64,000 bases of DNA from Eledone cirrhosa. Its lineage: Eukaryota. The DNA is taken from assembly GCA_964016885.1 (NCBI GenBank), contig OZ024743.1, positions 103,168,001 through 103,232,000 of the forward strand. The letters are read 5' to 3'. The notes beneath the pieces were generated by a model, which saw only the letters and a program-made list of their open reading frames with translations, ran no database searches and was not told the origin of the DNA. Positions within the stretch are counted from its first letter, which is position 1. Every line of letters starts with the position of its first letter. The position numbers and the translations under genes are program-made. Positions 1 through 64,000 of the stretch are shown here, one piece after another.

Positions 1-2158
1 ACAAATGACCTATTTCCCATTGAGCAGAAAGGGTGTAAACGAGGCTCATATGGCTGTAAGGATCAGCTTCTGGTTAACAAAATGATACTGGAAGATTGTC
101 ATAATAGACACAAAAATCTATCGATTGCTTGGATAGATTATAAAAAAGCATTTGATAGTTTGCCACACAGTTGGATTGAAAAATGTTTAGAGATTTTCAA
201 AATATCCCCCGTTGTCAGGAGGTTTTTGTCATTCAGTATGAAGACATGGAAAACGACACTCCTTTTGAATAGTGAAACAAAATCACTGGAAGCTAGAGAA
301 GTTAATATTAATTGTGGAATTTTTCAGGGTGAGTCTTTATCACCGCATTTATTCTGCATCGCACTTATACCATTAAGTAAAATGCTCAATGAAACAAAAC
401 ATGGATATAAAGTCTATGACAAAACCATTAATCACCTGTTCTACATGGATGACCTGAAACTATTTGCAAAAAATGATGAACAATTGCAAGGGCTATTATC
501 CACTGTGAAGCAGTTCAGTGATGACATTAAAATGGAGTTTGGACTAGATAAATGCGCCAAAGCAACGTTCACCAGAGGAAAGCTGCTGAAGAGTTCAGAC
601 ATTAATCTTGATCGGCGGAACGTGATAAGAGAACTTGATCAAGAAAAAACTTACAAATATCTAGGTGTTTGTGAAGGAGACGGAATCAAGCACTCGACAA
701 TGAGGGAAAGGATAAGGAAGGAATGTTACCGCAGAGTAAGAGCAATCTTAAGAACGGAATTGAATGCAAGGAATAGGATCGATGCCATAAACACGCTTGC
801 CATACCAGTAGTAACCTACAGTTACAATGTCATCAACTGGTCAAGCACAGAGATCCGTAGGCGCGATACAAAAATTCGAAAATTCTTAACCATGCACAGA
901 ATACATCACCCTAAGGCAGATATAGATAGAATATATCTCCCTAGGAAAGAAGGAGGACGTGGGTTAATCCAGTTAGACATTGCGTTGAAAACTGCAACAA
1001 TTGGTTTATCTACATATCTAAGGGAATCACATGATTGGATGATCAAACTCGTTTTGAAACACGAAAGCATCAAAAGATCATATTCCATTACAAAAGATGC
1101 ACAAAGATACAGTAATGGACTACAAATTTCAGAAGCCCCATTTACTGCTGAAATGGAAAACACAGAAAAAGCAAAGCAGGTAAAAGTAACTGCAAAGAAA
1201 GAACTGCTACAGAAACTGGCTAAGAAATGGCAAGAAAAGCCTCTGTATGGAAAATACCCAGAGCGAGCTAACAATCCTGATGTTGACAAAACTTTAACCC
1301 ATCAGTGGTTGGCATCCTCTTGACTGAAATCGGAGACTGAAGGACTGAAGGACTGATTATATTGGCACAAGATCAGTGTCTGCCAACAAAAAATTACCAA
1401 GCCAACATAATAAAAAATGGGTACAGCCCATTATGCCGTGTATGCAAAAAACAACCAGAGACCATTGACCATATAATTTCAATGTGCAGTCCTATAGCTC
1501 CAACCGAATACCTAAACAGGCATGACAGAGCTGCACAATACATACATTGGATAATGTGTAAGCATTTTGACCTGCCCATCAAAAGAATTGGTGGGAGCAT
1601 CAACCACCTCCCATACTTGAAAAAGATCACATCTCAATCTTGTGGAACTTTAGCATCCAAACAGACCGAAAAATAGATGCAAACAGACCTGATATAATAT
1701 TGAAAGACTTTCAAAAGAGGGTATGCCTGCTAATTGATATGTCTGTTCCAATAGACAAGAATGTATCTATAAAAACATTTGAAAAATTGAGCAAGTATAA
1801 GGACCTGGAGATAGAAATTGGAAAAATGTGGAAATTGAGAACTAAAACAATACCAGTGGTTGTAGGCGCTCTGGGAATGATACCTAAGGGGTCTAATGAT
1901 TACTTATCGCAAATCCCAGGAAACCCGCGTATAGGAGAAATACAAAAGATAGTACTAATGGGAACTGCCCATATACTAAGGAAGATTCTGTCAATATAAG
2001 TACATCACAAGTCTAAACACTAAAGATGCATGTGTGAATATGTATGTTCTTTCTTGAACATGGCGGACCTTGTTGTCTCTTGAGGTCACTGGTTGTGACT
2101 TGGTGATAACTCGTATGAACATAAAGCAAGATAAATGCAACTGTAATAATAATAATAA
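1..2158 (+). mobile_element. R4/Dong-clade non-LTR retrotransposon (RT + CCHC + restriction-like endonuclease), 3' part, inactivated
   Basis: The RT frame enters from the window edge ([34 protein letters not shown]). A stop at 1321 and an 8-bp duplication frameshift follow. Downstream are CRVC..ETIDHIISMC and RPDII..LIDMSVP..EKLSKY (RLE). The 3' UTR has a gtcac-tggtt-gtgac hairpin and a (TAA)n tail at 2144-2158. Confidence 0.93.
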
Positions 2159-2161
2159 GAA

Positions 2162-2192
<31 letters not shown>

Positions 2193-2245
2193 AAGAAGAA
2201 GAAGAAGAAGAAGAAGAAGAAGAAGAAGAAGAAGAAGAAGAAGAA
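2157..2245. repeat. (GAA)n microsatellite
   Basis: About 29 GAA units continuing from the TAA tail. Confidence 0.98.
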
Positions 2246-2248
2246 CGA

Positions 2249-2670
2249 GGTGGTAGAAGGTCATGAAATCGCTCCCGTAAGTTTTGAATTTTTAACATAT
2301 TTAAATCATTTGTGAAATAACATCTCTTAGTACAAATGCTACGTAAAGCATCCGGCTTGAGCACCAAAAAAATTCGGACCCAAAATATATTGTTATAAGG
2401 CTCAAATATTCAAATATTCAACTTTGTATTGTACATTGTATATTCAAAAAAGAAAATGGCTATAAATGGAAGAAGAGGAACCCACCCCCCTCCTCTGTCT
2501 ACACTATATAGAACAGCCAAACAACACCAATCTCACCAACACCAGAAACTAGATACACCACCTACCCCATCACCTATCTGTGTACACTAAACACAACAGC
2601 CAGATAACGGCAATTTCACCACAACCAATCTCAACATAATAATGATAATAATAAATACTATTATTATTGT
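2249..2670 (+). mobile_element. Probable 5' fragment of a Tx1/L1-type element
   Basis: Same layout as the 5' ends at 11269 and 40473: GG start, GTAAGT about 28 nt later, A-rich run before ATG (aaaagaaaATGgct, 2456), then decayed Asn/Thr-rich sequence. Confidence 0.4.
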
Positions 2671-2719
2671 CCCAAGTTTTAACAAAATGTTTAACCCCAT
2701 AGATTCACCGAACGGACAT

Positions 2720-3010
2720 TAGTAACGACAACGCCGCCCATCCATCATTACTACCACTATCCCATCACCGCCGCCACCACTCCTTCATTGCTACCACCGC
2801 TACAACACCACCATCACTACAGAATACGACCACATCACCACTACCACTGCCATCATTACTACCACTATCCCACCACCGCCGGCACCACTCATTCATTGCC
2901 ACCACCGCTACAACACCATCACTACAGTAATACGACCACATCACCACCACCACTGCCTCAGTATCGACATCACCACCACCACTGTCTCAGTAACGCTACC
3001 GCCGCTATTC
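2720..3010. repeat. (CAC/CAT/TAC) low-complexity repeat with internal duplication
   Basis: ccatcattactaccactatccca... and ctacaacaccatcactacag each occur twice. Confidence 0.85.
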
Positions 3011-3359
3011 TTTCCCATTGCTTCCTGCTAGTTGCTGCCACCACATTATAGAATTCCTACTAAAAAAGAGGAAGGCATCAAAATATATAGATAGACTCAA
3101 AAGAAAAAAGAAAAAACAAACATCAAAACCAAAGCAGCACAGCAACAACAGCAAACAAAAAAGAGAAAAACAAACAGAGAAAAACAAAAACAAAAAAAAA
3201 CGTAAAGAAAATAAGAATGAAGAGAGAAACAAGCGGACGGACAGAGAAGAGAAGGGAAAAGCTAAGTCAGACATTCGAACACAACATTACAATGAAACTT
3301 ATGCTTATTCATTTTTGGGGTTTTTTCTGCCTGTGTGTTTGTTTGTTTATTTGTGTTCG

Positions 3360-6300
3360 TCTACAGCGTGGTGATAATGCCACACAAGAGCCAAGTGGAG
3401 CGGCGCAACCACCGGAGACGGTGAATCCACAGATGGTTATGTAACTATACATTCGCCAATCCTCGATAAGAGTGTTTAAATATCGAACCTAAACAGTTCG
3501 AATAACGGTGAAATGGAGACTAGAACGACATGTGACAGACTCTCACCCAACAGGTGCTCCCTGGCTCAGCAGCAGCAACCTGGCTGTCAACTAAATACTG
3601 CTGGTGTCGGAGGAAGAAGAAAAAGGAAAGGGACCAGAACCAACTGGACGAAAGAATTGAATAGAACTGTTATGCAATGTTACCTGAAAAGTAACCCCAA
3701 GGAGAGGGGCTAAAGGAGACAGATGCATAACATCTGGAACGAGATTGGTCTATTTATATTAGATGAACAAAAATTGGCCGGGCAGGCTCGGGTAATAAGA
3801 ACTAATGGGTGGATAAGCGAGCTGGAACTGGAGGAACTGAGCAGAGAGATTAGCTTGGAGATGGAGGGTGGAGTATGCCAGGCAAACGAGCCAGTGGGAA
3901 ATGAAGGTGAAGAGGTCGAGAGAACGGAGGAACCACCCGAAGCAGACAATGATCTGAATACTGAGATAAATAATACCTGGAACACAGATACGGCCACTGA
4001 GTAGATGAATGCTGACGGGCTAGGACAAGATTCGGTTGACATCCTACATTTAGTGGTAGATGAATTGAACAATGATAGTGGGAGACCTATGAACCTAAGA
4101 TTTGTAGACAGGAAAAAGTTAAAAGAAACAACAGCTAAGGTAAACAAAGTCATCCCATACCTTGAGGCGAGGAGCCTTCACCAGTGCAACAATATCCTCA
4201 AAGCAACAGCAAATGCGGTGAGGAAATTACTTGGCATAAAAGCGAGAGGAAACAACAAACAATAAAGATCAGAACCTTGGTGGAAGAAGCGATTGAATGG
4301 TCAAATCAGGGAAATGAGAAATGACATTGGAAAGCTTGAGTCACTACTGAATGGGACACTAAAAAACATAGGCACTAAAAATAGACTGGAAATAAAGTAC
4401 AAAACTAGGGGGAAAAAGCTAAATATTATCATAGAGGAACTGAAGCAACGCATTGTAGCAAAGAGTGCAAAAATCAGGCGATACGAGAACAGAGTCAGTC
4501 AGTATAAACAGAACCGCATGTTCGACAACAACCAGAAGATGCTGTTTGGACAGCTTGAGGGGAAAGAAAGAGGCAACGACTTGATCCCTGAGGCGGAACA
4601 AACTAAAACATCTGGAGAGGAATATGGGAGCAGGATGTTAGACATAATGACCAGGCAGGGTGGATTGAGACAGTACAGAGGGAGATCGGTGTGCAGGCAC
4701 ACCAACAAACTGATTTGAGTATCACAGTTGAAACTCTTAAGGGGCAGGCCAAAAAACTAACCAATTGGAAATCACCAGGCCCAGATGGTGTGCAGGGGTA
4801 TTGGATTAAAAATTTAACATCCCTCCACCCGAAACTGACAACCATGTTCAATGACTGCTTGGTGTCAGGTGAGGTACCAGAGTGGTTGACAAAAGGTACC
4901 ACAGTTCTGATAATGAAAGACCGAATCAAGGGTAATGATGTTACCAACTATAGACCTATCACATGTCTGTCCGTAATGTGGAAACTGCTGATCAGCATTG
5001 TGTCTGAGGAAATCTACCATCACCTCCACACAAACAACCTGTTACCGGACGAACAGAAAGGATGCCGAAAGGAGTCACGTGGTACAAAGGACCAGTTACT
5101 TATTGATAAGATGGTAATGAGGAATTGCAAGAGGAAACACACTGGTCTTGCCATGGGATGGATAGATTACAGAAAGGCATTTGACATGGTGCCTCATTCT
5201 TGGATCACCAAAAGCCTGGAAATCTTCAAGGTGGCAGATAACATCAGACAGTTGCTGGGCAGGAGTATGAGGTCCTGGGAAACAGAGTTGACACCAACTG
5301 GAGAATCCTTGGGAAGCGTGAAGATCAAGAGAGGTATCTTCCAGGGAGATAGCCTGTCCCCTCTGTTGTTTGTCCTTGCCCTGATGCCCCTGACCATTAT
5401 GCTGCGAAAAGTGAGAGCAGGATACAAGTTGGGAAACGGAAAGCTTACCATCAATCACCTCCTCTTCATGGACGATCTTAAGCTCTTCGGGAAGAGTGAG
5501 AAGGAGTTGGATGTGCTTGTTGACACTGTTCGTAGTTTCAGCAGTGATATATGTATGCAGTTTGGTATTAGTAAGAGTGGAGTCATTGTGATGAGGAGGG
5601 GTAGGTTGAGCAGAAGTAACGGAATCCAGATACCAACAGGTGAGATGATAAAGGAAATTGACTCTGAGGAAGGATACAAGTATTTGGGCGTTCTGGAGGC
5701 TGATGGCATAAAGAACAAAAAAATGAAGGAATTGTTAAGAACTGAATACATTCGGAGAGTAAGGAGCGTATTGAAGTCACATCTGAACAGCAGAAATGCC
5801 ATAAGCGCAGTAAATTCCCGAGCTGTGTCTATTATTAGGTACAGTGCAGGAATTCTGAGATGGAATGTTGCTGAACAAAAGGAAATGGATAGGAAGACTA
5901 GGAAGCTATTGACTATCTACAACATGTTCCACAAGAGGAGTGATGTCGATAGATTCTACCTAAGGACATCTGAAGGTGGATGAGGTCTTATCAGCATAGA
6001 GGACTGTGTTCAGATGGAGAAAAACAACCTACACAAATACGTGACTGATAGTAAGGAGCCAATGCTCAGAACTGTACTGAAGGAGGGGACAATAAGCCAG
6101 GGGATGTCCAAGGAGGAACATCAAGGAGAAAGAGCAGCCTTCAGTGAAAATACCTTCATAGTACCTTCTTTGAGATAACTGAATTTAGAGATCCACAGAC
6201 ATGGAACTGGTTGAGAAGAGGAGACCTCAAAAAGGCTACAGAAGGAATGTTAATGGCTGCGCAGGAGCAGGCCCTCAAAACGAAGTGGTTGAAACACCAT

Positions 6301-7001
6301 ATTTACAAGGAGGAGGCTAGCCCACTGTGCAGGATCTGTGGAGAGAGAGAGGAGATTGTGGCTCACATTGTATCCGAGTGTAAACACCTAGCCCACTCCC
6401 ACTATAAGGGCTGGAGACTTGATGTGATGGGCAGGGTGATCCACTGGCACCTGTGCAAAGTAAACAATTTACCACATTCTGAGAAATGGTATGAGCATAA
6501 GCCAGAGGCGGTGATGGAGAACGATCAGGTGAAGGTGCTGTGGGATTTTAGGATACAGACGGACAAGAAGCTGGAACACAATAGACCTGACCTGGTGGTT
6601 GTGGACAAAGAAAAAAGATCGTGTCTGATTGTGGATGTGGCCTGCCCATTCGACACGAGAGTGCAAGAGAAGGAGAGGGAGAAAATTAACCGATACCAGG
6701 ACTTAAAGTAGGAGGTAAAAAGGATTTGGAACTGCCATGAAGTCAAAGTGATCCCGATTGTCATAGGCGCACTGGGGACTATCTCCAAAAGTTTCCAGGG
6801 ATGGTTAAAGAAAATCGGCCCCTTCACGCTTTTTGGAACGCTTCAAAAGGCATGCTTGCTGGGAACAGCAAGAACCCTCCGATACGTCCTGAATATCTGA
6901 GGCTGCAGGTAGTGGCTTGATATTCATTCCAACGGACTTTCCAGTTAACTAACATCAATGTCTGAGATTCAAGGAATAATAATAATAATAATAATAATAA
7001 T
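3360..7001 (+). mobile_element. Near full-length Dong (R4 clade) retrotransposon with multiple stops and frameshifts, (TAA)n tail
   Basis: N-terminal RTNWTKELNRTVMQCY...QARVIRTNGW, EPWWKKR, RT 4691-5983 (KSPGPDG, GIFQGDSLSPLLF, HLLFMDDLKL), CRIC..HIVSEC, HNRPDLVV..IVDVACP RLE, stop 6900, AAT repeats 6975-7001. The 5' boundary is approximate. Confidence 0.93.
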
Positions 7002-10000
7002 GTTTTCTTTATTAACCACAAGGGTTTACATAAAGTAGACATTAAGGACAGTACAGGACAATACAGGACGGTACAAATGGGCATTTCTGCGTGTAAAAAA
7101 AACAGAGGAGGTAATAAAATAACAAAAAAAAATTCCCCAATAGGGGGGAGATTTCCGAGGGACATTTGTGGAGAAAGCCCATTAAAAGACCACAGTGACC
7201 CTGACCACCAGGGCAAGTGCCCTCTCCCAGTTTTCCACCTTTAATTTACAGACACATACTCAGAGAAGGCCCATTCATTCGGGCCATTCTTGCTTCTCTC
7301 ACCCATCTTTCAACAAAATGCTGGGAAGAGAGCACTTCCCTCTCTACCCTGATTTTCCTTTTCAAATGAAATTTGAAAAAGTTAATCAGGGCATCACCGA
7401 AGAGGTAAGTGCTCGTCTTCAGCCCTTTCAAACGTGTCCACCATACTATCTCTTTCGCCATGGCCACCAGACAGATAAAAACTGCCTGCCCTTCCCGGCT
7501 AAAGGAAGAGGGCGGGGCAATCCTCACGATGGACTCAGCTGATAGCTGGATCCGTCCTACCCGTGACAGCAGGTGTTCGACGTAAACCCACAAGTCAGCA
7601 ATGCTCGGACACTGGACGAGTGCGTGCAGGACGGTTTCGTCGCCCTGTGTGCATCTCGGACATGCCCGTCTGACGGCACCTCCATGCCTGTAGAGTTTAT
7701 CCCGAACTGGCAAAGCTCCTCGGTAGCACTGCCAGGCCAGGGATTTCTGGAAGTTGTCCATAGGCCCCGGCCCGAAAGTCCTTCTGAAGAGATTGGCTAG
7801 TTGATTTTCGTCGACGCCTAGAGTTTCTCCAAGTACGTCGTCGCTCTTCCCCTCCACTAATCCCCTATAGAACGCCAAGGTGGAGTTTCCACCGATCACA
7901 TTGCCCGATTGGTCGAGGGCTGTGAGCGCTTGAAGACATTCCAGTCTCCAAGCGCTCCCTCTCGGTCTTCGCTTGACCCAGGACTGCAGCTTCGTCAAGG
8001 AGACGAGCTGGGGAAAAACGTGTCTAGCAAACGGCGACCACACCTGATCACCGTCGAGGAAGAGGTGGAGATGTCGTAGCCTGAGCGCGTGTCTGCGCAT
8101 CATCAGCCACGGCATGCCCAGCCCTCCACGTAGCGGGTGTTGACAGCAGATGGACCGCCTGACCATCGGAGCGCGTCCTTTCCACAAGAAGCGAAAGAGC
8201 AAACGCTCCAGCGCAGTCAGGCAGGGCTTAGGACAAGGTACGACGGTCAGGCGGTACTAGATGACGGACGCGATATACGCGTTAGCCACCTACTCTCGAC
8301 CTTTCAGGGATAGCTTCCTCTCGGCCCATTTCTGGGTGAGAGAAGCCACCCTGCTCGTCACCTTGTCCTAGTTTTTGTCCGTCTGGAGGTCTGGACCGAA
8401 CCAGACCCCTAGCAATTTAACCGGTCCGTCCGTCCAGCACCCGACGACGCTGTTGGACGGCATGGACCTGCCTCTCCAGGTGCCGAGCTGCAGGCTCACT
8501 GACTTTTCCTGGTTGATCATTGCTCCTGTCACCGCTTCGTATTCTCTTAGTGTAGTGCCGATCGCCTCGATATGTTTGGCGTTCAACACCACTACGGTGA
8601 CATCGTCTGCATATGCTGACACGGATCTTCCGCATCCTAGTTCGCGCGGGACCCCCCTCAACGTCTCCAGTTTGTGCAGTAATGGCTCGAGAGTCAATAC
8701 GTACAATAGGGACGAGAGGGGACATCCTTGGCGGACCGAGCGCATGATGTTGAACGGTTCCGAAAGGTGACCGTTCACTCTCACTACAGAGCAGATATCG
8801 CTGTGCATGACAGCGATCCAGCCTCTGAAGACGGGCCCAAAGCCAGCCGCCCTCAGGACTGCCGCTAGGTAACGATGGTCGACCCTATCGAAGGCTTCGA
8901 CTGATCTAAATTAATCAAAGACCCACCCGTGCCAGGTTCCCTAGCTACCCTCTCTACGATGTATCGCATGAGGTGGAGATTGTCGTGGATGGATCTGTCG
9001 GGAATGGCGCATGTCTGTGCCTCTCCCACCAGACCACAAACGACTTGCGCCAACCTCTTTGCTAGCACCTTGGCCAAAATCTTGAAACCTGTGTTTAGCA
9101 GAGTTATGGGCCTAAAATTATCTATGTTATCCCCCTTGTTCGGATCCTTTCTCAGCAGCGCCACCGCTCCTCGGCTCACAGAGCTGGGAATTCTCCCGTT
9201 CTGTTGCCAGTTGCAGTAGACGTCCGCCAAGAGACCTCCGAAGAAGTCTGGCATTTGTACGTAAAGTTCATAGGGCAGACCATCCAAACCAGGCGATTTA
9301 CCCCTTGTGCAGCCAGTCATTGCCTCCCGTACTTCAGCGGTTGTTATCGGCTTTCGCAACACTCCGCCTCAGTGGCGAAAGCCTCGGCAGTCCGTGGAGG
9401 TAGACACTAAAGTCCATCCCTCGATCCGGCCCGCCACTGCCCCCGAACAGTTGAGCGAAGTGTCGCTGAAAAGCTTCACACATTTGCCCGGGATCGAGTA
9501 GCATGCGCCCGTCGTGGTCCACCAAAGACCGGATCGTGGATTTGTTGCCACGACGCGCCTCCGCCAATCGGGCCCATTGAATGGACTCTATTCTAATTGC
9601 TTTTCAGAGCAAACCACCACTTGTTGTTGACGATGGCCCCCGTCAACGCCCGCTTAACTAGTTCGCTAATCCGGTCTCTGTAGGCCTTGCGCGTAAGGAC
9701 GTGTTTAGCTTCCAGTAGCCGGGTCCTCGTCTATGAAGCCTATCTAAGTCAAGCACACAGATCACGAATTTGTGTCCGTGTAGCTGACTATCTTGAATTG
9801 TGGACAGCTTATGCTAGACCTATCTATTCCCCTACAAAATACTCTACTTAGTTATGATCTGGATGACCCTATGCGATTTGTCCAAGTCCACATTGGCACA
9901 TTCGGGAAATCCAATCGGTACCTGTCAGACAGTTCAAAACGCCTGAGCAGGTTGGTGAGACTCTTGCACCCTCCTCCCCTATCCGCTAATCCCACACAGT

Positions 10001-11269
10001 CCCAGCGTGCATCTAAGATCCCGTTCCAGTCGCCCACTAACACTAAAGAGCGGGACGTTCCAAGAAAGGTCTCCAGACGCCGGAAGAAATCGGGCCGCCC
10101 TGCTCCTGTCGGGGCATAGACGGCCACTAGCCTGAAAGCTTTTCCCGTCTCCGCTGGTCAGGTCCAGCACCACCAACTTACCTTCTGGGTCCAGGAAGAT
10201 GGCCGGTATGGCGAGATCCAAACCTCTCCGAAAAAGCACAGCAACTCCTCCCCCCGATCCCGGACGGCTGGGAGATGCGTACACATCGTAGCCGCCGAAG
10301 ATCGGTGTGAAGGCCCGTGCTTCGGAGATTCTTGTCTCGCTGATGGCCACTGACTTGAACAACACCGAAATGGTGCCGTACTGTCTGCCCCTCTCTATGT
10401 ACTGGGTGTCTTCTCTGATGCACCTCAGCGCGACTTCGACATCTTCTTGTGGGATTAAAGCTGACCTTTTGGTTTGTGCTGAGATGTATCTATAATGCAC
10501 CGTTTTGCGCGCCACTGCCTCAATAGCTTCTACCGGGACAGTTAAGTTGGCCCAAGTTTGCTCTTGCTTGATGAGCTTCCATGCCTGGGCCAACTTTTCA
10601 TCTTTGTTTGAGAGGTCCATGTTGAAGCATGGCCTCTTTTTTGCTGCTGCCGCAGCGAAAGTGTTCTTCATGTTTTCGTTGGGGGTTTTGTTGTCGTTGT
10701 TCTTGGTGGTGTTGTTGTTAGCACTGTCGCTGTTATCATTGTTGTCTTTGTTGCTACCGTTGTTCTCGGTGCAGTTGGTATTGTTACTGTTGGTGTTGTC
10801 GCTATTTGTTTTCATGTTAGTGGTGTTGATATTGTTGTTGTATTTGGTACTTTTTTTTTGTTATCTGTATTTTCGTTGTCACTGTTACTGTCATTTTTTT
10901 CAAAATTAGAGTTCTCATTGGTATCATTGCTGCATTTGTTTACATTGTTTGTGGTGATGTTTGTGTTATCAATGTGTGTTAATTTTGCTGTAGCGCTCCT
11001 CTCAACTTCTACGTCGTTGTCGCACGACAGCCGACATATACCTGGGGGGCGTGGCTCAGCCATGTTTTTTTTTCTTCGTAAATTTTTTAACATGTAAAAA
11101 AAAATTCAAATATTTGGGCCAAAAGGCCCAAATATTATACTTTCCCCTTCACGGGGCAAAGTCTAAGGGTTTATATCCCTTACGCAACAAGAAATATTTA
11201 ACAAAAAATAATTTTAACAGGCAAATAAAGCGACTTACTGTGAGCGAGCAAAATACGTCCGCTTAGACC
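7002..11269 (-). mobile_element. Tx1/L1-clade non-LTR retrotransposon (ORF1 + APE-RT-CCHC ORF2), both ends present, internal deletions
   Basis: APE motifs (SETR, VYAP, GDWN), RT (KSPGLDGLP, RQGCPLS, AYADD), CPRC..ETVLHALVQC, Asn/Thr-rich ORF1 start. The minus-strand 3' end is AATAAA followed by (ATT)n, and the 5' end GG abuts an ATT tract. Confidence 0.93.
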
Positions 11270-11299
11270 AATAATAATAATAATTGTTTCTACGTTAGG

Positions 11300-11303
<4 letters not shown>
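11270..11303 (-). mobile_element. SINE 3' tail remnant with (ATT)n tail
   Basis: tgtttctacgttaggcaca matches the SINE ends at 61460 and 62951. Confidence 0.75.
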
Positions 11304-11345
<42 letters not shown>

Positions 11346-11347
<2 letters not shown>

Positions 11348-11548
11348 CGCGTGGCTGAGTGGTAAGAGGTTGCGAGTTCGAATCCTGGACTCTGCTATGC
11401 GTTATGTCCTTGAGCAAGACACTTTATTTCACGTTGCTCCTTCTACCTGGAGTTGCGACCGATAGATAGTATTAGCAATTGGAAAGACCAACGGAAACAT
11501 TGTTTCGTCAAATCGGTCCGATTTGACGAAAGTCGATCCACTCTCGAT
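11346..11548 (+). mobile_element. tRNA-derived CORE-type SINE within (TA)n
   Basis: A box tggctgagtgg, B box gttcgaatcc, CORE-like tgtccttgagcaagacacttt, hairpin-rich tail. Confidence 0.85.
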
Positions 11549-11749
11549 ATATATATATGTGTATATATATATACCTAAACACACATACACATGCAAAATC
11601 AAAAGCTAGTGACTCAGTAAGAACACAGATCGATGTTGAAGCTTTACTTTAACGTTTGGAATGAAAAATAAGGATAAATGCCAAGCTACCTTAAAGTTTC
11701 CGTAAACCAACTCGTGCTTAGGTGGAGAATAGTTTGTCAACAGAACTTT

Positions 11750-11877
11750 GGAGAGAACGCTTAATCCTATTCGTTTCGGCTCTGTGTTCTCTCAGTTCAA
11801 AGCACGTCGAGGTCAAATGTGCCTTTCATCCTTGCCAAGATCGATAAATAAAGTAACAGTCCAATACGGGGGTTAAT

Positions 11878-11878
<1 letters not shown>
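11750..11878 (+). mobile_element. Degenerate SINE fragment (gcctttcatcc...gtcgataaa family)
   Basis: Reverse-complement similarity to the SINE copies at 61.5 and 62.8-63.1 kb. Confidence 0.7.
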
Positions 11879-11883
<5 letters not shown>

Positions 11884-11915
<32 letters not shown>

Positions 11916-11977
11916 TCTCCCTCTCTCTCTCTCTCTCTCTCATTCTCTCTCTCTCTCTCTCTCTTATTCTCTCTCTA
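11884..11977. repeat. (CT)n microsatellite
   Basis: Direct reading. Confidence 0.97.
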
Positions 11978-12984
11978 GAAAAAAATGAATGCGTTCAGGC
12001 ATGCAGAGTAGATGGGCTACGTTAGGTTTAAATGACCAAAACACGTCGTCCAAAACACGACGCCCCCACGAGACAATCAAATGTTAAGAGCTCATGCGTA
12101 CATTAACCGTGCTTACAGTGAAAGACACCTTCCAATGATTCTGTGGTTCGGGATTGAACCCGGATTCGCACGTTTGCTGTGTACCTGTGATTATGTGTGG
12201 TATTGTGGTGACATTGGCGTACATGCACCAAGGTGTGGTTGTTTAAGATTAATATTGATTGTGTGTGGCTTGGATTGTGATTCATGGGTGTGAAAGCAGT
12301 TTTTATTTTATTTTATTTCATCTGGTGTTCTTTCTTCGTTATTGATATCTTAATGACGACATTTTTGCTCCAATTTTATTTTTCTTACCTATTAAAGTTG
12401 TTGTAGTCTTTGTGTAAACCGTTGGTGCGTGTGTGAGAGGGAGAGAGAGAGAGAGAGAGATAGAGAGATAGAGGGAGTGTACCTTTTATGAGAGGAACAG
12501 CAAAATAAAGAGCAGGCCATCTATAGATGAAATCAATATTTCTATATAGATCGCTACCTAGTCTAAATTACAAAATATAAAAGCATTTAACCAGTATTAG
12601 TGTTAAGGCAGACATCTCAAATATTGTTGTGGTAGATTGTACTATTTATCGTTCTGGAGTAGTTGAAATAAGTTCTAGTGAAGTACTGGGTCAACATAAC
12701 CGCATGTTCCTCTTTCCCAAATATGTGGCCGTTAAACTATGCGTTAAATTAACAATGAAGTCGAGATCTTGAAGTGGTAAATAATAGTATTCCTGTGGTG
12801 AGTATATGGATCTTTTCATTTACCTTGTCCAGTCTTCTATATTTATATTAACAGGTTTAATCTAGAGGGAATTTCGATCAATTGAGAGTATCAATATCAT
12901 TTCGATAAATAGAATTCTATGAATGTATGTATGTATGTATGTATGTATGTATGTATGTATGTATGTATATATGTATGTATGTAT

Positions 12985-13597
12985 GTCAGGTCACCAGTTG
13001 GTGCTACTGGTAACATGTATCCCAGTACAACCTGTCCCATATGTCGGGTCGTTGGCGACTAAACTGGCAACCCCACCAAGGTTTCTTGGTGAGGATGGTG
13101 ACTTTGGACATCCTGCAGGACTAAAACCAAAACTTGTCAAAGGGCAAAGGAGCTCTTAAGAGTCAATGGCCATCCAAAATCACCGGGAGAGATGACCCCT
13201 TAGCCTTTGTCAAGGCAGAATTCTAGGAGAAGGAAAACTCTGATATAACACCTGCAACCCTGATGGTATCCAATGATGTTGACTTGTTCTTCTTTTTGGT
13301 AAATATCATCTTGGTTAAGAGAGTGGGACTGGCTTTGTGCAGTGCCTTTGCTCACTATAAAAGCTTCACGACACAGGCATTGCTTTATATCTGGAGATCT
13401 CTCTGCACTTGTCGTCACATGGTACCATGGGCCCAGCACTATGTGTCAATAATTGTCACAAGTGTAGTGTTTGTACCAGAGTTTTCAAGTCGCTGGCTGG
13501 ACTAAAAAGTCACACTCGTTCAGCGCATCGGTAGGGGTTCTCCTACATGGATATAAAGTAGTGGCCGTACTCGAAAACGAGTTGGCAGCCACCATTT
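12985..13597 (+). mobile_element. Bipartite non-autonomous RTE derivative (5' UTR joined to 3' end) between (TATG)n tracts
   Basis: RTE-like leader motif tctaggagaaggaaaactctga. The 3' part (13457-13534) encodes HKCSVCTRVFKSLAGLKSHTRSAHR*, the C-terminal C2H2 motif typical of RTE ORFs. No EN or RT lies between the two parts. Confidence 0.7.
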
Positions 13598-13879
13598 TGT
13601 ATGTATGTGTGTGAATGTATGTATGTAAATATATCTATGTATTTTTGTATGTATGTTTCTACGTATGTATTATGTATGTATGCATGTATGTATGTTTGTT
13701 TGTATGGATGGATGGATGGATTTAACCGTAACTACTGATGAAAATGTTGCTAATACTGAACAGGTCTTCTTGACAGCAGTACAAGAAATTAGTTGAAGAA
13801 AAGGAAAATGTGAAGTCCTCCAATGTAAAAAGCAATGGTATGAGCTTATATAGAAGTTTTTATTTTCCAAAATACTGAA

Positions 13880-14290
13880 GGGAATCGAAACGAGAAGCTA
13901 TTACCGTGGCTAACGAATTGGGGATATGAAGATTGAGACATAGGATTTAATCTTAGCTGCGCAAGTTTAAACCATCAGAAAAATTTACGTCAGGAATAAT
14001 TTAGATAAGGAATACATCTTGTCTGCATGAATCCATAGTATTCGTGGTCAAAGAGAAGTGGTGGTGGTGCATTAATTCTCCGAATGAAAGATGCTTGCCC
14101 ATAAATAATTATACATAATTGTTAGACTTACGTTGGGGAATTTGTAAATGTTTGAATTTGAGCATGCAGAAAATTGGTACGTCTACAAACTAGAATGTGT
14201 CCTTGAAGCAAACAAACCAAAGTACAATATGAGGGGAATAGATAAACAGATAGAACATTCACACTCTGATACTGCTATACTCAAGGCGAC
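13880..14290 (+). mobile_element. Highly degenerate R4/Dong C-terminal fragment
   Basis: Remnants of WL..GDMKIET.GLILAAQ, ENWY..K.ECVLE and DKQIEHS.SD. Confidence 0.7.
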
Positions 14291-14309
14291 GAATTGGCAC
14301 AGCCGCTGG

Positions 14310-14430
14310 AACGTCGGATGGAATGCTTTGTGGTATTCATTCCGGCCCTCTCTCTCCGAAGCTAATTTTGCCTTTCATCATTTCGAGGTCGATAAAAAAA
14401 AACTACTAATCCAGTACTGGGGTCAATTTT
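14310..14430 (+). mobile_element. Degenerate SINE fragment
   Basis: ttttgcctttcatcatttcgaggtcgataaaa...cagtactggggtc. Confidence 0.7.
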
Positions 14431-14519
14431 TCCTCCCTCCCTCTCTATCTATCGATCTATCTATCTAGCTAGCCAGCTATATATTTTTCTCACTTCCTAT
14501 CAATCCCCCTTCTCTATCA

Positions 14520-14521
<2 letters not shown>

Positions 14522-14597
<76 letters not shown>

Positions 14598-14640
14598 CGC
14601 TCTCTCACTCTCCCTCTCACTCTCTCTCACACACTCTCTC
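14522..14640. repeat. (CT)n microsatellite
   Basis: Direct reading. Confidence 0.97.
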
Positions 14641-15762
14641 TGCTGTGAGTCACTACGACGCCATTTAGGAGTTACGGGTTTATATGAAATTGTTATACTC
14701 AATAAAGATGCCAGATTGACTCTCGTTGTGTCCTCAGTTTTAAAAATGGTGCGTATTGTTCCGTATCCATTACCTCTATCAATGAAAAATATTTCCTACC
14801 ATGTCTCAGAGCGAGCTGACTCCAACTCTTTGAGAGGTAGAAGGAAAGTTCGCGTAACCTTTCCAATACACAATATTTTCTTTTTCCTTCGCCAAGAAAA
14901 CATATTCTGGCAGAGAGCCGGCTGTCATATAAGCAAAATATTCTATACTTTTCGGCAAAATGTATCATATCTAAAATGTTTTCCCCTTTAAGCAGTGATT
15001 CTCAATCCTATTCTTTTTTATTTCCTATGGAGCCCTTTCATACCTATTTCAAAGCGAAAGATGCTGTCGGAGTTACGTTTACTAATGTCATTGTTTCTTG
15101 TCATGTCTTCACCATGGTGGATTTTTAGGCATTAAATTGCCCCATAAATATGTGGTTATTATTAGTTGGTCCCTTGATTGTTAGGTTTTTATTTCATATC
15201 TTCAAATCTACTTTCAAATCATTTCGCCATGGTGGTAATGGCAAAAACTATTTCAAACCTTCTAACTAAAATCATTTCAGATAAAAGAACCAGTAAATTA
15301 GGCAATTAACTAAAATTATTAAAGCTTCCAGATAATGAACTAGATGTTTTAAACAATATCTATATAATTAATTACCTATACTAACATGTCTTTCAGCAGC
15401 AAATAATCTTACCTTTTCAGAAAGATGAAGAACATTAGTTATATCACTCGATGATACTCATAGATAAGAAATATCTGCAATTAGGAATTAATATTTCTAC
15501 TACATTTACACTCCAAGACAATCGTCATATTCTGAGTAATAGTGACCAATATTTCTAAAATACCAACATTTAATGAATATTATTTTATTGGGGTTTGCAG
15601 TTACCTCTATACTAACTCACATATGGTTTTGAAATGATATACTTTATATTTTATATTTCAGATATAACTGCTTTCTTCGACATTTAGTTTTGACACGAAA
15701 AGAAGTGTCTTACTCTCTTGGATTAACTCTTGATTTTGGTATTACAAAGTAGTTCCTACTTA

Positions 15763-18700
15763 ATGGAGCGTAATACTGTTTTCCGAGGATTGGCTCTTCG
15801 ACCTGAATTTACAAGCCCATATAGTGGCAATATTCATGAAAACGGTCACTTCTTTATGAGAGATTGGTCATTTAATCCACAAAATAGAGGATCTTATTTC
15901 CATTCACCCTATCGAACAGAAATGCTTACGTCTCCAAATCATTGTGATCTTATGGGTTCTGTATATTTTAACACAAATATGATTCCTTATTCACGGCATA
16001 TACAACTTTTACCGAAGAATAATGCAATTGAATTCCCTTCTACTCATAACTCTTATAGCAATACATACTCATCTGTTGCTCCTCTAAGTCAAATTGGAAT
16101 AAATAACAATCCTATAGAAAGTATGTTTTACCCGAAATATAAAAACCCTTTAAAATACTTTTCCTACGTTATTAATGATGGCATTGTAAAACAACCACAT
16201 GCAGTTCAACCAAACAAGGATGCAGAAACACGCACTATACATTTCTGGAGATCATTCATGAATGAAGAGACATCAAATTCTACGTCGATAGAAAGTGAGA
16301 AAAGTAACTATGATGAGAATCAACAAAATAACCATAAAGCGTATTCAAATGATAATCATTCTGAAAACTGTAATGAAATACAGATGAAAAATAAATGTGA
16401 AAATTTAAATAATATCTATAATATATCTCCAAATTATTCAAGGCAAGTAAAAGATACACAAATTTTGTCTGCTGAAAGTTATAATAAAAACAAAGAGGAT
16501 AGAATCTTAACAATGACAAAAACTACTGACTTACTTCGAGCAGCAAGAAAAGAATGTGATTCTGAGGAGCCAGTAAACTTAGTTGTCCCTAATATTCGAA
16601 ATTCTGAGGAGGAAGTTGATTGTAAAATATGTAATTACTATGAGTCTCCCCAATCAAACACTAAAACGTCGAGTTTATTATCGACAATACTACTAAATGA
16701 AAACAACAAATCTTTATCTTCTCCAGCTAGTGAAAATGTAGCACGGAAGATTCTGAGAACCCCCGAGCTACAAGTGAACAATAATCCATGGCAACGGAGT
16801 ATGAAGGAAATAAATATGTCTCCATCAAATGGAAATGATAATATGAATAGAAGTATTGAAGAAGAGGCGCTAGATAATAATTTACACTTAGCATCAGATA
16901 AGAACATATATGAAAGCATGCATTATCAACCAACAAAATATACTTGGAGCACTAAAGCTATGATTTCTAATGAATATAGATCCCATAGAAATATTGGTCA
17001 TGATGAACAGCATCGTAATAATTTAAAATTGTCAAACGTGAATGTAAATGAAATGAATAACATTATAAATAATCAGTTAAAAAACTTCCCTTTTAATTCC
17101 AACCATACAAAAAACACTAGTTTAGAAGAAAAATTTAGATATGATAAGCATAATGAGCATGAAAAATTAATTGTCAGGGATCCTTCATCACATAATGGAC
17201 ATAAAAACATGGATTCTTATTGTAGTTCGGTTAATTTTACGAAATATAAAATGAATTATTGCGAAAATAAAATAGAAGTACCGCTGAATATTAGAAACAA
17301 TCAAATTGCCAATTGCAGTGGAAAGACGATTAGATATGATAAACAAATTGTATGTTCGATCCAAAGATCAAATGATAATCCCAATATCAATTTTGAAAAG
17401 GCTGCGATATCTCGTTCAGTTGAAGAGATTCGCCAGAATCAAATACTAAATAAAGTGCCAGACAAAACGTTTTCGGGGAATGAAAGTTCGGCTCGAAGTT
17501 TTCATGCAATTAATATAGAGACGAATACAGAAAAGTATCGCACAATATATTCGGCAAACGCTTGTCATAAGCTAAACGAAAATCCTTCTCTGAACGCCAT
17601 GATGGATAATAAATTGTACAAGCCAAAGCCAATACAACCAAATTCCTCTTACTCTAGTTTTCTGCTAACAAATCAGAATTATAGAAGGAATGGCGAACAA
17701 CGAAACACAGACTCAGAAAGGCAGCATTCTAAAGAGATACTTCTTAAATTAAATAATCACCCACAACATGAAAAGAAAATGTATTCCAGTGAAAATATAT
17801 CTGAGTCTGAAAATGTCGTCAACAAACACATGTTAAATATGAAAAGTAATGATTTGCAAAATAAATTTATGCACAAGAAAAACAAAGTAGTTAATTCTGA
17901 AAGCTCATCCTTACAATGTGTTTACTGTGATAAAATATTCTCTTCAACTACATTATTGAAAGAACATTTGAAGTCACATCCAGCCAATTCTCCCTATCTT
18001 TGTCCTCACTGCGATTTGAAATTTGCCTCAAAACCAAGATACATGCGACATGCACTGAAACACACTAAAGAGAAACCATATTGCTGTGAACAATGTCATA
18101 AATGTTTTACAACAGTTACCGCTTTCCATAGACATCTTCATACAAAAAGACATTCTGGTAGTAATTTATCAACTTGTAAGCAGTGTGGTCTATCGTTCAT
18201 CGATAATATATACATGAGTTTACACTTCAAAACACATACAGGTGAACATCCATTCCAGTGCGATATATGTGGAAATATATTTGCATGCAAGAACAATTTG
18301 AAAAATCATATCATGACTCATACAGGTGAGAAACCGTTCCAATGTGTTCATTGTGCTAAAAGATTTGTTACTAAGTTTTCATTAAACGTTCACACTAGAA
18401 CACACACTAAAGATTACCCATATAGTTGTAAGGTTTGTAAGAAAACGTTCTTGTGTAGTTCCAACATGACAAGTCATATGAGAAGACACACAGGGGAAAA
18501 AAGACATCAATGTTATAAATACGGTAAATTCCTTTCTAGTTTGTCGGGCATTCAAGGACATCAAAGGACTCACACAGGAGAATGCTCCTATAGTTGCAAT
18601 ATCTGTAAAAGTTCCTTCGCCAGTAGGTTCTCTTTACGAATTCACAAACGAACCCATTCTGATGAGAATCCACATCGGTGCTCTTATTGTAACAAAAGAT

Positions 18701-18933
18701 TTTCTAATAGTTCAAATATGCGTCGACATCTTCGAATTCACACGGGAGAACGGCCATATAGCTGTACATACTGTACAAAATCATTTTGTAGCAGCACTTA
18801 CCTGAAATCTCATGTCAGAACACATACAAGAGAAAAACCGTATAAATGTAAATATTGTGGCAAAGAGTTCTCGAACACACTGTGTTTCAAACAACATGTT
18901 ACTAATCACGAAAGAAAAGCGTCAAATCCCTAA
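15763..18933 (+). CDS. C2H2 zinc-finger transcription factor: 12 tandem fingers after a long Asn/Ser-rich N-terminus, single coding exon
   Basis: Uninterrupted ORF with first ATG at 15763. Twelve CxxC-x12-Hxxx(xx)H fingers with TGEKP-type linkers, finger 8 being CxxY. Splice acceptor ttttatatttcag ends at 15661. AATAAA sites near 19110, 19132 and 19306. Confidence 0.93.
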   Translation: MERNTVFRGLALRPEFTSPYSGNIHENGHFFMRDWSFNPQNRGSYFHSPYRTEMLTSPNHCDLMGSVYFNTNMIPYSRHIQLLPKNNAIEFPSTHNSYSNTYSSVAPLSQIGINNNPIESMFYPKYKNPLKYFSYVINDGIVKQPHAVQPNKDAETRTIHFWRSFMNEETSNSTSIESEKSNYDENQQNNHKAYSNDNHSENCNEIQMKNKCENLNNIYNISPNYSRQVKDTQILSAESYNKNKEDRILTMTKTTDLLRAARKECDSEEPVNLVVPNIRNSEEEVDCKICNYYESPQSNTKTSSLLSTILLNENNKSLSSPASENVARKILRTPELQVNNNPWQRSMKEINMSPSNGNDNMNRSIEEEALDNNLHLASDKNIYESMHYQPTKYTWSTKAMISNEYRSHRNIGHDEQHRNNLKLSNVNVNEMNNIINNQLKNFPFNSNHTKNTSLEEKFRYDKHNEHEKLIVRDPSSHNGHKNMDSYCSSVNFTKYKMNYCENKIEVPLNIRNNQIANCSGKTIRYDKQIVCSIQRSNDNPNINFEKAAISRSVEEIRQNQILNKVPDKTFSGNESSARSFHAINIETNTEKYRTIYSANACHKLNENPSLNAMMDNKLYKPKPIQPNSSYSSFLLTNQNYRRNGEQRNTDSERQHSKEILLKLNNHPQHEKKMYSSENISESENVVNKHMLNMKSNDLQNKFMHKKNKVVNSESSSLQCVYCDKIFSSTTLLKEHLKSHPANSPYLCPHCDLKFASKPRYMRHALKHTKEKPYCCEQCHKCFTTVTAFHRHLHTKRHSGSNLSTCKQCGLSFIDNIYMSLHFKTHTGEHPFQCDICGNIFACKNNLKNHIMTHTGEKPFQCVHCAKRFVTKFSLNVHTRTHTKDYPYSCKVCKKTFLCSSNMTSHMRRHTGEKRHQCYKYGKFLSSLSGIQGHQRTHTGECSYSCNICKSSFASRFSLRIHKRTHSDENPHRCSYCNKRFSNSSNMRRHLRIHTGERPYSCTYCTKSFCSSTYLKSHVRTHTREKPYKCKYCGKEFSNTLCFKQHVTNHERKASNP

Positions 18934-19164
18934 TCAACAGAAACATTAATATTACTTATTTGAATTCATCTTTATTTCAGTACATGTTGCATGTTTCTTT
19001 TTATTTTGATTTCTATAATCGTAAGTGTGTTCAAAATTAAATCATGAAAATGAAAACAAAATATACAAACTAAATTATAAAATACCTTTTGATTTTTCAC
19101 TGAGCCACCAAATAAAATCATTCACTGTGAAAATAAAGACGCAGACATTCATGTACAAGTTTGA

Positions 19165-19261
<97 letters not shown>

Positions 19262-19626
19262 GAAATATACACGGGTGTGTATGATTGTATATAGAAGATT
19301 ATATTAATAAAAGAATTCCAACTTTGTCTGATTTACTCGTTTTATTTACAATCCTTTAAAATTTATAATGGTATTAGAATGAAATAGTACGGTAGAATAT
19401 TAAATGTTAAGTGTTAATTGAACAAGTACTTTCACGCTTTCGCAATCTTCAGGTTCATATTCTGTGGTGACAATCAAGTTTGCAATTTTCAACTGTTGAA
19501 AATTGTAAACTTGACTGTCATTATATATATATTAAATATTTCCATAGGAAGGGTAAAGGAAAGGAGAGTGCTCTATGTAAGCTACAGAGCTATTTAGTTA
19601 TGTAATGAACAGCATGAGACAATTAT

Positions 19627-19697
19627 TCCATTTACCAAAGGTTTCACGAAGACAGACGAGCTCGACACAGACGTCTCAAATAGCTCATCAGAATGAA
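19627..19697 (-). ncRNA. Type I hammerhead ribozyme motif (probable Penelope pLTR remnant)
   Basis: Minus strand: ttcatt CTGATGA gc..(long, imperfect stem II)..gt GAAACC ttt GGTA aatgga. Stem I is 6 bp and the cleavage triplet is GUA. Confidence 0.65.
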
Positions 19698-19754
19698 AAA
19701 TGCTTAATATGGACGTAAGATATGAATTTAAAACAATTGAAAGCGGGGCTGATA

Positions 19755-21831
19755 TCTCCTTATAATATATAACCAGCAATTTCTCTGTCTGTCTGTCCGA
19801 CGCGTAGAGAGAGAGTGAGAGTGAAAGAAAGAGACAGACTACAAGAGGGGGATAGCGGGAGGGAGAGAGAGAGACGCTGGAAGAGGGGAAGGAAAGTTAT
19901 GTCTTGCTGTCTGCATTACGATACATATATATATACACACACAGACTGAGCGCGTCATAATGACGTAATGCAGACAGCCAGACATACAGACAGATATTAT
20001 AAGGGCGCAACGTTATATCTATGTATCTATCTAAAAAGAAAGACTAAGAATTATAGAAAGAGAACACTAAATCGCCTAATGCGGTCCCTAGGGCATTGAA
20101 AATTTGAAATAATTTTTGCTCAAAACACTCACAGGACCCTAAGTATTACATGTCTAAAGTTTTAAAACAATCGGTTGGATGGTTCTCAAGTTTTAGTGAG
20201 CTGACAGACAGACAGACATTCTCTGTTTTAGATATATAGACTAGCAGAAAACTGCCCACCGGGTGGTTTTCTGCTAGTCTACTTATATATATAACCAGCA
20301 ATTTCTCTGTCTGTCTGTCCGACAGTGGAAACATGTGCGTAGAGAGAGAGTGAGAGTGAAAGAAAGAGACAGACTACGAGAGGGGGGTAGCGGGAGGGAG
20401 AGAGGGAGAGTGAATAGACGCTAAAACACGTGCTATAGAAACATTACCTTCCCCTCTCCACTGACTTTGGTCACTGAGGCCGAGGGAATCGCTGGTTGCT
20501 ATAGAGACACCTTGCACAAGCCAGAAGTAAACAGTTCGAGGCGGTTCTGACTTGACACCATGCGAAGAATGTTGCCATTGAATTTGTGGTTTGAAGAAGG
20601 TTGCCATTGAATTTGTGGTTGTTGCTGCTGATAATAAGGACCATTTGAAGAAGGTTGCTGCTGATGAGGTAAGTTATTAATCAGATTGCGCAGTTCCATA
20701 ACCTACGTTTGATTTGTTCAATTTTTTTCTTCAATTTTTTTTGTTGTATTTTTTTTATTTCTTATTGAAAAAATATAAATAATAAAATAAGGTTAGAAAT
20801 TTAAATACAATTAAATACGATTTAATTTCCATTTCCAGCAGCCAATGTCCAGTGTTCAATTTCATGAAAAAATTGGAAATAATTCAAAAGATTGAAGTTT
20901 AACTTTTGAACATTTGTTTTGACAATAAAAAAATATTTCCTTATTCACACCTAATGGTATGATTAAAATTTCATAGGAATTTTTTTTCTAACCGCCAGTT
21001 ATTTATTTTCTCCTTTTTCGTTTTAACATATTTATTTCAAAGATTTCGCCGTATAGATAACATATATATTTATACATGCATAAAAGACACACCGAGAGAC
21101 GGTTAACATGTGGTGCCGAAAACATTTCTCATCCAAATCTCGACAATATCAGTATATACACTAGATTTGCTAGCAGAAAACCGCCCACCTGGTGGTTTTC
21201 TGCTAGTCTATATATCTAAAACAGAGAATGTCTTTCTGTCTGACTGACTCCCTAAAATTCGAGAACCATCCAACCGATTGTTTTCAAACTTTACACATGT
21301 AATACTTATGGTGTTGAGAGTGTTTTGAGCAAAGAACATTTCAAATTTTCAATGCCCTAGGGACCCCATTAGGCGATTTAGCGTTCTCTTTCTATAATTC
21401 TTAGACTTTCCTTTTAGATAGGTACATAGATATAACGTTGCGCCCTTATGATATCTGTCTGTATATCTGGCTGTCTGCATTACGGCATTATGACGTCGCT
21501 ATATGTGTGTGTATATATGTATATATATATAGTGTGTGTGTATATATATATATAGTGTGTAACGTTTATCGAAATATTTACTTCTGCGTTCACAGATTGA
21601 TTTTTTCAGAAGATCCCGTTAAGGGTTAAAGCAGCGATTCTTTGCTTAAACTTTAATATGTTATTTTGATATATATATATAATTATATATTCGTGTACAG
21701 ATATTTTTGCATACAATATAACAAAATATAAACAAACGTATTTATTTCACGAGGCTCGATAACGATAAATATATATCAAATATATAAGAACCCTAGAGCA
21801 AATCCCGAGCAACGCCGGGCCATTCTGTTAG
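19755..21831. mobile_element. Cluster of non-autonomous Helitrons in both orientations
   Basis: 5' ends TC-tatatatat...(tgtc)n at about 19755, 20279, 21208 (+) and 20240 (-). 3' ends with hairpin + CTAG at 20241-20277 and 21170-21207, and cccgagcaacgccggg..TTAG at 21804-21831. Segments 19950-20240 and 21208-21500 are inverted copies. Confidence 0.72.
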
Positions 21832-21884
21832 TATAATATAAAATAAACTTTCGGGAAAAAACAGAACGTAAGGTTATTGGGAAA

Positions 21885-22032
<148 letters not shown>

Positions 22033-22364
22033 TAAATCATGTCCTTAGAATCATTAGATAAAATATATACCATTTCCTCTCCCAATTAGCATAATTAACC
22101 ATATAAAAAATCAATTAGACCAAGCTATAAGAATAAAGGCTCCTATGAAGAAATTTCCCACAAATATCCGAAAGCGGCCTCTTCGCGGTGGCCCCAATAG
22201 AGTATTTATCCAACATTTCAACAGCATGTAGAAGCTGACTAAATATACCGTCAACCAAACACGATTAGGTGTAAATTCAAACTTAGAAGAAATGTGTACA
22301 TACCGTAATTATATGACCGGTTGCAACATATATATCTATGACTTTATGTATATGTAAACCTTTA

Positions 22365-22502
<138 letters not shown>

Positions 22503-22513
22503 TATATATATAT

Positions 22514-22580
22514 ATTGGAAAGACCAATGGAAACATTGTTTCCTCGGTCCGATTTGACGAAAGTCGATCGAGTAAAAAAA
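22514..22580 (+). mobile_element. Isolated SINE 3' tail, inverted relative to the SINE at 22895-23125
   Basis: attggaaagaccaatggaaacattgtttcc..ggtccgatttgacgaaagtcgatcgagtaaaaa. Confidence 0.8.
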
Positions 22581-22605
22581 AATATATATATATATATATA
22601 TAATT

Positions 22606-22642
<37 letters not shown>

Positions 22643-22894
22643 CAAATTTTAGTATAGCATTAACGGAGCTTTAATTCGCGGCCAAGCTAACGAATGCAAA
22701 TTCGGTATGTAGCTTTAGCACTCGGATGGAGAAAATACCCCAGAGTAATAACAATACGTTTAGACAGCTTAGCAAATCAAATATAGCGATCGGCAGTCCA
22801 GCCGCATCACCAGAGCAACGAAAATACATACAGGACCCAGGAAAAGATTTATATATATATATATATATAATTATATATATATATGTATATATTT

Positions 22895-23125
22895 TTTTTT
22901 TTTTACTCGATCGACTTTCGTCAAATCGGACCGGGAAAACAATGTTTCCATTGGTCTTTCCAATTGCTAATACTATCTATCAATCGCAACTCCAGGTAGA
23001 AGGAGCAACGTGAAATAAAGTGTCTTGCTCAAGGACATAACGCATCGCCTGGTCCAGGAATCGAACTCACAACCTTACGATTGCGAATCCAATTCCCAAT
23101 TCTCTAACCACTCAGCTACACTCCT
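22895..23125 (-). mobile_element. tRNA-derived CORE-type SINE (same family as 11346-11548)
   Basis: Minus strand: tagctgagtggttag (A box), gagttcgattcc (B box), tgtccttgagcaagacacttt, same tail. Confidence 0.88.
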
Positions 23126-23128
23126 TCA

Positions 23129-23363
<235 letters not shown>

Positions 23364-23587
23364 GTATACACCTACCCACATATATACTTATATATAAATA
23401 TATATATTTGTTGAATTACCACAACAAATTAAATATCCCTTTGCTTATCAAACGGTTTTGATATGTCGCATGCTCCTCTGTCCACAATTTTACGTCTCCC
23501 TTCGTACTTAACCCTATATTCTCAAATATTATTTCGAATGAACAATTATTATTTTTATCATTTACTCTGGGATACCAACATTTCAGA

Positions 23588-23695
<108 letters not shown>

Positions 23696-23785
23696 TAACA
23701 GATTGAAGTTTAAGCAAAGAATCGCTGCTTTCATCCTTAACGGAATCTTCTGAAACTAAAAAAGTCAATCTTTAAACGCAGAAGT

Positions 23786-23883
23786 ATATATTTCGAAAAA
23801 CGTTGTCTTCAAATTTATTATTATTACATATATATATATATGTAATAATAATAAATTTGAAGACAACGTTTTTCGAAATATAT
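23786..23883. repeat. Perfect 98-bp palindrome centred on (TA)6
   Basis: atatatttcgaaaaacgttgtcttcaaatttattattattaca-(ta)6-tgtaataataataaatttgaagacaacgtttttcgaaatatat. Confidence 0.97.
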
Positions 23884-24053
23884 GCTTCATTATAATATTC
23901 TGCCTTATCATCAAAAATGTTTTTATTAGCGGAGATGCGTGGAATCCGTTGTTTGACACAATTGACAATAGTGTTCTTAATAGATTTAGGATGATTAGAG
24001 TTAAAACTTACATAGTTTAGATTCTCATTAATTTTATGGAATGGGTAGTATTA

Positions 24054-24137
<84 letters not shown>

Positions 24138-24165
24138 GCACACACACACACACACACACATACAC

Positions 24166-24223
<58 letters not shown>

Positions 24224-24408
24224 ATATACATATATAAATATATATATATATATATGTGTGTGTATGTGTGTGTGTATATATTTATATATATATATATATA
24301 CATATATAAATATATATATATATATATATGTGTGTATGTGTGTGTGTATGTGTGTGTGCGTGTGTGTATGTGTTTGTGCGTGTGTGTGTGTGTGTGTATG
24401 TGTGTGTG

Positions 24409-24489
<81 letters not shown>

Positions 24490-26755
24490 TAATACTACCC
24501 ATTCCATAAAATTAATGAGAATCTAAACTATGTAAGTTTTAACTCTAATCATCCTAAATCTATTAAGAACACTATTGTCAATTGTCTCAAACAACGGATT
24601 TCACGCATCTCCGCTAATAAAAACATTTTTGATGATAAGGCAGAATATTATAATGAAGCTTTAAACAGAGCAGGGTATATAAATAAGATTAAATACATCG
24701 ACAACAATAATAAAGCAAATCACCCTACTATTAATTATAATAATAATAAAAAAATTAACTTAAACTCACAGAAGAACTAGAACTAGAAATATTATTTGGT
24801 ATTCACCCCATTCTCATTAAGCGTTAAAACACCTTTAGCAAAGCTAAATGTTTCCTAAAGCCCACAGATACCACTCAATCTTTAACAGACATACTATAAA
24901 ACTATCCTAATCTACTACTATGAACATAGCACAAAATATAAATAAAATTAATAATAGAAAGTTAAATTTAAATCCTAACCAAAATAACCAAAAGAGCAGT
25001 AATAATTCTAGCAATATCCAACCTAAGTGTACCGTTCCGAGCAACAACAACTCCGCAAAATGTAACTGTAGAATTAAATCAAACTGTCCTTTACAAAATA
25101 AGTGTTTAGATAAAAACGTGGTCTACAAATGCACAGTTAAAACTAGTGATAATATATTTAACTATGTCGGTGCAACTTCTACAGAATTTAAAAGTCACTG
25201 GAATAACCACAATTTTTCTTTCCGAAGATTTGATAAAAAATCTTCAACTTCTCTTTCAAACCTGATATGGAACTTAAAATGCAAAAATATAGACTATTTA
25301 TTAGCTTGGGAAACAGTTTCAAAAGCACCCACATACCGAAACACAGCTCTATCCAGATTCTGCAAATTGTGTATTGAGGAAATTTTTTTATATACTTAAC
25401 TGTAAAAACTAAATTAATCTAAGAAAGAATTTATTTAATTCTTGTAGACATCGCCAGATTTCAACATTCAGAACTATATATAACTTATAATTATACTTAT
25501 AATATTCCTATTAATCTCATCTACTTGGCTTTAATATCTTGATATCTCTAAATCATAATATCTCTAACATAATATATCTAAATTTTCATATAATATATAC
25601 GTATATAATTCTAATTTTTAATTTGAATAATTTTTTATTTCTTTAAAAATTACTTATCTCTTAAAAAATTTCTTTGAAAGGATTTTCTAAAATTTCTCAA
25701 AAGTTTTTTAAAAATTTTTCTCAGGATTTAAAGAAATTTTTTTTTTTTATTTTTTCAATATTTTTTTTCAATATTCTTTTCAACATTTTTTTATATATTT
25801 TTTCAATATATTTTTTCAATATATTTTTCCAATATATTTTTTCAATATCTTTTCAATATTTTCTCAATAATTTTTCAATATTTTTTCAATAGATTAATAA
25901 CCACTAACTGATTCTGGTTAAATGTATCTTAAACATCCGTGCTTATTTTGACTAAATAGTTTCACACTAACAAATAAATAAAACCAGATTTTTTCCTTAT
26001 CTTCCCTTTTAAATCATATAAATATAAATATTCTTACTTAACTCAGTTAATTTAATTTAATTTAATTTAATTTAATTTTAAATACATATTTATTTACATA
26101 AAATACAAAACCAATATCCCTCATAACTCACTTGAACAAATATCTATAACATGATATACCCATCTATTTATTTATTTATCTACTTATAAACGAATGAAAC
26201 ATATATTATAAACACATTTTAGGCAATTAATATAAATACACATAATATTAAGATATATATTTACATATAAACATACGTAATTGTCCGGATATATTTCCCT
26301 CAAATTAACGTTATATGAGTTTTTTTATTCATCTTCGGTTTTTTTTTTCTCTCTCTCTCTCACTATTTTGTCGTTCTTCTCTTCTCTCTTCTTTCTCTCC
26401 ATAGTCGGTTGTTTTTAAATTATTTACATATTCATTTGCATATTCACCCATAAGTTTGAAAAATCCCTAATACATTTCCACTATCCAGAGAACATCCGAC
26501 TGATAAGGTATTATTTCCCTGAGTAAGTCTTTATTTCTAAAACAAATTTTGTAATTTATCTGAAGAAAGCGTACCAAAGTCTTTTGGTACCCTTGAAATA
26601 TATATAATAAAATAAATATGGTCTTATAAATATAGTTTCCATTTATTTAATATCATTGAATATTTACTCCAGGAACTTGTTGTGTGCTCTAAATCAGTTA
26701 TGAACATTTATATTTATATTTGACGGATTTCCAACAAATTAAATACCCCCTTCTA

Positions 26756-26760
<5 letters not shown>
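23884..26760 (+). mobile_element. 5'-truncated Penelope-like element (Naiad-type) with inverted 5' duplication, degenerate
   Basis: RT thumb (SNHPKSIKN..RISRIS), CNCRIKSNCPLQNKC linker, GIY-YIG endonuclease (VVY..YVG..NHNFSF..CKLCIEE) at 24920-25399, AT-rich 3' region, hammerhead, end in (TA)n. The 173-bp arms at 23884-24056 and 24487-24659 are inverted with 2 mismatches. Confidence 0.88.
26555..26611 (+). ncRNA. Minimal type I hammerhead ribozyme
   Basis: tttat CTGAAGA aagcgtaccaaagtcttttggtaccctt GAAA tatata TA ataaa, with palindromic stem III. Confidence 0.7.
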
Positions 26761-26837
<77 letters not shown>

Positions 26838-26838
26838 C

Positions 26839-26874
<36 letters not shown>

Positions 26875-26892
26875 GTAAATATATATATATAT

Positions 26893-27522
26893 ATAAATGG
26901 AATAGAATGAAACGAAATTTCATTTCTCACTCTTAGTAAGGCACTTACTTAAATGTAAGTATGTATGTATACGTACATACATATATGTATACAGACGTAC
27001 AGTAGTATGTATATATATACATACATGCACACATATATATATATGAACGTATCGGTTTACCGAACATTTATTATAATGCTCGGTTTGTTTGTTTGTAAAC
27101 ATATATGTATGTACGTGTACATACATACATACTTACATTTAAGTAAGTGCCGTACTAAGAGTGAGAAATGAAATTTCGTTTCATTCTATTCCATTTATCG
27201 TTTTCGGTGTGCCGTTAATATGCTTAAGGAAAGTATATACTTTGAGACGTTCAACCATCTGGCAGGAAGGTATACGATGATGACGATAGCTAATAAGCTT
27301 GAAACTAGTACATCGTTCCTGTGTCAGAGTTGAACAAAAAGGTGACGTGGTTGCCTAAACACTGTACGGCGTAATTGTTTACAAACAAACAAATCGAGCA
27401 TTATAATAAATGTTCGGTAACCGATACGTGCATATATATATATGTGTGCGTGTATGTATATATATACATACTACTGTACGTCTGTATACATATATGTATG
27501 CACGTATACATACATACATACT

Positions 27523-27530
<8 letters not shown>
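26893..27530 (+). mobile_element. Retrozyme-like non-coding element (unit of about 390 bp with hammerhead) preceded by an inverted partial copy
   Basis: 26893-27110 is the reverse complement of 27375-27530 joined to 27100-27198. The motif atatatgtatg.acgt.tacatacatacatacttacat recurs at about 27101 and 27490. Confidence 0.68.
27274..27316 (+). ncRNA. Minimal hammerhead motif with C3A core substitution
   Basis: acgatg ATGACGA tagctaataagctt GAAA ctag TA catcgt. Stem I is extended by caggaa/ttcctg. Confidence 0.7.
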
Positions 27531-27559
<29 letters not shown>

Positions 27560-27723
27560 TTATATATAAGCAAGATGTATGGTAGATCGTATGTGAATCG
27601 CGATGATCACGTCTGACCTACCAAATATTTGACGGTAGCTAGTTAAGCTCTATGCGTGTAAGCAGAGCAGAAATATTAGTGAAAAAGAACAAAGGAACTA
27701 TTATGACATTATAACAAGTTTAT

Positions 27724-27770
27724 TGCCGACAGCCGTTTCGTCCGACCATATGGTACGTCTTTTCAAGGCA
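27724..27770 (-). ncRNA. Hammerhead motif, U3-A8 core variant with decayed stem II
   Basis: Minus strand: tgcc TTGAAAA gacgtaccatatggtcggac GAAAC ggct GTC ggca. Confidence 0.55.
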
Positions 27771-28691
27771 TATAACATGTGATTGTAAGATCATTATTTA
27801 CATCAACGTATCACTCAAGACTAGCAGTTTGAAATTGTGGTATACATCAGCAGCTGCGCTTGTATAGTTGGGGTCTATATTCTAAGGGGCTCTTTTATAT
27901 TAGTTGTCGGGGTCAGGGATTGAAGGTTAAAAATTAGATAATATATAATTTGCGCATTAAAAGTAAAGATTAAATTATAGGACTTGGGATCCCGTAGAAG
28001 CACCTTAAAAAATCCCTCAATAAGTGCATAAAGCTTACAGGCTCCAATAAACCTAATAAACTAGGAGAAATTAAGAGGCTAATAAAATAAAATAAAAAAA
28101 TAGAAAAATAAAAATATAGAGTTTCCCTAAAAATATAAAGTTTGCTAAGAAATTCCTTCGATAGAAAAAAAATTTTTTCGAAAGAAAAAAACTTTCTTCC
28201 CCCGAGATCACGTTAACAAATTTCAGAAAACTTACGAGGTTTTGATATTCCCTACTAAGTTGAAAGAAACTAATCAATTAAAGGTTAATTCAAAGAGCCT
28301 TCAATAAATCTCTCAGAAAAGGCCCCTTTAATATTTATAATAGGAGCTTCCTCGGAGAGACCCTTCGAAGAATTAAAATTTTAGAGAGCCTTTAAGGATA
28401 TATATAAACAAATTGAGGAAAATTATAAATTAAAAGTTAAAAATTACGGTATTTGGGATGTCCGAGGAATTTTCAAAGGGCTGCTTCAACAGATACAACT
28501 TAGGCATAATAGATACAATAATTTAAGTAATTTAAGTAATTTAATTAGGGAGCAATTCAAAGAGTTTATCAAGTTGGGCAAGATTAAAGAAAGTGGTAAA
28601 TAAGAAAATACATAAGCAAAAAGACAATAATTATAAAATGTATTTTTAAGAAGGTATAAGGTAGCTTCAGTAATGTACTATCAAAAAATTA

Positions 28692-28945
28692 AGGATTAAC
28701 AAAGACATAATAATATATTCCTGCCTAATTAACAAGTAATCAATACACTATTAACAGTCAGGCAAAATTTGCTCAGGGATATCCTGCGCTCGGATACTTT
28801 ACACACACACAGCAACACATAGGATTAACACAGACTTAATGTTATATTCCTGCCTAATTAACAAACAATCAATTAACAATTGATGGTCAAGAAAATGTAC
28901 TCAGGGATATCCCGCGCACGGATATTTACATACATACAGCAGGAT
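28692..28945. repeat. Diverged tandem duplication of about 125 bp
   Basis: aggattaaca.agac...tatattcctgcctaattaacaa...ctcagggatatcc.gcgc.cggata occurs twice. Confidence 0.88.
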
Positions 28946-30742
28946 GAACAGTACTGGTGACCTTGTGGGTGCGATATCCATTATGCGTATGTAGTCATCT
29001 GCATAGCTCCAGGCACAGTTGGTCTTGTTTAAAAGTTCATAGTCCACGGATCAACTGTGATTCACTATCAGCTGTGTGGACTCTCTGGGAAATGTACCTG
29101 TGGATCAAATAGCTAGTGGTTGCTGGGTGTGGTCCGTTCAATCTTTTAGTTTCGGGGGTTGCACGCGTTTGCGATAGATCAGCCTGCCGGTTCTAAATCC
29201 AAGGTCTCGCTACATAGGATGTATTGGTCTACATGCTATATTGGTAAAAAAACCAGTGTGGATTTGACTAGGGTGGTGTACTACGAACTCTAAGCCCACA
29301 CGCGACTGGTCAAATGCGAAGGGCTGTCCCCTCTTTGTTTGCTGTATGGGTCGGTTCCAGCTTAGATGGTGGTCGTGTTATCCATATTCCGTCAGCCCTG
29401 TATATTCAAGACAGATCAGGGTATATATTTGCGGGTATGGTCCGGCGTCTACGCTATCCAAAGGGTCTCTCCTGTGGTATTTTCAAGTTCGCATGTCATC
29501 TCCCGGTTAAGACTGCGCATGCTTCGGTGAATCTCATGCATGGAATCTTGGGGTATCATATTACACGGGGTGACTAGCAGAAAATATATATTCTATGCTA
29601 TCGCGCACGCGCTGGCCTGTGGCTACGACCGTATCCAGTCTCGGGTAGTAGCAGACAGCAGGTAGACCAGCTAGATATACCCCTGTTCAAGGGGCACAAC
29701 CCCTAACTTATCGAGTGGTCAGACATCAAGGGAGTCAACTCTCCAAGCCCATTAAGTCAACTGTGGTAAAATACAAAAAAATCCCTATTAATAAAGAACT
29801 AATAATAAAGAAGAACTAACTTAAAAGAAGTGAGTGGGGGAGAATGGGGAGGGGCATCTATTTGGGCGGGGGTTTACTAGGGGAGGGGGGGTTGATTGGT
29901 TATAGGCAGGGAGCGGCCACCATATTGGGTGTTTTGTTACTGTTTCCCTGGGCATGTTCCCGAGTTTGTTGACATACATCTCCGACGGCACCTTCCCAGA
30001 CTAGTCAACGTGGGTCCAGGCACTCACAATGTCCTACACGCAGGCATCAGCTGCCCCCAGGGTGCCCAGCAACAATGCTGCCACCAATCCCAAGTTGCCA
30101 AGTGGGACACAGGGTCGTCTGTTCCTCACCAGAGTCCCCATCGGCAATCTGGGAGCCGAAGCATCTATGCGGCCGGGGTTACTAAATAGCACCCTGTTCG
30201 CCAGCGGGGCTGCCAAGTGCGGGACAGGGTGGTGTCAGGGCTATGTGTCTGGTCTGAAGAAAAAGAAAGAGCTAAGTATAGTATGGGGGCATGACGAGAA
30301 GATTTCTGATCTCCTGTTGAGCAAGTTGAGTCCTGAGAATACTATGGCATGAGATTCAGATAGGCACAAGCTACAAAACCTGCTCAACGAGCTATATGGA
30401 GGAGCTTTAGTAAGGCATCTCCAGCTTAGTGTGTAGGGGTTTTTTGTTTGTTTTAAGTTATGTATGTGCCCCGCTAACGACGTGGTATTTTTAAGCTTCT
30501 CATATCGGAAGCTATGCTGGTGGGCGTTGAATCTCGTTGAGCAGGTTTTGTAGCTTGTGCCTATCTGAATCTCATGCCATAGTATTCTCATACGAAAAAA
30601 AATAAAAAAAATAAAAATAAAAATAAAAAGCTTCCTAAAAAATTCCTTCAAAAGAAAAAGATGTTTTTTTTCCAAGATATCCCCTTAAAATTTTTTAGAA
30701 AATTTACGAAGATTTAATAATCCCTACGAAAGTTCTAAACTC

Positions 30743-30855
30743 AAAAATTAAAAATTAAAAATTAAAAATTAAAAATTAAAAATTAAAAATTAAAAATTAA
30801 AAATTAAAAATTAAAAATTAAAAATTAAAAATTAAAAATTAAAAATTAAAAATTA
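30743..30855. repeat. (AAAAATT)n heptamer repeat
   Basis: About 16 perfect units. Confidence 0.97.
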
Positions 30856-31282
30856 GGGAAAAGAACTTTCAATAAGATTTAAGAGGTTAATAAAGTTAAT
30901 GATTTAGGAAATCCATAATATAAAGATTAAGTTTTAAGTTAGGATTTGAATTTTAAGAGTTCCAAACCCAGAAATTAAAAAATTTAATGAATTTAAGATT
31001 AAGCAATCTTATATATCCAAGATTAAAAATTAAAGATTCAGAGGTTGAACATTAAATTTAATTTTAAAAATAAAGAAATAAATAGTTGAAAGAAATTAAT
31101 CAATTAAAGGTTAATTCAAAAAGCCTTCAAAAAATCCCTCAGAAAAGGCCCCTTTAATATTTTTAATAAAAACCTCTTCCGAAAAACCCTTCTAAGAATT
31201 AAAAAGGAAGACACTCGGCATATATCTCAGAAACAATAATGAAAGAAAAAAAAAATTAATAATAATAATAATTATGATAATA

Positions 31283-31986
31283 ATTTACAAGGAGGAGGCT
31301 AGCCCACTGTTTAGGATCTTTGGAGGGAGAGAGAGAGGAAACTGTGGTTCACATTGTATCCGAGTGTAAACACCTAGCCCAGACTCACTATAAAGGCTGA
31401 AGACATGATGTGATGGGCAGGGTGATCCACTGGCACCTATGCAAAGTAAACAATTTACCACATTCTGAGAAGTGGTATGAGCATAAGCCAGAGTCGGTAC
31501 TAGAAAACGATCAGGTGAAGGAGCTATGGGATTTTAGGATACAGACGGACAAGAAACTGGAACACAATAGGCCTGACCTAGTGGTTTGGGACAAGGAAAA
31601 AAGATCGTGCCTGATTGTAGATGTAGCCTGCTCATTTGACACGAGAGTGCAAGAAAATGAGAGGGAGAAAATTAACCGATACCAGGACTTAAAGTGGGAG
31701 GTAAAAAGGATTTGGAACTTCCATGAAGTCAGAGTCGTCCCGATTGTCATAGGCGCACGAGGTACTATCTCAAAGAGTTTCCAAGGATGGTTAAAGAAAA
31801 TTAGTCCAGTCCCGCTTTTTGGAACACTTCAAAAGGCATGCCTGCTGGGAGCAGCAAGAACCCTCCGATACGTCCTGAATATCTGAGGCTGCAGGTAGCG
31901 GCTTGATGTTCATTTCAACAAACTTTCCAGTTAAATAACATCAATGACTAAAGACTCAAAGAACAATAATAATAATAATAATAATA
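31283..31986 (+). mobile_element. 5'-truncated Dong copy (CCHC + RLE + 3' UTR) flanked by TAA repeats
   Basis: Closely similar to 6300-6975. TAA tracts at 31256-31283 and 31964-31986. Confidence 0.93.
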
Positions 31987-33668
31987 TAGTTTGTCCCCTC
32001 TGTTGTTTGTCCTTGCCCTGATCCCCCTGACCATTATACTGCGAAAAGTGAGAGCAGGATACAAGTTGGGAAAGGGAGAGTTTACCATCAATCACCTCCT
32101 CTTGATGGACGATCTTAAGCTCTTCGGGAAGAGTGAGAAGGAGTTGGATGTGCTTGTTGACACTGTCCGTATTTTCAGCAATGATATATGTATGCAATTT
32201 GGTATTAGTAAGTGTGGAGTCCTTGTGATGAAGAGCGGTAAATTGAGCAGAAGCCACGGAATCCAGGTACCAACAGGTGAGATGATAAAGTAAATTGATA
32301 CTGAAGAGGGATACAAATATTTAGGTGTTCTGGACGCTGATGACATCAAGAACAAAAAAAATGAAGGAATTGATAAGATCTGAATACATTCGGAGAGTAA
32401 GGAGCTTATTAAAGTCACATCTGAATAGTAGGAATGCCATAAGTGCAGTAAATTCACGAGCTGTGTCTATTATTAGGTACAGTGCGGGAATTCTGAGATG
32501 GAATGTTGCTGAACAAAAAGAAATGGATAGGAAGACTAGGAAGCTATTGACTATCTACAACATGTTCCACAAGAGGAGTGATGTCGATAGACTCTACCTA
32601 AGGACATCTGAAGGTGGAAGAGGTCTTATCAGCATAGAGGACTGTGTTAAGATGGTGAAAAACAACCTACACAAGTACGTGACTGATAGTAGGGAGCCAA
32701 TGCTCAGAATTGTACTGAAGGAGAGGACAATAGACCAGAGGATGTCCAGGGAGGAAATAACAACAAGGAGAAAGAGCAACCTTCATGAAAAATCCCTTCA
32801 TAGTGCCTTCTTTGAGAAAACTGAATTTAGAGATCCACAGACATGGAGCTGGTTGAAAAGAGGAGACCTTAAAAAGGCTACAGTAGGAATGCTATACTGC
32901 GCAAGAGCAGGCCCTCGAAACGAAGTGGCTGAAACACCATATTTACAAGGAGGAGGCTAGCCCACTGTGTAGGATCTGTGGAGAGAGAGAGGAGACTGTG
33001 GCTCACATTGTATCCGAGTGTAAACACCTAGCCCAGACTCACTATAAAGGCTGGAGACATGATGTGATGGGCAGGGTGATCCACTGGCACCTATGCAAAG
33101 TAAACAATTTACCACATTCTGAGAAGTGGTATGAGCATAAGCCAGAGTCGGTGATAGAAAACGATCAGGTGAAGGTGCTGTGGGATTTTAGGATACAGAC
33201 GGACAAGAAACTGGAACACAATAGACCTGACCTGGTGGTTTTGGACAAGGGAAAAAGATCGTGCCTGATTGTGGATGTAGCCTGCCCATTCGACACGAGA
33301 GTGCAAGAAAATGAGAGGGAGAAAATTAACCAATACCAGGACTTAAAGTGGGAGGTAAAAAGGATTTGGAACTGCGACGAGGTCAAAGTTTTCCCGATTG
33401 TCATAGGCGCACTATGTACTATCTCAAAGAGTTTCCAAGGATGGTTAAAGAAAATTGGTCCTGCCCCGCTTTTTGGAACACTTCAAAAGGCATGCTTGCT
33501 GGGAACAACAATAACCCTCCGATAAGTCCTGAATATCTGAAGCTGTTGGTAGTGGCTTGATATTCATTTCAACAAACTTTCCAGTTAAATAACATCAATG
33601 ACTGAGACTCAAAGAACAATAATAATAGTAATAATAATAATAATAATATTAATAATAATAATGATAAT
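31986..33668 (+). mobile_element. 5'-truncated Dong copy (RT C-terminal half + RLE), head-to-tail with the previous copy
   Basis: Begins at DSLSPLLF, closely similar to 5348-6975, TAA tail at 33618-33668. Confidence 0.93.
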
Positions 33669-35497
33669 GGTTTCTTTATTGGCCACAAGGGCTGACACGA
33701 AGAAAAACATTAGAGCCGGCACAGAACAGTATAGGACGATACAAAGTGGGTTTTGGTCGCGTAAACTGTTTATAACAAAATCAGGCTAGAAATCAATTCA
33801 AACAACAAAAATTCCCCAAGAAGGGGGAAACCTCCGAGGGTCACTCGTGTTGAAAACCACACAAAAGACTACGGCCACCCTGACCACCAGGGCAAGCGCC
33901 CTCTCTCACTTTTCCTACTCTTCAGTCTACAAGCGTATACTCAGAGCGGGCCCGTTCACTCGGACCAGACTCGCCACTTTCACCCACCTTTCAACAAACT
34001 TACTAGAAGACAGCACTTGCCTCTCCACCCTGATTTTCCTCTTCAAATGAAACTTGAAAAAGTTAATCAGGGATTGGCCGGAGAGGAAAGTGTCCGTCTT
34101 CAACCCTTTCAACCTTGTCTACCACACAATCTCTTTCGCCATGGCCACCAGGCAGATCAAAACTGCCTGCCCTTCCTCCTCTTTAAAGGAGGATGGCGGG
34201 GCTATCTGCACAATGGACTCAGTCGAAAACCGGACCCGTCCTACACGCGACAGCAGCGGTTCGACATAGCTCCACAAGTCAGCAATCCTCGGGCACTGAA
34301 CGAGTGCGTGCAGGACGGCTGACAGCACCTCCATGCCTGTAGAGTTTATCTCGAACCGGCAACGCTCCTCGGTAGCACTGCCAGGCCAGGCATTTCTGGA
34401 AGTTGTCCATAAGCCCCGGTCTGAATGTTCTCTTGAAGAGAGCGAACAGCTGATCGTCTTCGACGCCCAGGGTCTCCCCGAGAACATCGTCGCACTTTAC
34501 ATCCACTAGCCCTCTATAGAATGCCGAGGTGGATGTTCCACCGATACTAGTGACCAGCTGGTAGAGGGCGGTGAGTGCTAGGAGACATTCCAGCTTCCAA
34601 GCTCTATCCCTCGGTCTTTTCCTGATCTAGGACTGCAGCTCCGTCAAGGAGACGAGCTGGTGAAAAGCGCGTCTGGCAAACGGCGACCACAACTGTTCAC
34701 CGTCAAGGAAGCACCAGAGATGACGCAGCCTAAGCGCATGTTTGCGCATCATTACCCACGGCATGCCTAGACCTCCACGCAACGCGTGTTGACAGCAAAT
34801 GGATCGTCTGACCATGGGAGTACGTCCCTTCCACAAAAAGCGGAAGAGAAGGCGCTCCATTTTGGTCAGAGTTGGGCGGGGGCAGGGTACGATGGTCAGG
34901 CGGTAGTAGATGACGGACGCGATATACGCATTCGCCACCTCCGCCCGACTTTTCAGAGACAGCCTACTCTCTGCCCATTTCTGGGTGAGAGAGGCCACTC
35001 TGCTCATCACCTCGCTCCAGTTTTTCTCCATCTGGAGGTCCGGACCGAACCAGACCCCGAGCAATTTAACCGGTCCTTCCATCAGCGCCCCACGACACTG
35101 TCGGACGACATGGACTTGAGCTCCAGGTGCCGAGTTGGAAGCCCACCGAATTTTCCTGGTTTATCTTCGCTCATGTGACCGCTTGGTATTCCTTGAGAGC
35201 GGTGCCGAGCATCTGGACATGTTTGGTGCTCGACACCACCACGGTGACGTCGTCGGCGTAAGCTGTCACGGTTCTCCCGCATCCCAGTTCGCGTGGGAAC
35301 CCCCCCCCCCCCATCGTCTCCAATTTGTGCTGTAACGGCTCTAAGGCCAGTACGTACATGACGGACGAGAGGGGGCAACCCTGGCAGACCGAGCACATGA
35401 TGCTGAAAGGCTGCGACAGATGACCATTAACCTTAACAATCGAGCAGATGTCGCTGTGCATCGCAGCGAACCAGCTCCTAAAAACGGGCCCGAAGCC
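33669..35497 (-). mobile_element. Tx1-type element, 3' part of ORF2 and 3' UTR, degenerate
   Basis: QGCPLS, AYADD, GGLGMP, LHALVQC. 3' end aataaagaaacc-(att)n. Confidence 0.9.
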
Positions 35498-38400
35498 GTC
35501 CTACACGTGACAGCAGGTGTTCGACGTAAACCCACAAGTTAGCAATGCTCGGACTCTGGACGAGTGCGTGCAGGAAGGTTTCGTGGCCCTCCGCGCATCT
35601 CGGACATGCCCAGCTGACGGCACTTCCATGCCTGTAGAGTTTATCCCGAACTGGCAAAGCTCCTCGGTAGCACTACCAGGCAAAGGATTTGTGGAAGTTG
35701 TCCATGAGCCCCGGCCCGAAAGTTCTTTGGTAGAGATTGGCTAGTTAATTTTCGTCGACGCCTAGGGTTTCCCCAATTCCGTTGTCGCTCTTCCCCTCCA
35801 CTAATCCTCTATAGAACGCCAAGGTGGAGTTTCCACCGATCACATTGCCCGACTGGTCAAGGGCTGTGAGCGCGTGAAGATATTCCAATCTCCAAGCGCT
35901 CCCTCTCAGTCTTCGCTTGACTCAGGACTGCAGCTCCGTCAAAAAGATGAGCTGGGGAAAGACGCGTCTAGCAAACGGCGACCACACCTGATCACCGTTG
36001 AGGAAGAGGTGGAGATATCGTAGCCTTAGCACGTGTCTGCGCATCATCAGCCACGGCATGCCCAGCCCTCTACGTAGCGGGTGTTGACAGCAGATGGACC
36101 GCCTGACCATCGGCGCGCGTTTCTTCCACAAAAAGCGAAAGAGCAAACGTTCCAGCGCAGTCAGGCGAGGCTTAGGACAAGGCACGACGGTCAGGCGGTA
36201 GTAGATGACGGACGCGATGTACGCAAATGCCACTTCTTCTCGACCTTTCTGGGATAGCTTCCTCTCTGCCCATTTCTGGGTGAGAGAAGCCATCCTGCAC
36301 GTGATCTGGTCCCAGTTTTTGTCCGTCTGGAGGTCCGGACCGAACCAGACCCCTAACAATTTAACCGGTCCGTCCGTCCAGCGCCCGACGACGCTGTTGG
36401 ACGTCATGGACCTGCCTCTCCAGGTGCTGAGCTGCAGGCCCACAGACTTTTTCTGGTTGATCATTGCTCCTGTCACCGCTTCGTACTCTCTTAGTGTAGT
36501 GCCGATTTCCTCGATGTGTTTGGCGTTCGACACCACTACGGTGACATCGCCTGCATATGCTGACACGGATCTTCCGCATCCTAGTTCGCGCGGAAGCCCC
36601 CTCAACGTCTTCAGTTTGTGCAATAATGGCTCGAGAATCAATACGTACAAGAGGGAGGAGAGGGGACATCCTTGGTGGACCGAGCGCATGATGTTGAACG
36701 GTTCCGAAAGGTGACCGTTCACTTTCACCACAGAGCAGATGTTGCTGTGAATGGCAGCGATCCAGCCTCTGAAGACGGGCCCAAATCCAGCCGCTCTCAG
36801 GACTGCCGCCAGATAACTAAATTGATCAAGGACCCACCCATGCCAGGTTCCCTAACTACCCTCTCCACGCTGTATCGCATGAGGTGGAGGTTGTCGTGAT
36901 TGGATCTGTCTGGAATGGCGCATGTCTGCGCCTCTCACACCAGACCACCAACGACAAGTGCCAACCTCTTTGCTAGCACTTTGGCCAAAATCTTGAACTC
37001 TGTGTTTAGCAGAGTTATGGGTCTGAAATTATCTATGTTATCCCCCTTGTTCGGATCCTTTCTCAGCAGCGCCACCGCTCTCCGGCTCACAGAGCTGGGA
37101 ATTCTCCCGTTCTGTTGCCAGTTGCAGTAGACGTCCGCCAAGAGGCCTCCGAACAAGCCTGGCATCTGTACGTAATATACATAGGGCAGACCATCCAAAC
37201 CAGGCGTTTTACCCCATGTGCAGCCAGTCATTGCCTCCCGTACTTCAGCGGCTGCTATCGGCTTTTCGCAACACTCCGCCTCAGTGGGCGAGAGCCGCGG
37301 CAGTCCGTCGAGGTAGGCACTAAAGTCCATCCCTCTATCCGGCGCGCCGCAGCCCCCGAACAACTGAGCGAAATGTCGCGAGTAGCATGCGCCCGTTGTG
37401 GTCCACCAAAACCGGATCGTGGCTTTGTTGCCACGACGCGCCTCCGCCACTCGGGCCCATTGAACGGCTTTCATCCCGTCGTTTCTGAGAGCACGCACCC
37501 TAACTCTGACAACGGAGCCTTCGTGCTTTGCATTGAAGGATTGGTCAAAGGCCAATTTCGCCGCAAGTACGTCGGTCGCGATGCCTTTACTAAGCGCCTC
37601 GTCTAATTTTCTAACTAGTTCTCCCTCTGCTCTAATTTTCTCTATTGCTAAAGCCTTACTAAACCTAATGGACTCTATTCTAATCGCTTTTACAGAGCAA
37701 ACCACCACTTGTTGACGATGGCCCCCGTCAACGCCCGCTTAACTAGTTCGCTAATCCGGTCTCTGTAGGCCTTGCGCGCTGTTAATGACACGTTTGCTTA
37801 CAGTAGCCGGGTCCTTGTCTATGAAGCCTATCTAAGTCAACCTCACAGATCACGAATCTGTGGGTCGTGTAGTCGACTATTTTGAAATGTGGACAGCCTA
37901 TGATAGACCTATCTATTTCCCTACAAAATACCCTATCTAGATATGATCTGGATGACTCGATACGGTTTGTCCATGTCCACATTGGCACATTCGGGAAATC
38001 CAGACGGTACCTGTCAGACATTTGAAACCGTGTGAGCAGGTTTGCGAGTCTTTTACAATCTCCTCCCCTATCCGCTACCCCTACACAGCCCCAGCGTGCA
38101 TCTAAGTTTCCGTTCCAGTCGCCCACTAACACTAAAGAGCGTGACGTTCCAAGAAAGGTATCCAGACGCCCGAAGAAATCAGGCCACCCTGCTCCTGTCG
38201 GGGCATAGACGGCCACTAGCCTGAAAGCTTACCCGTCTCCGCTGATCACGTCCAGCTTCACCAACTTACCTTCTGGGTCCAGGAAGATGGCCCGTATGGC
38301 GAGTTCCAAACCTCTCCGAAAAAGCAGAGCAACTCCACCCCCGATCCAGGACGGCTGGGAGATGCGTACACATCGTAACCGCTGAAGATCGGTGCGAAGG

Positions 38401-40473
38401 CTCGGGCTTCGGAAATTCTGGTCTCGCTGTTAGCCACCACATCTATCGTTCAGCAGATGGCCCTGCTACCATGACGATCCCAGGCCACGCGCATTTATGC
38501 TGCCTATTCTGAGTGAGGTCATGTTGAAAAGGAGTGGGAAAAGATGGGAAATACCACTTACCTCACTTCTCGTAGAGGAAGGATGGTTCATCCATCCTTC
38601 TCACTGCCTGTTGCCTCCTCCGAAAGAATGTCCTTATAAATCCTCCTGGAGAGTGTTTGTCGGGGAATTTTTGTTTTAGTGTCGTGTGCGTTTTCTGTGT
38701 GGTGCGAGTGATTTGTATGTGTGGAAGTGGTGTGAATTTTTGGGGCGTTGTGTAGTCTTTTTCTGTGGTGCTGGTGCTGTGTTGGATGTAGTGTAATAAT
38801 TGGTTGTTGTTCAAATGTAATGCTGTGTAGTGTGTATAGTTTCGGTTGTTTTGTTTTGTTTGCTTTGTTGTGGGTTTGTTTCTGTTTCGGTTTTTGGTGA
38901 TTTTTGTGGTGTTAGTGATGGTGGTGTTGGGGTTAATGATGGTGATGGTGTTGGTATTTGTGGTGATGGGGCTGGTGGTGTCTTAACTTTTTTGCTTGTT
39001 TGATTATTTGTTTCCCCCTGAATTTTGTTTTTGGAGGGCTAAGGAAGAGGAATTTTTCTTTTTGGGGTTCTTTTTTCTTTTTCTTTTTTCCTGATACCAT
39101 TTCCCACTCCTCCTCGTCACAATTTGTCTCCTGTTGGGATAGGCCGGGGAGTGGAAAATCCTCCACAGTCGTTGGTTTTGGTTGTGTTGTGGTGGTGGTG
39201 GATGGTGGAAGGTGGGTTCCTGCGACACAAACGACACTGCTAGGTATTCTACCCTCAACGATTACGGTGAGGTGACTGCTGTCATTCAGGTCTATCACCT
39301 TTGGAATTTCCTCAATGTTTTTTGGTCCGCTTGGATCAGGAGCTCCATCCCAGATCCGGACCAGTTCTCCTGCTTTTCTTTTGTTACCTCAATTATTTTC
39401 GTGTAGGCCTCGATGCCGGCGGGGACGGCCGCCATTAGCCATGGCCGGCGGAACGTGGGTCACCCTGATCTTCACGAGTCTCTGACCACAATAACTTGGG
39501 ACGAGTATGAATTCGTCACTTCTTAATGGGACCATGGAGTGCTCTCTGGCTTCCTGTGGGGTTCCAAAGATCATGTCCACGGTTCGATATTTCTGCCCAC
39601 GTCTGATGTGGGTTTTTTCTCCCACACATGTCCCAAAGCTTTTTTGTATTTGGGACTCGGATGCGCGTTCCACTCGGCGTGATTTTGTGTTTATCGTCCG
39701 ATATGACACGGTGCATAAGCGCCGATGCTCCATTTTATTAGATGGGGGAGGGGGTTAGGCTGACCATGTACCCATCTTGTTTTACCATTCTCTTGGCTTC
39801 ATTTAATTCATCCTGGCTTACCTCGATTATTTCGCTTTTCTTGGCTGCTTTGGCAAACGACACATTTTGTTTTGCGGTGTTGATTTTGTTGTTGTTGCTG
39901 TTGTTGTTGCTGTTGTTGTTATTGTTAGTTTTGTTATTGTTATTTTAGTTTCAGTTGTGGTGGTGGTGGTGTCAGTGGTGTTCAGCGTGGAAGAGTCGAT
40001 TCTGGGTGAATCCATTTCGATGTCACCAGATAATTTATTTGTTTTTGTTTCTGTTGTCGATGTGGTAGGGGTGGCGGCTTTAACACCTGCAGCTATTGGT
40101 AATGGCGGGAAATGAATGTCTGCATGTGACAAATTTAAATTATTGCCACTGCTTATATTTTTAGTGTTGGCAACTGTAGTAATATTTACAATGCTTGTGT
40201 TGGTGTGAGGTGTTAGTTTGTGGGGAAGGCTGTCAGATTTGTGTGGCTGAGAGCCGTCCATGTTTTTTCAAAGAAAGTTTTTGTTTGATAATTATAAAAG
40301 TTTAAATTTTGGGCTCAAGGCCCCAAATCTTTTAGTGTCCTTTTCAGAAAGCAATATATGTGAACTTATAAACACCTAACAACAAAAATATTCCATAACT
40401 GGCAATTTGAAACAACTGAAAACAACAAACCTTTGCGGAACTCACGATAATACGATTTCCTACGTAGGTCGCC
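35497..40473 (-). mobile_element. Tx1-type element with 5' UTR, ORF1 and ORF2 but lacking its own 3' end, degenerate
   Basis: ORF1 remnants at 40261-38563, ORF2 ATG near 38523 (MTSLRIGSINARGL), APE and RT closely similar to 7550-10350. The 5' GG abuts (ATT)n. Confidence 0.9.
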
Positions 40474-40503
40474 AATAATAATAATAATTATTATTATTAT
40501 TAT

Positions 40504-43500
40504 TTCATTTATTAGCCACAAGGGCCGACATGTAGGGGACAATACAAAGACAAGGACAGTGGGGGTTTACAATAAGGTCGAGTAAAGGTGCACAATAGCA
40601 AGGCTAATTTAACAATGAAGATATACAAAAATATAAAATAAATTATGCATAAATATAAGAAAATAAATTCCCCTATAGGCGGTGGACGACCCAGGTGTGA
40701 CTCACGTACCCCACCAATCCTGCACCACACTGCGCTTCTAGGGCACCCAGGGAGAGCACCCCTCTCCTCAAGTTAGCTAGCCTATAGGCGCATGGTCAGA
40801 GTAGGCCCATTCACACGGGCCATTCTCGCCACGTTCATCCACCTTTTAGCAAATGTACTGGGGGGCAGCACTTCACTCCCCACCCTCACCTTCCTTTCCA
40901 GGTGAAACTTGAAGAAGTTGATGAAGTATTGGCCGAAGAGAAAAGTGTCTGTCTTCAGTCCTTTTAATCCGGTCCACCATATAACCACTTTTGCAACGGC
41001 CACCAGACAGATGAAAATTGCCTGCTCTTCCTGACCTAAGGAAGGCGGCGGGTCGATCTTCACTGTGGCCTCGGCCGATAGCCGGATCCGTTCTACACGC
41101 GACAGTAGCTGTTCGACATAACGCCACAAGTCAGTAATGCACGGACATTGGACAAGTGCGTGCAGAACGGTTTCGGCGCTCTGTGCGCATCTTGGACAGG
41201 TTCGTCTGACAGCACTTCCGTGCCTGTAGAGTTTATCTCGAACCGGCAGTGCACCCCGGTTGCACTGCCAAGGGAGGGATTTCTGGAAATTGTCCATCGT
41301 CCCCGGCTCGAAAATCCTCCGATACAGACTGGTCAATTCGACTTCGTCGAGGCCCAAAGCTTCTCCGAGTGCGTCATCGCACTTGCCCACCACTAATCCT
41401 CTATAAAACTCGAGAGTGGAAGTTCCACTGATCGCATTTCCCGCTTGGTAGAGGGCAGTGAGGGACTGACAACATTTCAGGTGCCAGTCACCCAATCTCG
41501 GTCTCTTCTTGACCCAGGACTGCAGCTCAGTCAAAGAAACGAGCTGCGGAAAGGCTCGCCTGATAAACGGCGACCACCCCTGTTCACCGTTTAGGCAGAA
41601 TATCTTGAGAAGTCGCAGCCTCAGCGCATGTCTGCGCATCATTAGCCACGGCATGCCCAGCCCTCAACGTAGAGGGTGCTGGCAGCAGATGGACCGCCTC
41701 ACAAACGGAACTTGTCCTTCCTACAAGAATTTGAAGAGGAGCCGTTCCAACTTGACGAGGCGTGGACAAGGCACGACGGTCAGGCGGTAGTAGATGACGG
41801 ACGCGATGTACGCATTCGCCACTTCCGCACGACTTTTCAGTGATAGCTTCCTCCCAACCAATTTTTAGGTGAGACTGGTTACTCTGGTCATTACCTCCTC
41901 CCAATTCTTTTCCACCTGGTGGTCTGGTCAGAACCAAACCCCAAGCAACTTTACCGGTCCGTCCGTCAAGCGCCCCACGACGCTGTTGGACAGGCATAGG
42001 CTTGACTCTCCAGGTTCCGAGCTGCAAGCCCACCGACTTTTCCGGATTAAGTTTGGCTCCTGTCAACCTTTCATATTCCTTCAATAAGGTGCCGACCACC
42101 TCGATTTCTGAGGTGTCCGACACCTTCACGGTGATGTCGTCCGCATAAGCCGACATCGCCTTTCCACGCCCCGGTTCGAACGGCATGCCCTGCAACAGCT
42201 CCATCTTCCGCAGTAAAGGCTCGAGAATCAATACGTACAGAAGGGAAGAGAGAGCGAACCCTTGATGGACCGATCGGGAGAGCCAAAATGGTTCGGAGAG
42301 GTGGCCATTAACCTTGACCACCGGGCGTGTGCCGCTGTGCATTGCAGCGATCCAGCTTCTGAAGACAGGGCCGAAGCCAGCTGCTTTGAGGAAAAATTCC
42401 AGATACTGATGGTCGACCCTATCGAATACTTTCGATTGATCTAAATTGATCAGTGCCCCACCGAAGCCAGGTTTACCCCCTACCCTCTCTATGATGTATC
42501 GCATGAGGTGGAGATTCTCCTGTATGGACCTGGCTGGGATTGCGCAAGTTTGCGCCTCCCCAACCAAATCCTCAACGACAACCGCCAATCTCTTTACTAA
42601 CACCTTGGCCAAAATCTTAAACTCTGTGTCGAGCAGCATTATGGGCCTGAAGTTGTCTAATGTATCCCTCTTGTTCTCGTCTTTCTTTATCAGCGTCACC
42701 ACTCCCCTGCTCACAGAACTGGGAATACTCCCATTCTGCTGCCAGTTGCAGTAGTGTGCTTCAAAGAGATCGGAGAACAAGTTTGGCATATTTACGTAAA
42801 GATCGTAGGGCAGGCCATCCAAACCGGCTGACTTGCACCTCATGCAACCGACAAGGACGTCCTGAATTTCGGCTGAAGTAATCGGCCATTCGCAGCGCTC
42901 AGCGTCGACCGTCGAGATGCGCGGCAAGCCGTCAATGTAGGGACTGAACTCCGCTACTCTCTCTGACTCGCCACTCTCCCCGAACAACCGAGCAACGTGC
43001 TGGCGAAAAGCCTCACACATCCGCTTGGAATCGATTATCTCATGTCCGTCTCGGTCCGCCAAAGTCTGAATTATGGTTTTATTACCACGCTGCGCCTCCG
43101 CCACGCGGGCCCATCGAACAGCTTTGGTTCCCTCGTTTCTCAGCGCACGCGCCTTACCTCTGACAATGCAATCTTCGTGTTTCGCATTGAAGAAATAGTC
43201 CAATGCCATTCTCGCCGTTAGCACGTCAGTTGCAATACCACTACAAATAGCCTCGTCTAACTTATCTACCAGCCTATCTACAGATCACAAATGTGTGATC
43301 TGAATAGGCGACCGTTTTAAAAAGTGGGCAGCCCACACTATTTCTATCTATTTTCCTAATGAACATCCTGTCTATATACGATCTAGATGACCACATGTGG
43401 TTGGTCCATGTCCATACTGGCGCATTGGGGAAATCTAGTCGATACCTCTCAGACAGTTGGAACTGGCTGATTAGGTGCTTGAGGCTTTTGCACCCCCCGC

Positions 43501-44048
43501 TCCTATCAGCTACTCCCAAACAATCCCAGCGTGCGTCTAAGATGCCATTCCAGTCCCCCGCTAACAGTAAAGGGCGAGACGTACCCAGAAAGGTCTCCAT
43601 ACGTCTAAAGAAGTCAGGTCGTCCAGCCCCTGTAGGGGCGTTGACGGCCAGCAGTCTAAAGACACCACCATCGCTACTGTTCACATCAAAGACCACCAAC
43701 TTACCGTCCGGGTGCCGGAAGATCGACCTTACCTCGAGATCCAGTCCTTTCCTAAACAGCACTGCCACCCCACCTCTCATTCCCGGCCTGCTAACAGACG
43801 CGAAGATCTGATAGTCGTCGAAAATGGGGGCTAGTGCGCGCGTGTCGGAAATTCTGGTCTCGCTGACGGCAATCACATCCATTTCCAGCGACCTGAGGTC
43901 GTTGAGCAAGCGACCCTGCTTCCAGGGTGACCCCAGGCCGCGAACATTTAAACTTCTTACTCTTAATATGGCCATGTTGGCAAGCTAAAAGAGAGAGGGA
44001 AGGTTTACTTACCTCCCTCCTTATGTGTGGTGGGTGTACGTTCATGGA
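40504..44048 (-). mobile_element. Tx1-type element of a different subfamily, ORF2 plus 3' UTR, 5'-truncated
   Basis: 43274-43975 encodes APE (LNVRGL, SETR, GDWN, IDR, SDH), 41584-43224 RT, 40782-41654 C-terminus with CPRC..HALVQC. AATAAA followed by an AAT/ATT tail. Confidence 0.92.
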
Positions 44049-44075
44049 TATATTTATATATTTTATATATATTTA

Positions 44076-44148
<73 letters not shown>

Positions 44149-45029
44149 AGTATGTGTTGGTTCACTCCTGTGATTTCGATTTCATTTTTCATCCTTTTAC
44201 GAGACAAGAGCAACAAAACACAAGTAATGGATTTAATTGAATTGTTTATAATGCTCCCACCAAATAATCAGAAATTATAACTCTTAAATATTTTACAAAA
44301 TCTTCACAGTACTCTCCCTTGAATACGAATTTTTAACTAAAGATTTTATTGCACGTTTTTTGTTTGCCCAAACTATGGACTAAATATTAAAAGGATGCAT
44401 TGGCTTAAGTAGTCCTCGATGGATTTAGCCAAAAATTAATTAATAGAAAGGGCTAAATGACTTTCATCGTGGATTTGTTTGATCTGGACTAGCAATAGCA
44501 ACAAGCTTACATTGTTGGAATTTGAAATTCGTATTATAAATGCAGAAAATGAGATACTGTTGATTGTGTAAAATAAGAGGCTTTGTTTTTAATATTATAC
44601 ATTATTGATTTAGTGCTTCCGGTGACGACGGTGGATGCTTATAACAGGTAGAGATCGCTGGTTGATAAGTGAGGAATTTACCTTGATTTATTGCGCTTAC
44701 ATTGTAAGGGAAGTAACTCCTGTCGTAGCAATTAGCTACTTAAAACGATTTTTCTGACGGAAGCTTCTTGCTGCAAACTTATCATCTAAGTAACTGATAT
44801 TATCCTACTTTTCATAGAAATTATACAACTTGGAGATTATTTGTAAGAATTAAAGCTGGAGTTGTTAGAAGGTCTCATAGAATGTTTTCAGGTATTTATT
44901 CCAACTTTAAGTTCAAAACAAATAGAGATAATTTCGAGGTCGATAAAAAAACGTCGACTGATGGTTCAGGAAGTGTTCCTTAAACCGGCCTTCCGCCATA
45001 CCCACATAGCATTTGACCTCCTGTTGTTG

Positions 45030-45270
45030 ATTTGGTCGTAGATTTCTTAGACATAAATTTAGACCTTCGCACACATACCTTCAGACCCTTACATAAACTA
45101 AATGAAAAACTTAATAACATACACAAGGACTCATGCCACCCTCCTACTATTTTTAGAAACTTCGTAAATAATATCGGTACTAGAATCTCTAACCTCTCCT
45201 CTAATAAAGCAATATTTGAACTCCAACCAAAATTAAATAGAAAACATGAATGGAACAGCAACATCACAAC
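45030..45270 (+). mobile_element. Penelope-like RT thumb fragment
   Basis: VDFLDINLDL..FRPLHK..SCHPPTIFRN..RISNLSSN. Confidence 0.8.
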
Positions 45271-45669
45271 TTACAATTAAGGACAAAATAAAACCACACA
45301 CACACATAGAACAATCAACCAACCAGTAACATGCAAATAAACAAATAAATAAACAAATATAAACACACACAGACACCCGGATGTAATACATGCGCAAACT
45401 AAGCACACAACACACACAAAAACAAGATGGCGTAGGACAGAACAAAGGAGAGGCACAAAAACAAAGAAAAGAATCCCAGTCAGTGAAGAGGTCACAGAAT
45501 GTGTGACGAAAGAACTTTGACAATATATGAACAATCATCTGGTTGTGGAACCAACCAACCAACCGGAAATTTATAAATTCCTAAATTTATAAATTTAATT
45601 TATAATAAATTGAAGTGAAAGCAACTGGTGCGTGTGTTTCTTATTGGCAACATGACCCTCCCAATGTAT

Positions 45670-45727
<58 letters not shown>

Positions 45728-45732
<5 letters not shown>

Positions 45733-45834
45733 CATACACATATACATACATACATGCATACATACATACATACATACATACATACATACATACATACATA
45801 CATACATACATACATACATACATACATACATACA
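45728..45834. repeat. (CATA)n microsatellite
   Basis: Direct reading. Confidence 0.97.
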
Positions 45835-48800
45835 ATGGCGACCGTTGTGGTCAGTGTCCGATAATTGGACGTGTGTAATTACGGCTTACATGAAGGCAAC
45901 ATACCATATATTGGAAAAAGTTGAGCTACATTACGCGGTAAGATTACATACAATAATTCTACATAAGTGTTTGAACTGTAAGTGTGTTGTAAAACACCTA
46001 TTTATATGAACGATACATACACTTATGATATATGAACGATACATACACTTTAACATATAAATGCAACGTTGTTATATTACATTTATAAAGAAATATAAAA
46101 GTAACGTTTTCGATTCAGAAACAAAAATATAAGTGTTTGAACTGTGAATGTTGTGAATATGTTGTAGAACACCTATTTATATGAATGATACATAAACTTT
46201 AACATATAAATACAGCGTTGTTATATTATATTACATTCGTAAAGGAATATACTAAGTAACGGTTCTTTTTGTTCTCGATTCAAACGATTCAAGAACAACG
46301 TTTAAAACACAGTTGTAGAATTAAAAACTAACTGAAAAGAAATATTACCCAAGCTGTGAATAACTTTAAATTTGATTCTGACAGAACTTTGTCGTAACTT
46401 TTAAAGAAGATCATCGACTATTTAAAAAAAATAAATACAAAATATTAGTGAATAGACGAACTCATCATGGCAAAAAGTACAAGTCTCCTTCGACCAAATC
46501 GCAATTACAACCGTTGTATACAGTGGAGCTACGAGCTTAACAAAGAATTATATGAAGCATACAAACAATCTGAACCCCAAAAGTTCGGTTTTATGCAAAG
46601 GCTAAAAACTTTATGGAACTCCAAACACCCAGAATTAGACTTTTCTCCAAAGCATCTAAATGAACAGGCAAAACGTATCATTAGATGTAAATTGATACAT
46701 CTAACGGAATCGAGTGATACTACAAATACAGCCTTGTAGACAACCACCCCACCTCCACTGACAGACAAAGAGAATGGCCGGCTAAATTTAACAGTGAACA
46801 GCTCACCAACAATTTTGCTGAAATCCATCCCACTTCCACTGAAGAACAGCGAGAAAGGTCAGCTGACTCTAGTAGTAATTGTCACCACATCAACAACGAG
46901 GCTGCAATTCATGACTCTACTGAACAAACAGAGCACCAAAAACTTGTGGGCACCCTACAAGTGATATGGAACGATATGTTTCAAGAGATACACAGCCTTA
47001 ATGTGAGTGACAGACCATACAACACTAGAGTCAGTAAAGAACCCACTAAATTGGAATTGGAAGCGGTGAACGAAATAGCTGGCAATTATCTGAAGGCTAT
47101 ACGATCTAAAGGTGTAGAAACGACATTTGAAACGCTCAATGTTTTGTTATATGTTTCAGCTGTCACATTGCTATCATATAACACACATCTAAAACCACGC
47201 AATCAAGATACAAACAGAAAGCCTGACCAGCGTGGATGCGAAATTTAAAAACCAAAATTTTGTCCCTGAGACGAAGTATCTCACACATCGCAGTCGTTAT
47301 GAAATGCAACATAGAGAGAAACTTCACACGACACCAGGAAGACCTAAAGAAAAAGTTAGAGAGACGATTTGGAGATACCAAATTTAAAACTTTGAACTCC
47401 AAATTACACCAGTTGAAACAACAACTCACAGCTACAACAGAAAGACTAAAATATAAGTCAACAGCCCATAAACGACAAGTGCTAAATAGATTGTTTGCCA
47501 GAGATCCTAAATCAGTTTATCGCAGCTTCGGTGGCAAAAGCTCAATCCCTGTAAACGACACCCCTTCAAAAGAACAGGTTGAGAACTACTGGAGATCTGT
47601 ATGGGAAACGGATGACGGATTCAACAGACAAGCTAATTGGCTAAAACAACTGGAACAGGACTACTGCCAACATGTCCAGACAAAACAATATGACATAGAT
47701 GGGTCAATACTGGAAACAGCTCTACAGAAAATGTCGAATAGGAAATCGCCAGGCCCAGACCTCATTACAGGATACTGGTTGAAGAATTTCACTTTCTATC
47801 GGCAAGATCTCATACGGCTGTTTACAGAAACCATTAAGGGCACACAAGAACTGCCCAGATGGTTATCAACTGCCACTACTCTCCTCATTCCCAAAAATAG
47901 CCAAACCACCCTTGCTAAAAATTACCGCCCAATTGCCTGCCAAAACATCATGTATAAATTATATACTGGGTGCCTTAACCTGTTCTTACAGGATCACTGT
48001 GCTACCAACAACATCATAACACCTGAGCAAGCTGGTGGAAAGAGGGAGGTGTGGGGTTGCATAGATCACCTACTAACTAACAAAATGATTCAGGAAAAAA
48101 CAACAAAGAATCGCAGAAACATGACTGTCGTGTGGCTGGACTATCAAAAAGCATTTGATAGTGTACCTCATGGGTGGATTATTAAGGCTTTACAGTTAGC
48201 TAAAGTCCCACAACCATTAGTAGCTGCTGTTGAACGCCTGACCAAGAACTGGTACACCAATTTGATCCTTAGAGGTGAGAAGGAGCAGGTTAAGACTGAT
48301 AGGATACATTACCAGAAGGGCATCTTTCAGGGTGATAGCTTGTCAGTACTACTCTTCGTTCTCTCACTGAATCCACTATCTTACCTACTCAGGAAACAAG
48401 GTGGACAAAGAAGTGGGCCCAGAAGTATCTCCCATCTTTTCTTTGTTGATGACCTGAAGTTGTATGGGCCAAATATCAATGACATCAAGAAACAATTGGA
48501 CCTCATTACACAATTTTCAACCGACATCAAAATGAAATTTGGTGAGTCCAAGTGTGCATATTTGGCAGTAAAACGTGGAAGAGCTGTGCCCTCCTCTAGA
48601 AATCTAGATATGAACGGCCTGAAAATACAACCTCTGCAGTCAGGTGACAACTACAGATATCTTGGACAGGATGAGAATGTCAGATATGATGGACCCATAA
48701 ATAAGGAGAGAACCAGAACTGAATACCTCAGAAGAGTAAAAAAAATATGGTCATCAGAACTGTCAGCATACAACAAATACATTGCCCACAATACCTATGC

Positions 48801-50057
48801 TGTGCCAATTATAACGCCAACATTTGGCCTACTGAACTGGTCATTGCAAGAACTAAGTGAGATGGATGTTAGAACTCGTAAACTTCTCAGTGTTACTAGG
48901 AACTTTAACATCAATGGTGATGTGGATAGGCTATACTTCTCACGCAAGGAAGGTGGCCGGGGTCTAAAATCAATATTAACAACATATGAGACCCGGATAG
49001 TAACACTGAAGCAACACCTTCAACAGAGGAAAAAGGTTGGCGACCATCTTGCTCAGGTTTATGAGCATGAAAAAAGAAATATCATTAGAATAGCGACTGA
49101 TCTGGAGGAGAGATATGGAATAAAGCCTGATATAAATCTCTCACCCAGAGAAATCGGAAGATCCTATTCTATGTTCAAACAAGAAAAAAAAATTGACCAA
49201 TTTACAGAGAAAGTTGTGCATGGATACTTGAGGCGTAAAACACAGACCATAGAGAGCATAAACCACTCTGGCATGGAGTTCCGACAAGTTTATGACATCA
49301 CACCTTGAGGGATATCTCTATGCAATACAGGAACAAGAACTCCCTACCAAATATCTGCTGCACAAAAGAGGAGGGCCAGCAGCTGACAATAAATGTAGGC
49401 TATGTAAAACAAAGATCGAGGATGTAAGCCACATTGTTGCCAGCTGCGAAAGAATGTCATCTCGCTACTACCTCCCCATGAGACACGATGGGATAGCTAG
49501 AACTATCTGGAACGCACTTCGGAAAACAAAATTAACAACAAACGAGGAAGAATATATTGAGACAGATGGCACTAAGGAATACTGGTGGAACCTGAAAATA
49601 AAAACTGCCACCAAATTAAAGCACAACCGGCCTGATATTGTAGTTTGGGACCACACATTGAAAACGTGTTCTGTTGTGGAGATCAGCTGCCCACTTGATG
49701 TAAACGTTGTCAGAAAAATACAGGAGAAGGAGGACATCTACGGACCATTGATGAGGAGCTTACAAATCCAGTATCCAAGATACACCTTTAGCTTCATACC
49801 CATCATTATTGGTGCTACGGGTTATATACCAACCCGCTTGGACCAAAGTATGACCGAACTTGGATTTGCGGACAAAAAGCGCAGCTCCCTAATTCATAGT
49901 CTACAAATGGCTGCGATAGCTGGCACCTTCAAAATATGCAAAACATTCTTGCGATTCAAGGGATGACAATTTCTTTTCTTTTACAACCTTGCCACCAGGA
50001 AGGTGGCCGGTCAAAAAAATATACTCGAAATTAAGAGAAAGAGAAAACATACATACA
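45835..50057 (+). mobile_element. Apparently full-length R4-clade RLE retrotransposon flanked by (CATA)n, with frameshifts
   Basis: ATG at 46467 (QWSYELNKELYEAY..LNEQAKRI), RT 47236-49308 (KSPGPD, QGDSLS, FFVDDLKL), 49292-49966 CRLC..HIVASC and HNRPDIVV..VEISCP. 3' hairpin gccacc-aggaa-ggtggc and tail catacataca. The 5' region has a duplication of about 165 bp. Confidence 0.92.
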
Positions 50058-51940
50058 TTATTAAGGCTTTACAGTTAGCCAAAGTCCCACAACAATTGGT
50101 AGCTGCTGTTGAACGCCTGACCAAGAACTGGTACACCAATTTGATCCTTAGAGGTGAGAAGGAGCAAGTTAAGACTGATAAGATACATTACCAGAAGGGC
50201 ATCTAACAGCGTGATAGCTTGTCAATACTACTCTTCGTTCTCTCACTAAATCCACTATCTTACCTACTCAGGAAACAAGGTGGACAAAGAAGTGGGTCCA
50301 GAAGTATCTCCCATCTTTTCTTTGTTGATGATCTGAAGTTGTATATCAATGACATCAAGAAACAATTGGACCTCATTACACAATTTTCAACAGACGTCAA
50401 AATGAAATTTGGTGAGTCCAAGTGTGCATATTTGGCAGTAAAACGTGGAAAAGCTGTGGCCTCCTCTAGTAATCTAGAGATGAACGGCCTGACAATACAA
50501 CCTCTACAGTCAGGTGACAACTACAGATATCTTGGACAGGATGAGAATGTCAGATATGATGGACCCATAAATAAGGAGAGAACCAGAACTGAATACCTCA
50601 GAAGAGTAAAGAAAATATGGTCATCAGAACTGTCAGCGTACAACAAATACATTACCCACAATACTTATGCTGTGCCAATTCTAAGGCCAACATTTGGCCT
50701 GCTGAACTGGTCATTGCAAGAACTAAGTGAGATGGATGTTAGAACTCGCAAACTTCTCAGTGTTACTGGGAACTTTAACATCAATGGTGATATGGATAGG
50801 CTATACTTCTCACGCAAGGAAGGTGGCCGGGGTCTAAAATCCATATTAACAACATATGAGACCCGGATAGTAACACTGAAGCAACATCTTCAACAGAGGA
50901 AAAAGGTTGGCAACCATCTTGCCCAGGTTTATGAGCATGAAAAAAAAAATATCATTAGAATAGCGACTGATCTGGAGGAGAGATATGGAATAAAGCCTGA
51001 TATAAATCTCTCACCCAGAGAAATCGGAAGATCATATTCAATGTTCAAACAAGATGAAAAAATTGACCAATTTACAGAAAAAGTTGTGCATGGATACTTG
51101 AGACGTATAACACAGACCATAGAGGGCATAAACCACTCTGGCATGGAGTTCCGACAAGTTTATGACATCACATCTTGAGGGATATCTCTATGCAATACAG
51201 GAACAAGAACTCCCTACCAAATATCTGCTGCACAAAAGGGGAGGGCCAGCAGCTGACAATAAATGTAGGCTATGTAAAACAAAGATCGAGGATGTAAGCC
51301 ACATTGTTGCCAGCTGCGAAAGAATGTCATCTCGCTACTACCTCCCCATGAGACACGATGGGATATTTAGAACCATCTGGAACGCACTTCGGAAAACAAG
51401 ATTAACAACAAACGAGGAAGAATATATTAAGACAGATGGCACTAAGGAATACTGGTGGAACCTGAAAATAAAAACTGCCACCAAATTAAAGCACAACCGG
51501 CCTGATATTGTTGTTTGGGACCACACATTGAAAACGTGTTCTGTTGTGGAGATCAGCTGCCCACTTGCTGTAAACGTTGTCAGAAAAATACAGGAGAAGG
51601 AGGAAATATACGGACCATTGATGAGGAGTTTACAAATCCAGTATCCAAGATACACCTTTAGCTTCAAACCCATCATTATTGGAGCTACGGGTTATATACC
51701 AACCCGCTTGGACCAAAGTATGACTGAACTTGGATTTGCGGACAAAAAGCGCAGCTCCCTAATTCATAGTCTACAAATGGCTGCGATAGCTGGCACCTTC
51801 AAAATTTGCAAAACATTGCGATTCAAGGGATGACAATTTCTTTTCTTTTACAACTTTGCCACCAGGAAGGTGGCCGGTAAAGAAAAAATATACTCGAAAT
51901 TAAGAGAAAGAGATAACATACATATATACATACATACATA
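50057..51940 (+). mobile_element. 5'-truncated second copy of the same element with CATA tail
   Basis: Near-identical to 48179-50057, tail at 51917-51940. Confidence 0.94.
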
Positions 51941-54900
51941 GACAGTCAACGCGATCAGTCGCATATTTTGGCGTGGGAGACTATTTATTAAATTTAAGAT
52001 GAATACTATCTCCGACAGTAATGCCTCAACTACAGTCATGTTGAATAACTGGTTATTCTTCTAACTATCCCTTCTGAAGACACCTTTTATTCGAATTCGT
52101 AGAGATATCCGCCTAAATACATAATTCATTTTACAAGGATTTGCTACAAACAGCATGGCTGAACACAACATCAACAAAAAAATTAAGGAAGTACCGAAGA
52201 CAAATAACAAGGAAGGTAATCAAACTTTATTCAGTTGTAGCTACAGAAGAAACCGAAATTATAAATCGCATTTCTCTTGGAGCTGCGAACTTAATGATTT
52301 ATTTAATTGTTATAAAATGGCAAACAAAATACAATCCCTCCATTGGCTATATGAATAGAATGAAGCTACACTGGGACGAAATGCACCCAGAGCTAAATTA
52401 TTTCACAGCGAAACAATTACGCCAACAAGCGACGTTTGTTGAACGTAAAAATAAGATAAATATTATTAATTGTATGTCCCCCCACAACAAACATGTTATC
52501 AACAACACGCGCTACAGGTCGCCATGCTACTAGACTTCCTAAAAGCCAGGTCGAACAGTGCCTTGAAACAACTATGTCTGTAAGAAATTTGACACCACCT
52601 GTACCATATAAGTCTACCTCAAATGCTGGGGAAAACACTATCGATAATAATAATAATCGAAGAAATTTGACACGACGTGTACCTTCCGAGTCTACCTCGA
52701 TTATTGTGGAAAATACTATCGATAATGATAATCAAAAGTATAAACAATTGAAAATTTCCCTCAATGAAATCTTCCAGAGAGAAATTAACTAATGTATAAA
52801 TATTTCCTTTGCTGAACGTGTTAAAGGACAATGTTGAATAAAAAACCAAATAATGAAATATTACGTGTTATTCACGAAATAGGAGATGAATATTTACGAC
52901 GGATGAAAACACCAACATTTTGACAAATCAACGCCTGTTTATATGCCTTAGCAATGATAGTGAAGCATTAACTTGGTGATAGCAGAGATATTAACAAGAA
53001 CAAAACACCACCAAAAATACCATCATATATAACTAAAATAGAAAAAAAAGATTGCTGACATAGGATATGTGACAATGCTCCTTACATGCAAACAAACACA
53101 ACAAAAACCTCACTCCTCACCAACAAAGAGTGAAAAATAAAATAGAGACGATATTTGGTAACAGTAGAACCAAAACTCTTCAATATAAGCTGATCACCCT
53201 CAAACAAGAATTGAGAGCTGTTAGCGAAAAACGTCGATACCTGAAGAAGGTAGATGAGAGAAAAGTGTTTAATAAAAGATTCAGACGAACCAAAGATTCA
53301 GACGAAACCAAACATCAGTCTATAGAGATATGAAGGGCAAAATAATAAGTGTCACAGAAAGACATATATTCCTTTTGGAGCAAAATATGGGGTGAAAAGA
53401 AGAATTTCAACCAAGATGCAGTGTGGCTAAGAGAAATCCGAAAGAACTATTGCTCCTACACTACAACAAAAACATACGAAATAAGTGAGGGTACACTTGA
53501 GACTGTGATAGGAAAACTCCAAGATAAGAAAACACCAGGAAGAGACATGATTGTCGGCTACTGGTACAAAAAAAACTGATATTCTATCGGAGGTGTCTTA
53601 CTGACCTTTACCTACAAGTTCTTAAGGGAGATACACTTATACCAGAATGGTTGACATTAGCACAAACATTACACCGTCCCCAAGAACAAAGACGCCCACT
53701 TTGCAAAAAACTACCGACCCATTGCATGCCAGAACCTGATGTATAAGATGTATACAGCCTGCCTGAACCTATTCCTCCAAGATCACTGTGAAAATAATAA
53801 CATCATCACAGATTAACAAGCAGCTTGAAAGAAAGGGGCTTGGGGATGTGCTGAACAACTCCTAATCAACAAAACTGCGATGTCGGAGGTGCGACAACTC
53901 AGGAGGAATATGACTACAGTCTGGCTGGACTACAGGAAAGCTTTCGATTCTGTTCCCCACTCTTGGATGATAGAGGCCCTCCAACTTGCTAAAGTCCCAG
54001 ACATTATTGTCAGAGCCATAGAGAGGCTGTCTTCTTCTTGGGCTACTATCCTAAGGTTAAAGACAGAGAGGGAGGACTCTATTTTCACTGATAAAATAAA
54101 ATATTGCAGGGGTATATTTCAGGGGGACAGTCTCTCTGTGATATTATTCATCTTGTCATTACACCTCTTGTCCTTTCTGCTCAAGAAATGTGAGGGATAC
54201 ATCATTGGTTCACAGGAGGACAGAAATACGAACCTAACCCATAATTTCTTTGTGGACGATCTGAAACTCTATGCCAAGAACATGGATGGGATGAAGAAAA
54301 ATCTTGACCTGGTTACAACGTTCTCAAAGGATATAGGAATGGAGTTTGGCCAATATAAATTCTCATACATGACTGTAAAGCGGGGAAAAACAACAACCCA
54401 ATCTAGCAACATTGTCACAATGGCCTAACTGTTTCACCGATATCTGATGAGGACTGCTACAGATACCTGGGGATAGATGAGAACATATCCTATAATGGTA
54501 TCTGTAATAAAGAACGCGTAACCAAGGAATACTACACCCGATTAAGAAAGATCTGGTCATCGGAACTCTCTGCGCAAAACAAAACAGTGGCTCACAATGT
54601 GTTTGCTGTGCCTGTCCTAACACCAACGTTTGAAATACTCAATTGGAGGATAGACGAAATCCGAGCAGTTGATGTTGGAACTCGAAAAATACTGAACACC
54701 ACCGGAAACTTCCACATCAACAGTGACATAGACCGCCTTTACTTGAAACGTAAGCAGGGAGGCAGAGGCCTAACATCAGTCCAGACAACATTTGAATGTC
54801 GCATCATATCTCTCCGACAACATCTACGAATCTCGAAGCGTAGGAGCCCGATTTTCGAGCAAGTCTGTCTGCATGAAACAGATAGGATCATGAGAGTTGG

Positions 54901-55794
54901 GAAGGAACTCCTCGAGAGATATTCCATGTGCGATGTCACTGACAAAACACCTAGATGTGATAACAAGTGCAGACTCTGCAGAACTAACATCGAGTATATC
55001 ACCCATGTCATCAACAGCTGTCCAAAGATGTCATCGCGGTACTATCTACCTATGAGGCGTGATGTAGTGGCCAAAACACTGTACAGTGCAGTTCGTAAAA
55101 AAGATAGCCCCGATAATAAACACATTAAAAGCTACAGCAATGTGGAAGACATCCATGTACATAATATGAAAGAGTACTGGTGGAATGTTCCAGTAAAAAC
55201 CCCCAATAAAATGCAGGCATAACAGACCAGATATTATGATATGGGACAGGGAGAAGAAAGCATGCACAGTAGTGGAAATTAGCTGCCCAGCAGATGCCAA
55301 TATAATATCAAAGATTAGTGAAAAGAACATTTATGCAGAACTGATGAGAAATCTGCAGATACTCCACCCTGATTACACCTTCAGATTTATGCCTGTGATT
55401 ATTGGGGCACTGGGGTATGTTAGTAATTGCCTCAATACAAATCTAGAGAAGCTAGGCTTCACAGGAACAGAAAGAACACAACTAGTTAGGAAATTACAAG
55501 TACAATCCATTAATGGAACAGTAAAAATATGTAAGACATTCCCAAAATGTTGCATCTAATAACTGCATATACACATATACAGATGTAAAGCATATACACA
55601 TGCATAGATACAACTCAAAACATACACATCCACACATAAAATAACATCCATATCTACACATGCATGCATACATACATACCTCCCTAGTTGATGTTGTGTA
55701 AATTCCAATGAGAGAGTCTTGTGTCTATGTTAGAAACTGACTCTCTCTATTGATACAACTTTGTGAAATTATAAAACCAAAAGAACATACATAC
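51941..55794 (+). mobile_element. Related but distinct R4-clade element, degenerate, with CATA tail
   Basis: N-terminal GYMNRMKLHWDEMHPEL..QLRQQA, RT (WLDYRKAFDS, FFVDDLKL), CRLC..HVINSC, VEISCP. Internal deletion near 54950, 3' hairpin gagagagtc/gactctctc, end aacatacatac. Confidence 0.9.
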
Positions 55795-56530
55795 CTATAT
55801 ATGCATGGTTCCTAAGATTTGGAAAGATTTCCCTTATGTAGTCAGTTCCAACACACGCCGTCTGCAAAAGTCAAGCTCATCTCTCAAAACAACTGTATTT
55901 AACTTCAACATTAGTGTTGTATCCCGGTGTCATTGAGTGTTTTGGGCCTTTCAAAATACATCTTCGTCTGAGTGACCTATCCGAGGTTGAACAAACTTCA
56001 ACCTGTTAAATTTTATCTGATGTCAACACGAAGGAAATTGAAGATATGACGCAATATAAATTTTGTTGTTAGTTTTTATTCAAGATTTGATAGCAAACAT
56101 TATCTTTAAAATGAAGATTTTGGTTCTTTGGGGTTTCATTTAATCTCTGTACTGAATAATAGAAGTTTAAATATATTTTAAATAGTCTTAACGTATGAAT
56201 ACTATTCTCTATTAAATTACGTAAAATTTCTGAACATCGTCTGATATAAAGATATCAATACAAACAAGTTCACGATGATATGTGGAAGAACAAAGACATT
56301 TTCGGAATGTGTTTTTCTTTCTTCTGCATCGCTTTAAGAATCCGATTTCTTTAATTAATCACTGAAAAAATAATATTTGCATGTCATTGAAGTTCTTAAA
56401 TAACCAAACATAATACAATACAATCAGTAAATGTTTTTCAAATAAAAGTATATATTTTTTTCAAATAAAAGTAACACATATGTAGAAGTCTGGTTAAATT
56501 GATATAAATGAGTTATGAATTGAAAGCAAT

Positions 56531-58259
56531 CACCGTGTAACATATTTTTTGTTCCCCGGTTCTAAGTGTCATTTCATGGTTTGTTATATCCCATTATTAT
56601 AGAAAAACACTATTATTTAATCAGAAGTTTGGGTTTGTGGTCAGGAGTTTGATATTTCGAAATTTTCATATTTTTCAAGAAAAAACACATTTTTTTTTAA
56701 TTTATCAGTTCATATAATTAAATCAACAGAGTATATATTTATTTTATTACACAAGCTTATCAAGTAAAACAAGTAAAAACAAATAACATTTATAAAGCAA
56801 CTTATACACGTCAGAAATGACTGGATTTCCTGGATTTGCGGTTGTAGTCCAGGTCGTATTCCCGCACTAGCCCCCAGATATAGTCCCCCTTTGTAGTTTT
56901 CATTGTAGTGGCACTGGTACCTCCGCTCTATCTCTTTCACATCTTGGTGGAATCGTTTGCCTTGTTCTTCTGAGTAGGCGCCTATATTGTCCTTGAATTT
57001 TTCCAGGTGAGCGTCCAGCATATGGGGTTTAAGTGATATCCTGCATCCCATAGCGCCAAAAGCCTTTATCAGATCCTGCACCAGTTGCTGGTAGTTTTCA
57101 GTTGCCCAGGAAGCCCTTAACAACTGCCTTGAAACAGTTCCATGCTGTTCTCTCAATCCTATTGAGCATATTGGAGAACTCTGTAGACTCAAACACCTGC
57201 TTTATCTGAGGTCCAACAAAAATTCCACCTTTGATTTTGGCCTCAGATAACTTGGGAAAGAACTCAAGAAGGTACTTAAAAGCAGCTGATTCTTGGTTGA
57301 GAGCCTTCATAAACTGCTTCATCAACCCCAACTTAATGTGCAGTGGCAGCGTAAGCACAATCCTGGGATCAACCAGTGGCTCCCACATGACGTTCCGGGT
57401 CCCAACTACAAATTCTGTTCGCTGCGCCCAGTTCTTTCTTCTGTAGTGGTCAGAGGTGGCTCTGCTGTCCCAAAGGCAGAGGAAGCATTGGAATTTGATA
57501 AAGCCTCATTGGAGTCTAAGAAGGAAAGCGACCATCTTGAAGTCTCCAATGATTTCCCAATTGTACTGGTTGTATTGCAGAGCTTCCAAGAGGACTTTCA
57601 CACTGTAGTAATCTTCCGTCAGGCAGACTGAATGAGCTAGAGGCAGTGTCGGGAACTTGTTTCCATTGTGGAGGAGGACAGCCTTCAAACTTGTGGTGGA
57701 GCTGTCTATAAATAGCCGCCACTCCTTGGGTACAAATGGCACCCAATAACGTCAAACAGTCCAGGCACGTCATGACAGAAGCAGAGGCCATCCCTAAGAG
57801 TGTAAAAGCCTGAGAAAGGTTTGTGTCGACTTCTCTGACTCGTCACCTACACTTCCTCCTTGACCAAGTTCCACTGCTTCATCCTGGAGACGAATGCTTA
57901 AAACACAACTTACCCTTTATTCAGGGTGCGAAAATCCAGTATCAATAAATCTCTTTAATCCACTTTTTAACAATTTTATACTTTATTGCACTTTTATAAT
58001 TTTCTTTAGGTATTACTCTTTATTATATAATTTTAATTTAACCTGAAACATATATAAAAAAATCATTTAACGTAAGCAAATTAAACTTACATACAACGTA
58101 AAATCCAGCATACAAATAATTCTAGTGAATAGCTTAGAATGTTTACAAACCCAAACTTTTAACTGTTTAATAGCACTTTTTTTTTCTTTGGGACCTAATA
58201 ACACACAAAAGTGATTACAAGCCAGGAACAGAGAAAAACACATTTTTTGTTACACGGTG
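56531..58259 (-). mobile_element. Chapaev3 (CMC superfamily) DNA transposon, internally deleted and inactivated
   Basis: Terminal inverted repeats caccgtgtaaca / tgttacacggtg. Transposase motifs EWRLFIDSS..SLKAVLLHNGN, GDFKMV, CFLCLWDSR, PLHIKLGLMKQF, GIFVGPQI, SEEQG.RFHQD. No clean target-site duplication seen (aat / taa). Confidence 0.88.
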
Positions 58260-58969
58260 TAAGATTCAAGGGAAATTTTGTTACACGTTAAGATTTAGGA
58301 TGAATAGCACAATGATACCACAGTAACTATTATAGTCATGCAGTAATTCCCTTTGTCATACCATTTATAGTATTGCTAAAAGGTGGGGGTATATTTCATG
58401 GAATATGGTAGAATGTGTATGAGTATAATTGTAGGCGGAAATAACATGGAATATCTTAAACGAATGTGCTGAAATTAATTTCAAAATTTAAGCATTAATG
58501 CATAATATATGTATATAAAACAAATTCCAGCGAGGAGCCTTCTCCACTATCAGTCGAGATGTTAGATAAATCAGTCAAAGTTTCACCCAAATCAAATTCC
58601 TTGAAAGAAAAGAGACAGACACGTTGGTTGATGTACTTCTATATAATGGAACTACATGATCTGGAACTAAACATCATAATAGCTGTGATTATCTCGTATT
58701 TTATTCAAACGTCATCTACAGCTAAATTATGTAATGTTACATTTTAAAAAGAAATCATGGTGTAGTTTGGGGGTAGATTTGGTGGCTGTTTCCAGCAAGT
58801 GTAGCCGTTACGAAGGTTGCTCAATTGCTGGAAAGGTTATATATTAGTTATAAGTTGCTGCTCTGTATATGTACATTTCAAAAACAATCATAGAATTTAA
58901 TTTACAATGGATACGAACATAGCCTAATAGGAACGGGACGAATTATGCATACGCCGACATCAAATTAAA

Positions 58970-59330
58970 TTTCGTAGGGTATTACATTTATTAACTCTGA
59001 CTTGGACGAGTTAGTCTCCATTTCGACAACTGATATAGTTAGAATATATTTCTAAAGGCCGTCAATGGCGGACTTAACAGAACCTCCCAGTGTCTCGTCT
59101 ACCAGGGACCATACATTGAACGGCGAATGGATTGTTTTCGCAATGTCGTTGAGGGAAAACGCAAAAAAGTGCGCACCGAGAGAATCACCTTGCTTGACAC
59201 ATGTATCAGTTGTGATGATATTACCAGCAATAATTAACATGACAGGCAGATTGCAAGGGTGATGTGTCAGTAGAAACGTAGAAGAGGCGAGATTTAGGCG
59301 CACTTCTAGGATGTGGCCTCACTTAACGCT
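58970..59330 (-). mobile_element. Degenerate CRE-like reverse transcriptase fragment
   Basis: VKQGDSLGAHFF..SPFNVWSLVDETLGG resembles QGDPLG..WYLDD.TLGG. Confidence 0.6.
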
Positions 59331-61422
59331 ATTAAAATGGGTTACCATGTCCATCTTTACAAGGTGGGGTGTCGATAAGGCTACATGTTCAACGAAGGAA
59401 CATGAGAGAGGCATACGACGTGATAGAGGCATACGATTAATACAAATGAACTTTGTGTACCGTATTGTATCACTCAGACATCATCTACTAATTAGTAATT
59501 GGAGAAATGAGTACATCGCAGATGTATATAATAACATCAATAATAATAGTAACATGTGAGGAGCTCCTGACTAGGTATTCTAAGTATTCAGCTATTCTAT
59601 GTGACCTATCATCACTAGATTGCTATTCACGAGCATACATTCCGAAAACATACCTGATCAAGAAGTGCGATAACGATGCTTTCAAAACGCTACACTGAAA
59701 GATAAAATGTCAATCAGGAAACATACGTGCATAAAGCATTACCTATATCATTGCCTACTACCCTAAAATATCTACATATTATTATATTCCCATGAAACAT
59801 GACATTGTTGCGAATAATGTGCTCAATGTTATCCGTAGAAAAAATTGTCTTTACCATCAAACCATTGGCATGCGTAAACCATATTGTACCTGCATCTCCA
59901 AAACATAAGGGACACTGCTGGAATAATCCAATAGAAAGAGCAATCCGATCGAATGACAATTAATCAGATTTTCTTCTGTGTAACCTGGAACAAACCCCAT
60001 ACACTGTTGTAGAAGTCAGCTGTCAGGGAGCTATGAATGCCTGGTCCAAATTGTGGAAAAAGTAAACATGTATTGGAAACAAAGGATAAATCCACAACTC
60101 TTGAAACCTGGATATAAATTGTGTTCCACCTATTGCTATAGGTGAATTAGATTACGTAAAAAAAATGTACATAAATGACTGGAAATTGAAGGGGTTTTCC
60201 CAGAAGGAACGAAGCGGACTGATCTGTAGCCCCCACATCAAAAATCGATTTGTAGTACAAGCATGATTTGCAAAAATCTTCCCATGATTTCAACATACGA
60301 GTTTCACAAAGTGATCACATGCAACGCCATCACAATTATCCATGTCGTATAGAGACGCATATATATAAAAGTAATCACACACACCAAAGCACAAAAGAGA
60401 CCTGCAAGCACATTGCATAAGTGCATTGATATTCACACATGCAACCTCATATGTGCACACATTAACTCGCTTTCATATATTCACAAATTTCTAGAACAGT
60501 TTTGACTCAAACAAAGACGCCTTGTCACTTTGATAGTGCCCGGCATGAATTCTGCAAAGAACTTAAATATTAAATATTAAAGAAAACACATACATAGGTA
60601 GTCTTCTATTATTTTCTTTCTAAATTCAACTCAATATATTAGTTTCCATAAAATTCAAACAATTGAAACGATTGTGATATCTATTTAATGTTACTACAAT
60701 AAAGTTGATCTAGGATTCGCACTTAAACCCTGCACTCTATGACCAAACTTAACCTTCTAATCTATAAGTTTAACCTTAGTATATATGAAACAGAAGAAAT
60801 TGCTATTTCATGCGGAATTATTTTATTACAAATGAAGAGGAAGAAAGGCGGGAAAATGTAGGTTAAGTCAAAGACTTTTGAGTGGAGGAGGGTGTTGTGG
60901 TAATGAAAGGATTTAATAAAGTGTTTTAGTGCATGTTGCATGTTTGTTGTTGCCGTTGACTTCCATGTTGCCGCTGCCGTCGACTTTGTTGTTGTCGTCA
61001 TCGTCAATCATCGTCGTCGTCAACGATTACCCTGTTGCTGTTTCTGTTGCTGATGCTTTTGTTGTTGATGTTGTTGCTGTTGTTGTTGTTATAGTTTTTA
61101 ATATATTACAACAATGACCTACGGATGAATGTTGGGTGTGAATGCTATCAATTTTAATTTCGGGTGTGAGTACATGTAGTAAAATCTATTACAAAATGTA
61201 TTACTAGAAATATGAGCCAAAATTCCTTTAAATTCCGCTGTACCCGCCTCAGAAAAGAAAAATACACATTCGGTTTTACAGTCCGAGATACTTCTAAAAA
61301 TATGAGATTTTCATGATTGGAATATTTTTAATATCTTTGATCAAATGGTTGGGTTTAGGCAGGAATATAAAACCACATCTCATATTATCTTGCGAATGAT
61401 TGCATCAGTATAACACACACAC

Positions 61423-61454
<32 letters not shown>

Positions 61455-61459
<5 letters not shown>

Positions 61460-61640
61460 GGTTTCTACTTTAGGCACAAGGCCAGCAATTACCCAGTGCA
61501 TTACTGGTACTTTATTTTATCGACCCCGTAAGGATGAAAGGCAAAGTCAACCTCGGCGGGATTTGAACTCAGATCGTAATGGGATGTAACTATGCTGGAA
61601 AGCATGGCGTCCGACCCTCTACCGATACTGCCAATCCACC
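61455..61640 (-). mobile_element. tRNA-derived SINE with Tx1-like 3' end
   Basis: Minus strand: tggcagtatcggtagag (A box), gagttcaaatccc (B box), tttgcctttcatcc..gtcgataaaat, end ccttgtgcctaaagtagaaaccatta. Confidence 0.88.
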
Positions 61641-61690
61641 TTATATATATATATAATATAAGATCAAAAGATGGTTAAAAGAGTTCCAAG

Positions 61691-61761
61691 TATTTTATTA
61701 TGCGCATTTCAAAAACAAATATCATCATGCGATGATATCTGCGTTTTCATCAGATAAAATA
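61691..61761 (-). ncRNA. Minimal type I hammerhead ribozyme (inverted copy)
   Basis: Reverse complement of 62432-62502 with an intact core. Confidence 0.85.
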
Positions 61762-62431
61762 GGGATACATGTTATGAAGGTTAAAAAACACTTGTGAATA
61801 GTGAAGTTTTAAATCAACATATGAAAAATAATTTAAGATTGATGTGTGATATTGGGAAAAAAAGTGATGGGGGGTGGTGAGAAAGAGGAGGAGATGAGAG
61901 TAGAGAATGATGGGGGAGGAGTATAAGAAGGAAGGATGAGAGAGGAGGAGAGATGGGTGATAGAGAGAGAGAGATAGCCTTTACAACTGAGAAAAAATAT
62001 ATATTGTCTCACAGAGAGAAGTTAAAAAGCCGTTGGAAGATAATAGATAATTTAAAAGAATTTGAAATTAAAAGTTGATGAAGAGAAAAAGGGGGGTTAA
62101 GAATAATATTAAATTAAGGTTTGTATATTGAAGGGTTTAATAATATGTGCGAGGAAAAGAAATTGTTAATATGTATTATTAAAATAAAAATATTAATGTT
62201 ATTAAGGATATACTGTGAAAAGAAGTAGTAGAGTGGATGAGTTATGAATTTAGAGGAATTATTTAGTGTTTAAGTTTGTTTTTATGTAATGTAATATGTG
62301 TGCGTTATATATGTAAATAGTTCGTTTACAAATGAGCGCAGAAAACAAAGAAGACAATAATGTTGATTTAATATGTTCATTTAAAACTTCACTATTCACA
62401 AGTGTTTTTTAACCTTCATATCATGTATCCC

Positions 62432-62502
62432 TATTTTATCTGATGAAAACGCAGATACCCTCGCATGATGATATTTGTTTTTGAAATGCGCATAATAAAA
62501 TA
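62432..62502 (+). ncRNA. Minimal type I hammerhead ribozyme
   Basis: tattttat CTGATGA aaacgcagata..tatttgttttt GAAA tgcgca TA ataaaata. Stem I is 8 bp, stem III is palindromic, and cleavage is predicted after 62494. Confidence 0.85.
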
Positions 62503-62774
62503 CTTGGAACTCTTTTAACCATCTTTTGATCTTATATTATTTATACTCCAGTCCTACAAACTGTAGAGTGCTACTTATCCGATATTTGCATTGCTTTATT
62601 GTACTACAATAAAACTCACCTCCTACATATATATATATATGTATATATATATAGGTGGTGTAACGTCCAGTTACTGTAGGTTCACTAGAGTGAGCACTCG
62701 ATGAGTAGTTTCCAGTAAGTATAGAGGTATAGGACTAAGGAGAGTGTAATGACAATTATAAAAAAAGGACTATA

Positions 62775-62930
62775 CCAGTGCATTACTTGTGCTTTATTTT
62801 ATCGACCTCGTAAGGATGTAAGGCAAAGTTAACCTCGGCGGAATTTGAACTCAGAACATAAAGGGCCATAAGTCTATGTTGCAAAGCACGGTAGTCGATG
62901 TTCTACCGAATCTGCCAATCCACCGCCCTA
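62775..62930 (-). mobile_element. tRNA-derived SINE, 3' end missing
   Basis: Same family as 61455-61640. Confidence 0.85.
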
Positions 62931-62939
62931 ACTGTAACA

Positions 62940-63128
62940 GTAATAATAACTGTTTCTACTTTAGGCACAAGGCCAGCAATTACCCAGTGCATTACTGGTA
63001 CTTTATTTTATCGACCCCGTAAGGATGAAAGGTAAAGTCAACCTCGGCGGGATTTGAACTCAGATCGTAAAGGGACGTAACTATGCTGGAAAGCATGGCG
63101 TCCGACCCGCTACCGATACTGCCAATCA
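62940..63128 (-). mobile_element. tRNA-derived SINE with Tx1-like 3' end and TTA tail
   Basis: Near-identical to 61455-61637, end agtagaaacagttattatta. Confidence 0.88.
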
Positions 63129-63129
63129 A

Positions 63130-64000
63130 TAACGATAATAAAATTGGTGATACAAATGAAAGTAATGATACTAATTGTGGTAATTAATAGGATGCTGGTG
63201 GTGTATGTGGATGGCTGGTGTGTGAAGTGCATGTTCAGGTTGGTGAGAGTAGATAATACATGGTGATATGTTTAATAATGAGGGAAATAATAAACAATAT
63301 AGTAGTAACAAGAATAACAATGGTATGTAGCAGTGGTAATGAGGTCGATGATAAAGTTGATGAGACATGATAATAATTGTGGTAGTTAATAGGATGTATG
63401 TATGTGCCTAGTGATGTCTGTGTTCAGGTTGTTAGCTTGTGGTCTGTCCGTGGTTTATGTCCATGGCGGAGAATGTATGGGTTTTTTTGCGTGTCTGCAG
63501 TTTACGAAGATTTCAGATTTTAAATTAATAGCCGATTTTAATTTAATGATCTCTGCCGATTCCGCCTGGCACAACCTGCAGTGGCCTCCCCCGGTGGAAT
63601 GTTGGGCCACACTTCTCCTTATGGACCATTTGATCTGGTATTTCCGGTTTCTATCCTTGAGGCCTCAGATCAAGTCGGCCAGCCTGGTTTGGGAACCCTT
63701 AGGTTTGTGGTTGAAGGAGCTTCTGTGGTTGTACAGTCCCTCCTTAAAGGTTGTTGCGGTTGCGCCTATATACGTGTATTCTTTGTGCCCAACCATGACA
63801 TCGCACTGGTATACAATGTTCCTGATGAGGCACTCTGCGCCCAGTGGGCATTCCTCTGGCTTCTTGCAGTTGTACCTAGGGGGGGACTGCATTATTGGTA
63901 TGTTGTTGGTCGGTCACATTTTGGTTGGTGTTGGCTTGTTGTTGAGCATTGTTGTGTATTGACTGTGTAGTGTTATTTTGTGTTGTGTTAATGGTTGTTT
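63130..64000 (-). mobile_element. Penelope-like (Naiad-type) element 3' end, entering from the window edge
   Basis: YNCKKPEECPLGAECL..IVY..YIGAT..NHRSSF, then an in-frame stop, CRLCQAE..SEIFVNCRH, and a low-complexity 3' region. Confidence 0.85.

What the first reader, a model, noticed from the sequence alone, without database searches (positions are those of the whole stretch)
6900..11303. Dong and Tx1 use the same TAA/ATT microsatellite in opposite polarity and nest in each other's tails
Seen: twice (6975-7001 and 33618-33668) a plus-strand Dong and a minus-strand Tx1 meet tail-to-tail across one TAA tract. Both intact Tx1 5' ends read (ATT)n-GG on the minus strand. One of those tracts is the tail of a SINE (11270-11303) and the other is the tail of another Tx1 (40474-40503). 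Known: Dong inserts into TAA repeats, and some Tx1 families (Kibi, Koshi) target TC/TTC microsatellites. Inference: this is an ATT-specific Tx1 lineage whose tail regenerates a target for itself, its SINE and Dong, producing self-extending stacks such as 31.3-44.0 kb.
Basis: partly seen in the sequence, partly recalled or inferred. Interest (0 to 1): 0.7.

Follow-up and report, generated by a model that had tools for sequence, protein, structure and literature searches.

The report
ATT-repeat retrotransposon guild with hitchhiking SINE
In this genome one family of jumping genes sits almost only in ATT repeats, an unrelated family sits in the same repeats facing the other way, and a short passenger element that ends in the same predicted RNA hairpin likely borrows the first family's enzyme, so the three pile up in stacks; repeat-targeting is a known lifestyle, here with a target I did not find in print.

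Summary
Real, and genome-wide. 296 of 306 exact matches to this L1/Tx1-group LINE's 5' end follow ATTATT. At shared tracts Dong-like and Tx1-like elements face opposite ways in 51 of 51 cases: 27 tail-to-tail, 24 head-to-head. 25 of 30 SINEs have a TSD of 8 nt or more starting at or one base after their end, consensus Y|ATTAT. SINE and LINE share a CUUGU-loop hairpin 16-17 nt from the target, with compensatory pairs, so the LINE likely moves the SINE. 35% of in-phase (ATT)4 tract starts follow a LINE/SINE-type end. Tx1-clade membership was not tested by phylogeny. This scan noted the same system on other DNA of this genome. New target variant of a known kind.

The parts
1..2143 (+). 3' part of a second Dong-like family (Dong2); its ORF begins about 1.55 kb left of the window
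   Evidence: RVT_1; ORF continues in L246; its 3' end recurs opposite LINE ends in other loci
2144..2245 (+). (TAA)5 tract then (AAG)n, between Dong2 and Dong1
2246..6974 (+). Full-length decayed Dong-like (R2-group, restriction-like endonuclease) element Dong1; 5' boundary approximate
   Evidence: RT closest to R2 structures; C-terminal CCHC and PD-like motif seen in the translation (motif names recalled); this 5' motif follows (AAT)n in most of the 22 printed copies
6975..7001 (.). (AAT)9 shared tract, tail-to-tail junction
7002..10341 (-). Beta-type L1/Tx1-group LINE body (part of APE, RT, zf-RVT, 3' UTR), frameshifted
   Evidence: 89% to the beta element at 35496-38427
7014..7026 (-). Predicted 3' hairpin (4-bp stem, CUUGU loop) followed by AAUAAA, 16 nt before the tract
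10342..11269 (-). 5' UTR and start of ORF1 of subfamily alpha, joined to the beta body (chimera)
11270..11284 (.). (AAT)5 tract at the alpha 5' end
11285..11302 (-). 18-bp remnant of the SINE 3' end, cut by (AT)n at 11303
   Evidence: same end in SINE copies
31257..31284 (.). Imperfect (TAA)n at the left end of the second stack
31285..31964 (+). 5'-truncated Dong1
31965..31986 (.). (AAT)7 tract between two Dong1 copies
31987..33617 (+). 5'-truncated Dong1
33618..33668 (.). Imperfect (AAT)17 shared tract, second tail-to-tail junction
33669..35495 (-). 3' part of a third LINE subfamily copy, with the hairpin end
35496..40473 (-). Beta LINE with intact 5' end, lacking its own 3' end (joined at about 35496 to the neighbour)
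40474..40504 (.). Two-polarity tract (AAT)5/(ATT)6, atypical
40505..44047 (-). Alpha-related LINE (ORF2 with APE), cut by (AT)n at 44048
   Evidence: 87-88% to alpha
62950..63132 (-). Near-complete copy of the SINE, used as the query for the SINE survey

Best explanation
Several subfamilies of an L1/Tx1-group LINE sit in ATT repeats with one fixed polarity, Dong-like elements sit in the same repeats with the opposite polarity, and the LINE's endonuclease likely nicks the AAT strand opposite Y|ATTAT and likely also inserts a SINE that shares its predicted 3' hairpin. Shown: the positions, the polarity, the SINE TSDs and the shared 3' motif. Inferred, from target-primed reverse transcription: (1) APE cuts 5'-ATAAT/R-3', a pyrimidine-purine step like the poly(T)-A junction cut by L1 endonuclease; (2) ORF2p binds the CUUGU hairpin, which sets the 3' junction 16-17 nt downstream; (3) second-strand cleavage about 17 nt away duplicates the target, so one tract becomes two, and the element's own end (…C|ATT) rebuilds a site; (4) the Dong enzyme nicks the other strand of the same repeat, which forces opposite orientation; (5) both flanking tracts are reused, so stacks grow, and same-strand LINE neighbours are then joined by deletion or template switching into chimeras such as 7002-11269; (6) fresh tracts also come from slippage and probably from a CR1-like element that ends in ATT.
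For: 296 of 306 alpha 5' ends follow ATTATT; 25 of 25 beta 5' ends follow an ATT tract. 5'-truncated copies keep the polarity, so the ATT is target and not part of the 5' end: LINE 24 ATT, 1 AAT, 16 neither of 41; Dong 50 AAT, 0 ATT, 11 neither of 61; background 1.7% each. Element sense at tracts: LINE ATT 198 of 201, SINE ATT 79 of 79, Dong AAT 161 of 164; Dong/LINE pairs opposite in 51 of 51. In the first 30 alpha copies on contig 1, 21 have another guild member across the 5' tract. SINE TSDs of 8 nt or more in 25 of 30, median 17; TTA invariant at +2 to +4; C/T at -1 in 22 of 25. Hairpin: pairs 1-3 are kept in 118-119 of 122 LINE ends and 144-152 of 153 SINE ends; G-C/A-U exchange among LINEs and C-G/G-C between LINE and SINE. 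Covariation score 0.669 against 0.280 shuffled and at most 0.263 slid. ORF2 is closest to L1 ORF2p: 400 bits against 129 for R2. 42,518 of 119,958 V(ATT)4 starts follow GAAANM, against 169 of 91,261 in the reversed controls.
Against: No enzyme assay. 16 of 41 truncated LINE junctions lack an ATT tract by the set criterion; by eye at least three of them are internal deletions and several have only one or two ATT units. TSD length cannot be read inside pure repeats, so an RNA-borne (AUU)n tail is not excluded; L153 and L158 have a perfect 3' tract although the 5' tract is interrupted. Only about 2-3 of 30 SINEs lie in long ATT tracts, so SINE and LINE footprints are not identical. The stem is only 3-4 bp, the fourth pair fails in 85 of 153 SINE ends, the compensatory changes are few events inherited by many copies, and two of the five measures did not exceed the shuffles. 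Most loci were best hits to window ends, not random draws. One fetched copy abuts (TTC)n (L038) and a related one ends in (CTT)n (L130).
Confidence: 0.75

Rival explanations
1. One reading: the LINE RNA carries an (AUU)n tail that creates new tracts, and specificity comes mainly from pairing of this tail with loosely nicked DNA.
For: All three elements end at the repeat. Some copies have a long 3' tract and little ATT on the 5' side (L030, L068, L097, L110). PMC1950540 (passages) suggests RNA-target pairing as an added filter for L1.
Against: SINE TSDs begin at the element end with no extra units, and -1 is C/T in 22 of 25 targets while these SINEs end in A. Four LINE copies reproduce target imperfections from the first unit. 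5' tracts are reused as often as 3' tracts.
Confidence: 0.2
2. Insertion is only weakly specific, and full-length LINEs accumulate in ATT tracts and stacks because insertions elsewhere are removed by selection.
For: The SINE uses short ATTAT sites all over the genome. Passive accumulation is proposed for Drosophila Waldo (PMC3812793, passages).
Against: Selection does not explain exact abutment to ATT in 296 of 306 copies or strand polarity in 198 of 201.
Confidence: 0.08
3. The SINE is moved by another LINE, for example the CR1-like element that also ends in ATT, and its likeness to the Tx1-like end is convergence.
For: A CR1-like 3' end precedes 12 of the first 30 ATT tracts on contig 1. The LINE-SINE match is only about 25 nt.
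Against: Same loop, same 16-nt spacing, same GAAA motif and a compensatory pair. The printed CR1-like and Dong ends lack the CUUGU motif. SINE and LINE share polarity in 30 of 30 shared tracts.
Confidence: 0.12

Closest known systems
Kibi (TC)n, Koshi (TTC)n and crocodilian (TTCC)n/(TTTC)n Tx1 families (PMC4494074, passages and sections 15-16; PMC3812793, passages)
   Same: APE-type LINE of the L1 group confined to one microsatellite
   Different: Target is (ATT)n; invertebrate host; shared with an RLE element in opposite polarity; relation to Kibi/Koshi not tested by phylogeny
Dong (Bombyx, Anopheles, Biomphalaria), TAA-specific (PMC3812793, passages)
   Same: The plus-strand partner has an R2-group RT and sits in TAA repeats at both ends; Dong-R4 and L1-Tx1 are reported as recently active in Octopus vulgaris (PMC13282606, passages)
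   Different: Two families here; no passage read describes sharing of tracts with a Tx1 family
SINEU / Tx1-Mar of crocodilians (PMC4494074, section 16)
   Same: A SINE inferred to be moved by Tx1 from shared target preference
   Different: In that section the link is shared targets, ages and snRNA heads; here it is a shared 3' hairpin and a Y|ATTAT TSD footprint
Stringent-type L1/SINE pairs: monocot 1a L1 with maize/sorghum SINEs; Chlamydomonas L1-1_CR with SINEX-3_CR (PMC3747384, passages)
   Same: L1-group LINE and SINE share a 3' end; in the monocot case a stem-loop with conserved loop and compensatory stem
   Different: Animal host, no poly(A) at the junctions, sequence-specific target

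Membership tests
L1 group (L1/Tx1) non-LTR retrotransposons | ORF2 with N-terminal APE, RT and C-terminal zinc-binding domain | tested here: met
   Exo_endo_phos, RVT_1 and zf-RVT
L1 group (L1/Tx1) non-LTR retrotransposons | RT closer to L1 than to other clades | tested here: met
   154 vs 80 bits and 400 vs 129 bits for L1 ORF2p vs R2; the PDB holds few clades, so this is coarse
Tx1 clade | Groups with Tx1L/Kibi/Koshi/Keno in an RT phylogeny | not testable with these tools
   No named Tx1 reference among 120 listed homologues or the members of 8 clusters; no Atlas result
Tx1 clade | Separate ORF1 with a CCHC zinc knuckle (feature recalled) | tested here: met
   656-aa ORF1 frame with one CX2CX4HX4C in L161; no Pfam hit
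Tx1 clade | Target sequence preference (more than 20% of flanks, the criterion in PMC4494074) | tested here: met
   296 of 306
Kibi/Koshi | (TC)n or (TTC)n target | tested here: not met
   Target is (ATT)n; two copies next to (TTC)n seen among all fetched loci (L038, L130)
Dong (R4 clade) | R2-group RT with a C-terminal restriction-like endonuclease | tested here: met
   Best PDB hits are R2 proteins; CCHC and PD-like motif read by eye
Dong (R4 clade) | TAA-repeat target | tested here: met
   50 of 61 truncated 5' junctions AAT, 0 ATT
Dong (R4 clade) | Placement in R4 rather than HERO or NeSL by phylogeny | not tested
   No named references in hand
Stringent-type LINE/SINE pair | Shared 3' sequence with stem-loop and compensatory changes | tested here: met
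   short stem, few independent events
Stringent-type LINE/SINE pair | 3' end required for retrotransposition | not testable with these tools
   needs a cell assay

The most novel reading that the evidence does not exclude
An animal L1/Tx1-group LINE of the stringent type reads a CUUGU hairpin and nicks a short Y|ATTAT site. In trans it scatters a very abundant SINE over short sites, but in cis it confines itself to long ATT repeats that an RLE element uses from the other strand. This two-enzyme guild has built about a third of the genome's in-phase ATT tract ends and generates LINE chimeras by collapse of its own stacks.
Probability: 0.4. Interest if true: 0.68.

Novelty: new variant of a known kind. 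Interest (0 to 1): 0.5.

Why it matters
How APE-type elements find microsatellites is described as not well understood (PMC3812793, passages). Here one enzyme appears to leave two readable footprints, a short unique-site TSD in the SINE and long-tract confinement in the LINE, which would let endonuclease preference be separated from RNA-target pairing. Two unrelated endonucleases using opposite strands of one repeat give a clean comparison. It would also name a partner LINE for a major SINE of this genome and explain multi-kilobase nested and chimeric repeats that confuse annotation.

Tried and rejected
(1) That the 5' ATT is part of the element: rejected, since truncated copies keep it and varied sequences lie upstream of the tract. 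(2) That 7002-11269 is one intact element: rejected. Only 1 of 20 alpha 5' ends led to its 3' end; most native alpha copies are about 5.9 kb with another end. (3) That 45836-51915 is another Tx1 despite its zf-RVT hit: rejected, its C-terminus is Dong-like. (4) A phylogeny with Kibi/Koshi/Tx1L was not possible, as no named references came back. (5) A single APE sequence found nothing in the PDB; the profile did. (6) Transcript 3' ends: no RNA holder listed, no reads laid. (7) Insertion order in the window's stacks could not be read, as TSDs in pure repeats are ambiguous. (8) The SINE class held false matches and was redone with a stricter filter. (9) The strand skew of hits (38 of 40 minus) was taken as a ranking artefact and not followed. 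(10) Literature: eight searches found no ATT-specific Tx1 and no Dong/Tx1 tract sharing. Repbase and Dfam are not searchable here, and Fig. 3 and the supplement of PMC4494074, which list Tx1 targets, could not be seen and may hold such a family.
Full report
What is in the window. The two tail-to-tail junctions and the two (ATT)5-GG 5' ends are there as described. The first stack reads, left to right: Dong-like family 2 (plus, ends 2143), (TAA)5 and (AAG)n, full-length Dong-like family 1 (plus, about 2246-6974), (AAT)9, a minus-strand LINE (7002-11269), (AAT)5, and 18 bp of a SINE 3' end. The second reads: TAA, two truncated Dong1 copies separated by (AAT)7, a tract, a composite LINE (33669-40473), a two-polarity tract and a LINE cut by (AT)n at 44048. 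The genome has 3.0 Gb in 1796 contigs. The best named homologue of ORF2 is from Argonauta hians at 65% identity, so the host is probably an octopod (inference).

Identity of the elements. The minus-strand LINE has a separate ORF1 with one CCHC knuckle (that this is typical of Tx1 is recalled) and an ORF2 with APE, RT and zf-RVT. It scores best against human L1 ORF2p among solved structures. That places it in the L1 group. Tx1-clade membership proper could not be tested, since no named Tx1 reference was returned. The plus-strand element's RT is closest to R2 proteins, and it has a C-terminal CCHC and PD-like motif (names recalled), which fits Dong/R4 but was not tested by phylogeny.

The window copy is a chimera. 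Of 20 fetched copies with the 11269-type (alpha) 5' end, only one reached the 7002-type 3' end. 18 of the 20 showed a recognisable LINE 3' end; 16 of these were of another type, mostly at 5.7-5.9 kb, and two (L146, L155) were themselves mixed. The window copy follows alpha for about 928 bp and then switches into the APE region of the beta subfamily, the two alignments overlapping by about 14 nt. A second switch lies at about 35496 with a 2-nt overlap. Alpha is directly followed by a same-strand beta copy in 4 of those 20 loci (L148, L150, L159, L163). Deletion within such stacks is a plausible source of chimeras, and template switching is the alternative (inference).

Target specificity. Genome-wide, 306 exact matches to the alpha 5' 16-mer exist and 296 follow ATTATT. 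All 30 best alpha hits and all 25 fetched beta hits follow an ATT tract (of 1319 and 1927 candidates). Truncated 5' junctions, after filtering for 85% identity and 100 bp and dropping intact ends and low-complexity ORF1 hits, gave 24 ATT, 1 AAT and 16 neither of 41 for the LINE. For Dong they gave 50 AAT, 0 ATT and 11 neither of 61; the background was 1.7% per polarity. The repeat is therefore a target for both.

Polarity and stacking. Over the loci held, element ends abutting a tract of 4 or more units read ATT on the sense strand for the LINE (198 of 201) and the SINE (79 of 79), and AAT for Dong (161 of 164). Dong/LINE pairs were opposite in 51 of 51 cases, 27 tail-to-tail and 24 head-to-head; Dong/SINE pairs were opposite in 17 of 17 and LINE/SINE pairs parallel in 30 of 30. 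Among 145 anchored LINE ends the neighbour across the tract was Dong opposite 32, LINE same 36, LINE opposite 1, SINE same 24, unclassified 52. In the least biased set, the first 30 alpha copies on contig 1, 21 were nested. Opposite orientation follows necessarily once each family has a fixed polarity; it needs no interaction between them.

Tails or targets. The 30 best SINE hits (of 2142 candidates) mostly lie in unique DNA. 25 have a TSD of 8 nt or more (median 17) that begins at or one base after the SINE end, with consensus Y|ATTAT(T/A). So the SINE brings no long ATT tail, and a tract behind a SINE is its target or a later expansion. In four LINE copies with an imperfect target (L012, L053, L057, L105) the 3' tract copies the imperfection from the first unit; L153 and L158 do not fit without a later mutation. 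I conclude that target duplication, more than an RNA tail, multiplies the tracts, though a short RNA tail is not excluded. Dong 3' ends often begin with AAC-containing units shared between copies, which suggests a templated start of its tail (inference). 42,518 of 119,958 tract starts of the form V(ATT)4 follow GAAANM, the last bases of LINE and SINE; the reversed controls give 169 of 91,261. This counts only tracts that start in that phase, and the motif can include other elements. Among the first 30 such tracts on contig 1, 13 had a guild member on at least one side, and 12 followed the 3' end of a further element whose C-terminal peptide looks CR1-like (assignment recalled). Two LINE copies sit directly behind that element (L017, L052).

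LINE-SINE link. All LINE subfamilies and the SINE end in stem-CUUGU-stem, then 16-17 nt from the loop to the target, ending GAAAnn. The stem varies in a compensatory way: AACC/GGUU and GGCC/GGCC among LINEs, and UGGC/GCC(A/U) in the SINE. On 16 hand-picked common variants 92% of cells pair, and the covariation score is 0.669 against 0.280 in shuffles and at most 0.263 for slid stems. The counts of changed pairs and of pair types did not exceed the shuffles, and relatedness inflates the rest. Together with shared polarity and the Y|ATTAT footprint this makes the LINE the likely partner.

Mechanism. Most likely, the APE nicks 5'-ATAAT/R-3' on the AAT strand. This is by analogy with L1 endonuclease, which cuts poly(T)-A junctions and reads them with a hairpin loop (PMC1950540, passages). 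ORF2p would prime on RNA held by the hairpin, with a few AUU bases possibly pairing; a staggered second cut would duplicate about 17 bp; Dong's enzyme would do the same from the other strand. The difference between short SINE sites and long LINE tracts is unexplained. Pairing of an upstream-derived 5' AUU run at the second junction, or selection, are candidates.

What is known. TAA targeting by Dong and TC/TTC targeting by Kibi and Koshi are in PMC3812793 (passages) and PMC4494074 (passages, sections 15 and 16). PMC4640811 (passages) names Tx1 as one of three groups with target-specific families. PMC13282606 and PMC8967140 (passages) list Dong-R4 and L1-Tx1 in octopus, and the passages read give no target. 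PMC4824008 and PMC4758252 (passages) name no partner LINE for an octopus SINE. PMC3747384 (passages) gives stringent L1-clade/SINE pairs in plants and an alga. Eight searches found no ATT-specific Tx1, but Repbase and the figure and supplement of PMC4494074 were not visible. Earlier unreviewed notes of this scan describe the same system elsewhere in this genome. Two of them mentioned a SINE link before my hairpin analysis, although I had noted the shared SINE target; I found the hairpin, before the notes that name it. They are not independent support.

Verdict. A real, strong, genome-wide pattern; a new target variant of the known microsatellite-specific Tx1 lifestyle, with a likely SINE partner. 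Interest 0.5.

Noticed in passing
window 45836-51915 (+): An RLE-type (Dong-like C-terminus) element with an internal 1.9-kb tandem duplication, flanked by (ATAC)n on both sides. 20 of 20 fetched 5' ends follow ATAC repeats (one only briefly), and all 40 scored full hits are 100% identical over 150 bp: a young (TACA)n-specific family.
   Followed up: partly
L297:1100-1501 and 11 other loci among L277-L306: An element with a CR1-like C-terminus (recalled motif) ends in (ATT)n behind a different predicted hairpin; a candidate source of fresh ATT tracts.
   Followed up: partly
L130:1690-3144; L038: A related LINE copy with the same 3' motif runs into (CTT)n; possibly a sister family with a Koshi-like target.
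   Followed up: no
L099, L049, L111: SINE sequence joined directly to a LINE 3' fragment with no ATT between; target deletion or a SINE-LINE template-switch chimera.
   Followed up: no
L045, L056, L048, L076: Other sequences beginning G or GG follow ATT tracts; L045 and L056 align to the alpha 5' region at 72-74%, so there are further LINE subfamilies.
   Followed up: partly
window 15727-18933 (+): A 1068-aa open frame with many C2H2 zinc fingers.
   Followed up: no
window 53829-55222 (+): Another RT-bearing fragment, family not determined.
   Followed up: no
window 61461-61636 (-): A SINE copy flanked by (AT)n on both sides, with ATTATAT at the junctions.
   Followed up: no
L246:1601-6371 (left of the window): A further minus-strand stack of Dong1 and Dong2 copies joined at ATT tracts.
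   Followed up: no

What the first reader, a model, noticed from the sequence alone, without database searches (positions are those of the whole stretch)
61455..61485. An abundant SINE carries the 3' terminus of the Tx1-type LINE: candidate SINE-Tx1 partnership
Seen: on the plus strand the SINE end taatggtttctactttaggcacaagg (about 61456) aligns without gaps to the Tx1 end taatggtttctttattggccacaagg (about 33665) at 21 of 26 positions. The same gtttc...cacaagg frame appears, with small variations, at the Tx1 ends near 7002 and 40504 and the SINE ends at 62951 and 11285 (truncated). Both classes end in (ATT)n instead of poly(A). Known: a shared 3' tail marks a SINE-LINE pair. L1-group enzymes are generally thought to recognise poly(A) rather than a specific tail, so sequence-specific Tx1 partners are uncommon. 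Inference: this Tx1 family recognises a short terminal signal and mobilises the SINE.
Basis: partly seen in the sequence, partly recalled or inferred. Interest (0 to 1): 0.75.

Follow-up and report, generated by a model that had tools for sequence, protein, structure and literature searches.

The report
Octopus SINE mimics Tx1 tail hairpin
A very abundant short jumping element in a probable octopus genome ends in the same predicted small RNA hairpin as a family of Tx1-like retrotransposons and inserts at the same five-letter site, so those retrotransposons likely copy it, a kind of pairing so far reported for their group mainly in plants and algae.

Summary
The 21-of-26 match is real, but the elements lie on the minus strand and the count is inflated: four matches are target DNA and one is a private base. 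The ATT is the start of a 10-21 bp target-site duplication, not a tail. With it removed, consensus SINE ends match five Tx1-like families at 12-17 of 22 bases in exact 3' register (best p about 1e-4). Nine other LINE families (RTE, Dong/RLE, CR1, RNase H types) give 5-10. The shared core is a predicted 3-bp hairpin with a CUUGU loop, 16 nt before the junction, with two compensatory changes. SINE and the ATT-type Tx1 families share the ATTAT junction, the duplication length and overlapping ages. Against: the hairpin is thermodynamically unremarkable, SINEs use isolated ATTAT sites (19% in ATT tracts versus 85% for Tx1), the Tx1 label could not be tested against named references, and no mobilisation was shown. 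Verdict: likely a SINE-Tx1 partnership with a minimal 3' signal, a new variant of a known kind; not found in my paper searches. The scan reported the same pairing earlier on another piece of this genome (e1-9580941).

The parts
61460..61640 (-). SINE copy 1: A-box and B-box-like head, central domain, 22-nt Tx1-like end
   Evidence: A/B boxes read by eye from the sequence; ARAGORN and Rfam give no tRNA hit
61473..61483 (-). predicted SINE tail hairpin GGC-CUUGU-GCC
61456..61459 (-). ATTA: start of the target-site duplication, not part of the SINE
   Evidence: family-level test
62951..63127 (-). SINE copy 2 (96.7% to copy 1); GTTATT stands on both sides, a target-derived variant of ATTAT
11285..11303 (-). 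19-nt SINE end remnant next to the 5' ATT tract of Tx copy A
7002..11269 (-). Tx1-like LINE, family A (stem AACC/GGUU), flanked by (ATT)n on both sides, 3' end in the (AAT)n tail of an RLE LINE on the plus strand
33669..35495 (-). 3' part of a Tx1-like LINE, family B (stem GCC/GGC), joined upstream to another Tx copy (35496-40473)
33682..33692 (-). predicted Tx family B hairpin GCC-CUUGU-GGC, followed by AATAAA
40502..43984 (-). Tx1-like LINE, family C (APE endonuclease, RT, zf-RVT; stem GGCC/GGCU), head-to-tail in front of the copy starting at 40473

Best explanation
This tRNA-like SINE is likely copied by the ORF2 protein of the ATT-targeting Tx1-like LINEs, which would recognise a predicted minimal CUUGU hairpin that both RNAs carry 16 nt before the insertion junction. 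Shown: shared 22-nt end in exact register, shared ATTAT junction and duplication length, overlapping ages, two compensatory stem changes. Inferred: Pol III read-through transcript; hairpin binding; endonuclease nick on the bottom strand at ATAAT/R (top strand Y|ATTAT); priming from the ATAAT 3' end, possibly paired with read-through AUUAU; second nick 10-21 nt downstream. No poly(A) appears at the Tx junctions although AATAAA lies 7-8 nt upstream, so reverse transcription would start at a fixed internal position, not on poly(A).
For: 3'-anchored identity of consensus ends over 22 nt: young SINE 13-16 and old SINE 12-17 against five Tx families (p 5e-5 to 0.02), 5-10 against nine other families (p at least 0.12); same ranking at 30 nt. 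SINE duplications: 37 analysable of 242 ends, 31 with ATTAT on both sides, 3 with the same deviation on both sides, median 16 nt, preceding base C 26, T 10, A 1; background ATTAT 0.3%. Genome-wide 122,531 of 147,173 exact SINE ends (83%; denominator omits ends followed by T) are followed by ATTAT; 10,353 Tx ends are. Tx duplications in non-simple sites: 7 among 118 ends plus L156, mostly 16-21 nt (one 10), all starting ATTAT, none with extra ATT units on the 3' side. In 800 kb of evenly spaced sample the only RT-linked family seen ending at ATTAT was Tx (part of that output was cut). Hairpin: inner three pairs kept in 14 of 14 family representatives, C-G to G-C in SINEs, G-C to A-U in family A; slid controls lower. 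Median divergence from majority: SINE T-variant 3.3% (n=23), Tx family A 3.4% (n=18). Loop-specific, stem-tolerant recognition is shown for ZfL2-1/2 (PMC4176376, passages).
Against: Folding energies are no better than shuffles (z -0.83 to +0.76), and in 60-nt context the hairpin is absent from the minimum-energy fold of the SINE and of family B. Covariation rests on about two independent events; the fourth pair holds in 6 of 14 rows. SINE copies with the compensated Tx-type stem number 4 against 1.5 expected from single changes (469, 395), P=0.07: no enrichment. No Tx end carries the SINE stem (5 hits, all SINEs). The last 15 nt of the young SINE are not significantly similar to any Tx family and lack AATAAA. 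Target stringency differs: 8,812 of 10,353 Tx ends (85%) but 23,488 of 122,531 SINE ends (19%) continue as ATTATTATT. TATC-targeting Tx families match the tail as well (15-16 of 22), so the tail alone does not name the family. The 22-nt window was chosen after seeing the match.
Confidence: 0.6

Rival explanations
1. The Tx1-like LINEs do mobilise the SINE, but by pairing of read-through AUUAU with the nicked target (or relaxed capture); the hairpin is a relic of an old tail capture or serves 3' processing.
For: Weak folding energy; no enrichment of compensated SINE variants; Tx1-Mar is thought to mobilise SINEU on the evidence of shared target and age alone (PMC4494074, section 16).
Against: Stem pairs are kept with double changes across Tx lineages that differ in target and between SINE and Tx; AUUAU is common in RNA, so pairing alone would not single out this SINE.
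Confidence: 0.2
2. An unsampled or extinct LINE (a rarer Tx subfamily with looser targeting, or an L2, Rex1 or Nimb-type element) is the true partner.
For: SINE and Tx differ in use of ATT tracts; no Tx end has the SINE stem orientation; my LINE survey covers about 1 Mb of fetched sequence plus targeted searches, not a full library; bivalve studies warn of sibling-lineage misassignment (PMC11481361, passages).
Against: A pattern for the SINE-type stem without the SINE's upstream bases gave 185 hits genome-wide; of 30 inspected, 18 had a SINE core, 10 more were units of one SINE-tail tandem array, 1 was a SINE with an internal deletion and 1 unassigned, none LINE-linked. CR1 (24 ends) and two RNase H families do not match. 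The SINE is young, so its partner should be visible.
Confidence: 0.13
3. The SINE tail derives from, or is served by, the RLE-type LINE whose 3' UTR hairpin loop resembles it.
For: That loop matches the old SINE tail at 17-18 of 22, as well as or better than Tx.
Against: The match lies 47-49 nt inside the LINE end, within a long stem (z -6); the family ends in (CATA)n, not ATTAT; anchored identity is 8-10 of 22.
Confidence: 0.03
4. The tail similarity is chance and the shared ATTAT reflects AT-rich target preference of unrelated enzymes.
For: Only 22 nt, chosen after the fact; A-rich last half.
Against: Exact register at the junction, p about 1e-4 at 22 and 30 nt, same cut position to the base, similar duplication lengths; other families have distinct junction repeats.
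Confidence: 0.04

Closest known systems
SINEU and Tx1-Mar of crocodilians (PMC4494074; passages and section 16 read)
   Same: A SINE assigned to a Tx1 group by shared target and concurrent age.
   Different: SINEU has snRNA heads and a poly(A) tail and targets a Mariner element; the passages read report no shared 3' tail. Here the head is tRNA-like, there is no poly(A), the target is ATTAT and the terminal 22 nt are shared.
Stringent L1-clade pairs ZmSINE2/3 with LINE1-1_ZM and SINEX-3_CR with L1-1_CR (PMC3472496, PMC3747384; passages and Table 1 read)
   Same: L1-group LINE sharing a conserved 3' hairpin with a SINE, with variable stem and conserved loop.
   Different: Plants and a green alga, about 45-80 nt of conserved end; here an animal, a target-specific family, about 22 nt and a 3-bp stem. 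Table 1 lists no Tx1 partner.
UnaL2/UnaSINE and ZfL2-1/2 stem-loop recognition (PMC4176376; passages read)
   Same: Loop-specific, stem-tolerant 3' signal as the working model.
   Different: L2 clade, tested experimentally; the octopod hairpin is only predicted and covarying.
Microsatellite-targeting Tx1 families Kibi (TC)n and Koshi (TTC)n (as described in PMC4494074 passages)
   Same: Insertion into simple repeats, head-to-tail arrays.
   Different: Targets here are (ATT)n and, in a sister clade, (TATC)n.

Membership tests
tRNA-derived SINE | [quoted passage not shown] | tested here: met
   About 180 nt; 141 core hits in 800 kb; 147,173 exact tails; A/B-box-like motifs by eye; no ARAGORN or Rfam tRNA hit
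tRNA-derived SINE | Variable-length target-site duplications | tested here: met
   50 of 89 ends with a repeat of 9 nt or more, 36 non-simple, 9-23 nt
tRNA-derived SINE | Pol III transcription | not testable with these tools
   No listed holder on record as RNA
Deu/Nin-domain SINE superfamily | Central domain homologous to the Deu/Nin consensus | not tested
   Resemblance recalled only; no reference consensus was reachable. tRNA-Deu and tRNA-Core are named as the main octopus SINEs (PMC8967140 passages)
L1/Tx1 group LINE | APE endonuclease, RT and C-terminal zf-RVT in one ORF, L1-like endonuclease | tested here: met
   Pfam PF03372, PF00078, PF13966; best solved relative of the endonuclease is human L1 EN, E 3e-5
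Tx1 clade | RT phylogeny groups with named Tx1 elements | not testable with these tools
   No named Tx1 among homologues; tree holds only unnamed relatives and an Argonauta protein
Tx1 clade | Target-sequence preference | tested here: met
   85% of ATTAT-type ends continue as ATTATTATT; sister clade at (TATC)n
Stringent SINE-LINE pair | Shared 3'-terminal sequence in register | tested here: met
   16-17 of 22 with family B, short compared with the 35-61 bp at 72-95% of bivalve pairs (PMC11481361 passage)
Stringent SINE-LINE pair | Conserved 3' stem-loop with compensatory changes | tested here: inconclusive
   Two compensated pairs, but ordinary energy and no enrichment of compensated SINE copies
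Stringent SINE-LINE pair | Same insertion signature and concurrent activity | tested here: met
   Same junction and duplication length, overlapping divergence; tract preference differs
Stringent SINE-LINE pair | Tail required for mobilisation in trans | not testable with these tools
   Needs a retrotransposition assay

The most novel reading that the evidence does not exclude
An animal Tx1/L1-group reverse transcriptase recognises an 11-nt pentaloop hairpin instead of poly(A), starts at a fixed point inside its RNA, and through that minimal signal drove one of the largest SINE expansions in octopods; the SINE reaches scattered ATTAT sites that the LINE itself rarely uses because it carries less target-pairing RNA.
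Probability: 0.4. Interest if true: 0.7.

Novelty: new variant of a known kind. Interest (0 to 1): 0.5.

Why it matters
Surveys found only three SINEs with L1-clade tails, all in plants or algae, and proposed that stringent 3' recognition is ancestral in the group (PMC3472496). An animal, target-specific member with a hairpin-bearing SINE partner would test that idea and give a very small signal to dissect. It would also name the engine of a SINE with well over 140,000 copies in a lineage where SINEs are the main repeats and partners are not assigned in the papers read.

Tried and rejected
(ATT)n as an RNA-templated tail: rejected, deviations are copied on both sides and no ATT units are added. 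A SINE subfamily with a direct Tx tail: 205 pattern hits; the 100 listed were mostly truncated Tx inserted behind a SINE or scattered double mutants. A Tx family ending in A like the young SINE: 95 hits, read as point variants. Compensated SINE variants as a sign of selection: not enriched. RTE, Dong/RLE, CR1 and RNase H-type partners: no in-register match; one exception, RLE_Y against the young SINE at 38 nt, p=0.019. An L2/Crack-like protein query found nothing (not evidence of absence). Naming the clade through homologues, cluster members and the protein Atlas failed. No RNA holder listed. Laying contigs of three more distant coded organisms showed the SINE core and tail region covered with no listed change inside the hairpin, a weak hint; laying them on the Tx end showed no SINE joined to a longer Tx tail. 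One alignment had a row on the wrong strand and was redone.

Full report
Setting. The window lies in a 3.0-Gb animal genome. ORF2 relatives from Argonauta hians at 69% identity point to an octopod (inference). All elements named in the finding are on the minus strand.

Observation. The two 26-mers match at 21 of 26. Read 5' to 3', the SINE ends GGCCTTGTGCC(T/A)AAAGTAGAAACA and family B of the LINE ends GCCCTTGTGGCCAATAAAGAAACC; both are followed by ATTAT. The 61456 copy has C at the last base where 88 of 89 sampled SINE ends have A. The SINE is abundant: 141 core hits in 80 evenly spaced 10-kb stretches and 147,173 exact tails genome-wide. The LINE end pattern occurs 18,769 times.

ATT is target. 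Of 242 SINE ends, 205 were dropped (107 simple flanks, 88 without a single anchor, 10 tandem). In the other 37 the duplication was anchored on bases 6-12: 31 have ATTAT on both sides, 3 have the same deviation on both sides, 3 differ; median length 16 nt (floor 12 by method), preceding base C 26, T 10, A 1. A second method gave 9-23 nt. For the LINE, 118 ends gave 9 candidate rows; one was a duplicate and one a SINE, leaving 7, plus L156. Lengths are 10-21 nt, all start with ATTAT and none has more ATT units on the 3' side. Near full-length copies mostly have (ATT)n on both sides. In the window, the LINEs sit in (AAT)n tails of restriction-like-endonuclease LINEs of the opposite strand.

Tail similarity without the target. 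Majority ends were compared in register with up to 2 nt of shift. Over 22 nt the young SINE scores 14, 16, 13, 15, 14 and the old SINE 16, 17, 13, 16, 12 against Tx families A, B, C and two TATC-type families (p 5e-5 to 0.02); two RTE, two Dong-like and two other RLE families score 5-10. CR1 (24 ends) and two RNase H-bearing families score 7-10. The ranking holds at 30 and 38 nt, with one RLE exception at 38 nt (p=0.019); at 15 nt the young SINE is not significant against any family. The signal is therefore mostly the hairpin region. One unanchored look-alike exists: the loop of a long hairpin in an RLE LINE matches the old SINE at 17-18 of 22, but 47-49 nt inside an end that carries (CATA)n. 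The family labels RTE, CR1, Dong are mine, from domain content and recalled motifs; the same clades are listed as recently active in O. vulgaris (PMC13282606, first third of text).

Hairpin. All 14 family representatives keep three pairs around a five-base loop (CUUGU in the SINE and ATT-type Tx; CUGGU, CUAGU, CCUGU in some TATC-type families). Energies are ordinary, and in 60-nt context the SINE and family B fold otherwise. Compensated SINE copies number 4 against 1.5 expected.

Which Tx. TATC-type families form a supported subclade (100/99) within the octopod group and share the tail, so the target selects the ATT-type families. Ages overlap: median 3.3% from majority for the SINE T-variant (n=23), 6.7% for the A-variant (n=44), 3.4% for family A (n=18); B and C had only 4 unbiased copies each. 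Nested insertions are common: 13 of 80 Tx ends are followed by a SINE within 70 nt and truncated Tx copies follow SINE ends. A real difference remains: 85% of Tx ends but 19% of SINE ends lie in three or more ATT units. One explanation, untested, is that Tx RNA is cleaved downstream of its AATAAA inside the ATT tract and so carries a longer target-pairing stretch.

Mechanism. Inferred from target-primed reverse transcription as known for LINEs: nick at bottom-strand ATAAT/R, hairpin-bound RNA positioned so that copying starts 16 nt after the loop, second nick 10-21 nt downstream. The LINE has an APE endonuclease whose best solved relative is human L1 EN, an RT and a zf-RVT, so it is in the L1/Tx1 group; Tx1 proper rests on target specificity, since no named reference was available.

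Prior knowledge. Three SINEs with L1-clade tails were known in a survey of 58 pairs, from maize and Chlamydomonas (PMC3472496 passages; PMC3747384 passages and Table 1). SINEU is assigned to Tx1-Mar by target and age and has poly(A) (PMC4494074 passages and section 16). Mollusc SINE partners reported are CR1, CR1-Zenon, L2 and Nimb (PMC11481361, PMC4824008, PMC4758252 passages). PMC8967140, PMC3899998 and PMC3531059 passages name no octopus partner. Eight searches found no octopus SINE-Tx1 pair; Repbase and closed supplements may hold one.

Verdict. Observation real but overstated; partnership with Tx1-like LINEs about 0.8 likely, hairpin as the signal about 0.6. New variant of a known kind; interest 0.5.

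Noticed in passing
window about 55705-55748 (+); L081, L084, L118, L189, L238: RLE-type LINE with a strong 3' UTR hairpin (z -6) whose loop matches the old SINE tail at 17-18 of 22; tail (CATA)n. Unexplained look-alike.
   Followed up: partly
L061, L090, L099, L106, L133, L139, L140: A second tRNA-like SINE shares about 100-140 nt at about 80% with the 3' end of an RTE family ending in (GAT)n: an ordinary SINE-RTE pair in the same genome.
   Followed up: partly
L075, L078, L086, L122, L196-L225: Sister Tx clade inserts at (TATC)n/(TA)n and varies the loop (CUGGU, CUAGU, CCUGU) while keeping the stem.
   Followed up: partly
L262-L284: Young, abundant CR1-type family with many intact frames of about 1076 aa, ending in (TAAAAGAG)n next to (TA)n.
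   Followed up: partly
window 33669-43984 and L141-L160: Tx ends finish in C before ATTATT and so recreate the preferred C|ATTAT site, which may drive the head-to-tail stacking; the young SINE ends in A instead.
   Followed up: no
L308-L319: A 37-bp tandem array made of the SINE tail plus its duplication (at least 12 units).
   Followed up: no
window 15727-18933 (+): 1068-aa open frame with many C2H2 zinc fingers.
   Followed up: no
L290, L291, L293, L296: Rare RNase H-bearing LINE family that ends at its stop codon next to A- or (AAC)-rich tracts.
   Followed up: no
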